64,000 nucleotides of DNA from positions 22,959,915 through 23,023,914 of the forward strand of contig OZ316893.1 of NCBI GenBank assembly GCA_973895155.1, given 5' to 3'. Under the pieces are notes generated by a model. That model was not told the DNA's origin and did not search any database. It saw nothing but the letters and a program-made list of their open reading frames with translations. The position numbers and the translations under genes were made by a program. The stretch is from Marsupella aquatica. Lineage: Eukaryota; Plantae; Marchantiophyta. This document shows positions 1 through 64,000 of the stretch, in pieces; the first letter of the stretch is position 1; each line of letters opens with the position of its first letter.

Positions 1-235
1 ACCGCCAGGGTAAGTACCTAGGCTGCGGGGAGTTCAGAGCCTCTTCTTTAGCAAGTTTTTAGTTGCACCAGCAGGGCTGGGATCAAGTAGTAAGAGAAGC
101 TCTCGGTTAGTTATACAGTGACCCTTGTGTATATTCATGTTTCCTCATGCCTAAGAGCTGAATAGAGTTGGCCTCACGGCTTAGTTCACAGAGCTTGTGT
201 ATGAGATGTACTGTTTGTGGCAAGTGCATGGTATA
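1..235 (+). mobile_element. 3' part of a family-B LTR (third copy, cut by the window edge and by a junction at 236)
   Basis: Near-identical to about 36752-36989 and 53723-53960 (taagtacct...gcaagtttttagttgcacca...caagtgcatggtat); the match stops abruptly at 235. Confidence 0.85.
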
Positions 236-1340
236 TGTGAGATGGTACTTATTTCTTAAAGAGAGAAAAGAAGAAAAGTCTTGAAGTTTTTACTGTTTAA
301 ATGTTTATAATCCTACTTTAGAGACATCCAATGCAACTTTGAGACAATTAAGGAAGCTTAACTAGAAATCATTGTGTTCTAAATTTTAGTCGGAAACAAT
401 GAGGCTGGTTCAAAATGACAAAACTGGTTCAATCTCCCTAATCCATTTGGAAGACTTCCCGATGTTTTCAATCCGAGATATTTTTATGAGAGAATGACAT
501 CACACCAAAGATCTGAAGAGTAAAACCATAAGTTTAGAATAGACTCATAGTCTAACCAAGAGACCAAAAGAGGTTGAACCGGCCAGAACCCGGTTGAACC
601 GGAAACTGAACCGGCCTGAACATACCACCCGGTAGTAAATTGACCATAACTCTCAAACCGTTTATCGAAATCAAGATCTGTAAAGTGTGTTGGAAAGCTC
701 TTTCTGAGGCAGTTAAGATATATATATAAAGAAGTCTGAAAATGGATTCGAAATGACCCACTTAATATTATGAGACTCCAACCGGTGCAACCAAGAGATA
801 TCTGAGATTTCCGGACAAAGATTGTAATGAAGATTTTGAAGCGACACTTCCATATAAGACCTTCAAGATAACTCTAGACCAATAGGAAGTATGATCCATG
901 GCAATGGACCTTAACCAATCAAAATGGTTAACTAAGTTTGAAAGGATACTATGAAAAGATGTACCCATTCATTTGAAGATGAAGAGATTCCATCATCATT
1001 CTGATTACTCTTGCACTCCTACATTTTACCTACACGGATGAACCGGATTCTGTAAAAACAGGTTCAACCAGAATTTATATTCAAAAGGAGGTTGAACCGG
1101 AAATTTGATTTCCGCCTTTGTTCCGACCATTTTCCATGTTTTGTAGGAAAGGAAGGAAGTGATATGACCTCCTCTTTCACACAGTATAGTTATTTTTATC
1201 TAGTTAACCTTATTAGTTTTTACATAATGAAAAGGCATGTCTTTTCATCTAGTTTTTCAAGCGGATCTCTCTTATATATAAGGGAGAGATTCTTCCTTGA
1301 ACCTCAGACTTAATATGACTTTCATGAAATTAGCTTTCAA
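236..1340 (+). mobile_element. Probable LTR-type sequence inserted into the family-B LTR
   Basis: Starts TGTGAG exactly where the B match ends; the other LTRs here all start TGTGA. AT-rich with aaccgg repeats and directly upstream of a Gypsy pol. The right boundary is not defined. Confidence 0.35.
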
Positions 1341-1605
1341 CTTTAAGTCTCCTTCTCTTTGAAGTAATAGACAGTGGACTGGAGTCAGCCGATGAGGTAC
1401 GATGGCTAGAATGCCTCGCCGACCAAACCGAAGAAAGTGTCTTTGGACCAGAGGTATCCCCCAGCGGACTATGGCAAGAACCTATGGAGAGTGACTTGGA
1501 GGAGTGTGAAGATGAAACCGAGGACTGCTTTGCCATAGAGTCCACCTTTTTAGCTTCAATTCCGGAGGAAGCACAAGAAGTAAGCCAGTTGGATGAAACG
1601 GCTAA

Positions 1606-3942
1606 GTGGGGAGCTATACCCGAGATGGTGGATTTTCCTCAGGCGTTGTGGTAGAGCCGGCAGGATCCACAACGCCATCTATCATCGGCAAGGAGTTAAA
1701 TACCAAGAGATCGGCATACAAGCCAATTACGAGGGCAGAACAAATTGAGGCCCTATTAGAAGCCGGAAGAGCACAGCGGCCTGACCCTCAGGAGGAAGAG
1801 GCGGATGAGATGCACAGACACAATCCACGGCCGAGGCAGGAATGGAAGCCGACTACCAATTCAAAACCGAATAGACCGGCAAGGGGACAGTCTGTGGACA
1901 CCAAGGGAGAAACCGACTCGGCTAGTACAGCCAAGATTCCAGTTTATGGAGGTATGAGACTGGAAAGGCTGGAAGCCGAGCTGGACCCGAATTTGAAGAA
2001 GCAGATTAATATGATCCAAGCACGGCAATACCGAAAGCTCGACTTAGGAGAAGGAAGGGAACTGAACTTAGGGAGGGACCTAGCACCTGAGCTTGAGAAA
2101 GAGATCAGTGACTTACTGAGTGAATTTCAGGATGTGTTCGCATGGAGTCACCAAGATCTAAAGGGAGTAGACCCAACCTTAGGGGAACATCGAATTGATC
2201 TCATGTTAGGAGCCAAATCATTTCGACAACCAATTCGAAGGATGAATCCTAAGTATTCCCTGATGGTCAAAACGGAAATCGACAAACTAGTGGAAGCCGG
2301 ATTCATCACTCCAGTCCTGCATTCAGACTGGGTGTCTCCAATTGTGATAGTTCCCAAGAAAGCTGGACCCGATGGTAAACCCAAGATCCGGGTTTGTCAG
2401 GATTACAGGAAGCTGAATGAAGCGACGTTAAAAGACCATTTTCCTTTACCCTTTACTGATATGGTACTAGACATGGTAGCCAGTCATGAACTATATTCAT
2501 TCATGGATGGGTACTCTGGTTATAACCAAATCAGGATTAGGCAGGAGGACCAAATCAAGACGGCCTTCATCACGGAATGGGGGATCTATGTCTTCAATCG
2601 TATGCCGTTTGGACTCTGTAACGCACCAGCTATGTTTCAACGATTGATGGTGAACATTTTCCATGATTACTTGAGAAAGTTCATGGAAATCTTCATTGAT
2701 GACTTTGCAGTATTCGGGAAGGCATCGAAATATGCTAAATATCTAAGGAAGACCTTCATGAGATGCAGAGAGGTCGGTCTCAAGTTACACCCAGATAAAT
2801 GTTTCTTTGGGGTAACAGAAGGTGTGCTACTAGGTCACAAGGTATCAAAGAAGGGCATTGAGATTGACAAAGGTAAGCTAGCAGTATGGCTTGACATCAT
2901 GCAACCTAAGAACATAAAGAATGTGAGATCCTTCTTGGGCTGCATTGGGTATTATCGCCGGTTTATTAAAGATTTTGCCAAGCTAGCTTTACCATTAACC
3001 AACATGCTCAAGGCAGGCGTAGACTTTGAACCCACACCAGAAAGAGTAACAGCTGTGGTGGAATTAAAGAAAAAGTTAGTAGAAGCCCCAGTTATGATAG
3101 CACCAGACTGGAACAAGGAATTTCATGTCTTTGTAGATGTCTCAGGCTTCTGTATCGGCTTAGTACTAAGTCAGTTGGATGAGAAAGGGAGGGACCATCC
3201 CATATACTTTGCAAGCCGTCAGCTTGCCAATGCCGAACGGAACTACTCCACCATAGAAAGAGAAGCATTAGGAGTCATTTATTCATGTAAAAAGTTTAGG
3301 CATTATTTGCTAGGGTACAAGGTAATCTTTCATACCGATCATGAAAGTTTGAAGTACCTAGTAAATAAGCCGGACCTTACAGGCAGGGTAGCAAGATGGA
3401 TTTTGCTATTACAGGAGTTTGACTACAAGCTAAAGATCAAACCGGGGAAGCTACATGCCAATGCCGACTTCTTTTCAAGGATCATAGGTGAACCAGCCAC
3501 GGATTGCATCGATGATCAATTTCCCGACGAGGAGCTATTCGTTGTGGAAATAGCTGATACATGGTACCCGAAGATTTTGCAATTTCTCAGCACGTCCAGA
3601 TTACAGCTAGGGCTAACCCGAGAACAAGCCGCAGTCTTTCTGCGGAAGGTCAGACAGTATCAGTACATTACGGGTGTGCTACACAGGTATGGAATCAGCG
3701 GCACTATCCAAAGGTGTTTAGAAAAGGGAGAGGTAAAATGAGTCCTACGGGCTATGCATGGAGAAGAGGCCGAAGGACATTTTGCTCCAGTAACCACGTC
3801 TAAAAAGATATTAAATGCCGGTTACTGGTGGCCCACCTTGCACAAGGATGTCTATCAGTTTATCAAAAAGTGTGATCCTTGTCAGCAAGCAGGAGGACCA
3901 AGGGCGTCTACAAGACATCCACTGCACCCTATTCTACCTCTG
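1606..3942 (+). pseudogene. Ty3/Gypsy pol fragment: RT, RNase H and the start of integrase
   Basis: RT motifs (WVSPIVIVPKK, RVCQDYRKLN, MPFGLCNAP, FIDDF), RNase H (VDVSG, EREAL, HTDH) and integrase HHCC (H..GHF..CDPCQ). In-frame TGA at 3739-3741; cut at 3943 by a family-A insertion. Confidence 0.93.
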
Positions 3943-6643
3943 TGTCACATCGTCGGCTTCGGCCTTAACTCGGGCTTTGGCTTAGACGGGCACATCCTTC
4001 GTAACAATGAGGGTTCGGTAGGGAGGGAAGCACGTAATGCACCTAATTCGTGTAAACTAGCGCTAAGTGCGCCTACTGTTAGATACGGACACATCCTAGG
4101 TATGGTTTGTGTTCCGCCGCCGGAACGTACCTTAGTCGATAGTAGGATCGACCCCAACTTAAGGGCTTCTAAACCTTTGTGCTGTCCGCCTTCGATCCGG
4201 ATTCGATGATACAGGTCCTCAACCCGGGCTCGCAACCACTTACCCGCAAGCTGCACCCCGTGCACGACTCGGGTAGTGCGTTCGGCCCAGCGTTGCCGCC
4301 TATACACGAGATTCACACTTACACATCCACGCACAAGCATACAATCTCGATTTACACGAAGGAAATAGTGGGAAAGGATTTTACTACAAAGGGGACATGC
4401 GTACACTTGATTGACCCGACAGCCCTAGAGTGAACAGGTTCAAGGCCGAGGGTGTACACTACAACGGAGCCCGGCTCCGCACTCGCCCAGTGAGCTTAGT
4501 CCTACCCCCTCCCCTTGATACTCTTCCACTCCTAGAGGTCGGGACTCCTCGCACATACCGCGGATGTCCAAGTTGAGACTAAAAACCCCCCTGCCTCTAC
4601 CGAGGGGTGCACTAAATACTAAGGGCCGAGGAACGGGGTGGCCTCCCGTCCGAAGATTCGCTGACAAGGTCCTAACTAAGCTGACTATCAGACCGAAAAA
4701 TGGCTGTCTTATTAGAAGATCCTAATCTATGCAGGCTGGACAGCATGGCAGTGCTGCCGTAACTAAGGCAGGTGCCTGTCCCAATAGCCTGACTTAGCTA
4801 TTCCTAACCCTATTCTATTCCTACTCCGCCGCTAATGTCTGGCACGCTTGCCAGAGCCGCCCGAGTGGGAGCGGTCATCCCGCTGCTTGCGAAGTCTGTC
4901 GTTGTTTGACTTGAGGAGCCGGACTTGGTCTAGCAGAGATTCGTTCTCTCGCTTTGCCAAGTCTGTCTCCTCCGCTGCCTCCTGGCATGCCTCCTCCAGC
5001 TGTTGGGCGTCGCTCGTCAACTTGCCCACCAACTGGTCCTGCTTCTCGGCTTCAGTTTGAAGCCGTGCTACTTTGGCTTGTAGCGTGGCTATCTCCGCAG
5101 TGTCCCGCTGGGCCCGTTCTTCGGCCTCTTCCAGGTCTTTCTGCTAGATGACAGTTTGATTCTTCAAACTGTCAATCTAGGACCGGAGCCGTGAAATCTC
5201 AGCCTCATTCCCAGCCTTGGCCTGTTCGGCTAGGGCGGTAAGGGTGTGCGCCTTTGCTAACAACTCATCGGCGGCTGCAACCTTGCGTTGAAGTTGTAGA
5301 AGCTTAGCCTCTTGAGCCGCCACTTCGTCCTTTAAGTATACGGACTCCACCTGGTACCGCTCTATCCTCTGAAGGGCCTCTGACTGGGCCCGACCTGCCT
5401 TTACTGCGGCAACTAACTCCTGATTGAAGAAACAGGCTACCTTCCGGGCCATGAACTCCCCGGTATCCCGGGCAATCTGTTGAGAGAAATCTCCCAAAAG
5501 CCCGTTCAGAAATGTACCTGGTACGAAGAGTTCTGGGTGGTCCAGGTTGTGTCTGTCCGGATTTGGGCACGGGCAGACGTCAACACGTGCGGGGGCCGGG
5601 GTAGTGACATCTAGCCCTGGAGACGTAGTGTTGGAAGGGGCTGGAGTTTCCTCCTCCAGCAACGTTCGGTCCTCCGGAATAACCCCCAGTGGATCTTCGG
5701 GAAACCCGGGCTCGGGTAAGGCCTCCGCGGTCCCGACTTCTGTACTTGGCCCGGCCTGGTTGATCGTATCTATGGCTGGGATTACCGACTCATCCGGTAC
5801 CTCCTCGGCCACGGCTACAGCTACTTGAGGGGGTGGGGTGGGTGAAGCATGCGTGGCCGTTGGACTTCGGGCCTCGGGTTGGGGCCGTCTCTCCAAGGCC
5901 GGGAAAACCCACCTAGCTGGAACCAATTTAGTTACGTTGACATAGGGAAGGGTTCGTCGATCAAACCGGGCGTACCACTCAAGAATGATCTCGATGTGGC
6001 TTGCAAAATATGCCTTCCCGCCGATGTATAACGTCTTTCTTTGCCGCTCCATCTCTTCATGGAATTTCTTAGCGAAGTACGATGCCCACCTCCTAGGTCG
6101 ATAGTTCTCGACCTGGATAACCTGGGCAGCGGAGATCTCACCCCGGGGTTCCATCATGTGGAGGGCGTACCGTTGGAACTCCAATCGCTCAGCTATCTTG
6201 GGGATGAGGCAAGTCCTCATCACGAACCCGTTGTCCACTGCCCCTTCGGAGGGAAAACCTGAGGATTGGTACTTGGCTCCCTTGCCCCCAGGAGCCGGTG
6301 ATTCGACGCGGTAGTCACCTTCGGGTAACCCAAAGATCATCTTGAGCCTTTCTTCCGTGAGGGATATATTCCTTCCCCGTAGCCGAGTTTGTTGACGGGC
6401 ATCGTCATAATTCTTCACAAATTCCGTCATATCACCTCGGGTAATGGTCTTTTCGGGTCACGTCGTTCAGCTTACGATAGTCCTGACAGATCCGGATTTT
6501 AGGTTTTCCATCCGTACCTCCCTGTTTTGGTACAATGACAATGGGAGAGACCCAGTCGCTGGCCATTACCGGGTAGATGATATCTGCGGCGAGAAGACGG
6601 TCAATTTCCTCCTTCACTAAGATGGAGTACCTCGGGTCCATGG
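3943..6643 (-). mobile_element. Internally deleted family-A Gypsy copy (partial LTR fused to an RT fragment)
   Basis: Starts TGTCAC like 22459 and 32466. Collinear with 22459-24958 up to about 6436, then jumps to RT sequence matching 28832-29035. Confidence 0.9.
4832..6430 (-). pseudogene. C-terminal two-thirds of the family-A LTR-encoded protein
   Basis: ORFs 5177-6430 and 4832-5032 are near-identical to the 23354-25669 protein; in-frame stops at about 5177 and 5145. Confidence 0.85.
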
Positions 6644-7870
6644 ATCCCACTTGGTATTTGACCCATGGAATTTGGTACTGAAGGAGACGAAATAGGCAAT
6701 TCGCGTTCACCGTTTCTCAACATTCAAGTAGGGAATACCAAGTGGGATCCACGGATCCCACTTGGTATTCGACCCACCAAATTTGGCTTCGAGGCTGCCC
6801 CTCCCTGCAATTCTGGCACATTTGGACTCCTCATTCGCTCAAACTGTGATTGAACACTAGACACAGCTATCTTCACTCCTGGAGAATGAGCCATTGGAAA
6901 AACCAATGGAGATCTTCGGGCGGGCCTACATAGTAACGTTGTTCTTGGCATTAAAAACCGGGGCCTTCGTCTTCAAAGATCTGTCGGGGTTCGCGGAGAA
7001 CTAGGTGTCTCTATCGTAGGAACTACATTAGGCTTTTTTACAAGTAGACGTCGTTTAAGAGGTTTACTTGGAGAGACATAGTATGAAATTGGAGCACCCA
7101 CAATACTCCTACAAGACTCTGAATCAGACTCTGATTTCTCAGATTCTGAGGAAAATGAAATCTCTGGCACTACTCTCTGTGAGGCTGGTAATTCATTCAT
7201 CAAACGAGATGGAATAAATTTTTGACAACATCTAGCAAAGATGCATCTGAACTGTAAATTGACTCATCACTTGAAGACGCCATAGAGAAGCAAACAAGGG
7301 TTGTATAGGAGTACGTATTCCTATCCAACAGAGATAATTCAGATTATAGTATTCTATGAAAACAACTACTCAGTACTGAACGAACCTCAAAGTAATCGCG
7401 AGAAATGAAGATGAAAAGCAGATGCGAGCTCTTCCTTTTATAGTTTTCGGGGGGATTGTACACGTGGCATTCCCTCATTGGTCCGTACGAGGGTTTTTTA
7501 AAGTGAGAGTCTGTCTTTTCAAGGAATGCTGAAATTTAAATTGCAGATTTTTGAGGAAGTTGCTGTGGATCCCAGTTGGTCTTCAAACTAGAATATCAAG
7601 GTATGCGATGCAAAAACTTCAAAATGTAGAGGTTGAATACTAGATGGGATGGATCCCATCTGGTATTCATCCTCCTGTTTTCCCGATGAGTTTTTGGACT
7701 TGCAAAAAAAATGGGATCCATGGATCTCAGTTGGTATTCATGTCGAAAGATCTCCTGATGCAAAGTTGCAGGTGGAAAACATTGAGGTTGAATACGGTAG
7801 TGGATACTTGGATCCCGTCTCGTATTCATCATGCGTTATGGGTCTCGTATTCATGGTTATGCGTCTCGTA
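6642..7870. repeat. Dispersed palindromic GGATCCCAxTTGGTATTC units
   Basis: Perfect 18-bp inverted pair at 6733-6770 (gaataccaagtgggatcc-ac-ggatcccacttggtattc); related units near 6642, 7567, 7636-7668, 7708-7739 and 7790-7827. Confidence 0.7.
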
Positions 7871-9060
7871 TTCATCATCTTTGGAAATATCATGCGTTAT
7901 CATCATCGGGTTAACTTAACTAACTGGTGGGTCGACTGTAGTCCGCGGTCAGTTTTTCACAGTTTTTGGTTTTACCGCAGTTAAAAATTCAAATATTTTA
8001 AACTTGAGGTTAAATGGAAGCGTCAAGAGAATGATTTGGTGCGGTTTTCATCCACGTTCAACGGTTGAATCCGAAATGGGATACGTCGTATCCCATTTTC
8101 AGTTTGCCATTTTGATGGTGAAAATGAAATCTTGTGTTTTCCTCGTTTTGTTTGACGCTCGAATTTAGCTTTTAGAAGGATCACGTGAAAAGCATTGTTT
8201 TTCTAGGTTTTGGAATTTACTCTTTTTTTAGATGAAGTGTCTCGGAATTTTGGATTGTAACAATTCTTTGTTTTTGTGTCGACAGTATCTCGATTTGAAA
8301 TCCGATGTTGGATGCAATTTTGGATTCATCCTCAAAATAATGTTTTTGATCTTAATTTTAGTGATTTTTTGCCATTTTTCGCGAAATCGAAAACACACTT
8401 CTCGTTTGGTGGTCATACTTCTTGTTTGGTCGGTCACTGTGTTTGTTACGCTTTGGACTCTTTTTTTCAGACATTGTGGTTCATCGTGGGTTTTAGGTTT
8501 TGGTAAAAGTTGTGAGGAGAGGATCATCCAGCATTGTGAAGTGTTCAGTAATTTCACTGGAGACAGCAAAACTCTGTAATGGCTGTGGTGATGGCAGCTG
8601 CATGCCCAAAAGATAAGTGATCAAACACCAAAGCGGACTGCAGGGGGAGCAGAAAACAAAATCCAGCTGTCATATGTTTAATTCAGGCATTTTTTGGCAC
8701 TCTTGAGCAAAAGCTGAAAGAGTGAAAAAAAAGTTGTCCAAAGGGGCAATTTATCATGTGTGATTGGGGGGGGGGACCAAGAGAGGTATGGAGTAAGTTG
8801 CTAGGAGGTACATCATGGAGAGATGTTGTGGGGGCTTTGAATTTTTGCTTGGGTTTTTTTCTATAACTCTTTAGTTTTGCTTTCTCCTCTCTTCTTTTCA
8901 TCGTGTTGGAGGGAAAGGGGGGAGGGGGGGTATATTTTGGTTTCTATGTCTATTTGGGGGGTGGGGTGAATTGATGGGGCCAACTTGAATCCCTGTGCGC
9001 CCCTCCCACATTAATGCCTGTGTTTTGGAGGTTGGCTTGACATGAGAGATAACCAACAAG

Positions 9061-9391
9061 TGGCATGATTAGTTCCACAAAGTTCACTGCACTGGCTATA
9101 GTAAACAACCTCTTGTTTAATAAAAATGGAAGTCTGATTCAAACGACCAGGTACAACATCACATTTTACACCTAAGGAAGGTACAGCCCAACTATGAAGT
9201 ACATCGATGGAAGTAATAATCATACATAGATGAGTTTTTGCTGGTACAACCATCCAATTGTCCACTTCTAATAAATGTAATTGACCCAATTCTAGATCAT
9301 CCTTTGGAATCATATAACTGTCAAAAGTTAGTGGCTGTTCATCAGAACTGTTATATATAGTCTGAATACTCATAGGTCCAATACCATTGAT
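9061..9391 (-). pseudogene. cox2: Nuclear insertion (NUMT) of a plant mitochondrial cytochrome c oxidase subunit 2 fragment
   Basis: Translates [10 protein letters not shown] / [14 protein letters not shown]...LLEVDN...[24 protein letters not shown]...[11 protein letters not shown], including the CuA ligands. It has a frameshift near 9355 and substitutions at conserved sites. Confidence 0.92.
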
Positions 9392-10739
9392 CTACAGTTA
9401 ATCTAGACCCCAAAATTGTCTAAGTATGGAAGGAATCAAATATCTTTTACTCTTGACTTGACTGTTTTCCCTTGTTGCAACTTTCAAAAGTTGTCTAAGT
9501 GTGAAAAAAAGACACCATGAAGTCAATCATGACGGGAAAATTTTGCTAGTGTGCAAGAACTAGATTAAATGTTGTACAAACCCACGATCATGTAGCGGTG
9601 GATCCTTGAAGACTCTTTAATCATGTGAAATCATAATCCATTATGCCTTCAAGAATAGACGTACTCTATAATCATGTGAAGACAAGCATAGACAAATAAG
9701 CAGTAGACTGTGACCCAACATGCGATGGATTGCAATGAGAAATGTATGGTGTAAGGTACCGCAGAAGAACTAAGATGTGACATACGGAACCTATGTAGGG
9801 GGCCTAGTTAATAAGGGGCCTAGTTAATAACACTGTTTTTGTGGGGGGCTTAGTTAATAAGAACATTTTTGTGGGGGGCCTAGTTTGTAACAAAATTTTA
9901 GACGGGGCCTCTCCCCATAAATCATATACGTTGAGCTTAATGCAAATGCGTCTTGTTGCTCTTCCTAGGTCCTTGTTTTGAATGGGGAGGTTTGATTCTA
10001 GTCAACTGGCTCTCTAAGTGTCCGGCCACTGCACCCCAATCTCCCTGCAGCTTCCCTCTTGTCTTTTGTCGGGACTTTTCTCCAGGCTACCGCTGCCATC
10101 CACTTCAGTTTTGCCCAACAGATTTTGGATGCAGCTGTCCAGTTTAATTGTTCATGGACATCTCTTCCACTAGATTGATGTTACGTACATTTGTTGCTGT
10201 CACTTGTCCTCTCAAAATGAGCCCAGACAAGTTATTCCTGAAAATGAACATTTTATGGAAATTTTATGAATTTATTCCTCTCATAATTTTGTTGCTGTCA
10301 ATTATTCCTTTGTTCACTATTAATCTAGATCGCGACTAAGCTTAGCTGATTCTTGATTGAACAAAGCTCTTCAATTCCACTTGGTTGCTTGCATTTCCGA
10401 GTTGCCCATCAATGCTACTATTGTATTTTCATTTAACTGGCTTAGTTAGCTACATGCCTAGCAATTGGTTGATTCAAACTACAGCAAATGGCCTGTGGCC
10501 CCGTTGGTTGTCGTTGGCCATAGCAAGGCTTTGCAGGGCTCGACAACGAGCTAGGAATAGATTGGGTTGACTGCATTCCGAGTCTATGAAGCTTCTTTTG
10601 GCTTCATATTAAGCTCTCAAATCACTTACCTGCATCGACGCGCAAGTATTGAATACTTTTGTCTGACTGATCTCCTCTTTCAGCAAGTCAGTGCAAGTGT
10701 ATTTTGAATCAAGATTTCCCATCACGCTCTTTGAAAACT

Positions 10740-10945
10740 TTTTGACCGGGTACATTGCTCTCATCTCAGTGGCTTCATCGACAGCTCAGTCTTCCTATTT
10801 CTCAGGGCAGATTTGGGCTTACTTCCATTGAGCGTCTTGCACCTTTGGCCTTTTTGGGCGCGTGGGCAGCCGCCTTCTCATTGATGGCAGATCGATTTTT
10901 ACTGAGGATCGACCTTTTTTACTCTCGTCTCTCATGGAGGTAGAG
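10740..10945 (+). pseudogene. Non-LTR retrotransposon (CRE/R2-group-like) RT C-terminal fragment
   Basis: RQLSLPISQGRFGLTSIERLAPLAFLGAW resembles the LPxxxGGxG motif that follows RT in LINEs; it lies on the same strand as the RLE fragment at 15556. Confidence 0.55.
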
Positions 10946-11563
10946 GAGGGTTGTGGCATCACAAGTCAAGAAGGAGGTTGTGGCATCACAAGGCCACAAC
11001 TGTCCATCTTCTTCGGTGTAGTTTGGGCGGCGAAACCATTTTTGTTCACGATGTTGTGAGAGATGTGTGATACCATGGTTATAACTAAGGAAATTAAAAA
11101 GAAAAATTTGAAAATTTGAGTGTACTGAGATCGGAAAGGACCATAAAAAGTAAATTGTAGTATGAAATCTGGAAATATCCGGATAGCACCCTTTTTGGAA
11201 CTTGAAAGTAACGGCACCATTGAGCCATGAGAGAAGGCATGGGAGAATGAATATTAAAACCATAAGTCTGACATCCGACCAGAGACCGGAAGTTGGCAAC
11301 CGAGTTCTTAAGACCAAGCCAGACCGAGCATTCCTCACACCACCAAACTGCTGCGGAAATCTTTCGTGAGAAGTCACAAGAGTGAATAGAGCCGGACGAG
11401 GCTACTGATTTGAGGCATTAGGCATGAGGAACTGGTTACGAGGGAAGTGGGTGATCGTTTGATTGAGTGGGGAAGTGATGATTTGATTCCAATTTCTGGA
11501 TTTGAGATTTCCGGACTTTTGTGAAGGGATTTTAATTTGGTTTCTTTCTCTTCCTCGTTCATC

Positions 11564-14215
11564 ATGGTGAAGAGAAAGGATCTGGATTTTGCCCCAGACA
11601 AATCCGGAATCCGGACGCTTCCAAAGCGAACGACTAAGGAGCGAACAGTCATTGTTAACGATCGGCCGCTGCATCCGGAGATTCCTACGGATCCGGAAAG
11701 GAAGGACCGTTTACAAAACAACCTTGAGGGGGTATGACATGCGTGACAGTAAACAGGAAACAGGTTTACTGGTACCAGCAAAAATTTACTATGACCAGAA
11801 AAATGACATGTAAAAATATTTCCTAAAAAATCACATTTTTCAAAAAAAAAATTGTCGACAACTTTTTTTGGCTAGCTTTGGGCGCTAGCAAAAAAATATT
11901 TTCGGCCAAAAAAAAAAATTAAAAGAAAATTTCAAAAAAACTACCACTCATTTTCCTGTTACCAGTTTTTGTTTCTTGTTATTGTTTGTTGTTTCTTGTC
12001 GTTTGTAAATACCCCCCTTGAGGCCATGGGCTGTGCAAAGTTGATGGAGTTGTCTTGGGGATATCAGAGTGGCCTCATTCACAATTGGGTGTACCTCGCA
12101 GGAACCACTTTCAGGACTCAAAAACATGTTTTTTTAGTGAAAAATGACTTTCATAACATGGAAAAAGCTTCATCATGATTTTATCTCAAGACATTTAAGT
12201 CTAACTTTTTCACAAGACTACTTTACATGGTGTAACCTACCTCACCATGTAGATAAATCAAGTTTTTAACTTTTTTAAGGGATCCTTTTATTGATGGCCC
12301 TAAATAAGCCAAAATTACTTATTAGTTTTGTCCTATACATAAAGGTTTAGTGTGTGTCAATATTTGAGTTTTGAAATATAAGTTTATTCTATTAGTATGC
12401 ATGCCTTGGCAAAATTTCATTATCTAAAATGCAAGTTTTAGAGTCCTTTCTAGTCCTGAAATGATGTGACTCATTGCATGACAAGTCATTCGATATTTGA
12501 AAGACATATAAGGAAAGCTTCAAAATCTCAAATGCTAGATAGTTTAATGAATGTTACCAACCTACAGGATGTTTATTACGTATAGTACATCAAATTTTGC
12601 ATATCATCTCATTACACCTTACAAATGATGTCCTAAAGCATCATAAACTATGGTCACTTTTGAGTGTGACGTTCCTTTTGGGTCCTCCAATTGTGAATGA
12701 GGCCGAGTGCAGTGTTTGTGAAGGAGGTCCGGAATCGTGCCACCCTTGCTTTGGATTTTCCGGATTCTATCAGAGGAAATCCGGAAAAGTGGACTGCGGC
12801 TGTCATCTCGTCATTGCTAGATGTGCCATTGAAGGGAGACTCGGGGTTTCACTTCCACAAAAATGGCATATCACGTGCGACGAAGGATAGGGTCATTTTA
12901 TTGGTTCTAAGGGAAGACTTAAGAATTTTTGTAGAAGAACAATAGGGTCTTTCAAATTCAATTTTGAGACTTATAAGAACATTAGGGCCTTTTTAATCCA
13001 ATTTTTAGAATATTCCAAGAATATTCCAACTTTATAGGGGTTAAAAAATAATTTTTTTTCTTACATTTTAGGGGGTCCGAGCCCAAAAAACGTCGTAGGC
13101 GATGGGGAGGTCCCCATATAGTGAGACCCCCGAGAAGGGAGAGAGTTTTCTGACTTCGAAGGAGAATTATGCTGACAATTACTTTGATGGTGAGGTTGAT
13201 CCGAAGGATGGCTGGAAGATGTCTCAGTGCCTGAATGAGGAGACATCAAAGAACTCATTCCTGTTACTCATTCTATCCCCTGCCAAACCTCGTCGAGTGA
13301 CAATCCGGATTGACAATACGATTGCTGCTTCCTACGTAGGGGAGAAGAAGATTTCTTGGGCAAAGGTGTTGGAGGAAGTCATTGCTAAGGAAGTCCATAA
13401 TCTTCACTTAAAGACTCCCACCTCCCTTTCGTGCTACCTAGCGAACCTGTACTCCATGGACCGGGTTCTGACAGGTGAAGAGGCAGAAGATACGAGAACC
13501 AAGCCATGTTGGCTCAGCTCGGAGATCCATCGACAACCATCTAAGGGGACTGAGTCAGAAGAGGAACCTGTCATTGAAGTCCGACCCCCTAGGACCCGGA
13601 AGCGGTTCGTCCAGAGTCCGGAACCGGATCCTGTTGAGGATCCGGAACCACCTGTCCGGAGACCGAAAAGCAAAGAAAGTCTTCCGAGCATGACATCAAG
13701 TTCAAAGTGGACGGCGCGCATCGGCAGAGTTGGAGCATGTCCGGATTTTTGTAGAAAGTGCCACCGGCAAGACGAAGCAACTAGAGGATCTTGTTGGAAA
13801 GGTTGTTGAGATGCTCAACTGCAGTCCAGTTGTCATCATTTCCACTTTGGATATGGTGATTAAAAGCCAGGCCAAGAAGAGGATTTGGGACTTGGAGGAT
13901 CAGGCAGTCAAGGATAGACAGAAGATTGATTCCTTGGTGGACCAGTTGGAAGTTGCACAGAAGAAGTTGGAGGAGCATTTGAAAATCCGGAAATTATTGA
14001 ATGCAATAGTCGCCAGTGTTCAGGAAGCGCTTCATGTACCAGCCTTGGACTTGGTTGAGACCAACCTGATCGATAAATACTTAGCGACAGCCAACCCAGG
14101 CACTCTTGCCAAGGTTATTGAGTGCAATAACCGGTTTGCTAAGAAGATCACGGGAGCTTTCGACCAGATGGAGAAAGTTATTTCGGATGTGAAGTCAACG
14201 CTTGCACCTGCTTGA
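11564..14215 (+). pseudogene. Family-D LTR-type accessory protein (PMD/Transposase_32-like core plus coiled coil), disrupted
   Basis: Removing the MITE joins IRGNPEKWTAAVISSLLDVPLKG to ESFLTSKENY..KDGWKMSQCLN..ISWAKVLEEVI..SLSCYLANLY, followed by a Pro/Glu linker and a coiled coil (13730-14215). An AT-rich stretch at about 11735-12665 separates the putative N-terminus. Confidence 0.6.
12840..13134. mobile_element. MITE, 295 bp, with 8-bp TSD
   Basis: TIRs CTCGGGGTTTCACT / AGTGAGACCCCCGAG and TSD AAGGGAGA on both sides; second copy at 56452-56749. Confidence 0.93.
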
Positions 14216-15555
14216 GTCCGGATTCCGGATTCCGGAATGTCTGATATAGAGGGCACTCCACCCAAATTTGAGAAGGTTGAGTTCCGTTTTCCGTCCGTAT
14301 GGCCTTCGACTATCAGTCCCACACGCAACTTTACTTTGGATTTGAAAGATGCGGAAGCTACTACGAGTTTAGGAACACCTACTTCCCAGAAGCCGACTAG
14401 TCCGGTTGATGGCACACATGAGTCAGTTAGAGTAGAGGTAGAAGATGATTCTCCAATAGCTTAGTAGTTTTTAGTTAGTTAGTTAACATTTTTGGATCCG
14501 ACTAGGATCTAAATCCGGATTTAGTAGTAGAACCGGAAATCAATATCCGGATTTTGCTTTACATCCATTTCCGGATTTTCCTTTGTTCTCATTTCCGGAT
14601 TTTTGCCTCATACTCATTTCCGGATTTTTGTTGTGGACGGAAATCTATTTCTGGATTTGTCTTATTTTCAGTTAAGTTTAGCAATTACAGTTTTACCATG
14701 AAACAAGGAGGTGTTTCCTCTATGACTTTTTGGATCCTTCCTTTGTGCATCTTGAGGAGGAAAATAGATCCCTTTCCTTCAGTTCTCAGTTGCTGTTGGA
14801 AGCATAGAAGCTCCTCCTCAGGTGCTCCTGTTGAGCCTTCAAGACCTGTTGTGAGTAGAACTGCAAACTCCTTTTCCTGTTGAGAAGTTAATACTTAGAA
14901 AATTTGACATCATACTTTGAAATTTGATTTTGATTTGAATTACTCATATGGATTCTTGGTAGCATTGAACTCCTGTTGTTCCAGTAGTTGAAATGGAATG
15001 TTTCCTTTCCCATGAGTAATCATCTAAATTTGATTGAGAAGTTATCAATTTGACAATCTAGAAATCCTTGTGTGAGAAGATACCAATTCAAGCATTCTAG
15101 TACCGTCACCATTTGTTGACCAGAAAGAATTCTTGTTTTGATAACTAGATCTCCATGTCAATTTCTAGTTAATGTTTGATGTCTATTCTAATTCGACCAT
15201 GTTATGAGCTCTGTTGCATTCTGAATCTTAAAAATCCAGGATCCTATTGATCTGCTGGGGATCGTCATTTTCCATCATCTCTTCTCATGAGTCAATTGAA
15301 AAGACATTCTTACTAGTCCTTTTCCATGGCTTTCTTTAATTATTAGTTTTTGTGCATTGATTACTATCAATCCTCTGGAGAGAGAACTCCCTGGCGAGGT
15401 TATGCCGAATCAACATCTTATTTGTTCTTTTCGGTACCAATTCGCTTTTCATTAACTCTTACAGGGAACGAATTCATGTCTTTAGAAGTTAAAGTGTTAT
15501 TTAACAATCTACCACTCTACCACAAGATGCGACTACTCAAGTTCACTCTGGCTCT

Positions 15556-16077
15556 TTGGTCAGCGTGCGGCGGGAGGTGGTGCTTGAGTTACCTGGTCCT
15601 CCATCACAGAGGTTACGGGTGGATCTTACCATGGTCCGTGAGGATCAACATACCTTGGCAGATGTAGTAGTGGCAAATCCATTGTGCCAAGACATCATTG
15701 GGAAAACGGCAACAACGGCAGGGGCAGGGGCATCACGATCTGCAACAACAAAGGAGGCCAAATATGTTGCCCGAGCTTCATCTGATAGCTTCCTCCCCCT
15801 TGCTCTTGAGATATTTGGGCATCTCCATCATCAATTCGACGGGCTTCTTCGACAAGTTGCTCAGGATGTTCATGGCCGGATGGGTCCCACCGGACCCTCG
15901 CTATCTGTTTTGACCACACACTTTTGCCAACACATTTCAGTCACCTTACAGCGTGCTCAAGCTCGGGCCATCCATCGTCGATCTCTGATAGTGGGTGCTA
16001 ATGTGCCTCCGCAACGGCTAACCCCCCTAGATCGAGTACATTCCAGTCCCACTTGCCGATTTAGTTTTGACACTTGA
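15556..16077 (+). pseudogene. Restriction-like endonuclease (RLE) C-terminus of a CRE/R2-group non-LTR retrotransposon
   Basis: RVDL...LADVVVANP...KEAKY...FLPLALEIFG...ISVTLQRAQARAI fits the PD-(D/E)-type RLE, KxxKY and PxxxExxG layout. Confidence 0.65.
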
Positions 16078-19000
16078 TGTGGACCATTAGCTATTAGCCA
16101 CATTAGCTAGGAATGATAAGGACCTCGGTCCATTTGCGGTAGTTTTAGTTCCCCTTTCTTGGTTCTTAGAGGTTTCCTTTTGTTCACGTCTTTTGCATTT
16201 GGTTTTGCCCACTTGGGACCTCTTTTGTTTATTCTTTGGTACTCTGTTTTGCCCTTTTCTATAAAAAGTTTGTGTGTATTTCAAATTTTTGGCCTTGTAC
16301 TACTACTCTTATGCATTTTTTGAAATGATGGTTCTACATGTAGACTAGGTTAAGCATGGAAAATGCAATCGTCATCGCCCTATGTCCATCTACGTGTCAT
16401 ATTTTTGCTGTCGGTCAATCTCAAAAGCTTAAATGATTGCAGCTTTGCAATTTTCAATCTCAAAAGTCTTTATCACGGTACTGTGGGGGAAGGTGGGACC
16501 GCGAAGATACTATGGTGCCGCGGAGAGATGGAGAGTTGCCAGGACCAGGTCTGGTCCGTGGTCGGTCTCCTGCTGTTTGTGTGGTTCTGGTTGAATACTC
16601 GATTAGTTTAGGTCCTATGGTTCTCTCCCTGGGCCCTCACTCTTACTATATTAAGTGAACCCCCCTGAGAACAGACACCCCCCGTGTACCCCTTCTTAAT
16701 ATTTTTGTTCACAAAAAAAAATCCCTTGTTAATGTAAAAACATTATTTTTTCCTATAAAAATTTATCCTTTTGTAAATTATAACAGAGTTTTTCAAGGAA
16801 TTAAAAAAACCCTTGAATTTTTAAAAATTGTAAATATCATACTGAAACATAAAAGATTCTATTTTGCATAGGGGAATATTATGTTACGCTGATGTTCACG
16901 GTACATATTTTATGTAGATCATAACAAAATTAATACTAAAGATTTATAGTTCTTCCTAGAGTATATGACTATAACTCAGGCAACTTGTAGACCTCATAGA
17001 GATAAACTGAACTAGTACAAAGGCATTATTATGCTATGCTATATCCTTAGTCCAGCAGGAATAATTGCATATATACTACTTATGTAAACTCCAATTGCTA
17101 AATTATTCTATCTTGACTAAGAATGGTATGACATCAACCATTAACACCAAATGATAAGTAGAGTTTTTGGCAACTTCTTTCATGCAACCTGACACATCAA
17201 ACCACACATTAATCATATATATTCTAGACACAAAGTACTAATAATACAAAAAATGACTACTGAAATTTGTGGAGAGTAATACCATCAAATCTCCTTTGGC
17301 TGAAATTGTTACTTAGACATGGTGGGTAATTTTCCTGCCATATCTGCAATCAAACAACTGTGAGCACCGGGTACCCCCCCCAACCCAATGATCAAGGGAG
17401 TTCACCACCCCACACACAAACACACCTGGCCTCATACCTGGCCATTTGATTCGAGGGAATTCAAAAGTAATCTTGTTTGTCTATGTGGGATTGATTCATG
17501 GGTCCCCATCAATCCCAAAACCCAAACGAGTTGGGCCCCAAAATCCTGGCCCAACATTTACTTAACTCCCAACTTAACACATGCGGGTAAACAAGTCTAC
17601 CATGCAAGCCCATGAAACCAAACTTGCCTTAAGAGGATAAATAATTAAATGTCTGATTTACTATATGGACATGTGTGCCAATGAAGTGATGACATGTGTG
17701 CCAACCATATAGTGACACGTGTCCTTGGCATTTTAGGTACCCTTGCATAAGATTAATGTGACATGTATTTGATAAGAGCCTTATTACTAATATTGTGATG
17801 AATGTATATACATGGATGTTGCCTACTTTAAAAAATATTATAAAAATTAGTTTGCATTACATTAAAAATACCCTTGCGTTGTTCGCACGTCCTCCCTGCA
17901 TTAGTAACGCTGAGGGCCCAGGGGGTTCTCTTCTGAGGGTCCCTCCTTTCCCCCTATTCCTTGCCCCCCTATTTTGGCAGGCCGGTTGGGAGGCCCTATT
18001 CTATCTCTGGGAGTGCTCCTCCTATTAGCCCCCCTTAATTTTTTTTCCCTGCCTCCTTCTCCTCAGGCGGGGCCCTTGTTTCGGTTCAATGGAATAAAGA
18101 CGGATTTTTGGAAAAGAAAAAAAAAGTTTTTATCATTTTGCAGCTCCTACCAGGACTTGCAGCCTCCCCTAAAGTTTTGTGGTAATTTCCTGAATAATAA
18201 TTTGTGTGGTAATGATTGAAGCACTCTAAAAAGCAGAAGGAAAGGAAGGGACCACGACAGCTCACGGCAATTGGCTACATTCTCCTCGATTCGTAAATCT
18301 AGACACGTTCTATCTTTCAGGTCAACTACACGCTATTGGTTTTAAAATGTGACTACTGTCGGGTTGATCAATTTTGTGCCACTTGTGTTGGAGCAGGTCC
18401 CAAGTGACTTAGCCATGAACCCAGATGGTTCTGCAGGTAATCCATGTGCCTTCCAAAGACATTTGCAAAGCGATCAAAATATAATAAAGTAGTTACAAGA
18501 GGTGAGTGCTCCGTATGTTGCCATATATTCCTCGCTTCAAATTTGGGCATCCAATATTGTACAGATTATTTTATGGCCTAGCGTTAACTTCTTGTTTTGT
18601 GTGCAGGATGTTTTGTGTGCAGGATGACTACGACGGCAAGACCATCCAGATGACCAATGAAGCAGTGTCAGTTCTTTTTCTTAGGCCATTAAACATAGAG
18701 CAACGACTGAAGTTTAGCCAAACAGAATTGCTGATGTAATGGAAGCCTGTGATGTGAGAAACGTGGGAGTAAGTGGGGAATGCCCATTTCATATCTTACT
18801 ACAAAAAAACCTTGTCTCCTCCCTTTTAATTTCCTTTGGCTCTGGTAATTTTCCTGAGATAAATTGTACTGTATGTAGGCAAAGAGCTACACAGATGGAG
18901 TTAAGATGGTAACTGATGCTTCAACTTTGTCAAATATTGCTTCATGCATGTCTATCCGGGAAGTACTTTTGGCTATTTTGGCAATTCAATTTGTTTTCAG

Positions 19001-21249
19001 ATACTTCTGAATTACGTCAAACACAAAAGACCCAACAGCAACTGCCAGAAATTGTGCTAATTCTGCATTTGGAGCTTCCCACAATTATCGGGGTCATCTT
19101 TTCCAGATCCAATTTGCAATTGATCAATTTACCAATTCAGTGAAGCTTCAATCTCCTGCTGGCCCAGGCCTATGTGGAAGAGAGAATCTGATGGATGTCA
19201 GGAACTATTATTGGTTGAACATAACAAAAATTTCTCAAACTCAGACTAAAGGTTTGCACCCTGATCGTAGGTTTGGTGGGTTACGCTATGATAAGGTTTT
19301 TAGGTTCTTTCGTAGGTTTTGTGGTAGTAACGCTACAATAAGGGAGTGAGAAAAGGGATTAGTGGCTGCCTAAACATTCTGGATTTCTCTTCAATCTGGT
19401 CGGGTGTCATCTTTTTGTGGACTTGAGGAGAAAAGTGTAGAGAGTTCTTTGGGCTTCTGTTCTGGAAGTATCAGTGAAAAGATAATTCATCTGGCAAAAG
19501 TGAAAACATGCATAAAGTTTTTATGGAGTCAAAGGGAGTAAATGATATCATGGAGTCAATGTCTTGCATCATATGTGCTATTTGATTGTACATGTCCATG
19601 CTATACTCATAGGTATTCCTACGAGTCACCTACTTGCCCAATCAACTTTAAATAAAAGCAGACTAGTGAATATTTTTTAAGAGGCTGCCCTTGAAGTAGT
19701 TGCTGGAGAGACCTCGTAGACCTTTGGGGACCTGAAAGAGAGATTCAGAAAAGCAAAGAAACATTAATGAGCAACTGAAGCATTATTTCCCATGCATATG
19801 CAGAAGATCGACAGGCTTCAGGACATCTTGGAGATCTTTATCTTGCAGCTTTTGGTACATTCTATCAAATAATATTCTGTCATAACAAAAGTTGTCTCCT
19901 GAAAGATTTGTCAGAACATAATGTCAGAGTTGGATTCGCATGTGGATCAAAGACAATGGGCTTGTCTTGTTCCATTTCATAGGTTTCCATTTGTTAGAAA
20001 GATACCAATGCCAATGTTTTTGGTTTCTTTTGGTCAAGTAGACTAACTGGTGCTTGCAGAGCTTTGAGTGACTCAACCAGATTCAGTAATAGTATTCGTG
20101 GAATGTTTTTGGGTGAATAGTCAAAATCTGGCATGCACGCTCAAAATCACTTTTAACTAAGAGTGCAAAGATTTGAATGTCTATTTGCAGCTTGAGGAAA
20201 TTGTTAGAAGATCGAAGGGCCTAGGACGTTGATTGGTGCAGATCATTTTACTTGACCACACTTTTAATGAAGTGGTGTTGACTGCTGTTGATCATTGCTA
20301 CTGTATCCTTTCAAATGCCTGTGGAGGTGCTGCATTTCCTATCGAGGTTGATGTGGACCCTGAATCAAGAACCAGCTGTATTTAAAGCTTGAATGCTTGG
20401 AGAGGCACCTTTGAAGACTTCATCCCCCAGGGTTCCATGGTGAAATTTTAACTTCTCGTTTCTGGAGTCTTGGTGGTTTAGGCATCGATTTATTGTCAAA
20501 TACGAATTCATGGTGATGAAAATCAACTTTCATGAAGCTTGTCGTTATCTGCCATGTGTTTGGTGAACGAATGTTCTGGTTGCCATGACAGAGCTAGATT
20601 AGGTCTGTGATATGAACAATTTGAGATAATAGATTGTTACTTTGCATTGAGCTCATTATATACATCTGCCCAGATGAATAATGTTTCCAACAATGCTTTT
20701 GCCTGGTGAATTTTCATTTTTTATAACCAATTGAAGCCAAGACTTTCTAACAATCATTTCATATAATATAGATTGGGTGCAGATGATGCCTTACAACTCT
20801 TGTGTGTGATTGCAGGACTGCTATTGTCTCGATTGTGCATCTTGCCATGATCAAGTTTTGGTGAGCACATTGACAAAGTTCGAGGAGCACAAGCTAGCTT
20901 TGGGGGGAAATAGGAATTGATGGTCAGGATTTGCCCTCATACTGTATTGAAAATGTCTAAAATGTAAGATTGTTTGAGGTAATATATTTGTTTGGATTCT
21001 TTCAATATGAGATCTAGGTAGGAGCTATCATTTTGTTCTTTCAGTTCTTTATTTCATGAATGTCATGTGGATGATGTGTGAATATCATGATGAATGATGT
21101 TTATGGTTATTGTTTAGTGATTTCCAATCAGTGTGATCTAACATGCTTACATTTTTAATCTCATTGTAGACGCATTATATGTTTCAATTTTGAATATCAT
21201 TGTGAATCTGTACAAAGTATCACCTCACATGAACCCTAAAACCTGAGAC

Positions 21250-21465
21250 AGCCCCAATGATATCCCAAATAACATTATCTAATGACATCTCATATGACAC
21301 TCCTAATTGACATGCCATATAATGCCTGGAAATGACACCGTATTTGACACCCTACATGACGTCCTGTATGACTCTCAAAATGACTTCATAAATCACGACA
21401 CCATACATGACACCCTATATGACATCCTGTATGACTCTCAAAATAACTTCATAAATGATGACACG
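21250..21465. repeat. Degenerate ATGACA-type short repeat array with a ~63-bp duplication
   Basis: gacaccctacatgacgtcctgtatgactctcaaaatgacttcataaat occurs at about 21347 and again (variant) at about 21409, among many atgac units. Confidence 0.6.
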
Positions 21466-22009
21466 TGTTGCATGTTCATTTGTTACATATTTGTAATATG
21501 TGATAGTCATTTCAGACTTGACCAAAATGACAGTTAATGTTGATCATATGGTGCATTTGCAATTGGCCACGTGTTGTGGTTTCATGGGTGGAAATGTATT
21601 GCGTCATTTACATCATATTGTTAATGACCAGAAAAAATATGAGGTGTGTCCTTGGTGTCGCGCCACGTGCTGCAACAGTACTGGTTTACCATCATGTCAT
21701 TTATGACATGTCTTAAATGACTTATAAGGACAACACAAATGACCCAGATTACTTAAATGACACATATTTTGAACAAATGATACAGAAAATTATGATTTGA
21801 GGGAGGTAATTATGACCTGTGGACAATTAGGGATTCAAAAAGCTGCGGATTTTTTGTCTATTGTGGAGAATGAGTGGTTCAAGCACCTTGAGGCAAAGCT
21901 ACACAGATAATATCGGCACAGATACCGGTAATATCTGTGCGCTTTGCTTATCTTTTTTTGATATCATTAATCGGTCTGTTTACTTAGGAAATCATTTTGA
22001 GTCTTCTGC

Positions 22010-22458
22010 TAAATAGTGGAGTTGGATTGATTTGGAGAGAGAGATCAAGCAATTTGGACTCCCCAACCACTGGATTCACTAGATGCTCCGCCCAAAGGGA
22101 TCAGATTTTATGAGGCTAAACAGGATTTGGGAGGTTACACTTGGTGAAGCCGACTGGAGCAACATCTGGAAGATCATCTGGACTGCTGATTTATCTACCT
22201 GCTCTAAAACATTCCTTTAGAGAATTTTGGCTCAATCATGGGCTTTAATTCTTTGGATCCAGAGCACTGAAAATTGATAAGTCAAATGGTTCCTATTCGC
22301 TCTGCACGGGGGAGAACAAAACCACCCTTCACATCGTTATCAAATGCAAGCATGCAAAATGTTGTTGGATAACTGCTCATGGATGGCTGAACGGAACCAT
22401 TTCGGCCATGATCTGGGCCTCATCGATCTACTCCTTACTGCCCAGGGGAAAAATCCGC
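22010..22458 (+). pseudogene. L1-type LINE 3' remnant (zf-RVT region), host site of the family-A element
   Basis: WSNIWKIIWTADLSTCSKTFL*RIL... followed by a degraded Cys/His cluster; the sequence resumes after the TSD at 41156. Confidence 0.55.
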
Positions 22459-23353
22459 TGTCACGTTGTCGGCTTCGGCCTTAACTCGGGCTTTGGCCTA
22501 GACGGGCACATCCTTCGTAACAATGAGGGTTCGGGCAGGGAGGGAAGCACGTAATGCACCTAATTTGTGTAAACTAGCGCTAAGTGTGCCTACTGTTAGA
22601 TATGGACACATCCTAGGTATGGTTTGTGTTCCGCCGCCGGAACGTACCTTAGTCGATAGCAGGATCGACCCCGGCTTAAGGGCTTCTAAACCTTTGTGCT
22701 GTCCGCCTTTGATCCGGATTCGATGATATAGGTCCTCAACCCGTGCTCGCAACCACTTACCCGCAAGCTGCACCCCGTGCACAACTCGGGTAGTGCGTTC
22801 GGCCCGGCGTTGTCGCCTATACACGAGATTCACACTTACATATATACGCACAAGCATACAATCTCGATTTACACGAAGGAAATAGTGGGAAAGGATTTTA
22901 CTACAAAGGGGACATATGCGTACACTTGATTGACCCGACAGCCCTGGAGTGAACAGGTTCAAGGCCGAGGGTGTACACTACAACGGAGCCCGGCTCTGCA
23001 CTCGCCCAGCGAGCTTAGTCCTACCCCCTCCCCTTGATACTCTTCCACTCCCAGAGATCGGGACTCCTCGCACATACCGTGGATGTCCAAGTTGAGACTA
23101 AAAACCCCCCTGCCTCTATCGAGGGGTGCACTAAATACTAAGGGCCGAGGAACGGGGTGGCCTTCTGTCCGAAGATTTGCTGACTAAGGTCCTAACTAAG
23201 CTGACTATCAGGCCGAAAAACGACTGTGTCTTATTAGAAGATCCTAATCTACGCAGGCTGGACAGCATGGCAGTGCTGCTGTAACTAAGGCAGGTGCCTA
23301 TCCCAATAGCCTGACTTAGCTATTCCTAACCCTATTCTATTCCTACTCCACCG

Positions 23354-25933
23354 CTAATGTTTGGCACGCTTGCCAGAGCCGCCCGAGTGGGAGCGGTCAT
23401 CCCGCTGCTTGCAAAGTCTATCATTGTCCGACTTGAGGAGCTGGACTTGGTCTAGCAGAGATTCGTTCTCTTGCTTTGCCGCGTCCGTCTCCTCCCTTGC
23501 CTCCTGGAATGCCTCCTCCAGTTGCTGGGCGTCGCTCGTCAGCTTGCCCACCAACTGGTCCTGCTTCTCGGCTTCAGTTTGAAGCCACGCTACCTCGGCT
23601 TGTAGCGTGGCTATCTCCGTAGTGTCCCGCTGGGCCCGTTCTTCGGCCTCCTCCAGGTCTTTCTGCCAGATGACAGTTTGATTCTTCAAACTGTCAATCT
23701 GGGACCGGAGCCGTGAAATTTCGGCCTCGTTCCCAGCCTTGGCCTGTTCTGCTAGGGCGGTAAGGGCTTGCGCCTTTGCTAACAACTCATCGGCGGCTGC
23801 AACCTTGGGTCGTAGTTGCAGAAGCTCAGCCTCTTGAGCTGCCACTTCGTCCTTTAAGTGTACGGACTCCACCCGGTACCGCTCTATCCTCTGAAGGGCC
23901 TCTGACTGGGCCCGACCTGCCTTTACTATGGCAACTAACTCCTGATTGAAGAAACAGGCTACCTTCCGGGCCATGAACTCCCCGGTATCCCGGGAAATCT
24001 GTTGAGAGAAATCTCCCAAAAGCCCGTTCAGAAATGTACCTGGTACGAAGAGTTCTGGGTGGTCCAGGTTGTGTCTGTCCGGATTTGGGCACGGGCAGAC
24101 GTCAACACGTGCGGGGGCCGGGGTAGTGACATCCAGCCTTGGAGACGTAGTGTTGGAAGGGGCTGGAGTGTCCTCCTCCAGCAACGTCCGGTCCTCCGGA
24201 ATAACCCCCGGTGGGTCTTCGGGAAACCCGAGCTCGAGTAAGACCTCCGCGGTCCCGACTTCTGTACTTGGCCTGGCCTGGTTGATTGTATCTACGGCTG
24301 TGATTACCGACCCATCCGGTACCTCCTCGGCCACGGCTACAGCTACCTGTGGGGGTGGGGTGGGTGAAGCATGCATGGCCGTTGGACTTTGGGCCTTGGG
24401 TTGGGGCCGTCTCTCCAAGGCTAGGAAAACCCACCTAGCTGGGACCAGTTCAGTTACGTTGACATGGGGAAGGGTTCGTTGATCAAACCGGGCGTACCAC
24501 TCAAGAATGATCTCGATGTGGCTTGCAAAATACGCCTTTCCGCCGATGTATAACGTCTTTCTTTGCCGCTCCATCTCTTCATGGAATTTCTTAGCGAAGT
24601 ACGCTGCCCACCTCCTAGGTCGATAGTTCTCGACCTGGATAACCTGGGCAGCGGAGATCTCACCCCGGGGTTCCATCATGTGGAGGGCGTACCGTTGGAA
24701 CTCCAGTCGCTCAGCTATCTCGGGGATGAGGCAAGTCCTCATCACGAACCCGTTGTCCACTGATCCCTCGGAGGGAAAACCCGAGGATTGGTACTTGGCT
24801 CCCTTGCCCCCGGGAGCCCGTGATTCGACGCGGTAGTCACCTTCGGGTAACCCAAAGATCATCTTGAGCCTTTCTTCCGTGAGGGACATATTCCTTCCCC
24901 GCAGCCGAGTATGTTGACAGGCATCATCATAATTCTTGACGAATTCCGTCATATCACCCCCGTAGTACCTGCAAGTGTTCCAGGGGAGAGAGGCGAGGTG
25001 CTCGAATCCCTGAGTTTTCAGGTACACCGCATGCTTGGGATGGAGGATGTTTTTATGCACGTTTTCCCCCATGCGGTGCATTGTCACCTTGGCCATGGCT
25101 ACCGTGGCCATGGGTAACCCGGATGCAGCAGCGGGCTCCTTCCTCTTCTTTCCCCGTGACTGGCTCGGGGAGGGTGACACCTCCCCATCCTCTCGATCGG
25201 GTATAGGTAATGCCACCGCCGTTAGTATTGGTACCGGGGCGGCCACGGTCACCGCGTTGTCTACTGGAGCCGCTCCTCGGGGCCGTCTGAGCAAAGGGGG
25301 GGTAGCCTCATCGTCGTCGCTAAGGTCCACAACGTTGATGATGGAGCGCACTTGCACTGGCGGGACGATCGGTGGTGGGGGTTGGCTAGGCAAAGGCTGA
25401 GACTGAAGCTGAGCCTGGGCCTGCGTTGGCGCGGGTACGGGTATGGGGTCGACTGGCCCGGCGCTGGTGGTTGAGGGTCTAGTTCCCATGAAGTTCTGCA
25501 GGTGCTGGCAGAGTAGCTCCGAAGCAAGTACAGAGGGCCTTGTCGAACGGGTAGTGCTGAATGTGCTGTTGATGCTAGCCTGGACCCGAGCAAGGATGTG
25601 GTCGAAGTGATGCCGTTGCACGTTGATCGTGCCCGGGATATTGAAGACTTCGTCCAAAAGTCGAAGCAAAGCTTCCCAGAACCCGATATATTTATCTCCG
25701 TTGAAGAAATACCCTGCTACCTCTTCTGGTCGGTAAAGCTCGATCTGAGACGGGTAGCCAAAGTTAAAGATACAATGGTGTCGTGTTGCTAGGCGGATGG
25801 TTCTCTCGTACTCGCATTCGATTTTGAATCAGCGCGGGTTGGCGTGTTCCAATGAGTCGGCCAAGTGTCTTCCGGTAGACAGGAACTGCGTCCAGAATCG
25901 TAGGGCCGAACTGGAGAGGATCGTGTGCAACAT
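23354..25933 (-). pseudogene. LTR-encoded protein, family A (859 codons, one premature stop)
   Basis: The ATG at 25933 is in frame with the 771-aa ORF; there is a single TGA at codon 35 (25829-25831), which is CGA in the other LTR. Confidence 0.85.
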
Positions 25934-26030
25934 TCAGAGGAGAAAGCAGTGACGACTAAAAGGGAGAGAGCTGGGGTCAAAGCTGGCGTGTGGACTGAAT
26001 GACTGGTGCACTTGCAAAGGATCGGCCCCT

Positions 26031-26037
26031 TTTTATA
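26031..26037 (-). promoter_or_regulatory. Putative TATA box for the LTR ORF (also at 40781-40787)
   Basis: GGGTATAAAAAGGGG on the minus strand about 100 nt upstream of the ATG, conserved in both LTRs. Confidence 0.55.
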
Positions 26038-26372
26038 CCCTGAGAGCTCGTCGATCGCCCGAAGCCTCCTCGTTGCTTATAGGTCGAACCTCTCATGCTT
26101 GTAGTGTACCGGCCACTCCGCTGGTCCGAGTCAGCGCGTGATAGTGGCCGCCTCCCGAAGTTTGTTATACAGACCCGAGGGGGGGGGCAGGGGGCCCATT
26201 ACACGATCGCAACCTGGGCGTGCGAATAGCGACGCGCCGCCAACCCGAACATGAATTCCCTTTATTGACTAATGATTTCCTACTCATAATGGCTACCTAA
26301 ATATTGTCGTTATGCTAATGATAGCGGCCTAAGATACCCCTAATGCGCGTGCTAAGCATGGTTTAGACGGAA

Positions 26373-29300
26373 TCACTCATTACTCGCCGTACCGGCGGCG
26401 TCACATAGCTCCCTGCTTAATTGTGAAGCGTCCTCGCGAACATCACTCTCGGCGTCGTCGTCTTGATGGTGGTACTTCTTTACACGATCATAACTGACTC
26501 GCGTGGGGAGTAAATCGTCGGCGTACGTCGCAAGCTCCAAAGATCCGTTAGGGTAGATCTGATTGACTAGAAAGGGCCCTAACCAACGGGTATGAAGCTT
26601 CCCTGGAAACTGCATGTACCTACTATCGTAGAGAAGGACTAGATCGTCTGTCACGACGTTGACCTTCCGTAGTCTTTTGTCGTGCTGCTTCTTGGAAGTT
26701 GCCTGCTTCATTACGACGTGTCGAGCTGCTAGTAGCCGTGCCTCTTCTAAGGCTTCAATCTGATAAGCTAGGTCTGACGAACTTTCAGGTTCAGGTAAGC
26801 GATCCCGAATGCTGACCCGTGGAGTGTGTACTTCAAACTCGACGGGCACCAACGAATGTTGGCCGAACACGAGAAAGTACGGGCTGTGACTCGTAGTAGT
26901 TTTGTAAGCTAGATTATACGAGTACACCGCTGCGTACAACTTATCATCCCAATCCGTTTTGTGCGTAGCTACAGTTTTGTTGAGGATCTTCCCAATGATA
27001 CCATTTGCTCTCTCTGTCATCCCGTTGGCTTTAGGATGATACGGGGTAGTCTTGCGGTGTTTGACTAGGTAACGCTCTGTAAGCTGGGCTATGGTGTCAT
27101 TGAGGAAGTGCGTTCCACGGTCGCTTACCAATTCTAAGGGCAGTCCGAACCGGGTGAAAATCTGTTCATATAAGAACCTGGCGCTGGTTGCGGTGTCGTC
27201 CTTCACCGTAGCCCGCGCTTTGACCCACTTGGTGGAGTAATCAATAGCTAGCAGGATGTACCTACATCTTTGCCTTCGGGTAACGGGAGTAAACGGCCCG
27301 ATATAATCAATACCCCATTTTTCGAACGGTGCTAATGGAAGCACGGACGTGAGAGGGTGATGATGAGCTCGTCTCGGGGCCCCAGCCCGCTGACACAGGT
27401 CACAGCCCTTGATGAAGTGTTGTACATCCCGATGCAACGTAGGCCACCAATACCCTGAGTCCAGAATCTTTCGGCCTGTCGTGATAGCCGCAAAATGACC
27501 TCCAGCTTCTTCTTCATGCAAGACCCGCATCACGATAAGCGTCTCCTTATACTCCAAGCAGCGTCGTAACTTCCCATTAACTCCTTCCTTATGTAGGTGA
27601 CCCTGTACCTTGACGTAAGGCCCGGATTTCCGTAGAAACACAGCAGCGGCTTCTTGGTTGATGTCGTCAGGGATGCGGCCTGTTAAGAGGAAGGTGATTA
27701 TTGAGCCATACCACGTTGGCGTCCCTGCCCCTACGTGGAACAACTCCTCATCCGGAAAAATATCATCAATTGGCTGATCGACTGGTACGCCGTCCAGCCT
27801 TGAAAAGAAGTTGGCGTTGAGGTGTGCCTTTCCTGGCCAAACCCGAACTTCGTAGTTAAATTCTTGGAGAAGTAGCACCCACCAGGCTATCCGTCCCGTC
27901 ACGTCTGCTTTGTTGACCATGTACTTCAGGCTATCATGATCCGTGTGGAATATGACCTTGTAGCCAAGCAGATAGTGTCGGAACTTCTTACATGAGTAGA
28001 TTATTCCCAGTGCTTCTCGATCCGTGGGGGAATAATTTTTTTGGCTATGAATAATTGACGGCTAGCAAAGTAGATGGGGTGGTCGCGTCCGTCCTTATCA
28101 AGCTGGCTGAGCACAGACCTGATACAGAACCCTGACACATCGACATACACGTGGAACTCCTTATTCCAGTCCGGAGTGACCATGATAGGTGCGGTGGTGA
28201 GTCATTTACGGAGTTCTTCGAAAGCAATCCGTCTCCTGGGTGTCTCCTCGATCATTGCGTCCTTTTTCATCATCTCAGTCAAGGGCAATGTTATTTTAGC
28301 AAAGTCTTTAATGAACCGACGGTAATACCCTACACAGCCCAAGAAGGATCGTACCGCTTTTTGATCCACGGGAAACACCATCGCCATCCAGGCCGCGACC
28401 TTCTCTTGGTCCACCTCGATACCCCGTTTGGACACACGATGCCCGAGCAACACTCCCTCCTCTACCCCGAAGAAGCACTTGGAGGGATGTAGTTTGAGGT
28501 TAACCTCTCGGCATTGTTGCAACATACGTCTTAGGTGTTCGGGGTGCATGGCGACTGTTCCAAAGATGGCGAAGTCGTCGATAAATATCTCCAGAAATTC
28601 CCGTAGGAAATCGTGGAAGATATTCATCATGAGTCACTGAAACATGGCCGAGGCGTTACACAGACCGAAAGGCATTCTCCGAAATGCGAAAGTCCCCCAT
28701 TCCGTAGTGAACGTTGTTTTGAGCTGATCCGAGAGGCGAATCCAGATTTAATTATAACCCAAATACCCGTCAAGGAATGTATAAATTTCATTTTGGGCTA
28801 CCATATCTAGAACCATATCCGTGAATGGTAACGGGTAATGGTCTTTTCGGGTCACGTCGTTCAGCTTACGATAGTCCTGACAGATCCGGATTTTAGGTTT
28901 TCCATCCGTACCTCCCTGTTTTGGTACAATGACAATGGGAGAGACCCAGTCGCTGGCCATTACCGGGTAGATGATATCTGCGGCGAGGAGACGGTCAATT
29001 TCCTCCTTCACTAAGATGGAGTACCTCGGGTTCATGCAACGTTGTCGCTGCCGTACTGCATGGGCCCCCAGATTCAAATCGATCGTGTGTTCTCCTAACT
29101 CGGGGGAGACTCCTGTTAAATCGTGATGGCTCCATGCAAACACATCTTCATATTCCTTGAGCAGAGCTTGGATGGATTTTTCCGCCTCCCCCGTCAGAGC
29201 GTGGCCCAGGTTAAAAGATTTATCCATCCCAATGGTGTACTTCCGGTAGTGCTCCTTCCTGATGACTTCAACTTGGTTCCGCAAGCTCGGGTCCAGGCTC

Positions 29301-32300
29301 TCATCAAGTTCAGCTAACCGAACTCCTCCGTACATGGGTGGAACCGGGATTGGTTTCGGGATTGGAGTTACTTCCTCCAATTGTGGGATGGACGGATCCC
29401 AAGAGACTCGTTTCTTATGTCTCGGTCTCGGGTTTTCGGCCTCGGGCGGTTGTTTGGCTGGTTCGTGGTCACGAGGCTCTGCACTGGTAGAAGCAGCATC
29501 GGCTCCCTGCTTAGCTGGAGCCGTGTCCTCCGTATCGATGAGTCAATTTTGCGTTTCCTCATCCCGGGCAGTAGAAGTGCTCGGGGTGGACTCAACGACA
29601 GACTTTGGGTAATTCAGGAGATGTGTTTTGCAGGTTGCCTCAACTCCAAAGACATCTTCCTCGGACAGGGACGAGATGAGTTCAATCATATTGAGTTCCT
29701 CTTCCTCTGAGGTCTCCGAATCATATTCCTCGGGTCCCTGTGGGGTTTCGCCCTGATAATCGTCCATTGCCCATGATACCCGTACTGTGGGTGTCCCAAA
29801 CCGTAGCTCCTTCTTTCCCAATCCGTGACCACACGGCCACCGTACAGCCACGGCCTGCCTAGGAGGACCGGATAAGAGGAGGGCCGAACCGGCCTCATGA
29901 CTAGGAAGTTGAGATAGAACTCCACCCCTCCTACCAGAGTGAGTACCCGTGTGAGCGTGCCCAATGGAAGAACCCTTGCCCCGTTTGCTAATCTGATAGC
30001 TCGGGCTATGGGTTGATACGTGAGGTATCCTAACTTGACTGACGTTTCTTCAGTCATGATGTTGACTCCCGCTCCTCCGTCTACGAGAACCATCTTGATG
30101 GTACAATTATTAATTTCAATCGAGATGTCCGGCGCTCCCAGGTCCTCGCATATCATGTTGCAATCCGCAATCCCAACTCGGGGTAGTTGCCTCCGTCGTC
30201 AACCCGTAAGCAACTCCCTCAGTTGCCGTCGGTACTGTGGATTGTTTTGCAACAGTTGTCCTACCGTTGCTGTAACCGGGCAACTCTTCACGTCTTCCTT
30301 AATATCATAATCCTCCTTCTTTTCTTCCTTCGGCTGCTGCTTGACTTCCTCTTGCTTTTCTTGCTTTTCTTGCTCCTGTCGCCGGGCGGTCTTGGCTACT
30401 TTGATGTCCTTATCGATTGCCTTCTGGTATTCTCGAGCTTCGTAGGCCTCCAGCTGTTTCTTTACCAATTCTTTGATGCGGGGGAAAAATAGCTTCGGGT
30501 CATCCCAACGGTAGTCATCGTCCTTCTCCGGGGGTATATCTATCGCTGGCTGCACCGGAGTAGTATCTTGCTTTTTCCTGCGTTTCTCCTCCTGCTTCTC
30601 TTCCTTCCGTTCGGCTCTTGTTGACACACGATAGCACTCAGCCTCGTCAGATGGATTAGGGTGTTCCGCCACGTCCACCAGATTCACCCACTTGGTGTTG
30701 TCATCTTGCCATTCCACCGCAATCATTTGGACAACCGCATCACTCGTGGCCGGTCCGTCCTGGGCTGGTCTTGCTGCATTTGTTCGAGCGGCCATTACCA
30801 ATGGATAGTTAGCCGTGGAATGAGCTTCCGTTTTGCAGACTTGACAAAGTGGCGTGCCACGGCCATCCCCCTGGCGTCTTGGTTCTGTGCATTCCCTCGC
30901 AAAGTGGCCTAGCTTCTCACGGTTGTAACAAACCGGGGATCGCCAAATCCCTGGTTTAGGAGGAATGCTAGGGTTACTGATAACTTGGAAGCTTTGGCCA
31001 TTGTTTGGGTAGGGGTACATGCAGTTCTACCTGCTAAGTTACGCGGACCCACCGTTGAAATCTGATACACTGAATCAGGAGGGTCTTCAAAGAAATACTC
31101 CGTGGACTCCGCTTCAGGTCCCGGGTTGTCGACATCATCTAATTCCACCTGGTGAACTCGGTTCTTCCATCTTGGGCATTCTTGCACGACATGCCGGATT
31201 GGAAGCACTTTGAACACCACGCATGGGCTCGGATCTCAGATGGCTTCTTCTTCTCCACCGGCTTTTCCGCGAGATGTACTGACAGTGCTTTGAGGCGATC
31301 CATGATTTCGTTAAGCTTGTCTGCTTCGGCAGTCTTTGGATCGGGTATCGTTCTTCGAGTACGGGATTTGAGTTTCCCCTCCTTCTTAACCCGCCTTTTC
31401 TTCTTCTTGCTCCGGCTCTCACTTTCCGAATCACTTCCTGATGAGCTGGAGGTGGAGGACCCACTGTTCGAAGTTGAATCCGAACTAGATTCCATCTCCG
31501 AACTGGACGAGGTCGAACGATGTTTCTTCTTCTTCTTGCGTTTCTTCTTCTTCTTGTCGTCTGATTTGGAGTCACTGTCACTGAAGGTCTCGTACTTGCC
31601 CGCTGGTCCCGTATATGTGGACTCCCGGTAGGTTTTGGCGCACGCTATGGCCGCTTGCATTGAAATTGGATTATTCTGGCGCACCCAGAATTGCATATTC
31701 GTGGGCAAACCATGGAGGAACCATGTAAGCTGGAGTGCGTCACCCGGCCTGAGCCGTATCTTGGCAGCAAGTTTATGAAACTTCTGGATGAACTTTTGCA
31801 GGGACTCCTTTTTTCCCATGCGAAGCTGGCCGATCTTTAATAAAGAGCGCTGCTCGGATCCAATAGCACAAAATTCTTGCAGCAACGCAGCTTGGAATTG
31901 TGCCCATGTAGTCCCGGGTGGTAGCGAGTTGTACCATGGACGAGCTTCTCCCCGCATCACTCCAGGGAGGACGGTTAGCTTAATGGCGTCTTCCCCGTTA
32001 GCCTTAGCAGTGGCTTCAAACTCATCCAACCATTCATCCGGATCATCCCCATGATGCCCTTTGAAAGGTCGATAATGAAACCGCGATCATTGCAATATTT
32101 ATGGAGGAGCTTGGGCAGTGCGGGCCATTGGTGGGGCGGCTGCCATAGGTGGTGGCGGTGGTGGCGCAGGAACCGCAGTAGGACCGGTCGAACCGGACCC
32201 CGAAGGTCCTGGTGGTATGTTCATTTGTCGGGGGGATTGCGAGTCCTTCGAGCTAGAAGAGTCAGAGCTTGTTGGGGTTGCACTTTCTCGTTCGCTGGTC

Positions 32301-32341
32301 AATCTCCTCAAGTAAGCTGCTTGAGAACGAGTGACGGGCAT
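26373..32341 (-). pseudogene. Gypsy gag-pol of family A (several stops and frameshifts)
   Basis: Gag (DPDEWLDEFE, GEARPWY), three CCHC-like knuckles, protease VDGGAGVN, RT FIDDF, RNase H VDVSG/TDH, integrase HHCC plus WGID..SDRG..GMTE and a GPF module. The integrase stop lies inside the 3' LTR. Confidence 0.93.
26409..26418 (-). other. Polypurine tract
   Basis: AAGCAGGGAG-CTA immediately before the TGTGA start of the 3' LTR; short and imperfect. Confidence 0.55.
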
Positions 32342-32434
32342 TTACTCGTGTAAATGCAATGGTTAGTACTAGGGCCTGGTGTATTCTGCCCAGGCGAATA
32401 CGCACATGTCTCCCCTCTACGATATGTAGAGTGC

Positions 32435-32452
32435 CCCCTCCATCTAGCGCCA
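32435..32452 (-). other. Primer binding site, tRNA-Asn type
   Basis: TGGCGCTAGATGGAGGGG, 13 nt after the 5' LTR. It differs by one base from the complement of the plant tRNA-Asn 3' end as I recall it (CCCCTCCTTCTAGCGCCA). Confidence 0.7.
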
Positions 32453-32666
32453 AAAACAAAGGCTATGTCACGTCGTCGGCTTCGGCCTTAACTCGGGCTT
32501 TGGCCTAGACGGGCACATCCTTCGTAACAATGAGGGTTTGGGCAGGGAGGGAAGCATGTAATGCACCTAATTTGTGTAAACTAGCACTAAGTGCGCCTAC
32601 TGTTAGATATGGACACATCCTAGGTATGGTTTGTGTTCCGCCGCTGGAACGTACCTTAGTCGATAG

Positions 32667-35600
32667 TGTGATGCCTAGCCAGGAATCACTGGACTAGTTT
32701 AAGTGGGAAAAGGGAAGTGTACCCTAGAAACACCTTAGTATAGTTACGAAAATAAGGAAAATATAAACAATTAAGGGTGACTATGGAACCCAAGCCGAGG
32801 CCGGAAGTAAGGACGCCGGGGGAGAGAACACGATTAGGGTTAGGGCACGCTAAGTGCCGGCGGCTAGGGGTAACCAACGGGAGGGAGAACCAGAGGAGGA
32901 GAGGGGTAAGGACCGCTCGCGAGGAATAGTGGCTCATTTGCAAGCACGAACTGGGCAGGTGACTACGGGCGACCAACTACTATCAACTGCTTAGGCAAGC
33001 ACTCAGGGTGGGAGCAGATACCGACTATCAACTCGAGAAGGGTATGAGCAACGTCAATCAAGTGGCACATTTTTGGGGATGCTTGTTCGAACGGGCAACT
33101 GAGTACATTGGGATTTACGAGGACAAAGAATCAGAGAGAGCTTCTCGAGAACGGCAGGAGCTCGCTCGATTGTGGGAGCTACATAAAGCTGCCTTCTTAG
33201 GAGGAGAACTCATCAAGGCCGAATTCTTGTGGACTCCTACTGGTAACGAGCTAGACAACCTGCTGTTTTGCGAAGACCGAATCGTCGGCATCCGCGAAGC
33301 CATCAAACGCTGCAACGACATACACTGGGAGTTGAAGGGTAGCACGGAGGGGTGGACGAAGGCAACCGTGCTAGGAGAGACATCCACGGCAGCCGAGATG
33401 AAGAGGAAGGGAAACAACAATGAAGAGGCCACCCCGGAAAAAAGAACGAGGTTGGCGGCACCAAAGAAACCAGCCAAACAGCAGAGCAGGAGGCAGAGAG
33501 AAGCCGAGGAGGAGGAGGTCGACCCCATCAACGTTGTTCCAATGAGAGATGACACCTAGAAAGGCTGGGCGGTGATCCTCCCCGAGGAGGTTCAATTACA
33601 CTTTGCAAGGGAGGAGGATGCATGCTTTACGGCTATGCAGACTCGGAAATACCAGGGCTTCATGGCCGGATCCAGCTTGGAAACCTTCGTAAAGTTACTA
33701 TGGCTGAAGCCGGAGGTGCCGGATTCAGACTTACTAGAATTTGTGGGATCATGGGAGTCCGAGACCAATTCCACAAGGGTGTATGGGAAGGATTTCTATC
33801 TCACTCCCCAGGTGATTGCCGAAGTATTTGCCTTGCCGATGGGCAATAAGACCAAGGTAGATACCAGGAAGACCTGGCCAGACAAGGAGTTTTGGTTGTT
33901 TCCAGGGCCTTCAACAAAGAATGGCTTCTTCCGTAACACCTGCACTAACCCGCATATAGGAGAGATGATCGATTTCTTGCGGGTGACCATGCATTGCAAC
34001 TGGCCAAGAGCAGAGATCGGCAAGGCACAGGTCTATCTGGCAGAGAGGCCAGACCCAAGCCGGGACTACAACGGTTACCTCCTCACTCAACTAAAGAAGA
34101 TCTTGAAGGAGGAACAGCTGGTGATCGGCAAGGGAAGCGTGTCCCGGCTTGGCTATCACATGCCGCTATTGTGCCGGTATGCCCGAAGTAAGACCTTTGC
34201 CCGGTACTTCCCCTACAAGCAAGGGCACCGGAGGAGGTTCCAGAATAGAGGCCGGCAACTGAGAAACCCAACCCGCCCGACAGTCCTACAATCGAGCAGG
34301 TGTTTAGGCCAAGGACGGAGGACTTGCCGATGCAGCAACCAGGCATGCAGAATCTGCTGAAATTGCTGGAAAAGGAAAAGAGAACGGCAACGGCAACGGC
34401 AACGACGACCGCAATAGCACCAATACAGGACACTGCTCCAGAGGTAGGACTAAGCCGTCTTACAAGGGAAAACCCCTTTACTAGAGCCAAGGAGAGAAGG
34501 AGGCCGGAACACGAGCCGAGAGTCCGGATGTATGTAGGAGCCTCAAGTCCCGAAGCCGAGGAGAAGCAACCCGTAGCTCCCGGCCACGACAAGGAGAACA
34601 AGAGATCAACACGGAAGCCGGAGGAGGAACCAAGACCAGTGATAGGTGAAGCCGGGTTCACGACAAAACCAGGAGAGCAGCGGGAGAAGCCGGTAGTCCA
34701 AGCCAAAGAGGAGGCGGCGGAGGACTACAGCAATGATAACTCCGGCTACAGGTCGGATCATCATGTTCCAGGAGTAAGGACCTGTGGCCGGTTCATCCCC
34801 ATGCTCCCAAGAGTAGTTCGAGGGGACCCAACCCAGCAGAGCAGCCCCGAGTCTCCCCCACCAGATGTCGCTCCCCCGAGCTTTGACGGCATAAAACAGA
34901 CGGCACAGGAATTTTAGGAGTGAATCAGGGAGGAAGAGGAGGCAGCCCTGGCTAGGGAGAAGGATTTACCAGGAGGAGAATGGCCAGAGAACATCAGGCG
35001 CCTTGCAGAAAAATGAAGCAGCCCTCCGGCCACGATAGAAGAGATCCGCAAGGCGGCTTGGGAACAAAGGCCACGATGGATGATGCCGATGACTTCTACT
35101 TCCTCCACCTATGCTAAAGAGAGAGCCATGGAGTACGGGGAGATATGTGGAGAACTGGCGCTCAGCATCTTTGGGGAAGAGTTGGAGCAAGGACCCTTTT
35201 TTCAGAGGGAGATGTTGGAGAAGCGCCAATTAGAAGAAGCGGTGGCTTTGGAAAGAAGCAAGAAGGATGAGGTCATCCGTCGGCTTAGGGCAAGGGAAGC
35301 TGAAATTGAAGACCTAAGGGCGGCCAAGAAAGCCCAAGATGAGCTGCGGATTAAGCGGCATGAGCTAAATATCATGTAGGGCCAGTTGGATACCGCATAG
35401 TCTGATAATCGGATTATCGAGAATAAACTGACGCGGACCCAAGGAGAGTTGGCCGATGCGATCAAGGAGCGGGAGAAGTGGAAGCGAGAGCTGAGGGATG
35501 CAGAGGAGGCCCACATAACAGCCAACAACCGGGCCATGGCGGAGACCCAGCGAAGGGAAAGGGCATTAAAGGGGGAGCTCAAGGATATCCGCGGAGCCCT

Positions 35601-37411
35601 TGAGCAGAAGGAGGCCGAGTTAGGGAAATCCTATCGAGGGATTATTCTGCTACAGCAGGAGCTTGCATCCCTGACGGCCAGCTTCAAGGCCGACCTGCGT
35701 GAGAAGGACAATATGCTTGATCAGACTTACGCCAAGATGAACCAGATGGAGTTTGTCATCATTGCAGAGCTCGACAAGGAGTTAAGAGCAACCCGGGAGG
35801 AGAGAGCTGCGTTAAAGAAGGAGCTGGAGGAAGCCCACAAGGAGCTGGAGGAAGCCCAGAAGGAGCTGGAGGAGGCGCACAAGGACCTGGACAAAGTGCA
35901 GGAGGAGTTGGAGGAAAGCACGCGGAAGCTAGAGAACTTGCAACGGCGAGCCGACAACCAAACGGAGCGACTGAAGAAACAAGCCGCAGTATTTAAATGC
36001 TTGGCTTCATCAGGCCCAACTCCAATTGGGGCCACCATGTTACCAGGAGTGGTACTGGCCGAAGGACAAGCCGCACCACTTGCACCAGTGCCGGAAGTAA
36101 GTGGGAAGGGGAAGGGGCCAGCTGCCGAACCAGAGAAGAAGAAGAAGCGGAAACCTTCTGGGTCAAGGAGTAATACGGCTCCACAGGCCGAGGTGACCAA
36201 GGAGGTAAACCCAGCACCGACCTCAGGCAGGGTCACGGCAGAGGATCCAACTACCCTAGGAGAAGGGGATGACGAAGCCGAGGCCAGGATACTCGGTAAT
36301 GAAGCCGAGGCTGATGCTGATGCCGAAGCCGAGGCTGATGCCGAAGCCGAAGCCGAAGGTGGACCCAGTCAGGCCGATGGAGAGTTGACTCAGTCCAGGG
36401 CAGGTAATCTGTCAGAGAACAAACCTACGGCAGTGGCTGAGGAGGAAGCATTGGGGGCGTCCACTGAGGAACAGACACCGCTGCCATGACGGTGGTGGAG
36501 GGCCACTCCTTTCAAGGAGGGCGGACGTGGAGGGAGGTGACGTGAGTGGGCAGGGCGGGCTCAGATCTCTAAGTTTAGGATTAGGATTAGGATCAGGACC
36601 AGGAGGCGGCCCTAACACTTAGCTTAGTGGGATTGCGGTTCCACTGGTAAGAGCAACACTTGTACTCCTGCCTCGCTGTACATAGGTAGATTCAGTTAGG
36701 TAGATTACAGTTAGGTAGATTAGGCTTACGCTGCAAGGAATTAGGCGGATCCACTACCAGGATAAGTACCTGGGCAGCGAGGAGCTCGGGGCCTCTTCTT
36801 TAGCAAGTTTTTAGTTGCACCAGCCAGGCTGGGATCAAGTAGTAAGAAAAGCTCTCGGTTAGTCATACAGTGACCCTTGTGTATATTCATGTTTCCTCAT
36901 GCCTAAGAGCTGAATAGAGTTGGCCTCATGGCTTAGTTCGCAGAGCTTGTGTATGAGATGTACTGTTTGTATGGCAAGTGCATGGTATGACTCAGTCAGA
37001 AGGAGTCATTTTGCTATTTTTGTATCGCATTAACTTGTGTGAAGAGTGCCCACATCAACTAATAGATGAAGGAAAGTAAGCAAGGGAGTGAGAGTTGGAT
37101 GTGTCGAGCTGACAGAGGTCTTAGCGGCTTAACCAAGCCTATTGGGGATCATTCCGGCGGCGGAATCCAAATATACCTAACCAGAAGGAGGGGAAGACAA
37201 GGGAAGGCCTAGATTAGGCCGGCTACGTATCTCATGACCCGATGAAGGATCTGTCCAGTATATGTGTGTAAAATGTTAATAGTAGTAGTTGGAAGTTAGC
37301 AGCGTCCCATGCCGCTAAGCCACAAAAACGGCCTCGCCAAGCGCGAAACCTACGGGAATCGGCTTGTGCAGGGGGGTTTCTTGGGTTTAGGGAGTCATGG
37401 GACGCACCACA
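32667..37411 (+). mobile_element. Family-B unit, probable solo LTR (4745 bp) with internal ORF
   Basis: TGTGATGCC...GCACCACA with perfect TSD GATAG (32662-32666 / 37412-37416); no gag or pol; collinear with 49761-54390. Confidence 0.9.
33044..36489 (+). pseudogene. LTR-encoded protein, family B copy 1 (several stops and one frameshift)
   Basis: ORF pieces 33008-33559, 33572-34200, 34300-34917, 35080-35379 and 35449-36489 tile the protein of copy 2. Confidence 0.85.
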
Positions 37412-38110
37412 GATAGCAGGATCAACCCTGGCTTAAGGGCTTCTAAACCTTCGTGCTGTCCGCCTTCGATCCGGATTCGATGATACAGGTCCTCAACCCG
37501 TGCTCGCAACCACTTACTCGCAAGCTGCACCCCGTGCACGACTCGGGTAGTGCGTTTGGCCCGGCGTTGTTGCCTATACACGAGATTCACACTTACATAT
37601 ACACGCACAAGCATACAATCTCAATTTACACGAAGGAAATAGTGGGAAAGGATTTTACTGCAAAGGGGACATATGCGTACACTTGATTGACCCGACAGCC
37701 CTGGAGTGAACAGGTTCAAGGCCGAGGGTGTACACTACAACGGAGCCCGGCTCCACACTCGCCCAGCGAGCTTAGTCCTACCCCCTCCCCTTGATACTCT
37801 TCCACTCCCAGAGGTCGGGACTCCTCGCACATACTACGGATGTCCAAGTTGAGACTAAAAACCCCCCTGCCTCTACCGAGGGGTGCACTAAATACTAAGG
37901 GGCGAGGAACGGGGTGGCCTCCCGTCCAAAGATTTGCTGACTAAGGTCCTAACTAAGCTGACTGTCAGGCCAAAAAATGGCTGTGTCTTATTAGAAGATC
38001 CTAATCTACGCAAGCTGGACAGCATGGCAGTGCTGCTGTAACTAAGGCAGGTGCCTGTCCCAATAGCCTGACTTAGCTATTCCTAACCCTATTCTATTCC
38101 TACTCCACCG

Positions 38111-40683
38111 CTAATATCTGGCACGCTTGCCAGAGCCGCCCAAGTGGGAGCGGTCATCCCGCTGCTTGCAAAGTCTATCGTTGTCCGACTTGAGGAGCTG
38201 GACTTGGTCTAGCAGAGATTCGTTCTCTCACTTTGCCGCGTCCATCTCCTCCGCTGCCTCCTGGCATGCCTCCTCCAGCTGCTGGGCGTCGCTCGTCAGC
38301 TTGCCCACCAACTGGTCCTGCTTCTCAGCTTCAGTTTGAAGCCGTGCTACTTTGGCTTGTAGCGTGGCTATCTCCGCAGTGTCTCGCTGGGCCCGTTCTT
38401 CGGCCTCCTCCAGGTCTTTCTGCCAGATGACAGCTTGATTCTTCAAACTGTCAATCTGGGACCGGAGCCGTGAAATTTCGGCCTCGTTCCCAGCCTTGGC
38501 ATGTTCGGCTAGGGCGGTAAGGGTGTGCACCTTTGCTAACAACTCATTGCCGGCTGCAACCTTGGGTCGTAGTTGCAGAGCTCAACCTCTTGAGCCGCCA
38601 CTTTGTCCTTTAAGTATACAGACTCCACCCGGTACCGCTCTATCCTCTGAAGGGCCTCTAACTGGGCCCGACCTGCCTTTACTGCGGCAACTAACTCCTG
38701 ATTGAAGAAACAGGCTACCTTCCGGGCCATGAACTCCCCGGTATCCCGGGCAATCTGTTGAGAGAAATCTCCCAAAAGCCCGTTCAGAAATGTACCTGGT
38801 ACGAAGAGTTCTGGGTGGTCCAGGTTGTGCCTGTCCGGATTTGGGCACGGGCAGACGTCAACACGTGCGGGGGCCGGGGTAGTGACATCCAGCCTTGGAG
38901 ACGTAGTGTTGGAAGGGGCTGGAGTGTCCTCCTCCAGCAACGTCCGGTCCTCCGGAATAACCCCCGGTGGGTCTTCGGGAAACCCGGGCTCGAGTAAGGC
39001 CTCCGCGGTCCCGACTTCCGTACTTGGCCCGACCTGGTTGATCGTATCTATGGCTGCGATTATCGACCCATCCGGTACCTCCTCGGCCACGGCTACAGCT
39101 ACCTGTGGGGGTGGGGTGGGTGAAGCATGCGTGGCCGTTGGACTTCGGGCCTCGGGTTGGGGCCGTCTCTCCAAGGCCGGGAAAACCCACCTAGTTGGGA
39201 CCAGTTTAGTTATGTTGACATGGGGAAGGGTTCGTCGATCAAACTGGGCGTACCACTCAAGAATGATCTCGATGTGGCTTGCGAAATACACCTTTCCGCC
39301 GATGTATAGCGTCTTTCTTCGCTGCTCCATCTCTTCATGGAATTTCTTAGCGAAGTACGATGCCCACCTCCTAGGTCGATAGTTCTTGACCTGGATAACC
39401 TGGGCAACGGAGATCTCACCCCGGGGTTCCATCATGTGGAGGGCGTACCGTTGGAACTCCAGTCGCTCAGCTATCTCGGGGATGAGGCAAGTCCTCATCA
39501 CAAACCCGTTGTCCACTGATCCCTCGGAGGGAAAACCCAAGGATTGGTACTTGGCTCCCTTGCCCCCGGGAGCCCGTGATTCGACGCGGTAGTCACCTTC
39601 GGGTAACCCGAAGATCATCTTGAGCCTTTCTTCCGTGAGGGACATATTCCTTCCCCGCAGTCGAGTATGTTGACGGGCATTGTCATAATTCTTCACGAAT
39701 TCCGTCATATCATCCCCGTAGTACCTGCAAGTGTTCCAGGGGAGAGAGGCGAGGTGCTCGAATCCCTGAGTTTTCAGGTACACCACATGCTTGGGATGGA
39801 GGATGTTTTTATGCACGTTTTCCCCCATGCGGTGCATTGTCACCTTGGCCGCGGCTACCATGGCCATGGGTAACCTGGATGTAGCAGCGGGCTCCTTCCT
39901 CTTCTTTCCCCGTGATTGGCTCGGGGAGGGTGACACCTCCCCATCCTCTCGATCGGGTATAGGTAATGCCACCGCCGTTAGTATTGGTGCCAAGGCGGCC
40001 ATGGTCACCGCGTTGTCTGCTGGAGCCGCTCCTTGGGGCCGCCTGAGCAAAGGGGGGGTAGCCTCATCGCTAAGGTCCACAACGTTGATGACGAAGTGCA
40101 CTTGCACTGGCGGGACGATCGGTGGTGGGGGTTGGCTAGGCAGAGGCTGAGACTGAAGCTGAGCCTGGGCCTGCGTTGGCGCGGGTACGGGTATGGGGTC
40201 GACTGGCCCGGCGCCGGTGGTTGAGGGTCTAGTTCCCATGAAGTTCTGCAGGTGCTGGCAGAGTAGCTCCGAAGCAAGTACAGAGGGCCTTGTCGAATGG
40301 GTAGTGTTGAACGTGCTGTTGATGCTAGCCTGGACCCGAGCAGGGATGTGGTCGAAGTGATGCCGTTGCACGTTGATCGTGCCCGGGATATTGAAGACTT
40401 CGTCCAAAAGTCGAAGCAAAGCTTCCCAGAACCCGATATATTTGTCTCCGTTGAAGAAATACCCTGCTACCTCTGTTGGTCGGTAAAGCTCGCTCTGAGA
40501 CGGGTAGCCAAAGTTAAAGATACAATGGTGTCGTGTTGCTAGGCGGATGGCTCTCTTGTACTCGCATTCGATTTTGAATCGGCGCGGGTTGGCGTGTTCC
40601 AATGAGTCGGCCAAGTGTCTTCCGGTAGACAGGAACTGCGTCCAGAATCATAGGGCCGAACTGGAGAGGATCGTGTGCGACAT
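38111..40683 (-). pseudogene. LTR-encoded protein, family A, 5' LTR copy
   Basis: ATG at 40683; TGA at codon 12 (CGA in the other LTR); 692-aa open stretch; frameshift near 38578. Confidence 0.85.
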
Positions 40684-41559
40684 TCAGAGGAGAAAGCAGT
40701 GACGACTAAAAGGGAGAGAGTTGGGGTCGAAGCTGGCGCGTGGACTGAATGACTGGTGCACTTGCAAAGGATCGGCCCCTTTTTATACCCTGAGAGCTCA
40801 TCGATTGCCCGAAGCCTCCTCGTTGCTTATAGGCCGAACCTCTCACGCTTGCAGTGTACCGGCCCCTCCGCTGGTCCGAGTCAACGCGTGACAGTGGCCG
40901 CCTCCCGAAGTTTGTTATACGGACCCGAGAGGGGGGGGCCCCCGCCCATTACACAATCGCAACCTGGGCGTGCGAATAGCGATGCGCCGCCAGCCCGAAC
41001 ATGAATTCCATTTATTGACTAATGATTTCCTACTCATAATGGCTACCTAAATACTGTCATTATGCTAATGATAGCGGCCTAAGATACCCCTAATGCGCGT
41101 GCTAAGCATGGTTTAGATGGAATCACTCATTACTCGCCGTACCGGCGGCGTCACATCTGCTAAACTCATTATGGACCTCCTTGCTTTACCAAGTCCTATG
41201 GAGTATCTGGCTTGCACAAAACAGGCAGGCCTTTGATCTATCCAAAAACATAATTTTTGACCAGATTCTTATCTTTTCAGTTACCTTGGATCACCTCAAC
41301 GCAATGTAAGTTTCTGCTGGATCAACCCGGAGACAGGCTTGCCTTGCTGGTGCTAGAATGCTACTACAATAGGAACAAATAAGGATTCTCAGCAGTGGCC
41401 CCAGAAGTCTTATTTCTGATTAAGATACTATATTTTCCTTCCTTATTACATTCTCTGCAATAGCATAGACGGTACACAACTACAGTTTAGAAACGTACAC
41501 AACTACTTAGAAACGTAGTGGCCATGGGCTCTCCTGACTACACTAGGTACTTAGGGACA

Positions 41560-42968
41560 GAGGACACTCAGGCTAAGCTGCCCTGGTTTGTTTCTTTTGA
41601 CTACTCCACACCTGAACTCTTCCCCGTAGATAAGGGCTCTTAGATCTTTCAAACTGCTCCTCCAAGATCTGGACTGCTGATGACTGATCTGCCCTAGGCT
41701 CTGATATATTGGCTAGGATCTACCCTAGAATTTGGATTGGCTTGGAAAGGAGTATTTCTACTTATGTTGAATTTCCCCCTCCCTCGCCAAACAGAGGCCT
41801 ACCAAAATAGGTAGGCCTCTGTTTGGCCTACCTGTTGGGATCTGGACTTCAGCTGCCAATGATCGTGAGGACAGCTTGCAGAAACTCAACAGAAGATGGC
41901 AACAATTTGGACGTCAAACCAATTGGCACCAAATCTGGAACAAGATGTGGGGGGGATGGACCTTTCCCAAAGTCAGATTCTTCATTTGGAGATTGATCCA
42001 GCACGGCTTCTTCACCAATGGGAGAGCTAGCAGATGGGGAGTGTGCAACGGCAGCTGTGAGCAGTGTAACGGTGGGTTTGAATGCACTAAACACCTCTTT
42101 TTCCATTGCAAGAGAGTGCAACCTAGGTGGCAGGAGATTAGGACTCTTCTCAGAAACACCACCATGTTGAAGTACCTGGCTAACAATCTTTTCGATTCGG
42201 TGGTTATTGCTTTGAGAGTGCAAAAACGGAATCCTGGGCCTATTCTGCTGCTGACTGAGCTCTGTAACACAAACTGGAACAAACATAATGCCCAGGTCTA
42301 CTCTCAGTTCCTGGGACGGCTTCCGAGCTGGGCTGTCCTAAAAATGCCTACGATCACATCAAGGCGATGCTGCTAGAAAGTAGAAATTCTAAGAAATCCA
42401 GGAAGCTTCAATTGACGATTGATGAGCTTGACATGGTCCTTCGCCCTTGGGCCAACCTGGAGGTCCCAGCCCCGATGACTCAAAACAATGAACATGACTG
42501 AAAGAACTTTTTTCTGTGACGAGTACAGAGTCACTGCTAGTGACGGCACTGATTGGAAGCAGGTTTGGCAGGGCCATTGCGAGCAGGAGAAAGACAACCA
42601 TTACCCAAGTCGGAACAACCTGAACCAATGCAGGTTTTCTAGTAGACAGCACCTTGGTAGTACCCACAATAAACTCTTGAGGGGTGCTAAAGGTAGGAAT
42701 AGCAATCAGACCACGAGTTGCTACGTTAGTTTTTGTGAGTCTAATTACATTAGGAATCACCACGGCGCCTATCAGAGCATTAGTGATTTTATGACTGATA
42801 GTGAGATCTGTGGCCTGATCTAGTCTGGGGTTTGTGCCCCTGGGCTTGGTGGGGTGTGTGTTTTGGGCGGGGTCTGATTGGGGTCTCGTACCTGGGTTTG
42901 TTTGTTCTTTTTCGCTTGGGTGGTTCTGCCCCCGACTTCTTTCTATAAAGTCCTTTCATTGGAAAAAA
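41560..42968 (+). mobile_element. L1-type LINE 3' end (zf-RVT) ending in a short A tail
   Basis: ORF 41876-42376 contains WNKMW..PKVRFFIWRLIQHG...CEQC..ECTKHLFFHC; 3' tail ...ctataaagtcctttcattggaaaaaaa. The left boundary is approximate. Confidence 0.75.
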
Positions 42969-43439
42969 AGTACCGGTACCTGTTGCAGCCACAAATGACC
43001 TCTAAAAAATTTCATTTCAACCTATTTTCCAATGGGTTTGGCTTACTAATAAAGTATCTACATCTATAATATTGAATCCTGTTCATTTTGGTCCTTCATC
43101 CCGGTACAAAATGCATTTTAGGCGGGAATGAATGACAATTATTAGATTGTTTGAGTAATTTTTTTGTAACCTTTTGATTATCAATTTTGTGATCAAGGTA
43201 CACATCTACCTACTATAATATACAATCCCGCTTTTTTTTAGAATCGTCTGCTTACGAAATCAAAAAGAAGCGGGATGAAATTGTGTCTGTTGGATTAAAA
43301 TGTGTATTTCCATCACCGTTAGATCGGACCATCAGCCCGTTTGGGAGCACAATTGGGGAAATCATGGTCCAGGCATTTGTGTCCACCACAAGACCTCTTT
43401 TTATCACCTCACGCAAGGACGACAAAACCTGACAAAACC

Positions 43440-44230
43440 GTCCCCTCGCCTTGCCTCGCACGGGACTCCCTCCCTCCCTCGCCTCGGGACTCCCTCCCCC
43501 GGCAGCTGGGTCCAGGCGTTCCATATTGAGGCGCCCCCCAAAACCCCAGTGTCGACCATACTCCCGGGCGAGTCCTCCCTACCAACGTCGACTCGCCTCC
43601 CACCTCCTCGCCGTGGCCTATGGGAGTCGACCCCCCCACCCCGAATCGCTCTCTCCCCCTCCCTCGCCTTGCCTCGCCTCCCCTCACCTAAACTCGCACT
43701 GGCTCCCTCCCTCCCCTTGCCTCGACTCGCACCCCTCCCCCTCCCTCCCCTTGGCCGGCTCACCGTCTCCCTGGCCTCGACTCGCCACGGGACTCCCTGA
43801 CTCCCTCCCTCGCCTGGATTCGGGACTGCCCCCCTTGCCTGGACTCGGGACTCCCCCCTTGCCTGGACTCGCTCCCCTGTGCGAGTCAGCCTCGAGACTC
43901 CCTCTGTCCCTCGCCTGGACTCACGACTCCCTCCCTCCGTCGCCTCGACACGCTCGATAAATGCTAGTCATGGGAGGGGGACAGAGGAGTTGGGGTGGGG
44001 CCGTGGAGGACGGCCAAGTAAAAGCAAGTCGGGAGGGGGTTGGAAAATGTCGAGAGGGAGGGGCAGTGACCAAGTTAGGAGGGAGGGAGAGACTCGGGCG
44101 AGATTCAAGTGGAGAGGGAGGCGAGGCGCGAGCGGCGAGCGTGGGGCAGCGGGACTGTCGAGGAGGGAGGGAGTGACTCGGGTGGCACTCGGGTGGCACT
44201 CGGGTGGAGGGAGGCGAGCAGCCATAGAGG
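43440..44230. repeat. Low-complexity GACTC/CCTC repeats in the Helitron 5' region
   Basis: A C-rich block (ctcgactc, gggactccc) switches near 43970 to a G-rich block (gagggagg, ggcactcgggt). Confidence 0.6.
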
Positions 44231-47200
44231 TCAGTTGACCCCGGCGTGGCAACTGGCATGGCAGAAGGCATGGAGCCCAAGACGCTCATCAGGCCTCGCT
44301 GCTGTTGCCACGGCCGTTGCCTGATGCTCCCTTCAGAAAACTGCCCTTTTTCCAGTCCACATCATCTCGCTCGCGGCCGTTCAGTCCAGGCATTTTGCCC
44401 TCACGCATGGCCAAAGCCAACACGCACAACCTGACGCAGGTGCAGCTCATAAACCTCTCGCACGGCCAAACCCTGAAGTGCAACACGCCAGGCCCCTCCC
44501 ATTTGCCAGTACACTCCCCATTCCCTTTGTATTTCTGGGTTCGAGGCCAAAATATGGGCGGGTAAAGTGGTCTGGGGGTCGCAGGACCCCAGAAGCATAT
44601 ATAATGAGGGTGCATTGTTCTCGGAGGTCATGGGGAATGGATAATTACCACAGCTTGCATGACGGCTTTTGCTAACCAGTTTTGGGGGGAATGGCTTGGG
44701 CGACCATTCTTTTGGGGGAATTTTACAGTGTTCAGGGTGACCACCATGGGTGATGGCTTGGGTGATGGCTTGGGCATCATTTGGGGGGATTTGGACTTCA
44801 TGGCAAGCACCATGGTTAATGGCTTTGGTGACCACTTTTTTTTCCCTCAATGGGTGACGGGCAAACCATGGGCCATGAGAGGGGGTGAGCCAGACCATGG
44901 GATGGGTGACCGCCAGCCATGGGACTGGGTGTCGGCAAAACCATGGGTGACAACTGCCGCAAGCAATAAGAATATTGTCATAGGGGCAAGAGACATTCGA
45001 AAGCGCAATGATCGCCTTGAAGGTTGGGAGGGTGAGACAAGGGGTCCCGGTAAGCAGTATCCTCGACAGATATTGGGACCCCATCAAAGTCTCAAGTCTC
45101 TTGCATTGGTGTGGCCCAGCTGACGTTCAATATATAGTTAGGGGTCTGTCGAGCTTGAATGAATTTGGATTTTAAGAAATAATCATATGTTTTGTGGGTT
45201 GGATGCAGATGATTAAAGGGGTTGAACATTTTTGGGCAACATGATAACTCCGGGGGAGAGATCAGAGTTTAATTGCGAGCGATATGCTCAGAACAAGGAT
45301 GCCATAAATGCAAGGCGTCGGCAACGATACGCCCAACAATGGTTGCAAGGTGGGAATGGTGTGCACCAGGTCCATGCCGCACCCGAGCAAAGTGTCTCGT
45401 CCAGTGTGGGGCCCTCGGTTTCTACAGTACTTCCCACACCATGTGTGCCAACTACTGTAGAAGAACTGAGGGCCATTAGTGGCAGACAATTGCGACGGGA
45501 AGCAAGAGCTGTATGAGGGGCATCAATTAACAACATCATTGCCCCCCATTGAGGAGACAACTTTGGGACCTACTACAGTGCCTGGCCGTGCAAGTAGTGT
45601 GAGACAATTGCTTCGTGAAGCAAGGGGGATGCACCAAGCATTGGCCAGATCCATGGCAATGAGGGCCAGTCGAGACGGTGCCAGTGGTGCCTTGGATGCA
45701 TGTGAGATTGACCACCCTTTGGAGAAATTTGTGCCTACCCGTCCATGTGAGCCCGTAGCCAACAATGAGCCCAGAGATCCCAATGTCTTTGATGAGGATT
45801 GGCTCATTCATGGAGCTTTACAGGATGGAGCTGACTCGATGTGTGTCATCCCTACCTGTGAAGCGATACCAAACAGTGTATGATCTGACCCTGACATCTT
45901 TGACGAGAATTGGCTCATTGATGGTGCCTTGCATGGGGAAGCGGGTCCTATTGTTGATGATGGTGGTGGTCACTTTGACACGTTTATTGAGGGCACCTTA
46001 CGTTTGTCAGATGAAGAGGGGGAACAAGAGATTGAGGATATCCTCCAACAAGAATTGGGAGGGAGTAACCTTGCACCGGTTACACCGGCTCAACCCAGTG
46101 CAGAAGATATTTTGAGAGAGCGTCAAAGATTGGAGAAAATACAAAGTTTGCCAAAGGCACGACAACCTTTGGATCCTTTGATTGGTCGACACGTTTTGGG
46201 ACGGATGAACATTGAGTGTCCATGTTGTAAAGCTCTTCATTGGATTGAAGAGTGCAAGTCTGGAACACAACACCCTCCGTGCTTCACGATGTGTTGTGCC
46301 GATGGGAAGGTGGATTTGCCTCCAATTGGTGCTCCTCCAAAGCCTTTGCGGAGTTTGTTGACTGGAAGTAACGCTGCGGCTACAACATTTTGGAAGAATA
46401 TTAGAGGGTACAATAATGCCTTGGCTTTTACATCGATAGGTGTTAAAATTGATGAAAGGGGGGGCAACCAGGGTCCGTATTCATTTCGCATACAAGGAGA
46501 TTTATATCATCGGGCCGACAGCCTCTTGCCGCCTGATGGAGAGGGTCCCAAGTTTTCTCAACTCTATATTCATGACATGGGGAATGAGTTGGGCAACAGG
46601 TATTTTGCACATTCAACTTGAACCATCTTCCTCTTATGATGCATTTTTGTTTGCAATAAGTTGAGTCTCATTGGATTTTATGTTGGGTTGCAGGATGAAT
46701 CACATGCCGCAGTTGGATGAGGCGGTGCTTGCTTCTTTGCAAGAAATGCTCCATATCCACAACCCTTATGTGCAGATGTTCAAAAATGCCGGGAGCCGCA
46801 TTGATGACGTTGAGGTGCCAGAGGTTTTGCTGCGTATTGTAGCTGAACGTGTGTCGCGCCCCTAACCTGGGCCTTAAATCCAGTTTAGTTCCATGGCGCA
46901 ACCTCGACCACCAGTAGGGATGAGGGTTCGGGCAAGGAGGTGTGTAGTGGGCCCGATTAGCCCTAAGTCGGGTTAAGTCGATATACTTACTGGTATAACA
47001 CTTGCGCAATTCATACTAGTCATAGGTATATTTGTTTTCCACCGCTGGAATATTCCCTCAGTTAGTGACTCGGACTAACTCTCGGCTTGGGGCTTTTCAA
47101 GCCATCGACGCGACAGGACCTTGTGACATACAATGGGTGGCAATCCCTACCATTAGTCCGCACCCGGTACGTCCCTTAAAATGGTGCCTTTGCCCAGACA

Positions 47201-49760
47201 AAGCATATGCACAACACCAGTTACTTGCAGAAACATTCAAGGGAAAAGACTACATTTACTCAGCGAAGCATCAGTTTACATGGTTGACTCGACTTCAAAG
47301 GGGGTCAGCAGGCCCAACGGCAGTCGATGCCCAGTCTCTACGAGGCCCCGCCTCGCACTTGCCCAGCAAGCTCGACTCTGGCTCTCACTCCTTGGTGCGC
47401 TCTGACCCTGCTCAGGCCGGGACTCCCCGTGCCTCACCTTTCTTCTGCTGAGATAACTAAGCCTTCTCCCCTTTCCATAGCGGAAAGGGAAGCCTAAATA
47501 CTACAATCGTGGAGGAGAACCGGAGGATACTACCTTCCGGGATACTACCTACTGACTAACTACCTTCTGACTAACTAGCCGTGCCGCACTGACAGGTTGA
47601 CCGTCGACGACAAGGGTGCCGACCGGGATGGCAGCGGCCAAGCCTACTGACAAACTCTAGTCCGTTGATGGACTCCATCCTACATTGGCTGATCCTAACT
47701 GATCTGGCCCTAATTCTTCCTACTGCCGCTAATCGGCGCCTAATGACAGCCATTCTGTCGTTACATCTAACCAAAAGATGCCGCTGACTTAACTGCCTCA
47801 CGCGGCGCTTGCTTCCACCCTTCGCTAACCACCCCTTACGCGTGTGCTATGGTTGGACCAGGGCTGGTCCCCCTGTCGGGGCGAGACCTCGAGCCGCCTT
47901 GATCAGAGGTGGGCCCAGGTTTTCCCCGCTGGAGGACGAGCAGGGTAACGCGGTCCTGCAAAGCCTTGTTGTCCCGTACCGCCTCCTCTACCTCGTTTGC
48001 AGCTTCATCGGCCTCGGTCTGGAGCCGCGCTACCTCCAGGTTGAGCTGGTTAATGGAGTCGCGATGGATCTGGTCCTACGCCCGCAATTTATCTCATTCG
48101 GCGGAGAGACTAGCCACCTACTACGATGCCTGCAGGAATTGTTTGTTGAGGTCGGTCAGACTAGTAACCCGAGCCAAAGATTCTGAGTGTAATTGAAGCA
48201 CGGTGTCGTCCAGCTTCTTGAGATCTGCTTGCGCTCCGCTTAACTCCTGGGTTAGTCCGTCCCTCTATTCGACGGTGCAGACTAACTCCTCGCGACGGGT
48301 AGTGGCCTCCTCCTCGAGGTGCTCTACCAGCATCTGGAGGCGCCCGATTTCATTCCCCTTCGCCATGAGTTCTTCTTCCAAGCGGCTTACGATCCGTGGT
48401 TGGTGCTCTAACATGAAGAAGGTTGGTTGAAAGTACGCCGAGACTTGTTGTCCGATGTACGTCGCCAGCTCCCTAGACATAGTCTGGCTAAACTTCTGGA
48501 CCAGGTCGTAGGCCATGGTCCCCGGGGCTACTTGGTAGTCCTCCATCCTCTCGGGTACCGGTGGTTCCTCGGCCGGGGCAACGAGCTCCTCTGTAGTCGG
48601 CGCTGGGGAGGGGAAGGTTTCTTCAAGTGGTGGAGGGATTGGGGGTGGTTGTACTGCGGGTAGCGGGGGCTCGATGGAAGGGGGCGGCGGAATTTCAACA
48701 GGAGGAGGTGGCGGAGTATTAGTCGGGGCTTCCGGCTTGGGGTTTGCCCGAGGGACGGTAGTCCGCGTGCTCGGGGTTGCCTCCTCTGGGGCGGGGGTGA
48801 CATTAGCCGGGGCTGATGTGGCCATATTCTTTCCTCTGGCCTCCCGCCGTGCCTTGTACCAGGCGAGGATAATGGCGATATGACTTCCCAAGTAAGTCTT
48901 CCCCCCAATAGCCATACCACCTTGAGCCCGCTTCAGCTCCCCCGAGAATCTTCGGTAGAAGAATTGGGCCCAGTTTCGCCGTTTGTACTGTTCCACCTGC
49001 ACGATCGTGCAGAGGGAAATCTCGGATCGTGGCTCAATCATGTATAGGGTAGTCTGTATGAAGTTAAGCTGCTCCATGCAGGTTAAGTTGGTGCACGACT
49101 CCTGCTTGTATCCGTTGTCCGTTTTACCCTCGGGTTTGAAGTGCCGCGGTGTATACTCCTTATCCCGAATTCGGATTTCAACCGGCACCGGCCCGGTTGG
49201 TAGGCAGAAGATTTGCGTTAACCGATGCTCCGTGAGTGATAAGGCCTGCCCCGAAACCTTGGCGGTCGACGCGTCAGTATCGAAATTGGAGATGAACTCA
49301 CAAATCTCCTTCAGCCCGGCGGCGCACGGCCTCCATAGCAAGTGGGCGAACTGCTCCAACTGATGCTCCTTAAGATAGTCCGCGTGTTTGAGTTTCTTGA
49401 TCGCAATCCAGACTACTTCGGGGACACGGATTACCTGTAATAAGTTGGACTTCGGGTTATCCGGGGGCCGTCGGGTCTGGTTGGTCGGGGGGTTTGCCGG
49501 GGCAGGTGCAGGCGCGGCGTTGGTTCGCGTTGCTGATTCGGGGGCCGTCGTAGTCCTTGGCCGCTTACGAGAACGCTGTTCGAGTTGCAGACTAACTCGC
49601 TCGGAACCTGAAGAACACTCTGTGTTGATTACTGGACGGACTTGGGTTTGGCGGTATGCCGGTGGTCATCGGTTGAGGCACTGGTGGTATCGGGGTAGCC
49701 ATATCCCAGTTGAAGGTGTTGGAGCTTTCCCCGAGGAACATAAGATTATGCGCTACTTCC

Positions 49761-52700
49761 TGTGATGCCTAGACAGGAATCACTCGGCCGGTTAAGTGGG
49801 TAAAGCAGGAAGGCGCCCTAGGAACACCTTAGTATAGTGACAAAACAAGGAAAATATAAACAATTAGGGGCAACCATGGAACCCGGGCAGAGGCCGGAGG
49901 TAAGGCTGAGGGTGAAAACCCGATTAGGGTTAGGGCGTGTTAAGCGTCGGCGGCTAGGAAGGATCAACGGGAAGAAGGACCGGCGGAGGAGAGGGGTAAG
50001 GAGCGCTTGCAGGAGATGGTGGCTCATTTGCGAGCACGAACTAGGCAGACGACTACGGGAGGCCAACTACTGTCAACTGCTTAGGCAAGCACTCGGGGAG
50101 AGAGTAGATACCGACGATCAACCTAAGGAGGGTATGAGCAACGTCAATCAAGCGGCACATTTCTGGGGATGCCTGTTCGAACGGGCAACTGAGTACATCA
50201 AGACTTACGAGGACGAGGAGTCAGAAAGGGCAACTCGAGAACGGCAGGAGCTCGCTCGATTGTGGGAGCTGCAGAAGACGGCTTTCTTAGGAGGCGAACT
50301 CATCAAGGACGAGTTCCTGTGGACGCCTACTTCCAATCAACTCGACGATCTTCTGTTTTGCAAAGACAGCGTCGTCGGCATCCGAGAGGCCATCAAGAAC
50401 TGCAACGACATACACTGGGAATTAAAGGGTAGCACGGAAAGGTGGACCCAGGCAACGGTGCTAGGAGAAACCTCCACGGCAGCAGAGATGAAGAGGAAGG
50501 GAGCCGTCAACGATGAAGCCACCCCGGCAAAAAGAACGAGGTCGGCGGCACCAAAGAAGCCAGCCGAGCAGCAGAGCAGGAGGCAGGGAGAAGCCGAAGA
50601 GGAGGAGGTCGATCCCATCAAGGCCATTCCAACCAGGGATGACACCTGGAAGGGCTGGGCGGCAACCCTACCGGTGGAGGTGCAACTACATTTTGCACGG
50701 GAGGAGGATGCATGCTTTACGGCCATGCAGACCAAGAAGTACCAAGGCTTCATGGCCGGATCCGGCTTGGAGGCCTTTGTAAGATTACCATGGCTGAAGC
50801 CGGAGGTACCGGAGTCAGACCTATTAGAATTCGTGGGGTCATGGGAACCCGAGACCAATTGCACGAGGATATATGGGAAGGATTTCTATCTTACTCCCAA
50901 GGTGATTGCCGAAGTGTTTGGCTTGCCGATGGGCAATAAGACCAAAGTTGATACCAGGAAGACCTTGCCTGACAAGGAGTTCCGGTCGTTCCCCGGGCCA
51001 TCAACGAAGAATGGCTTCTTCCGGAACACCTGCACCAACCCACACATAGGAGAGATGATCGACTTCTTGCGGGTGACCATGCATTGTAACTTGCCGAGGG
51101 CAGAGATCGGCAAGGCACAGGTCTATCTGGCAGAAAGGCCAGACCCAAGCCGGGACTACAACGGGTACCTCCTCAACCAATTGAAGAAGATCTTAAAGGA
51201 GGAGCAGCAGGTAATCGGCATGGGGAGCGTGTCGCGGCTTGGCTATCACATGCCGCTGTTGTGCCGGTATGCCAGAGGTCAGACTTTTGCCCCGGTACTT
51301 CCCCTGTAGGTAAGGGCACCCGAGGAAGCTCCAACGCCGAGGCCGTTGGCTGAGAAGCCTCAACCACCTGTTAGTCCTACGATCGAGCAGGTGTTTAGGC
51401 CCAGGAAGGAAGACTTGCCGATGCAGCAACCAGGCATGCAGAGTCTGCTGAAACTACTGGAGAAAGAAAAGAAATCGGCATCGGCAACAACAACAACAAC
51501 GGCAACGGCAACAATGCAGGACACTACTACAGAGGTAGGCCTACACCGGCTCACAAGAGAAAACCCCTTTGCTGGAGACAAGGAGAGAATCAGGCCGGAA
51601 TCCAAGCCAGGTGTTCGAATGTACGTGGGAACCTCAAGCTCCGAATCTGAGGCAGAATTGCCTGAAGCTCCTACCGAGGAAGAGGAGAGGGAGAAGCCAG
51701 AAATCCAAGAGGTAGAGGAGGCAGTGGAGGACTGCAGCCATGATAATTCCGGCTATGGGTCGGACCATCACGTTCCAGGAGTAAGGACCTGTGGCCGGTT
51801 TGTCCCCACACTTCCAAGGGTAGTGCGAGGGGACCCCAACCAGCAGAGTAGCCCTGAGTCTCCCCCACCAGATGTTGCTCCCCCGAGCTTCGACGGCATC
51901 AAACAGACGGTGCAGGAATTTCAGGAGCGAATCAAGCAGGAGGAAGAGGCCGCCCTGGCTAAGGAAAAGGATTTACCAGGAGGAGATTGGCCGGAGGACA
52001 TCAGGCGGCTAGCCGAAAAAGAAAGCAAACCTCTAGCCACGATTGAAGAGATCCGCAGGACGGCTTGGGAGCAGAGGCCACAATGGGCGATGCCGATCAC
52101 TTCTACTTACTCCACCTACGCTAAGAATAGAGCCATGGAGTATGGTGAGATGTGTGGGGAACTTGCGCTCGGCATCTTTGGAGAGGAGTTGGAGGTAGGA
52201 CCCTTTTTCCATAGGGAGCAGTTGGAGAAGCACCAATTAGAAGAAGCGGTGGCTTTAGAGAGAAGCAAGAAGGACGAGGTCATTCGGCGGCTTAGGAGGA
52301 TGGGAGCCGAGATTGAAGATCTAAGGGCGGCCAAGAAAGCCCAAGATGAACTGCGGATTAAACGACATGAGCTGAACATCATGCAGGGGCAGTTGGACGC
52401 CGCGCAGGCTGATAATCAGAATATCAAGGATAAACTGACTCAGACGCAGGAAGAGTTGGCCGACACGATCAAAGAAAGGGAAAAGTGGAAGCAAGAGCTG
52501 AAGAATACAGAGGAGGCCCACATAACAGCCAACAGCCGGGCCATGGCGGAGACCCAAAGAAAGGAATGGGCGTTGAAAGGGGAGCTCGAGAAAATCCGCG
52601 GAGCCCTTGAGCAGAAGGAGGTCGAGTTAGGGAAATCCTATCAAGGGATTATGGCGCTGCAGCAGGAGCTTGCGTCCCTGACGGCCAGCTTCAAGGCCGA

Positions 52701-54390
52701 CCTAAGGGAGAAGGACGAGATGCTCGAACAGACTTACGCCAAGATGAACCAGATGGAGTCTGTCATCATTGCAGAGCTCGACAAGGAGCTAAGAGCAACC
52801 CAGGAGGAGAAGGCTACCTTGAAGAAGGAATTGGAGGAAGCCCACAGGGAGCAGGAGGAGGCCAAAAACGAGCTGGAGGGGGCACGTAAGGACCTGGATG
52901 AAACCCAAGAGGAGTTGGAGGAAATCACGAGGAAGATGGAGAACCTACAGCGGCGGGCCGACAACCAAACAGAGCGGCTGAAGAAACAAGCCGCAGTATT
53001 TAAATGCTTAGCTGCAGCAGGTCCATCTCCTGTTGGGACAAACCAGTTACCAGGGGTGGTAATTGCCGAAGGACAAGCCGCGCCACCTGCACCAGTGCCG
53101 GAGGTAAGTGGGAAGGGGAAGGGACCAGCTGCCGAGCCACCAACGAAGAAGAAGCGGAAACCTTCAGGGTCAAGGAGTAATACGACTTCACAGGCCGTGG
53201 TGATCAAGGAGGTAGACCCAGCACCGACCCCAGACGGGGTCACGGCTAAGGATCCAACTACCCTAGGGGAAGGGGAGGCCGAAGCCGTGGGGTTGGCTGA
53301 GGCCGAAGCCGTGGGAGTTGTCGAGGCTGAAGGCGAAGGTGGACCCAGTCAGGCCGATGGAGAGTTGACTCGGTCAAGGGCAGGTAATCTGTCAGTAGGC
53401 GGGCCAACGGCAGTGGCTGAGGAGGAAGTGTTGGGGGCGTCCATTGAGGATCCACCACCGGTGTCGTGACGGTGCAAGGGCGCCGTTCCTTTTAGGGAGG
53501 GCGGACGTGGAGGGAGGAGGCGTGAGTGGGCAGGGCGGGCACGGATCTCCACGTTTAGGATTAGGATCAGAACCAGGAGCGGCCCTGACACTTAGCTTAG
53601 TGGGATTGCGGTCCCACTGGTAGGAGCAACACTTGTGCTCCTGCCTTGCTGTACATAGGTAGATTCGGGCAAGTAGATTACTGTTAAGTAGATTAGGCTT
53701 ACGATGCAAAGAATGGCGGATCCACTACCAGGATAAGTACCTGGGCAGCGGGGAGCTCAGGGCCTCTTCTTTAGCAAGTTTTTAGTTTGCACCAGTCGGG
53801 CTGGGATCAAGTAGTACGAGAAGCTCTCGGTTAGTCATACAGTGACCCTTGTGTATATTCATGTTTCCTCATGCCTAAGAGCTGAATAGAGTTGGCCTCA
53901 CGGCTTAGTTCGCAGAACTTGTGTATGAGATGTACTGTTTGTATGGCAAGTGCATGGTATGACTCAGTCAGAATGAGTCATTTTGCTATTTGTGTGTCGC
54001 ATTAACTTGTGTGAAGAGTGCCCACATCAACAGAAGGAAGGAAAGTAAGCAGGGGAGTGAGAGTTGGATGTGTCGAGCTGAGAGAGGTCTTAGCGGCTTA
54101 ACCAAGCCTATTGGGGATCATTCCGGCGGCGGAATCCAAACATACCTAACAAGACGGAGGGGAAGACAGGGGAAGACAGGGGAAGGCCTATATTAGGCCG
54201 GCTACGTATCTCATGACCCGATGAAGGATCTGTCCAGTATATGTGTGTAAAATGTTAATAGTAGTAGTAGAAGGTTAGCAGCGTCCCATGCCGCTAAGCC
54301 GCGGAAACGGCCTCGCCAAGCACGAAACCTGCGGGAATCGGCTTGAGCTGGGGGGTTTCTTGGGTTTAGGGAGCCATGGGACGCACCACA
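49761..54390 (+). mobile_element. Family-B unit copy 2, probable solo LTR (4630 bp)
   Basis: TGTGATGCC...GCACCACA with perfect TSD CTTCC (49756-49760 / 54391-54395). Confidence 0.92.
50134..53469 (+). pseudogene. LTR-encoded protein, family B copy 2 (1111 codons, one in-frame stop)
   Basis: ORFs 49837-51309 and 51346-53469 share a frame and are separated only by TAG at 51307-51309 (CAA in copy 1). Start MSNVNQAAHFW chosen by homology. Confidence 0.87.
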
Positions 54391-56451
54391 CTTCCCGTTG
54401 TCTGCTAATGTCTTCTTGGCGCTTTTCGGCTACGATCTGCTGGTCTAGGTACCCCGGAATCTTGTTGAACTCCGCTTGAGTAAGCCGCTGGCTGCCCTTC
54501 AGCTTAAAGAACTTTGCTGGAACCTCAAGAATCGCCTCTGCTACCGATCTAAGCCCTTCCTCGCTGAGATATAGTTCGGTGATGTAGTCTCGTAGCTCGT
54601 TGTAGCTGGAATCCCTGGTGATGGTTGTCTTTTCGCAATTAACCAGTGCTACCTTGGTCACCAGCTTCGCGTATCTTTGTTCGTAAGCGGCTTTCTCGGG
54701 ACAAGAGTACCAGTAAGTCTCTGAGAACTTAGCACCTACCTCGCCAAACAAGGTCCAAAATCCCAAGGCTGTGAGGGTCATACTAACCTCGTAGTCCGGT
54801 TTGTTGAGTCCACGTTCCCACCCAGCTGGTCCTTTTTCTCGTGGAGGCCTCGCTCGTCCTGACTAAATCTCGCCACATTCCGCTCTTCTCCCTCGATAAT
54901 CTCCTTGTAAGGGTTGACTTGATTCGATCAGAAAGGCGAGTGGATGGCAACGTCCGCGAATTCCAAAAAGATAGACATGAGCAAATGGCCCACAACGTCA
55001 TCGGCTCCTCTCTTATGGAGGTGCCAGGGTGAGCCCAAGCGTGAGAAGACCAGGCCGTTTTGGTCATTGATAATGAGCTGAAGTTGGCGCCTCGGTCCAA
55101 GCGTGATTCTTCTAACTGATTTTTACTCCGCTGCCGCCACCGTACCTCGGTCGCGCGTAATAATCCTCTTCCTGAACTCGTAATTATTCGGTCATCTTAA
55201 CCTACTCCTAATCTATTCATAATGGCAACAGACGGCTATACGTGCTATTCTACGCTATGGCTACGGTCCTAATGGCCGTATAAGACCTAATCTACGACCT
55301 GGGTTTGGTTAAGTGACACGTTACCCGTGTCACAACGTGACACCGACCCAAGACGTTACAATAAACCCACGGCGGATGAGATTGGTGTGATCATGGTTGG
55401 GGAGGAGGACATTGAAACACGTGGTCGAGATATTATCCTGAGGACAAGGGACGGGGGCCTACGTAGGATTTTGGAGTGGCATAGGTCCTATGCTCCTCTC
55501 CATTATGTCTTACTCTTTCCGCATGGTCAAGACGGGTGGTCTTATGACATCCCATTGGTGGGCCATGAATTTCAAGATGGGGTCATTGTGGCAGTTGAAC
55601 CCCAAGTAAGGGGTGGACGCAATGGCTCCAAAAAGGTCACACAACTACAATACTATGCATACTTGCTACATGCAAGGCGAGGTGATGATTGGCTGCTTCG
55701 TGGAGGGCGATTGCTAAAGCAATGTATTGTGGACGCATATGCATGCATAGATCAAACGCGACTGGTCAACCTATATTCACAACAATCAAAAAATTAAAGT
55801 TGCGAACAGAACTATATTAAGGGCTTCAAGATGCAGTTCAAGACGGAGATGCATGTGCAGGTGATGTGGGTAGGACCTACAGTTTGCCATCCTTATATGG
55901 GGGTAGTGCCTGCAATATGATGCAGGCATACCAAGACGCCATGGCCGTTGTACGAACGTATGGTCCCCTGACCTTTTTACCACATTTACATGCAATCCTG
56001 AATGGCCAGAAGTCAGAGCGGAGTGCTACCCCTATCAGACCCCGGCCGACCGGGATGACATTGTTGCTCGAGTGTTCAAACTCAAGTTGAAGGCACTTTT
56101 GGCGGACATTCATGCAGGGGTCTTAGGTAGACCTGTTGCCTCTATGTATGTCATCGAGTTTCAAAAGAGGGGTTTGCCGCATGCCCATATTTTGATCATA
56201 TTGATTGAACGACATAAACTACGCATGTCGGAGTTGGTGGACCAATTAGTTTGTGTAGAGATACCGGACGTGAGGGTGTATCCGCAATTATTTCAGACTA
56301 TAACAAAATGCATGACGCATGGACCGTGTGGTCGAGGGTACCCCAACTCGCCTTGCATGGTCGACGGATAGTGTAGCAAGGGCTACCCGAGACCATTCTC
56401 AATTGAAACAGTTTTTGGGGATGATGGGTATCCCATGTATCGACATCGAGA

Positions 56452-56749
56452 CTCGGGGGTTTTCACTTCCACAAAAATGGCATATCACGTGCGACGAAGG
56501 ATAGGGTCATTTTATTGGTTCTAAGGGAAGACTTAAGAATTTTTGTAGAAGAACAATAGGGTCTTTTAAATTCAATTTTGACACTTATAAGAACATTAGG
56601 GTCTTTTTAATCCAATTTTTGGAATATTCCAAGAATATTCCAACTTTATAGGGGTTAAAAAATTAAAAAAAATTCTTACATTTTAGGGGGTCCGAGGCCT
56701 AAAAACGTCACAGGCGATGGGGAGGTCCTCATATAGTGAGACCCCCGAG
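56452..56749. mobile_element. MITE, 298 bp, with 8-bp TSD, inside the Helitron Rep domain
   Basis: TIRs CTCGGGGGTTTTCACT / AGTGAGACCCCCGAG and TSD CATCGAGA on both sides; same family as 12840-13134. Confidence 0.93.
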
Positions 56750-59384
56750 CATCGAGATGATGGGCGCAATTTCACAAAGGACAAAAGCGACTTTAAGTTT
56801 GATAATAGGTGGGTTGTTCCTCATAGTCCATATTTGAGCATGAAATACAACGCTCATATTAACGTGGAGATATGTTGCTCTATCAAAGCCATTAAGTACT
56901 TATATAAGTAAATTGCTACAAAGGGCATGATAAAGCAACAGTGGAGGTAGAGCAGCGTGATGAAATAAAAGAGCATTTGGATGCTAGGTATGTGTCTGCT
57001 GCAGAAGGAGTATGGCGGATTAATCAGTTTGAAATGTCGGAGAGTAGTACTTCGGTGCAACGACTACAGGTGCATTGTGAGGGGGAACAATCTATTATGT
57101 TTCATGAAGATTTTGAGATAATTGATGTGGTCCAACAAGAATCTCATAGGGATACAACTCTAACTGGGTGGTTCAAAGCAAATGCTTTGCACGAACATGT
57201 GAGACAGATTCTGTATACAAACTTTCCTCATGACTTTGTATGGAATTCAACTATACGCGCATGGACTCCTCGAAGAAGGGGGTTTAGCATTGGGAGGATG
57301 TATTTTGTGCCACCTGCTGCGGGGGAACGATACTACTTGCGAGCACTTCTACTTCATGTCAAAGGTGCAACATCATTCCTTGACCTTAGGACTTTTGAGG
57401 GCATTGTATACCCAACTTTTCAGGCAATGGCTCTTGCTCGGGGTTTGTACGAGAACGATGAAGAATGGGATAGATGTCTTCAAGAAGCGGTAGGTATGCA
57501 GACGGGTGCACAATTGAGACAACTATTTATCACAATCATGTTATTTGGAGGTGTTGCTAGACCATGCGACCTGTGGACCCAACATGCATCCAATTTGAGT
57601 GATGATTGTTGCTATCGTTTGCGGTCAATGGGTTTTTTGGATCCCATTGAGGAGCAACAATAGAGCTTTGCCCTATATTTGACCGATGAGGCTTTGAAAA
57701 GTATTGGTAAAACATTGTTGGCGTTTGGTCGTCCAGTTCCAAGTATGCAATTTTTTGAAGAACCGGAAAATAGGAATCGTTTGATACGGGAGGAGACATG
57801 CTGCCCGATTGATGCACTTCTTCAACAACTTGCAGAATAGAAGCCATTGTTAAATGACAGCCAAAGGGTAGCCTACACTGCAATACTTGCAGCGGTGAGG
57901 GCTCGAGATGGAGGAACATTTTTTGTTGATGGGCCAGGAGGGACGGGAAAAACATTTGTCAAGAATATTCTATTGAGGAGAGTGCGTGCAAATGGGGATG
58001 TGGCATTGGCTGTGGCTTCCTTGGGTATTGCAAGTCTTTTGTTAGATGGAGGGCGCACTGCCCATTCGCGATTCAAGCTTTCGTTGAAACCAATCTCAAC
58101 GTCAACATGTGTTGTTCAAAAGCAATCTGACCTTGGTGGGTTGTTACGGAGGGCGTCTTTTATCTTATGGGATGAAGCACCATGATCCATCGGCATGGAG
58201 TTGAGGCGTTGGATAGAACACTACATGACATACGAGATTGTGACCAAATTTTTGGAGGAGTTGTGGTTGTGTTTGCAGGAGATTTTCGACAAGTACTTCC
58301 TGTGAAGGCAAGGGCCAGTCGTCCGGAGATTGTGGGGTCATGTTTGAAGAAATCTTACATCTGGAGTAGTATACAAACGTACAAACTAACAGAGAATATG
58401 CGGGCAAGAGGAACATTGGCATCTCCTGAGTTTGGCAATCTTACATTTGTAGAGTGGCTTCTTGCATTGGGCGATGACAAACTCCCAAAGGAGGGACCTT
58501 CAAATAACCTTATTAAATGTCCAGAGTCTATGGTGGTGGAGGGAGGACGTGTGGAATCTTTGATGAGTGCAATCTACCCATCTCTTTTGAACGTGGATGA
58601 TAAGTTCTTAAGCGAGAGGACTATCCTAGCGCCAACCAACGATGAGGCGCTCAAAATCAACAATTGCATTCTAGAAGAACTTCCTGGGGAGTCAAAGGAG
58701 TTTTTAAGCGTCAATTGTCCAGATCAACTAGAAGGGGAGAATTTTTATCCTACGGAGTTCTTGAACACGCTAACACTGAGTGGTTTACCACCTCACAAGC
58801 TGGTACTGAAGGTTGGATGCCCTATAATCTTGCTAAGGAATATAGATCACTCGCTTGGATTATGTAATGGCACAAGGCTCATTGTGAGATCCATGAATCA
58901 TCGTGTCATTGAGGCACGAGTCCTTGCAGGAAAATATGCTGGAACTATTACGTTCATCCCACGCATTCCGTTAACGTCTGATGAATCACTTCCTTTTATA
59001 TTACATAGGGTCCAGTTTCCCATCCGAGTGGCATATGCAATGACCATCAACAAGGCTCAAGGTCAAACTTTAGAACATGTAGGGTTGCAACTTTCAAAAC
59101 CTGTTTTTAGTCATGGCCAGTTGTATGTAGCATTCTCAAGAGCAACATCGCCTAGAAGTATTAAGGTTTTGCTTCCAGATTCTGAGGAGGGTCATGCAAG
59201 GTTGACCAAAAATGTTGTATATGATGAAGTTCTTTATTGAACACGAATAAAGTTGGCATGCATATGGTATCAATTATCTTCATGTATTTGCATTTTAAGC
59301 ATGTTATGTATTTCATCTTCATCATGTTTGCCATATCCCATGACATCTTTTTTCCAAACCTTGACCTTGACCTTTGTGCCTCGC

Positions 59385-59835
59385 TTAAACATCTTTTCTC
59401 TTAAATGGACATATTTTGCTCATCTCAATATCTTTTGCTCATCTCAACATCTTTTTATCACTCGACATCTGACTTCTCATCACCTCGACATCTTTTCATC
59501 ACAGACTTGAGGTCTTTTGATCACCTTGACATCTTTTTACACCTCGACATCTTTTCATCACAGACTTGAGGTCTTTTGATCACCTTGACATATTTTTACA
59601 CCTCGACATCTTTTATCACCTTGACATCTTTTATCACTCGACATCTTTTTATCACTCGACATCCTTTTATCACCTCAACATATTTATATCACTTCGACAT
59701 ATTTATATCACTCGACATCTGTTTATCACTGGACATCCTTTTATCAGTGCCTTGATATATTTATATCACTCGACATCCTTTTATCACCTCGACATATTTA
59801 TATCACTCGACATCTTTTTATCACTCGACATCTTT
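59385..59835 (+). repeat. Minisatellite (~17-20 bp, TCACTCGACATCTTTTA-like) in the Helitron 3' region
   Basis: About 20 degenerate tandem units running right up to the terminal hairpin. Confidence 0.8.
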
Positions 59836-60189
59836 CGTGCAACGCACGGGCATGGGGCTAGTAAACACATAATTGCATTGCGATAGCCTAGGTGAGAGCA
59901 AGAACAATTGTACTTGAGAGTACAATTATGAATTATACTAGATTGTCCTTTTTACTTTCGCATGGGGATTACAACTCTACAAGGGTGAGTTATTATATTA
60001 TACTCTCATCTCATAAAGATAAACCACTATACAAAGATCAGGGAGAAGGTAGGGAGAAATTGGCATGGAGGAAAAGAAGGGTAGTCCTAGATAAAGGAGA
60101 TTTAAAGGAACACAAATTGAGGAAAAGAAAAATGAAAATGGTATGAAAAATAAAAAAGAGTAAAAAGTGAGATACTTTTGTATTTCCTA

Positions 60190-62663
60190 CCTCTTATTTT
60201 TAAAAACAAGTTTGGTTCTGGTTCTGGTTCTGGTTGATCTTGTTCTGTTGGTTGAATTTGAGGTATTCCATCAACAGCCTGCTCCTCTTGTTCCATTACC
60301 GGAACCAGCTCCATTCTCGGAGCACCTCCTTCATTTATGTCATGAAAACTCTCATGACCAATCTCCCCCACAACATGGTCCAGGATAGGAGATTTACCTT
60401 TGTTAGTACGGGAAGCCTGAGCATTCTCCCCCTCCTTTGATGATCTGGATTCATTAAAGGATACATCTCTACTGACAAGCAACGTACAAGCTTCTGGATC
60501 CCATAGCTTGTAACCTTTCACACCTGGTTGATAACCAAGAAAAAGACACTTCTTGGAAGTAGAATCTAGTTTAGATCGATTCTGCTTAGGTGTGAGAGCA
60601 TATGCATCACTTCCAAAGACTCTCAAAACCTGATAGTCTGCGTGCCGTCCATACCTCATTTCAAACGGCGTCTTGAAATTGATTGCACTTGAAGGAGAAA
60701 GATTTACCAAATAAGTTGCCATATTTATAGCTTCAGCCCAAAATTCATGCGGTAAACCTGATTGGCTCAACATACTCCTTGATCGCTCCAATAGTGTTCG
60801 GTTTAGCCACTCACAAACACCATTCTGTTGAGGAGTATAAAGTGTCGTGAGATGACAAGTAATCCCTTGCTCTGCACAATATAGTTCAAATTCACTTGAA
60901 CTATACTCCCCGCCGTTATCTGATCACAGATATCTCACCTTGGAGCCAGTCTGATTCTCAATTTGGGCTTTCCACTTCTTAAAAGTGCCAAAAACTTCAG
61001 ACTTGGCATGTAGAAATGTGATCCACACATACCGTGAGTAATCATCAATGAACGTGACATAGTACAATTTTCCAGAAAGTGAGGGAGTTGGGGCTGGACC
61101 CCACACATCACTATGTACATACTCAAGTATAGCTTTGGTATTGTGAGTTCCAACACCAAAGGTTCTCCTGTGCTGCTTCCCAAGCACACAGTGTTCACAA
61201 AAATCTAGCTTAGTAAATTTCAAATTAGAAAGAAGTCCTTGCCTGCGAAGTACCGCCAAACCCTTTTCACTCATGTGTCCCAATCTGCAGTGCCACAACT
61301 GAGTCATCTCGCATTGAGATCTAGTTACATTGGCTTCTTCACAAATCACGTTGCCCTCCAACAGGTATAGATTCTTGTGCCGCTTACCCTTCATGACAAC
61401 CTTGCCTCCGGTTGACACTTGAAGAATACCATCAGCAGAACTCCACCGACATCCATTTGCTTCCAGCATTCCAAGAGAAATCAAGTTCTTTTTCATGTTA
61501 GGTATGTGTCTGACATTACTCACTGTTTGCACAGCTCCATCAAACATCCGAATTTTCACGGATCCAATTCCAATAATTTGACAAGGATGATCATTCCCCA
61601 TCGACACGGAACCGGTTGATACTGAGTAAGAACTAAAAAACTCTTTCATACAACAAATATGATAGGTACAGGCACAGTCTAAAATCCATTCATCACCGTT
61701 GTTACTGGATGAAATGCAAAGGGCAACATCTGGACTTCACAAGATTTCATCATCAAGCAAGTCAATCATATCAACATCAGTGGTTGCATTCGCTGATGGT
61801 TGATGAGTCTGCTTGACTCGACAGTCTCGTTTCATGTGGCCAGGCTTGTTACATTTCTAGCATATAATTGGTTTCCTTTCTAGAGATTTCTCTCTAGACC
61901 TGGATCTAGACTTAGACCGAGCCTTCTCCTTGCCTCTATTCCGTGAGAGGTACGTTTGTGAAAAGGACCTATTTTCACCAGTCATCCGCTGTTGAGTCCT
62001 CCCGCGGTTCACATTCAATGCACTGCCAGATGAAGATGGTGTCTGGGCATGACCCAGTTTCTTCTGTGCATCATCTGACAACAAAGAGCTTACCACCTCA
62101 TCATATGAAATGGTTTTGAGATCTCTATACAAGAGAACCTGCTTCAAACCTTGATATGATGGGGGTAAGGAACTGAGAAGAAGCAATGCCTTATCTTCAT
62201 CTTCCACTCCCTTGCCAAGATTTGACAAATCTACAGCTAGGCTGTCGAATTCATCCAAGTGATCTCGAAGCTTGCCTCCTTCTTTTAGTCTCAAGCTCAT
62301 CAAGAGAGACTTCTTGTACAACCGATCTGAGGCATCCTCTCGGTAGTACTTCTCTCTGAGGGCCTTGAATAAGGATACACAATCCTCGTAGTCGTCCAGC
62401 TTCTTAATGATATGCGGCTTCAGATACAGCATAACCGCATTCACAGCAATCACTTGCTCTTGCCTCCATTTCCTCAACGGGATCTCCTCCTCACTGCTAG
62501 ACTCCTCCCGAGTCGATAGCAGATGATCTAGGCCCATAGCACGAAGAATTCCCTTAACCTGCTTCTCCCATAGCAAATAATCTGTGCGCCCATCATATTT
62601 TTCCACCTCAAACTTGACACCTCCAAACTTGGATGCCATCGTTGTCCTCCCAACGTTCTCCAC
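60190..62663 (-). pseudogene. Ty1/Copia gag-PR-GAG-pre-integrase-INT, truncated before RT
   Basis: VEKYDGRTDYLLW, LLLSSLPPSY, zinc knuckle C*KCNKPGHMKRDC, WILDCACTYH, LWHCRLGH, CEHC, HSDVWGP, FIDDYSR, FWAEA, SKLD..KKCLFLGY, SRDVSFNE. Confidence 0.92.
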
Positions 62664-63344
62664 GTGCTATTGCTGTGCTGCTCCCTATATGCTTTTTCCT
62701 TCCTTCCTTCGCGTTGACTCAAATCCAAATCACGAAAAAATGTCATTTTTCGCAACTTTCCAAAAACCTTGAAACTTGTCACCGCCACTTAGCCCACCAA
62801 CCTAGCAAGCCAACGCTAAAATCCGAAATCGAAACCGAGTTCCGACGAAAAACTTTTTCATATTTCGGTCGGGGTGGGTAAAACTCAAAAATTCTCTCCT
62901 GTTTTGACCACCTCGGGGAATAAGAAAATATCCAAGTACCACCCGTCGTCGGAAATGGAAATCGAGTGGTGCACCGCGTTGCTAGCTTCAGTGGCTACAT
63001 TCTCGCCAAAAAAGATCCGAAAAAGTTACCGTTCGGACCTTGGAATCTTTGACTAAAGGCCGAAAAACAGCTCTCTGTTTTTTCGGAATATTCCTTGGAC
63101 TGTGAAACAGGTCTCACAGGGGGCCGTTCCCCCTGTCCAAGCGGTTAATTTGGTGGGTCACCGGGCCCGAGATGCCGCTTAACCAGTGAGGAGCCTGGAA
63201 AGGATTAAAAAACGGGGCCTAAGGGGGTTTAAGAACACAAAAATACTGTCTTAAAAAAGGCGCATCCGCGTCGCATAGGCGACGCGTGACGGGCCAGGCA
63301 GTGCACAGGGGGTCGGGGAGTCAAAAACCGAGTCAAAATGGGCA

Positions 63345-63660
63345 GGGATGGAGCTGCGACGACCAGGACGTCCGGGACGGCCGCGAAGTCCCCGCCGGCC
63401 GTGACGTCTGGGACGGCCGGGACGGCCGGGACGTCCGTGCCGGCTGTGACGTCCGCGCCGGCTGCGACGTCCAGGACGGCCGTGACGTCTGGGACGGCCG
63501 GGACGGCCGGGACGTCCGTGCCGGCTGTGACGTCCGCGCCGGCTGCGACGTCCAGGACGGCCGCGATGTCCGCGCCGGCCGTGACGTCTGGGACGTCCGT
63601 GCCGGCTGCGACGTCCGCGCTGGTTGCGACGTCTGGGACGGCCGGGACGTCCGCGATGGG
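63345..63660. repeat. GC-rich 9-bp-period tandem repeat upstream of the Copia gag
   Basis: Units of the gacgtccgn / gacggccgg type with an 81-bp higher-order duplication (63401-63481 and 63482-63562). Confidence 0.8.
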
Positions 63661-64000
63661 AGTATTAGCGAGGAGGAGGAGGGGGTCGCCAACGGGGTAT
63701 TGACAGGGGTGCAAGGGTCGGGAGGGTGTGTATACACACCACCAAAAAGGCCCTATTCTAAGGCAAAATGTGCACAAAAAATAAAAATAAAAAATGTTGG
63801 GTTACTCACATTGCCGTTATCACTTTACACCAGATAAAGACTAGTTGTCGACGGGAAATGTTACCGAATTGCACCGGCACCGTTTGCAACTCTAGCAGAG
63901 TAAAAAATTCCCGTCACGACTCCTTCACTCCGCGTCAAGTGTCAATCTTGGACTCAAAACGACCACTGCACCGCGATCTCTCCGTTGAGCCGTTGCACTT

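Follow-up and report, generated by a model that had tools for sequence, protein, structure and literature searches.

Accessory ORFs that lie within or overlap the LTR or its U3 region, and that are duplicated on reverse transcription, are familiar from MMTV (sag), HIV (nef) and the foamy viruses. In plant elements of the Athila, Ogre and Retand types, extra ORFs (Transposase_32, PF20167; Athila ORF-1; PMD, PF10536; Transposase_28) lie in the internal region (PMC6317226; PMC7264820; PMC11728184; PMC11963269). The function of the extra ORFs of plant non-chromoviruses is a long-standing open question (PMC7264820). In rice, Retrosat2, RIRE3 and RIRE8 combine LTRs of more than 3 kb with an extra ORF under selection, and this ORF0 is described, in the available part of the source, as lying upstream of gag-pol, unlike the ORF reported here (PMC3485330). 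Among DNA transposons, the accessory protein VANC is reported to recognise motifs in DNA and to cause loss of methylation (PMC5735166). The host proteins MAIN and MAIL1 share its fold and act in silencing, as far as the available sections of two reports go (PMC13547354; 10.1101/2024.09.27.615353). A literature search for ORFs inside retrotransposon LTRs found nothing relevant; the supplements of Neumann 2019 may include such ORFs under the label of 5' or 3' eORFs. No paper found in this search places a domain of this kind inside an LTR; in plant elements, such domains have been described in internal regions.

The window analysed here is a stretch of 64,000 nt from the liverwort Marsupella aquatica (contig OZ316893.1), in which a gypsy element of about 14 kb (family 1) carries the same 859-codon ORF in both LTRs. 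A preliminary description had interpreted the ~4-kb repeats as gypsy LTRs, each containing a complete ORF of ~860 codons that was intact at insertion and constitutes an accessory gene present twice per element; the evidence below bears out this interpretation, and neither of the two findings named there as refuting it (short true LTRs in other copies, or an ORF dN/dS of about 1 without frame conservation) was obtained. Whereas the Athila, Ogre and Retand extra ORFs are internal and occur once per element, this one is in the LTR, occurs twice and is kept by solo LTRs. The retroviral examples come from animals and encode shorter, unrelated proteins, in contrast to the 860-1200 codons found here, which take up two thirds of a 4-kb LTR.

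The family-1 element and its features lie on the minus strand unless stated otherwise. Its 3' LTR (22459..26405, 3947 bp) is bounded by TG..CA, and its 5' LTR (3940 bp when joined) consists of a main piece containing ORF copy B (37412..41155) and a 3' end piece (32466..32661). In the sense of the element, both LTRs start with TGTGAC and end with GTGACA. Aligned over these boundaries, the pair is 95.8% identical, with 165 differences in 3940 columns (4.2%, K2P 0.044) spread evenly over the whole length and only one 6-nt and one 1-nt gap. The flanking TSDs, TCCGC on the left (22454..22458, plus strand) and TCTGC on the right (41156-41160), differ by one mismatch. The PBS-like sequence TGGCGCTAGATGGAGGGG (32435..32452) lies 13 nt past the 5' LTR and may match tRNA-Asn. 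The PPT (26409..26418) is weak, a 10-nt tract with 9/10 purines located 3 nt ahead of the 3' LTR; no pure purine run of at least 8 nt occurs at this site, nor does a distinctive purine run past the ORF stop mark a relic second PPT. At the LTR edge at 26405, 25 and 14 contigs from two sequencing runs exit into unlike flanks (flank agreement 0.39 and 0.41), so that other copies share the 4-kb edge, and read depth jumps at 22457. Short true LTRs within the 4-kb unit were rejected, as no direct repeat was found inside the ends of the unit. The 4-kb repeats around gag-pol are true LTRs.

Between them lies a decayed gag-PR-RT-RH-INT region (26373..32222) with several stops and frameshifts, whose domain order is that of Ty3/gypsy; together with the paired TG..CA direct repeats, TSD, PBS and weak PPT, this places family 1 among the Ty3/gypsy elements. 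The protease was identified from a DGGAG motif rather than through Pfam. The gag frame starts ~245 nt past the 5' LTR, and the integrase ends at the PPT, which its frame overlaps, reaching about 10 codons into the 3' LTR. About 109 aa separate RH from the integrase zinc finger, and the internal ORFs scanned contain no additional archaeal-type RNase H, the mark that distinguishes the Tat clade (TatI-III, Ogre, Retand) from family 1. Athila likewise has no additional RNase H. Its PBS, however, is complementary to tRNA-Asp, and the family-1 PBS shares only TGGCGC with the tRNA-Asp PBS of FIDEL. Athila also has a long pol-to-3'LTR region with a sense extra ORF, whereas in family 1 the integrase runs into the LTR and the extra ORF is within it. 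The internal region thus holds gag-pol alone, unlike that of Athila, Ogre and Retand. In the Phygy and Selgy non-chromoviruses the polyprotein covers nearly the whole internal region (PMC6317226), as it does in family 1. Those elements are short and have no extra ORFs, however, unlike the ~14-kb family-1 element with its LTR ORF, and Phygy prefers NCGN target sites, to be compared with TCCGC, GATAG, CTTCC and ACGTG as the TSDs in the window. In a quick RT-RH tree of 43 rows, comprising 41 hand-chosen from 120 pol hits and two from the window, without lineage-labelled references, family 1 fell beside proteins of Calypogeia (SH-aLRT 99) and separately from the rows of seed plants. An integrase query recovered 21 distant loci at 28-45% identity, with no credible core match or LTR pair in the DNA available around them, and no loci in viral contigs.

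Copy A of the LTR ORF (23354..25933) has 859 codons with a premature stop at codon 35, which is private to this copy among the sequencing-run contigs. Copy B (ATG at 40683, within 37412..41155) has a stop at codon 12 and a 1-nt frameshift near codon 704. Both copies are sense to gag-pol and start (25933 and 40683) 104 nt past a TATAAAA box, located at 26031..26037 for copy A and confined to family 1; its role as promoter of the ORF is putative, since conservation of the box does not extend to the other two families of the window. Between the two LTR ORFs of the element dN/dS is 0.95 (CI 0.59-1.71), so this pair is in neutral decay. As the two copies are broken at different places, the ORF would have been intact at insertion. 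Comparisons between insertions give a different picture. A deleted third family-1 copy, copy C (3943..6642), combines 205 bp of pol with the 2.5 kb at the 3' side of the LTR; its pol-LTR junction was rejected as a splicing product, not being GT-AG. Between copies A and C, dN/dS is 0.39 (0.27-0.65), and in family 2 it is 0.25 (0.21-0.30) over the whole ORF and 0.10 (0.05-0.17) over its core, against 0.98 and 1.33 in shifted-frame controls. The ORF is thus under purifying selection between insertions, with weak selection over codons 1-104 in a small sample (6 synonymous versus 11 non-synonymous shared differences). CG or CHG sites account for 120 of the 145 transitions between the LTRs, and family 1 therefore faces methylation. 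The copies in the window decayed after insertion, mostly at such sites, and every ORF copy in the window is broken. That the LTR holds a real gene is nevertheless close to certain.

Two further families in the window are represented by three solo LTRs, 3.8-4.7 kb long and each with a perfect TSD and a homologous ORF, the ORF cores being about 25-40% identical among families. The preliminary description overlooked that the 4.7-kb insert in the family-1 5' LTR is such a solo LTR, as well as the second one, the third family and the partial third family-1 copy. The nested insert (family 2; 32667..37411, plus strand, 4745 bp, TG..CA, TSD GATAG) contains a decayed ORF of about 1100-1200 codons. A second family-2 solo LTR (49761..54390, plus strand, 4630 bp, TSD CTTCC) has an ORF extending to 53469 with one premature stop. 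This LTR is in turn nested in the solo LTR of family 3 (46852..55334, minus strand, 3848 bp without the insert, TSD ACGTG), which sits in a Helitron Rep gene and has a decayed homologous ORF from 54781. No full-length element of family 2 or 3 was seen in the window.

The encoded protein begins with an N-terminal domain of ~125 aa (25559..25933), with an FW motif right past the start Met. All three families conserve this domain, as do homologs from databases; it has no Pfam match, and a profile built from the database N-termini alone recovers those of all three families. A core domain of ~200 aa follows (24485..25087), and the C-terminal part (23400..23860) consists of an acidic, proline-free probable coiled coil and a basic KRAK tail, possibly a nuclear signal. 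In the predicted layout, the N-terminal domain is followed by a proline-rich linker, the VANC-like core, a further linker, the coiled coil and the basic tail, which suggests a nuclear oligomer. No clear membrane segment was found, the best 19-aa hydropathy (1.8) being in the proline-rich linker. An exhaustive profile search with the core returned 91 homologs, unlike a word-index search with residues 1-520, which found nothing. Of 20 ranked homologs that were looked up, eight belong by name to Calypogeia fissa, and this species has at least nine homologs annotated as unnamed proteins. A full-length homolog of 906 aa is present outside the window. Homolog P0215 shows 29% identity across 884 columns and has the same C-terminal layout of coiled coil and basic tail. 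The core profile found no loci in JGI metagenome contigs. Among the accessions of Calypogeia pol and ORF homologs, one pair is separated by six numbers and sits on equally long contigs, a sign too weak to place those ORFs in LTRs. The protein is not an orphan, and its sequence is conserved among the three families of the window as well as in further genomes.

The window proteins have no Pfam match to DUF1985 or Transposase_32; among 50 homologs, eight match Transposase_32 (PF20167) at 17-32 bits, below the cut-off of 45, and one matches DUF1985, also below cut-off. In the ESM Atlas, only unnamed Streptophyta clusters appear at 0.89-0.91, followed at 0.87-0.88 by PMD clusters (14% of members) and DUF1985 clusters (13%), which serve as a lead only. 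An AlphaFold model of the core from 62 sequences reached a pLDDT of 96.6, while one from 5 sequences (pLDDT 36) was unusable. Its top PDB match is the VANC21-DNA complex (Foldseek probability 0.97, TM 0.51), at an E of 0.035 that is not significant. VIA aligned the core with VANC21 at Z 8.1-8.2 over 190/201 residues (rmsd 3.9, identity 12%), the next best reaching Z 2.3-2.5 (8.1 versus 2.3 among 48,161 chains), which makes VANC21 the only clear structural match. Neither a sequence match in the PDB nor a clear viral fold match was found. The core belongs, remotely, among the Transposase_32/DUF1985/PMD-type domains and has a predicted VANC21 fold.

The likeness to VANC21 of the Arabidopsis VANDAL/MuDR elements (PDB 9LNJ/9LNK; the available part of PMC5735166) therefore lies in this predicted fold. 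It extends to a coiled coil, reported for VANC21 in the accessible text of PMC13547354 and probable in this likewise transposon-encoded accessory protein. VANC is encoded by a DNA transposon and the protein described here by a gypsy LTR, and VANC matches DUF1985 (and DUF287) in sequence, unlike the window proteins. VANC also has a family-specific short tandem target motif in noncoding parts, whereas no family-specific motif was found in the noncoding LTR parts, from which the VANC21 and VANC6 motifs are also absent. Enrichment of TTAG(G/T) extends to all six noncoding LTR parts (57 versus 23, z 7.6), and ATTAGG and TTAGTCA are enriched too, but these words are common to the families, and TTAG(G/T) is equally dense past the integrase in three of 12 distant loci without an ORF match. 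One noncoding motif, TTCC-N6-GGAA...ATACCTA (22614..22642, minus strand), recurs in each of the LTR families of the window, at a distance of 184-270 nt from the 3' end of the LTR; a hairpin was rejected, since it is not kept in two of five copies. With the Athila, Ogre and Retand extra ORFs, the gene shares remote domain kinship, the sense orientation of their 3' sense ORFs and a coiled-coil (SMC-like) region.

The main reading, with a probability of roughly 0.55, is that family 1 carries a PMD/DUF1985/Transposase_32-type accessory gene in its LTR, encoding a putative DNA-binding factor with an anti-silencing or transactivating role. The shared fold itself shows no function, as identity is 12%, the Foldseek E is not significant and the fold also occurs in host MAIN/MAIL1. 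Moreover, PMC13547354 sees VANC as restricted to dicots and as descended from MAIN-like proteins, so that anti-silencing activity need not be ancestral. A real accessory factor of another kind (for instance a chaperone of nucleic acids, a factor for nuclear import or integration targeting, or a self-limiting repressor resembling host MAIN/MAIL1) retains a considerable minority of the probability: its fold type is common to silencing (MAIN) and anti-silencing (VANC) proteins, no family-specific motif was found, and Vicient and Casacuberta list nuclear and retrotransposition roles of extra ORFs (PMC7264820). Against this, the only solved structural relative is a DNA-bound, transposon-encoded anti-silencer, and an LTR-borne, independently expressible cassette would fit a factor required before element transcription.

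As to its position, the gene would most likely be in U3, which we slightly favour over a long R, with its own promoter within the first 370-550 nt of the LTR, while the TGTA-rich stretch past the ORF stop would provide its poly(A) signals. In that case the single copy at the 3' end of the genomic RNA would supply both LTRs. The position may correspond to that of an Athila-type sense extra ORF, with plus-strand priming shifted to right after the integrase, where it is placed because the PPT overlaps the integrase end. Alternatively, and somewhat less probably, the same gene is in a very long R of about 3.2 kb, such that one promoter near LTR nt 370 yields either a short ORF mRNA, which ends at the poly(A) site of the 5' LTR, or genomic RNA by read-through. 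Of the TATA boxes, the best (nt 369 in both LTRs) is upstream of the ORF, no clear TATA lies downstream (one TATATA, in copy A only), and a TGTA-rich poly(A)-like cluster spans LTR nt 3420-3580. Such an R would, however, require ~3.5-kb strong-stop DNA and an 860-codon ORF before gag, and Gag would need splicing or internal initiation, and the pol-to-LTR junction of copy C does not have the form GT-AG; conservation of the TATA does not extend across families, and the conserved motif near the 3' end of the LTR may be part of a downstream promoter or of a replication signal. Lastly, a local duplication or independent mobile cassette flanking a gag-pol fragment, or a neutral passenger ORF, could be read into the weak PPT, the 13-nt PBS offset and the TSD mismatch, but is very improbable and largely refuted by the TG..CA ends, a TSD outside the outer and PBS/PPT inside the inner ends, a complete gag-pol between them, the many contigs with unlike flanks at one LTR edge, a dN/dS well under 1 next to an internal control that is neutral, and the 10-nt PBS offset given for Athila-type FIDEL in the available part of PMC2844528.

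LTRs and solo LTRs, usually deemed noncoding, can thus each hold a gene of 860-1200 codons, which annotation pipelines would call an orphan host gene. One extra-ORF family is now tied to a solved VANC21-DNA structure, which turns its role into a concrete, testable hypothesis. As the cassette is complete in one LTR, solo LTRs would keep the gene, and their formation would leave the regulator of the element in place. More speculatively, and on balance doubtfully, this liverwort gypsy lineage may have made a VANC-like anti-silencing gene a self-contained LTR transcription unit. If so, LTR-LTR recombination, the usual host deletion route, would leave behind an intact trans-activator, and solo LTRs would form a dispersed reservoir that de-silences full-length copies of the family. 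Retrotransposons would then have an anti-silencing system with a VANC fold far outside eudicots. The case also bears on whether the anti-silencing use of this fold may be older and wider than the eudicot MuDR elements.

Three LTR families within 64 kb carry a selected gene of 860-1200 codons inside the LTR. The first is a gypsy element on the minus strand (22459..41155). A self-comparison of the window finds its 3′ LTR, 22459-26405, repeated at 32466-32666 plus 37412-41155, where a nested insert splits the 5′ LTR. With this insert excluded, the repeats measure 3947 and 3940 bp. Their 165 differences over 3940 columns (K2P 0.044) are spread evenly, and the only gaps in the alignment are of 6 nt and 1 nt. 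In the element's sense both copies start TGTGAC and end GTGACA, and the outer flanks read TCCGC and TCTGC. A PBS-like TGGCGCTAGATGGAGGGG lies 13 nt past the 5′ repeat (the offset is 10 nt in the Athila-type FIDEL, according to the accessible part of PMC2844528), and a short tract with 9 of 10 purines stands just ahead of the 3′ repeat. Every boundary named in the preliminary description (TG..CA, TSD, PBS and PPT) could be located, and its coordinates for the repeats and their ORFs are correct. The internal region starts TAGC and ends GCTA (26406-26409 / 32462-32465), so that the LTR inverted ends run four bases further inward; this may be chance.

The interior of the element follows the gypsy order of gag, zinc knuckle, protease, RT, RNase H and integrase, interrupted by several stops and frameshifts, and the integrase frame crosses the PPT to end about 10 codons within the 3′ LTR. 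On defining tests taken from the descriptions of Tat, Athila and Phygy, the element falls short for each, and is therefore classed as a non-chromovirus-like gypsy and nothing narrower. The best named matches of the neighbouring pol are Calypogeia fissa proteins, to which the family-1 RT-RH is 65-68% identical and with which it groups in a quick tree (SH-aLRT 99), apart from seed-plant rows. These affinities make a liverwort the probable host. A second gypsy pol (RT-RH-INT start; 1606-4209, plus strand), about 58% identical to family 1, is sister in that tree to family 1 plus the Calypogeia proteins and is interrupted at 3943 by a deleted family-1 copy.

Both LTRs of the family-1 element hold one and the same 859-codon ORF; it opens at LTR nt 473, 104 nt past a TATAAAA. 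As originally proposed, the two copies bear different disabling changes: a single stop at codon 35 in the 3′ LTR (copy A), and a stop at codon 12 plus a frameshift near codon 704 in the 5′ LTR (copy B). The codon-35 stop is private to copy A, as another base makes up 96-100% of the depth there in three runs. Within 25560-26480, the run contigs list three indels, every one upstream of the ATG. A profile built solely from six database N-termini recovers the N-terminus of each of the three families (E 1.6e-15 to 2.4e-5, searching six-frame translations of the window plus fetched loci). The start Met stands 4-12 residues ahead of a common FW motif, so translation likely begins with the ATG at 25933.

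The nested insert (4745 bp, TG..CA, perfect TSD) belongs to family 2, a second copy of which occupies 49761-54390, flanked by a TSD of its own. Family 3 (46852-55334, 3848 bp net, TSD ACGTG) sits within a Helitron Rep gene. The ORFs of these solo LTRs are homologous to the family-1 protein (25-30% by tblastn; core identities in the window of 40, 26 and 24%), and the LTR DNA of the three families is unalignable, bar short motifs near the 3′ end. All families share one LTR plan, with a 370-550 nt leader, the ORF and a 900-1060 nt trailer. In this genome an ORF inside the LTR is a trait of the lineage; the gene first described from one element is real, and wider than claimed.

Further observations concern the same sequences. 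The deleted family-1 copy spans 3943-6642; its pol piece (6438-6642) matches the full element at 99% identity and its LTR part at 95%, a contrast that may reflect conversion or chance. An additional in-frame family-2 ATG at 49876 (plus strand), 116 nt from the LTR start, lies 86 codons ahead of the Met that lines up with families 1 and 3, in a stretch broken in the other copy. A fragment at 5-234 resembles (93-94%) the non-coding 3′ stretch of family-2 LTRs. At 13162-14215 (plus strand), a more distant ORF fragment with a coiled-coil-like tail weakly matches a broadened core profile (E 6e-4, small set); a 307-bp repeat precedes it, with a second copy at 56448-56757, and no LTR ends were identified around it. 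The Helitron, a decayed Rep/helicase recognised by motif (45884-59240, plus strand), received family 3, in which family 2 is nested, and its Rep frame continues across the family-3 TSD. A decayed Ty1/copia gag-PR-INT, also recognised by motif, occupies 60102-62666 (minus strand), and short tandem arrays lie at 63358-63659 (periods about 27/81 bp) and 59342-59835 (about 180 bp).

A local duplication of 4 kb, with short true LTRs in other copies, is contradicted by an edge shared at 26405 among contigs of the public runs used for boundary tests, and a search of the unit for internal terminal repeats found none. In run X1, summed depth, which is not a copy number, jumps from 188 in the flank bin to 87,105 in the one that begins at 22457; over the whole 3′ LTR it is 42,000-180,000, versus 28,000-95,000 in the internal region. 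At 26405, 25 contigs from X1 and 14 from a second run, X2, leave into mutually dissimilar sequence (agreement 0.39 and 0.41), as expected at the start of many inserted LTRs. Since X1 is possibly the source sample, the runs show multiplicity, not independence. X1 depth also peaks at 26397-26442, where loose ends link a family-2-like LTR start with this PPT region and with sequence resembling an integrase end, so that full-length gag-pol elements of family 2 with the same PPT as family 1 probably exist.

Selection was estimated as dN/dS by Nei-Gojobori, excluding codons at stops or gaps. The family-1 element's own LTR pair gives 0.95 (CI 0.59-1.71), a neutral control exposed to the same methylation-driven mutation; of its 145 transitions, 83 fall at CG and 37 at CHG. 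Different family-1 insertions give 0.39 and 0.38 (codons ~326-859), and family 2 gives 0.25 overall, its core standing at 0.10, its coiled coil at 0.20 and its tail at 0.58. These values argue against the ratio of about 1 across copies that the preliminary description had set as its test. Controls stand at 0.98 and 1.33 in shifted frames and 0.71 (0.44-1.38) in the 3′ non-coding part. In family-1 codons 1-104, a weak sample from the top 40 rows listed, 6 of the 17 shared differences are synonymous and 11 are not.

The core of the LTR protein is a domain of ~200 aa (24485..25087 in copy A). Its profile matches 91 proteins among 1.84 billion, homologs known as protein sequences alone; 8 of the 20 looked up are C. 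fissa entries labelled 'unnamed protein product'. One full-length homolog, P0215 (906 aa), aligns end to end with the open 824 residues (29% over 884 columns). Pfam returns nothing beyond weak coiled-coil matches for the window's proteins and, for 50 homologs, Transposase_32 (PF20167) in 8 and DUF1985 in 1, all under cut-off. PMC11728184 reports PF20167 from an extra ORF of Athila. A core model from 62 sequences (pLDDT 96.6, pTM 0.91) has as its top Foldseek PDB row VANC21, the VANDAL-transposon anti-silencing protein, with target DNA (prob 0.97, TM 0.51, E 0.035); the next row has prob 0.02. VIA-align gives Z 8.2 against VANC21, and a separate scan of 48,161 chains aligns 190 of 201 residues at Z 8.1 (rmsd 3.9), the next chain scoring 2.3. 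As an absolute value this Z is middling, yet it lies far above other chains and is consistent with the Pfam and Atlas leads. The core is predicted to have the VANC21 fold. PMD and VANC DUF1985 folds are linked, and retrotransposon-encoded PMDs noted, in the accessible parts of 10.1101/2024.09.27.615353 and PMC13547354. The remainder of the protein comprises two proline-rich linkers and a C-terminal acidic, proline-free helix region; its basic patches are KKRK and KRAK, and no clear membrane segment was seen in it. Given these features, an env role is unlikely.

LTR location, selection, homology and methylation-type decay are established. The LTR protein may be a DNA-binding factor that either opposes silencing or promotes transcription in trans (probability roughly 0.55). 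Such a protein would be nuclear and oligomeric, would recognise its own family's sequence, and would be expressed from a cassette complete inside a single LTR. The motifs to which VANC binds are short and lie in the non-coding sequence of its own transposon (PMC5735166, in part). The sense strand carries an excess of TTAG in every one of the six non-coding LTR parts (57 vs 23.3, z 7.6; null maximum 4.3), with ATTAGG at 13 vs 1.5, and 12 control blocks lack the TTAG excess. Of 12 distant loci lacking an ORF match, 3 have TTAG at equal density past integrase; as the word is neither family-specific nor confined to loci with the ORF, it provides no evidence of self-recognition. The simplest origin would be a 3′ sense extra ORF taken into U3 as plus-strand priming shifted to the integrase end. 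A rival account places the ORF within a long R driven by the TATA at nt 369.

Vicient and Casacuberta (2020; PMC7264820, main text) put additional ORFs in the internal region, whereas the family-1 ORF lies within the LTR. Retrosat2 combines long LTRs with an ORF0 upstream of gag-pol (PMC3485330, in part), and the accessible text of the Apopellia genome paper (PMC12885004) makes no mention of an LTR ORF. Nothing relevant emerged from literature searches for a retrotransposon with an ORF inside its LTR, or for a VANC-like retrotransposon protein, most subscription papers being outside their scope. MMTV sag and HIV nef are parallels to an LTR-resident gene. The boldest reading, that solo LTRs serve as dispersed anti-silencing genes, is less likely than not. 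The parts of this system were already known; their arrangement is new.
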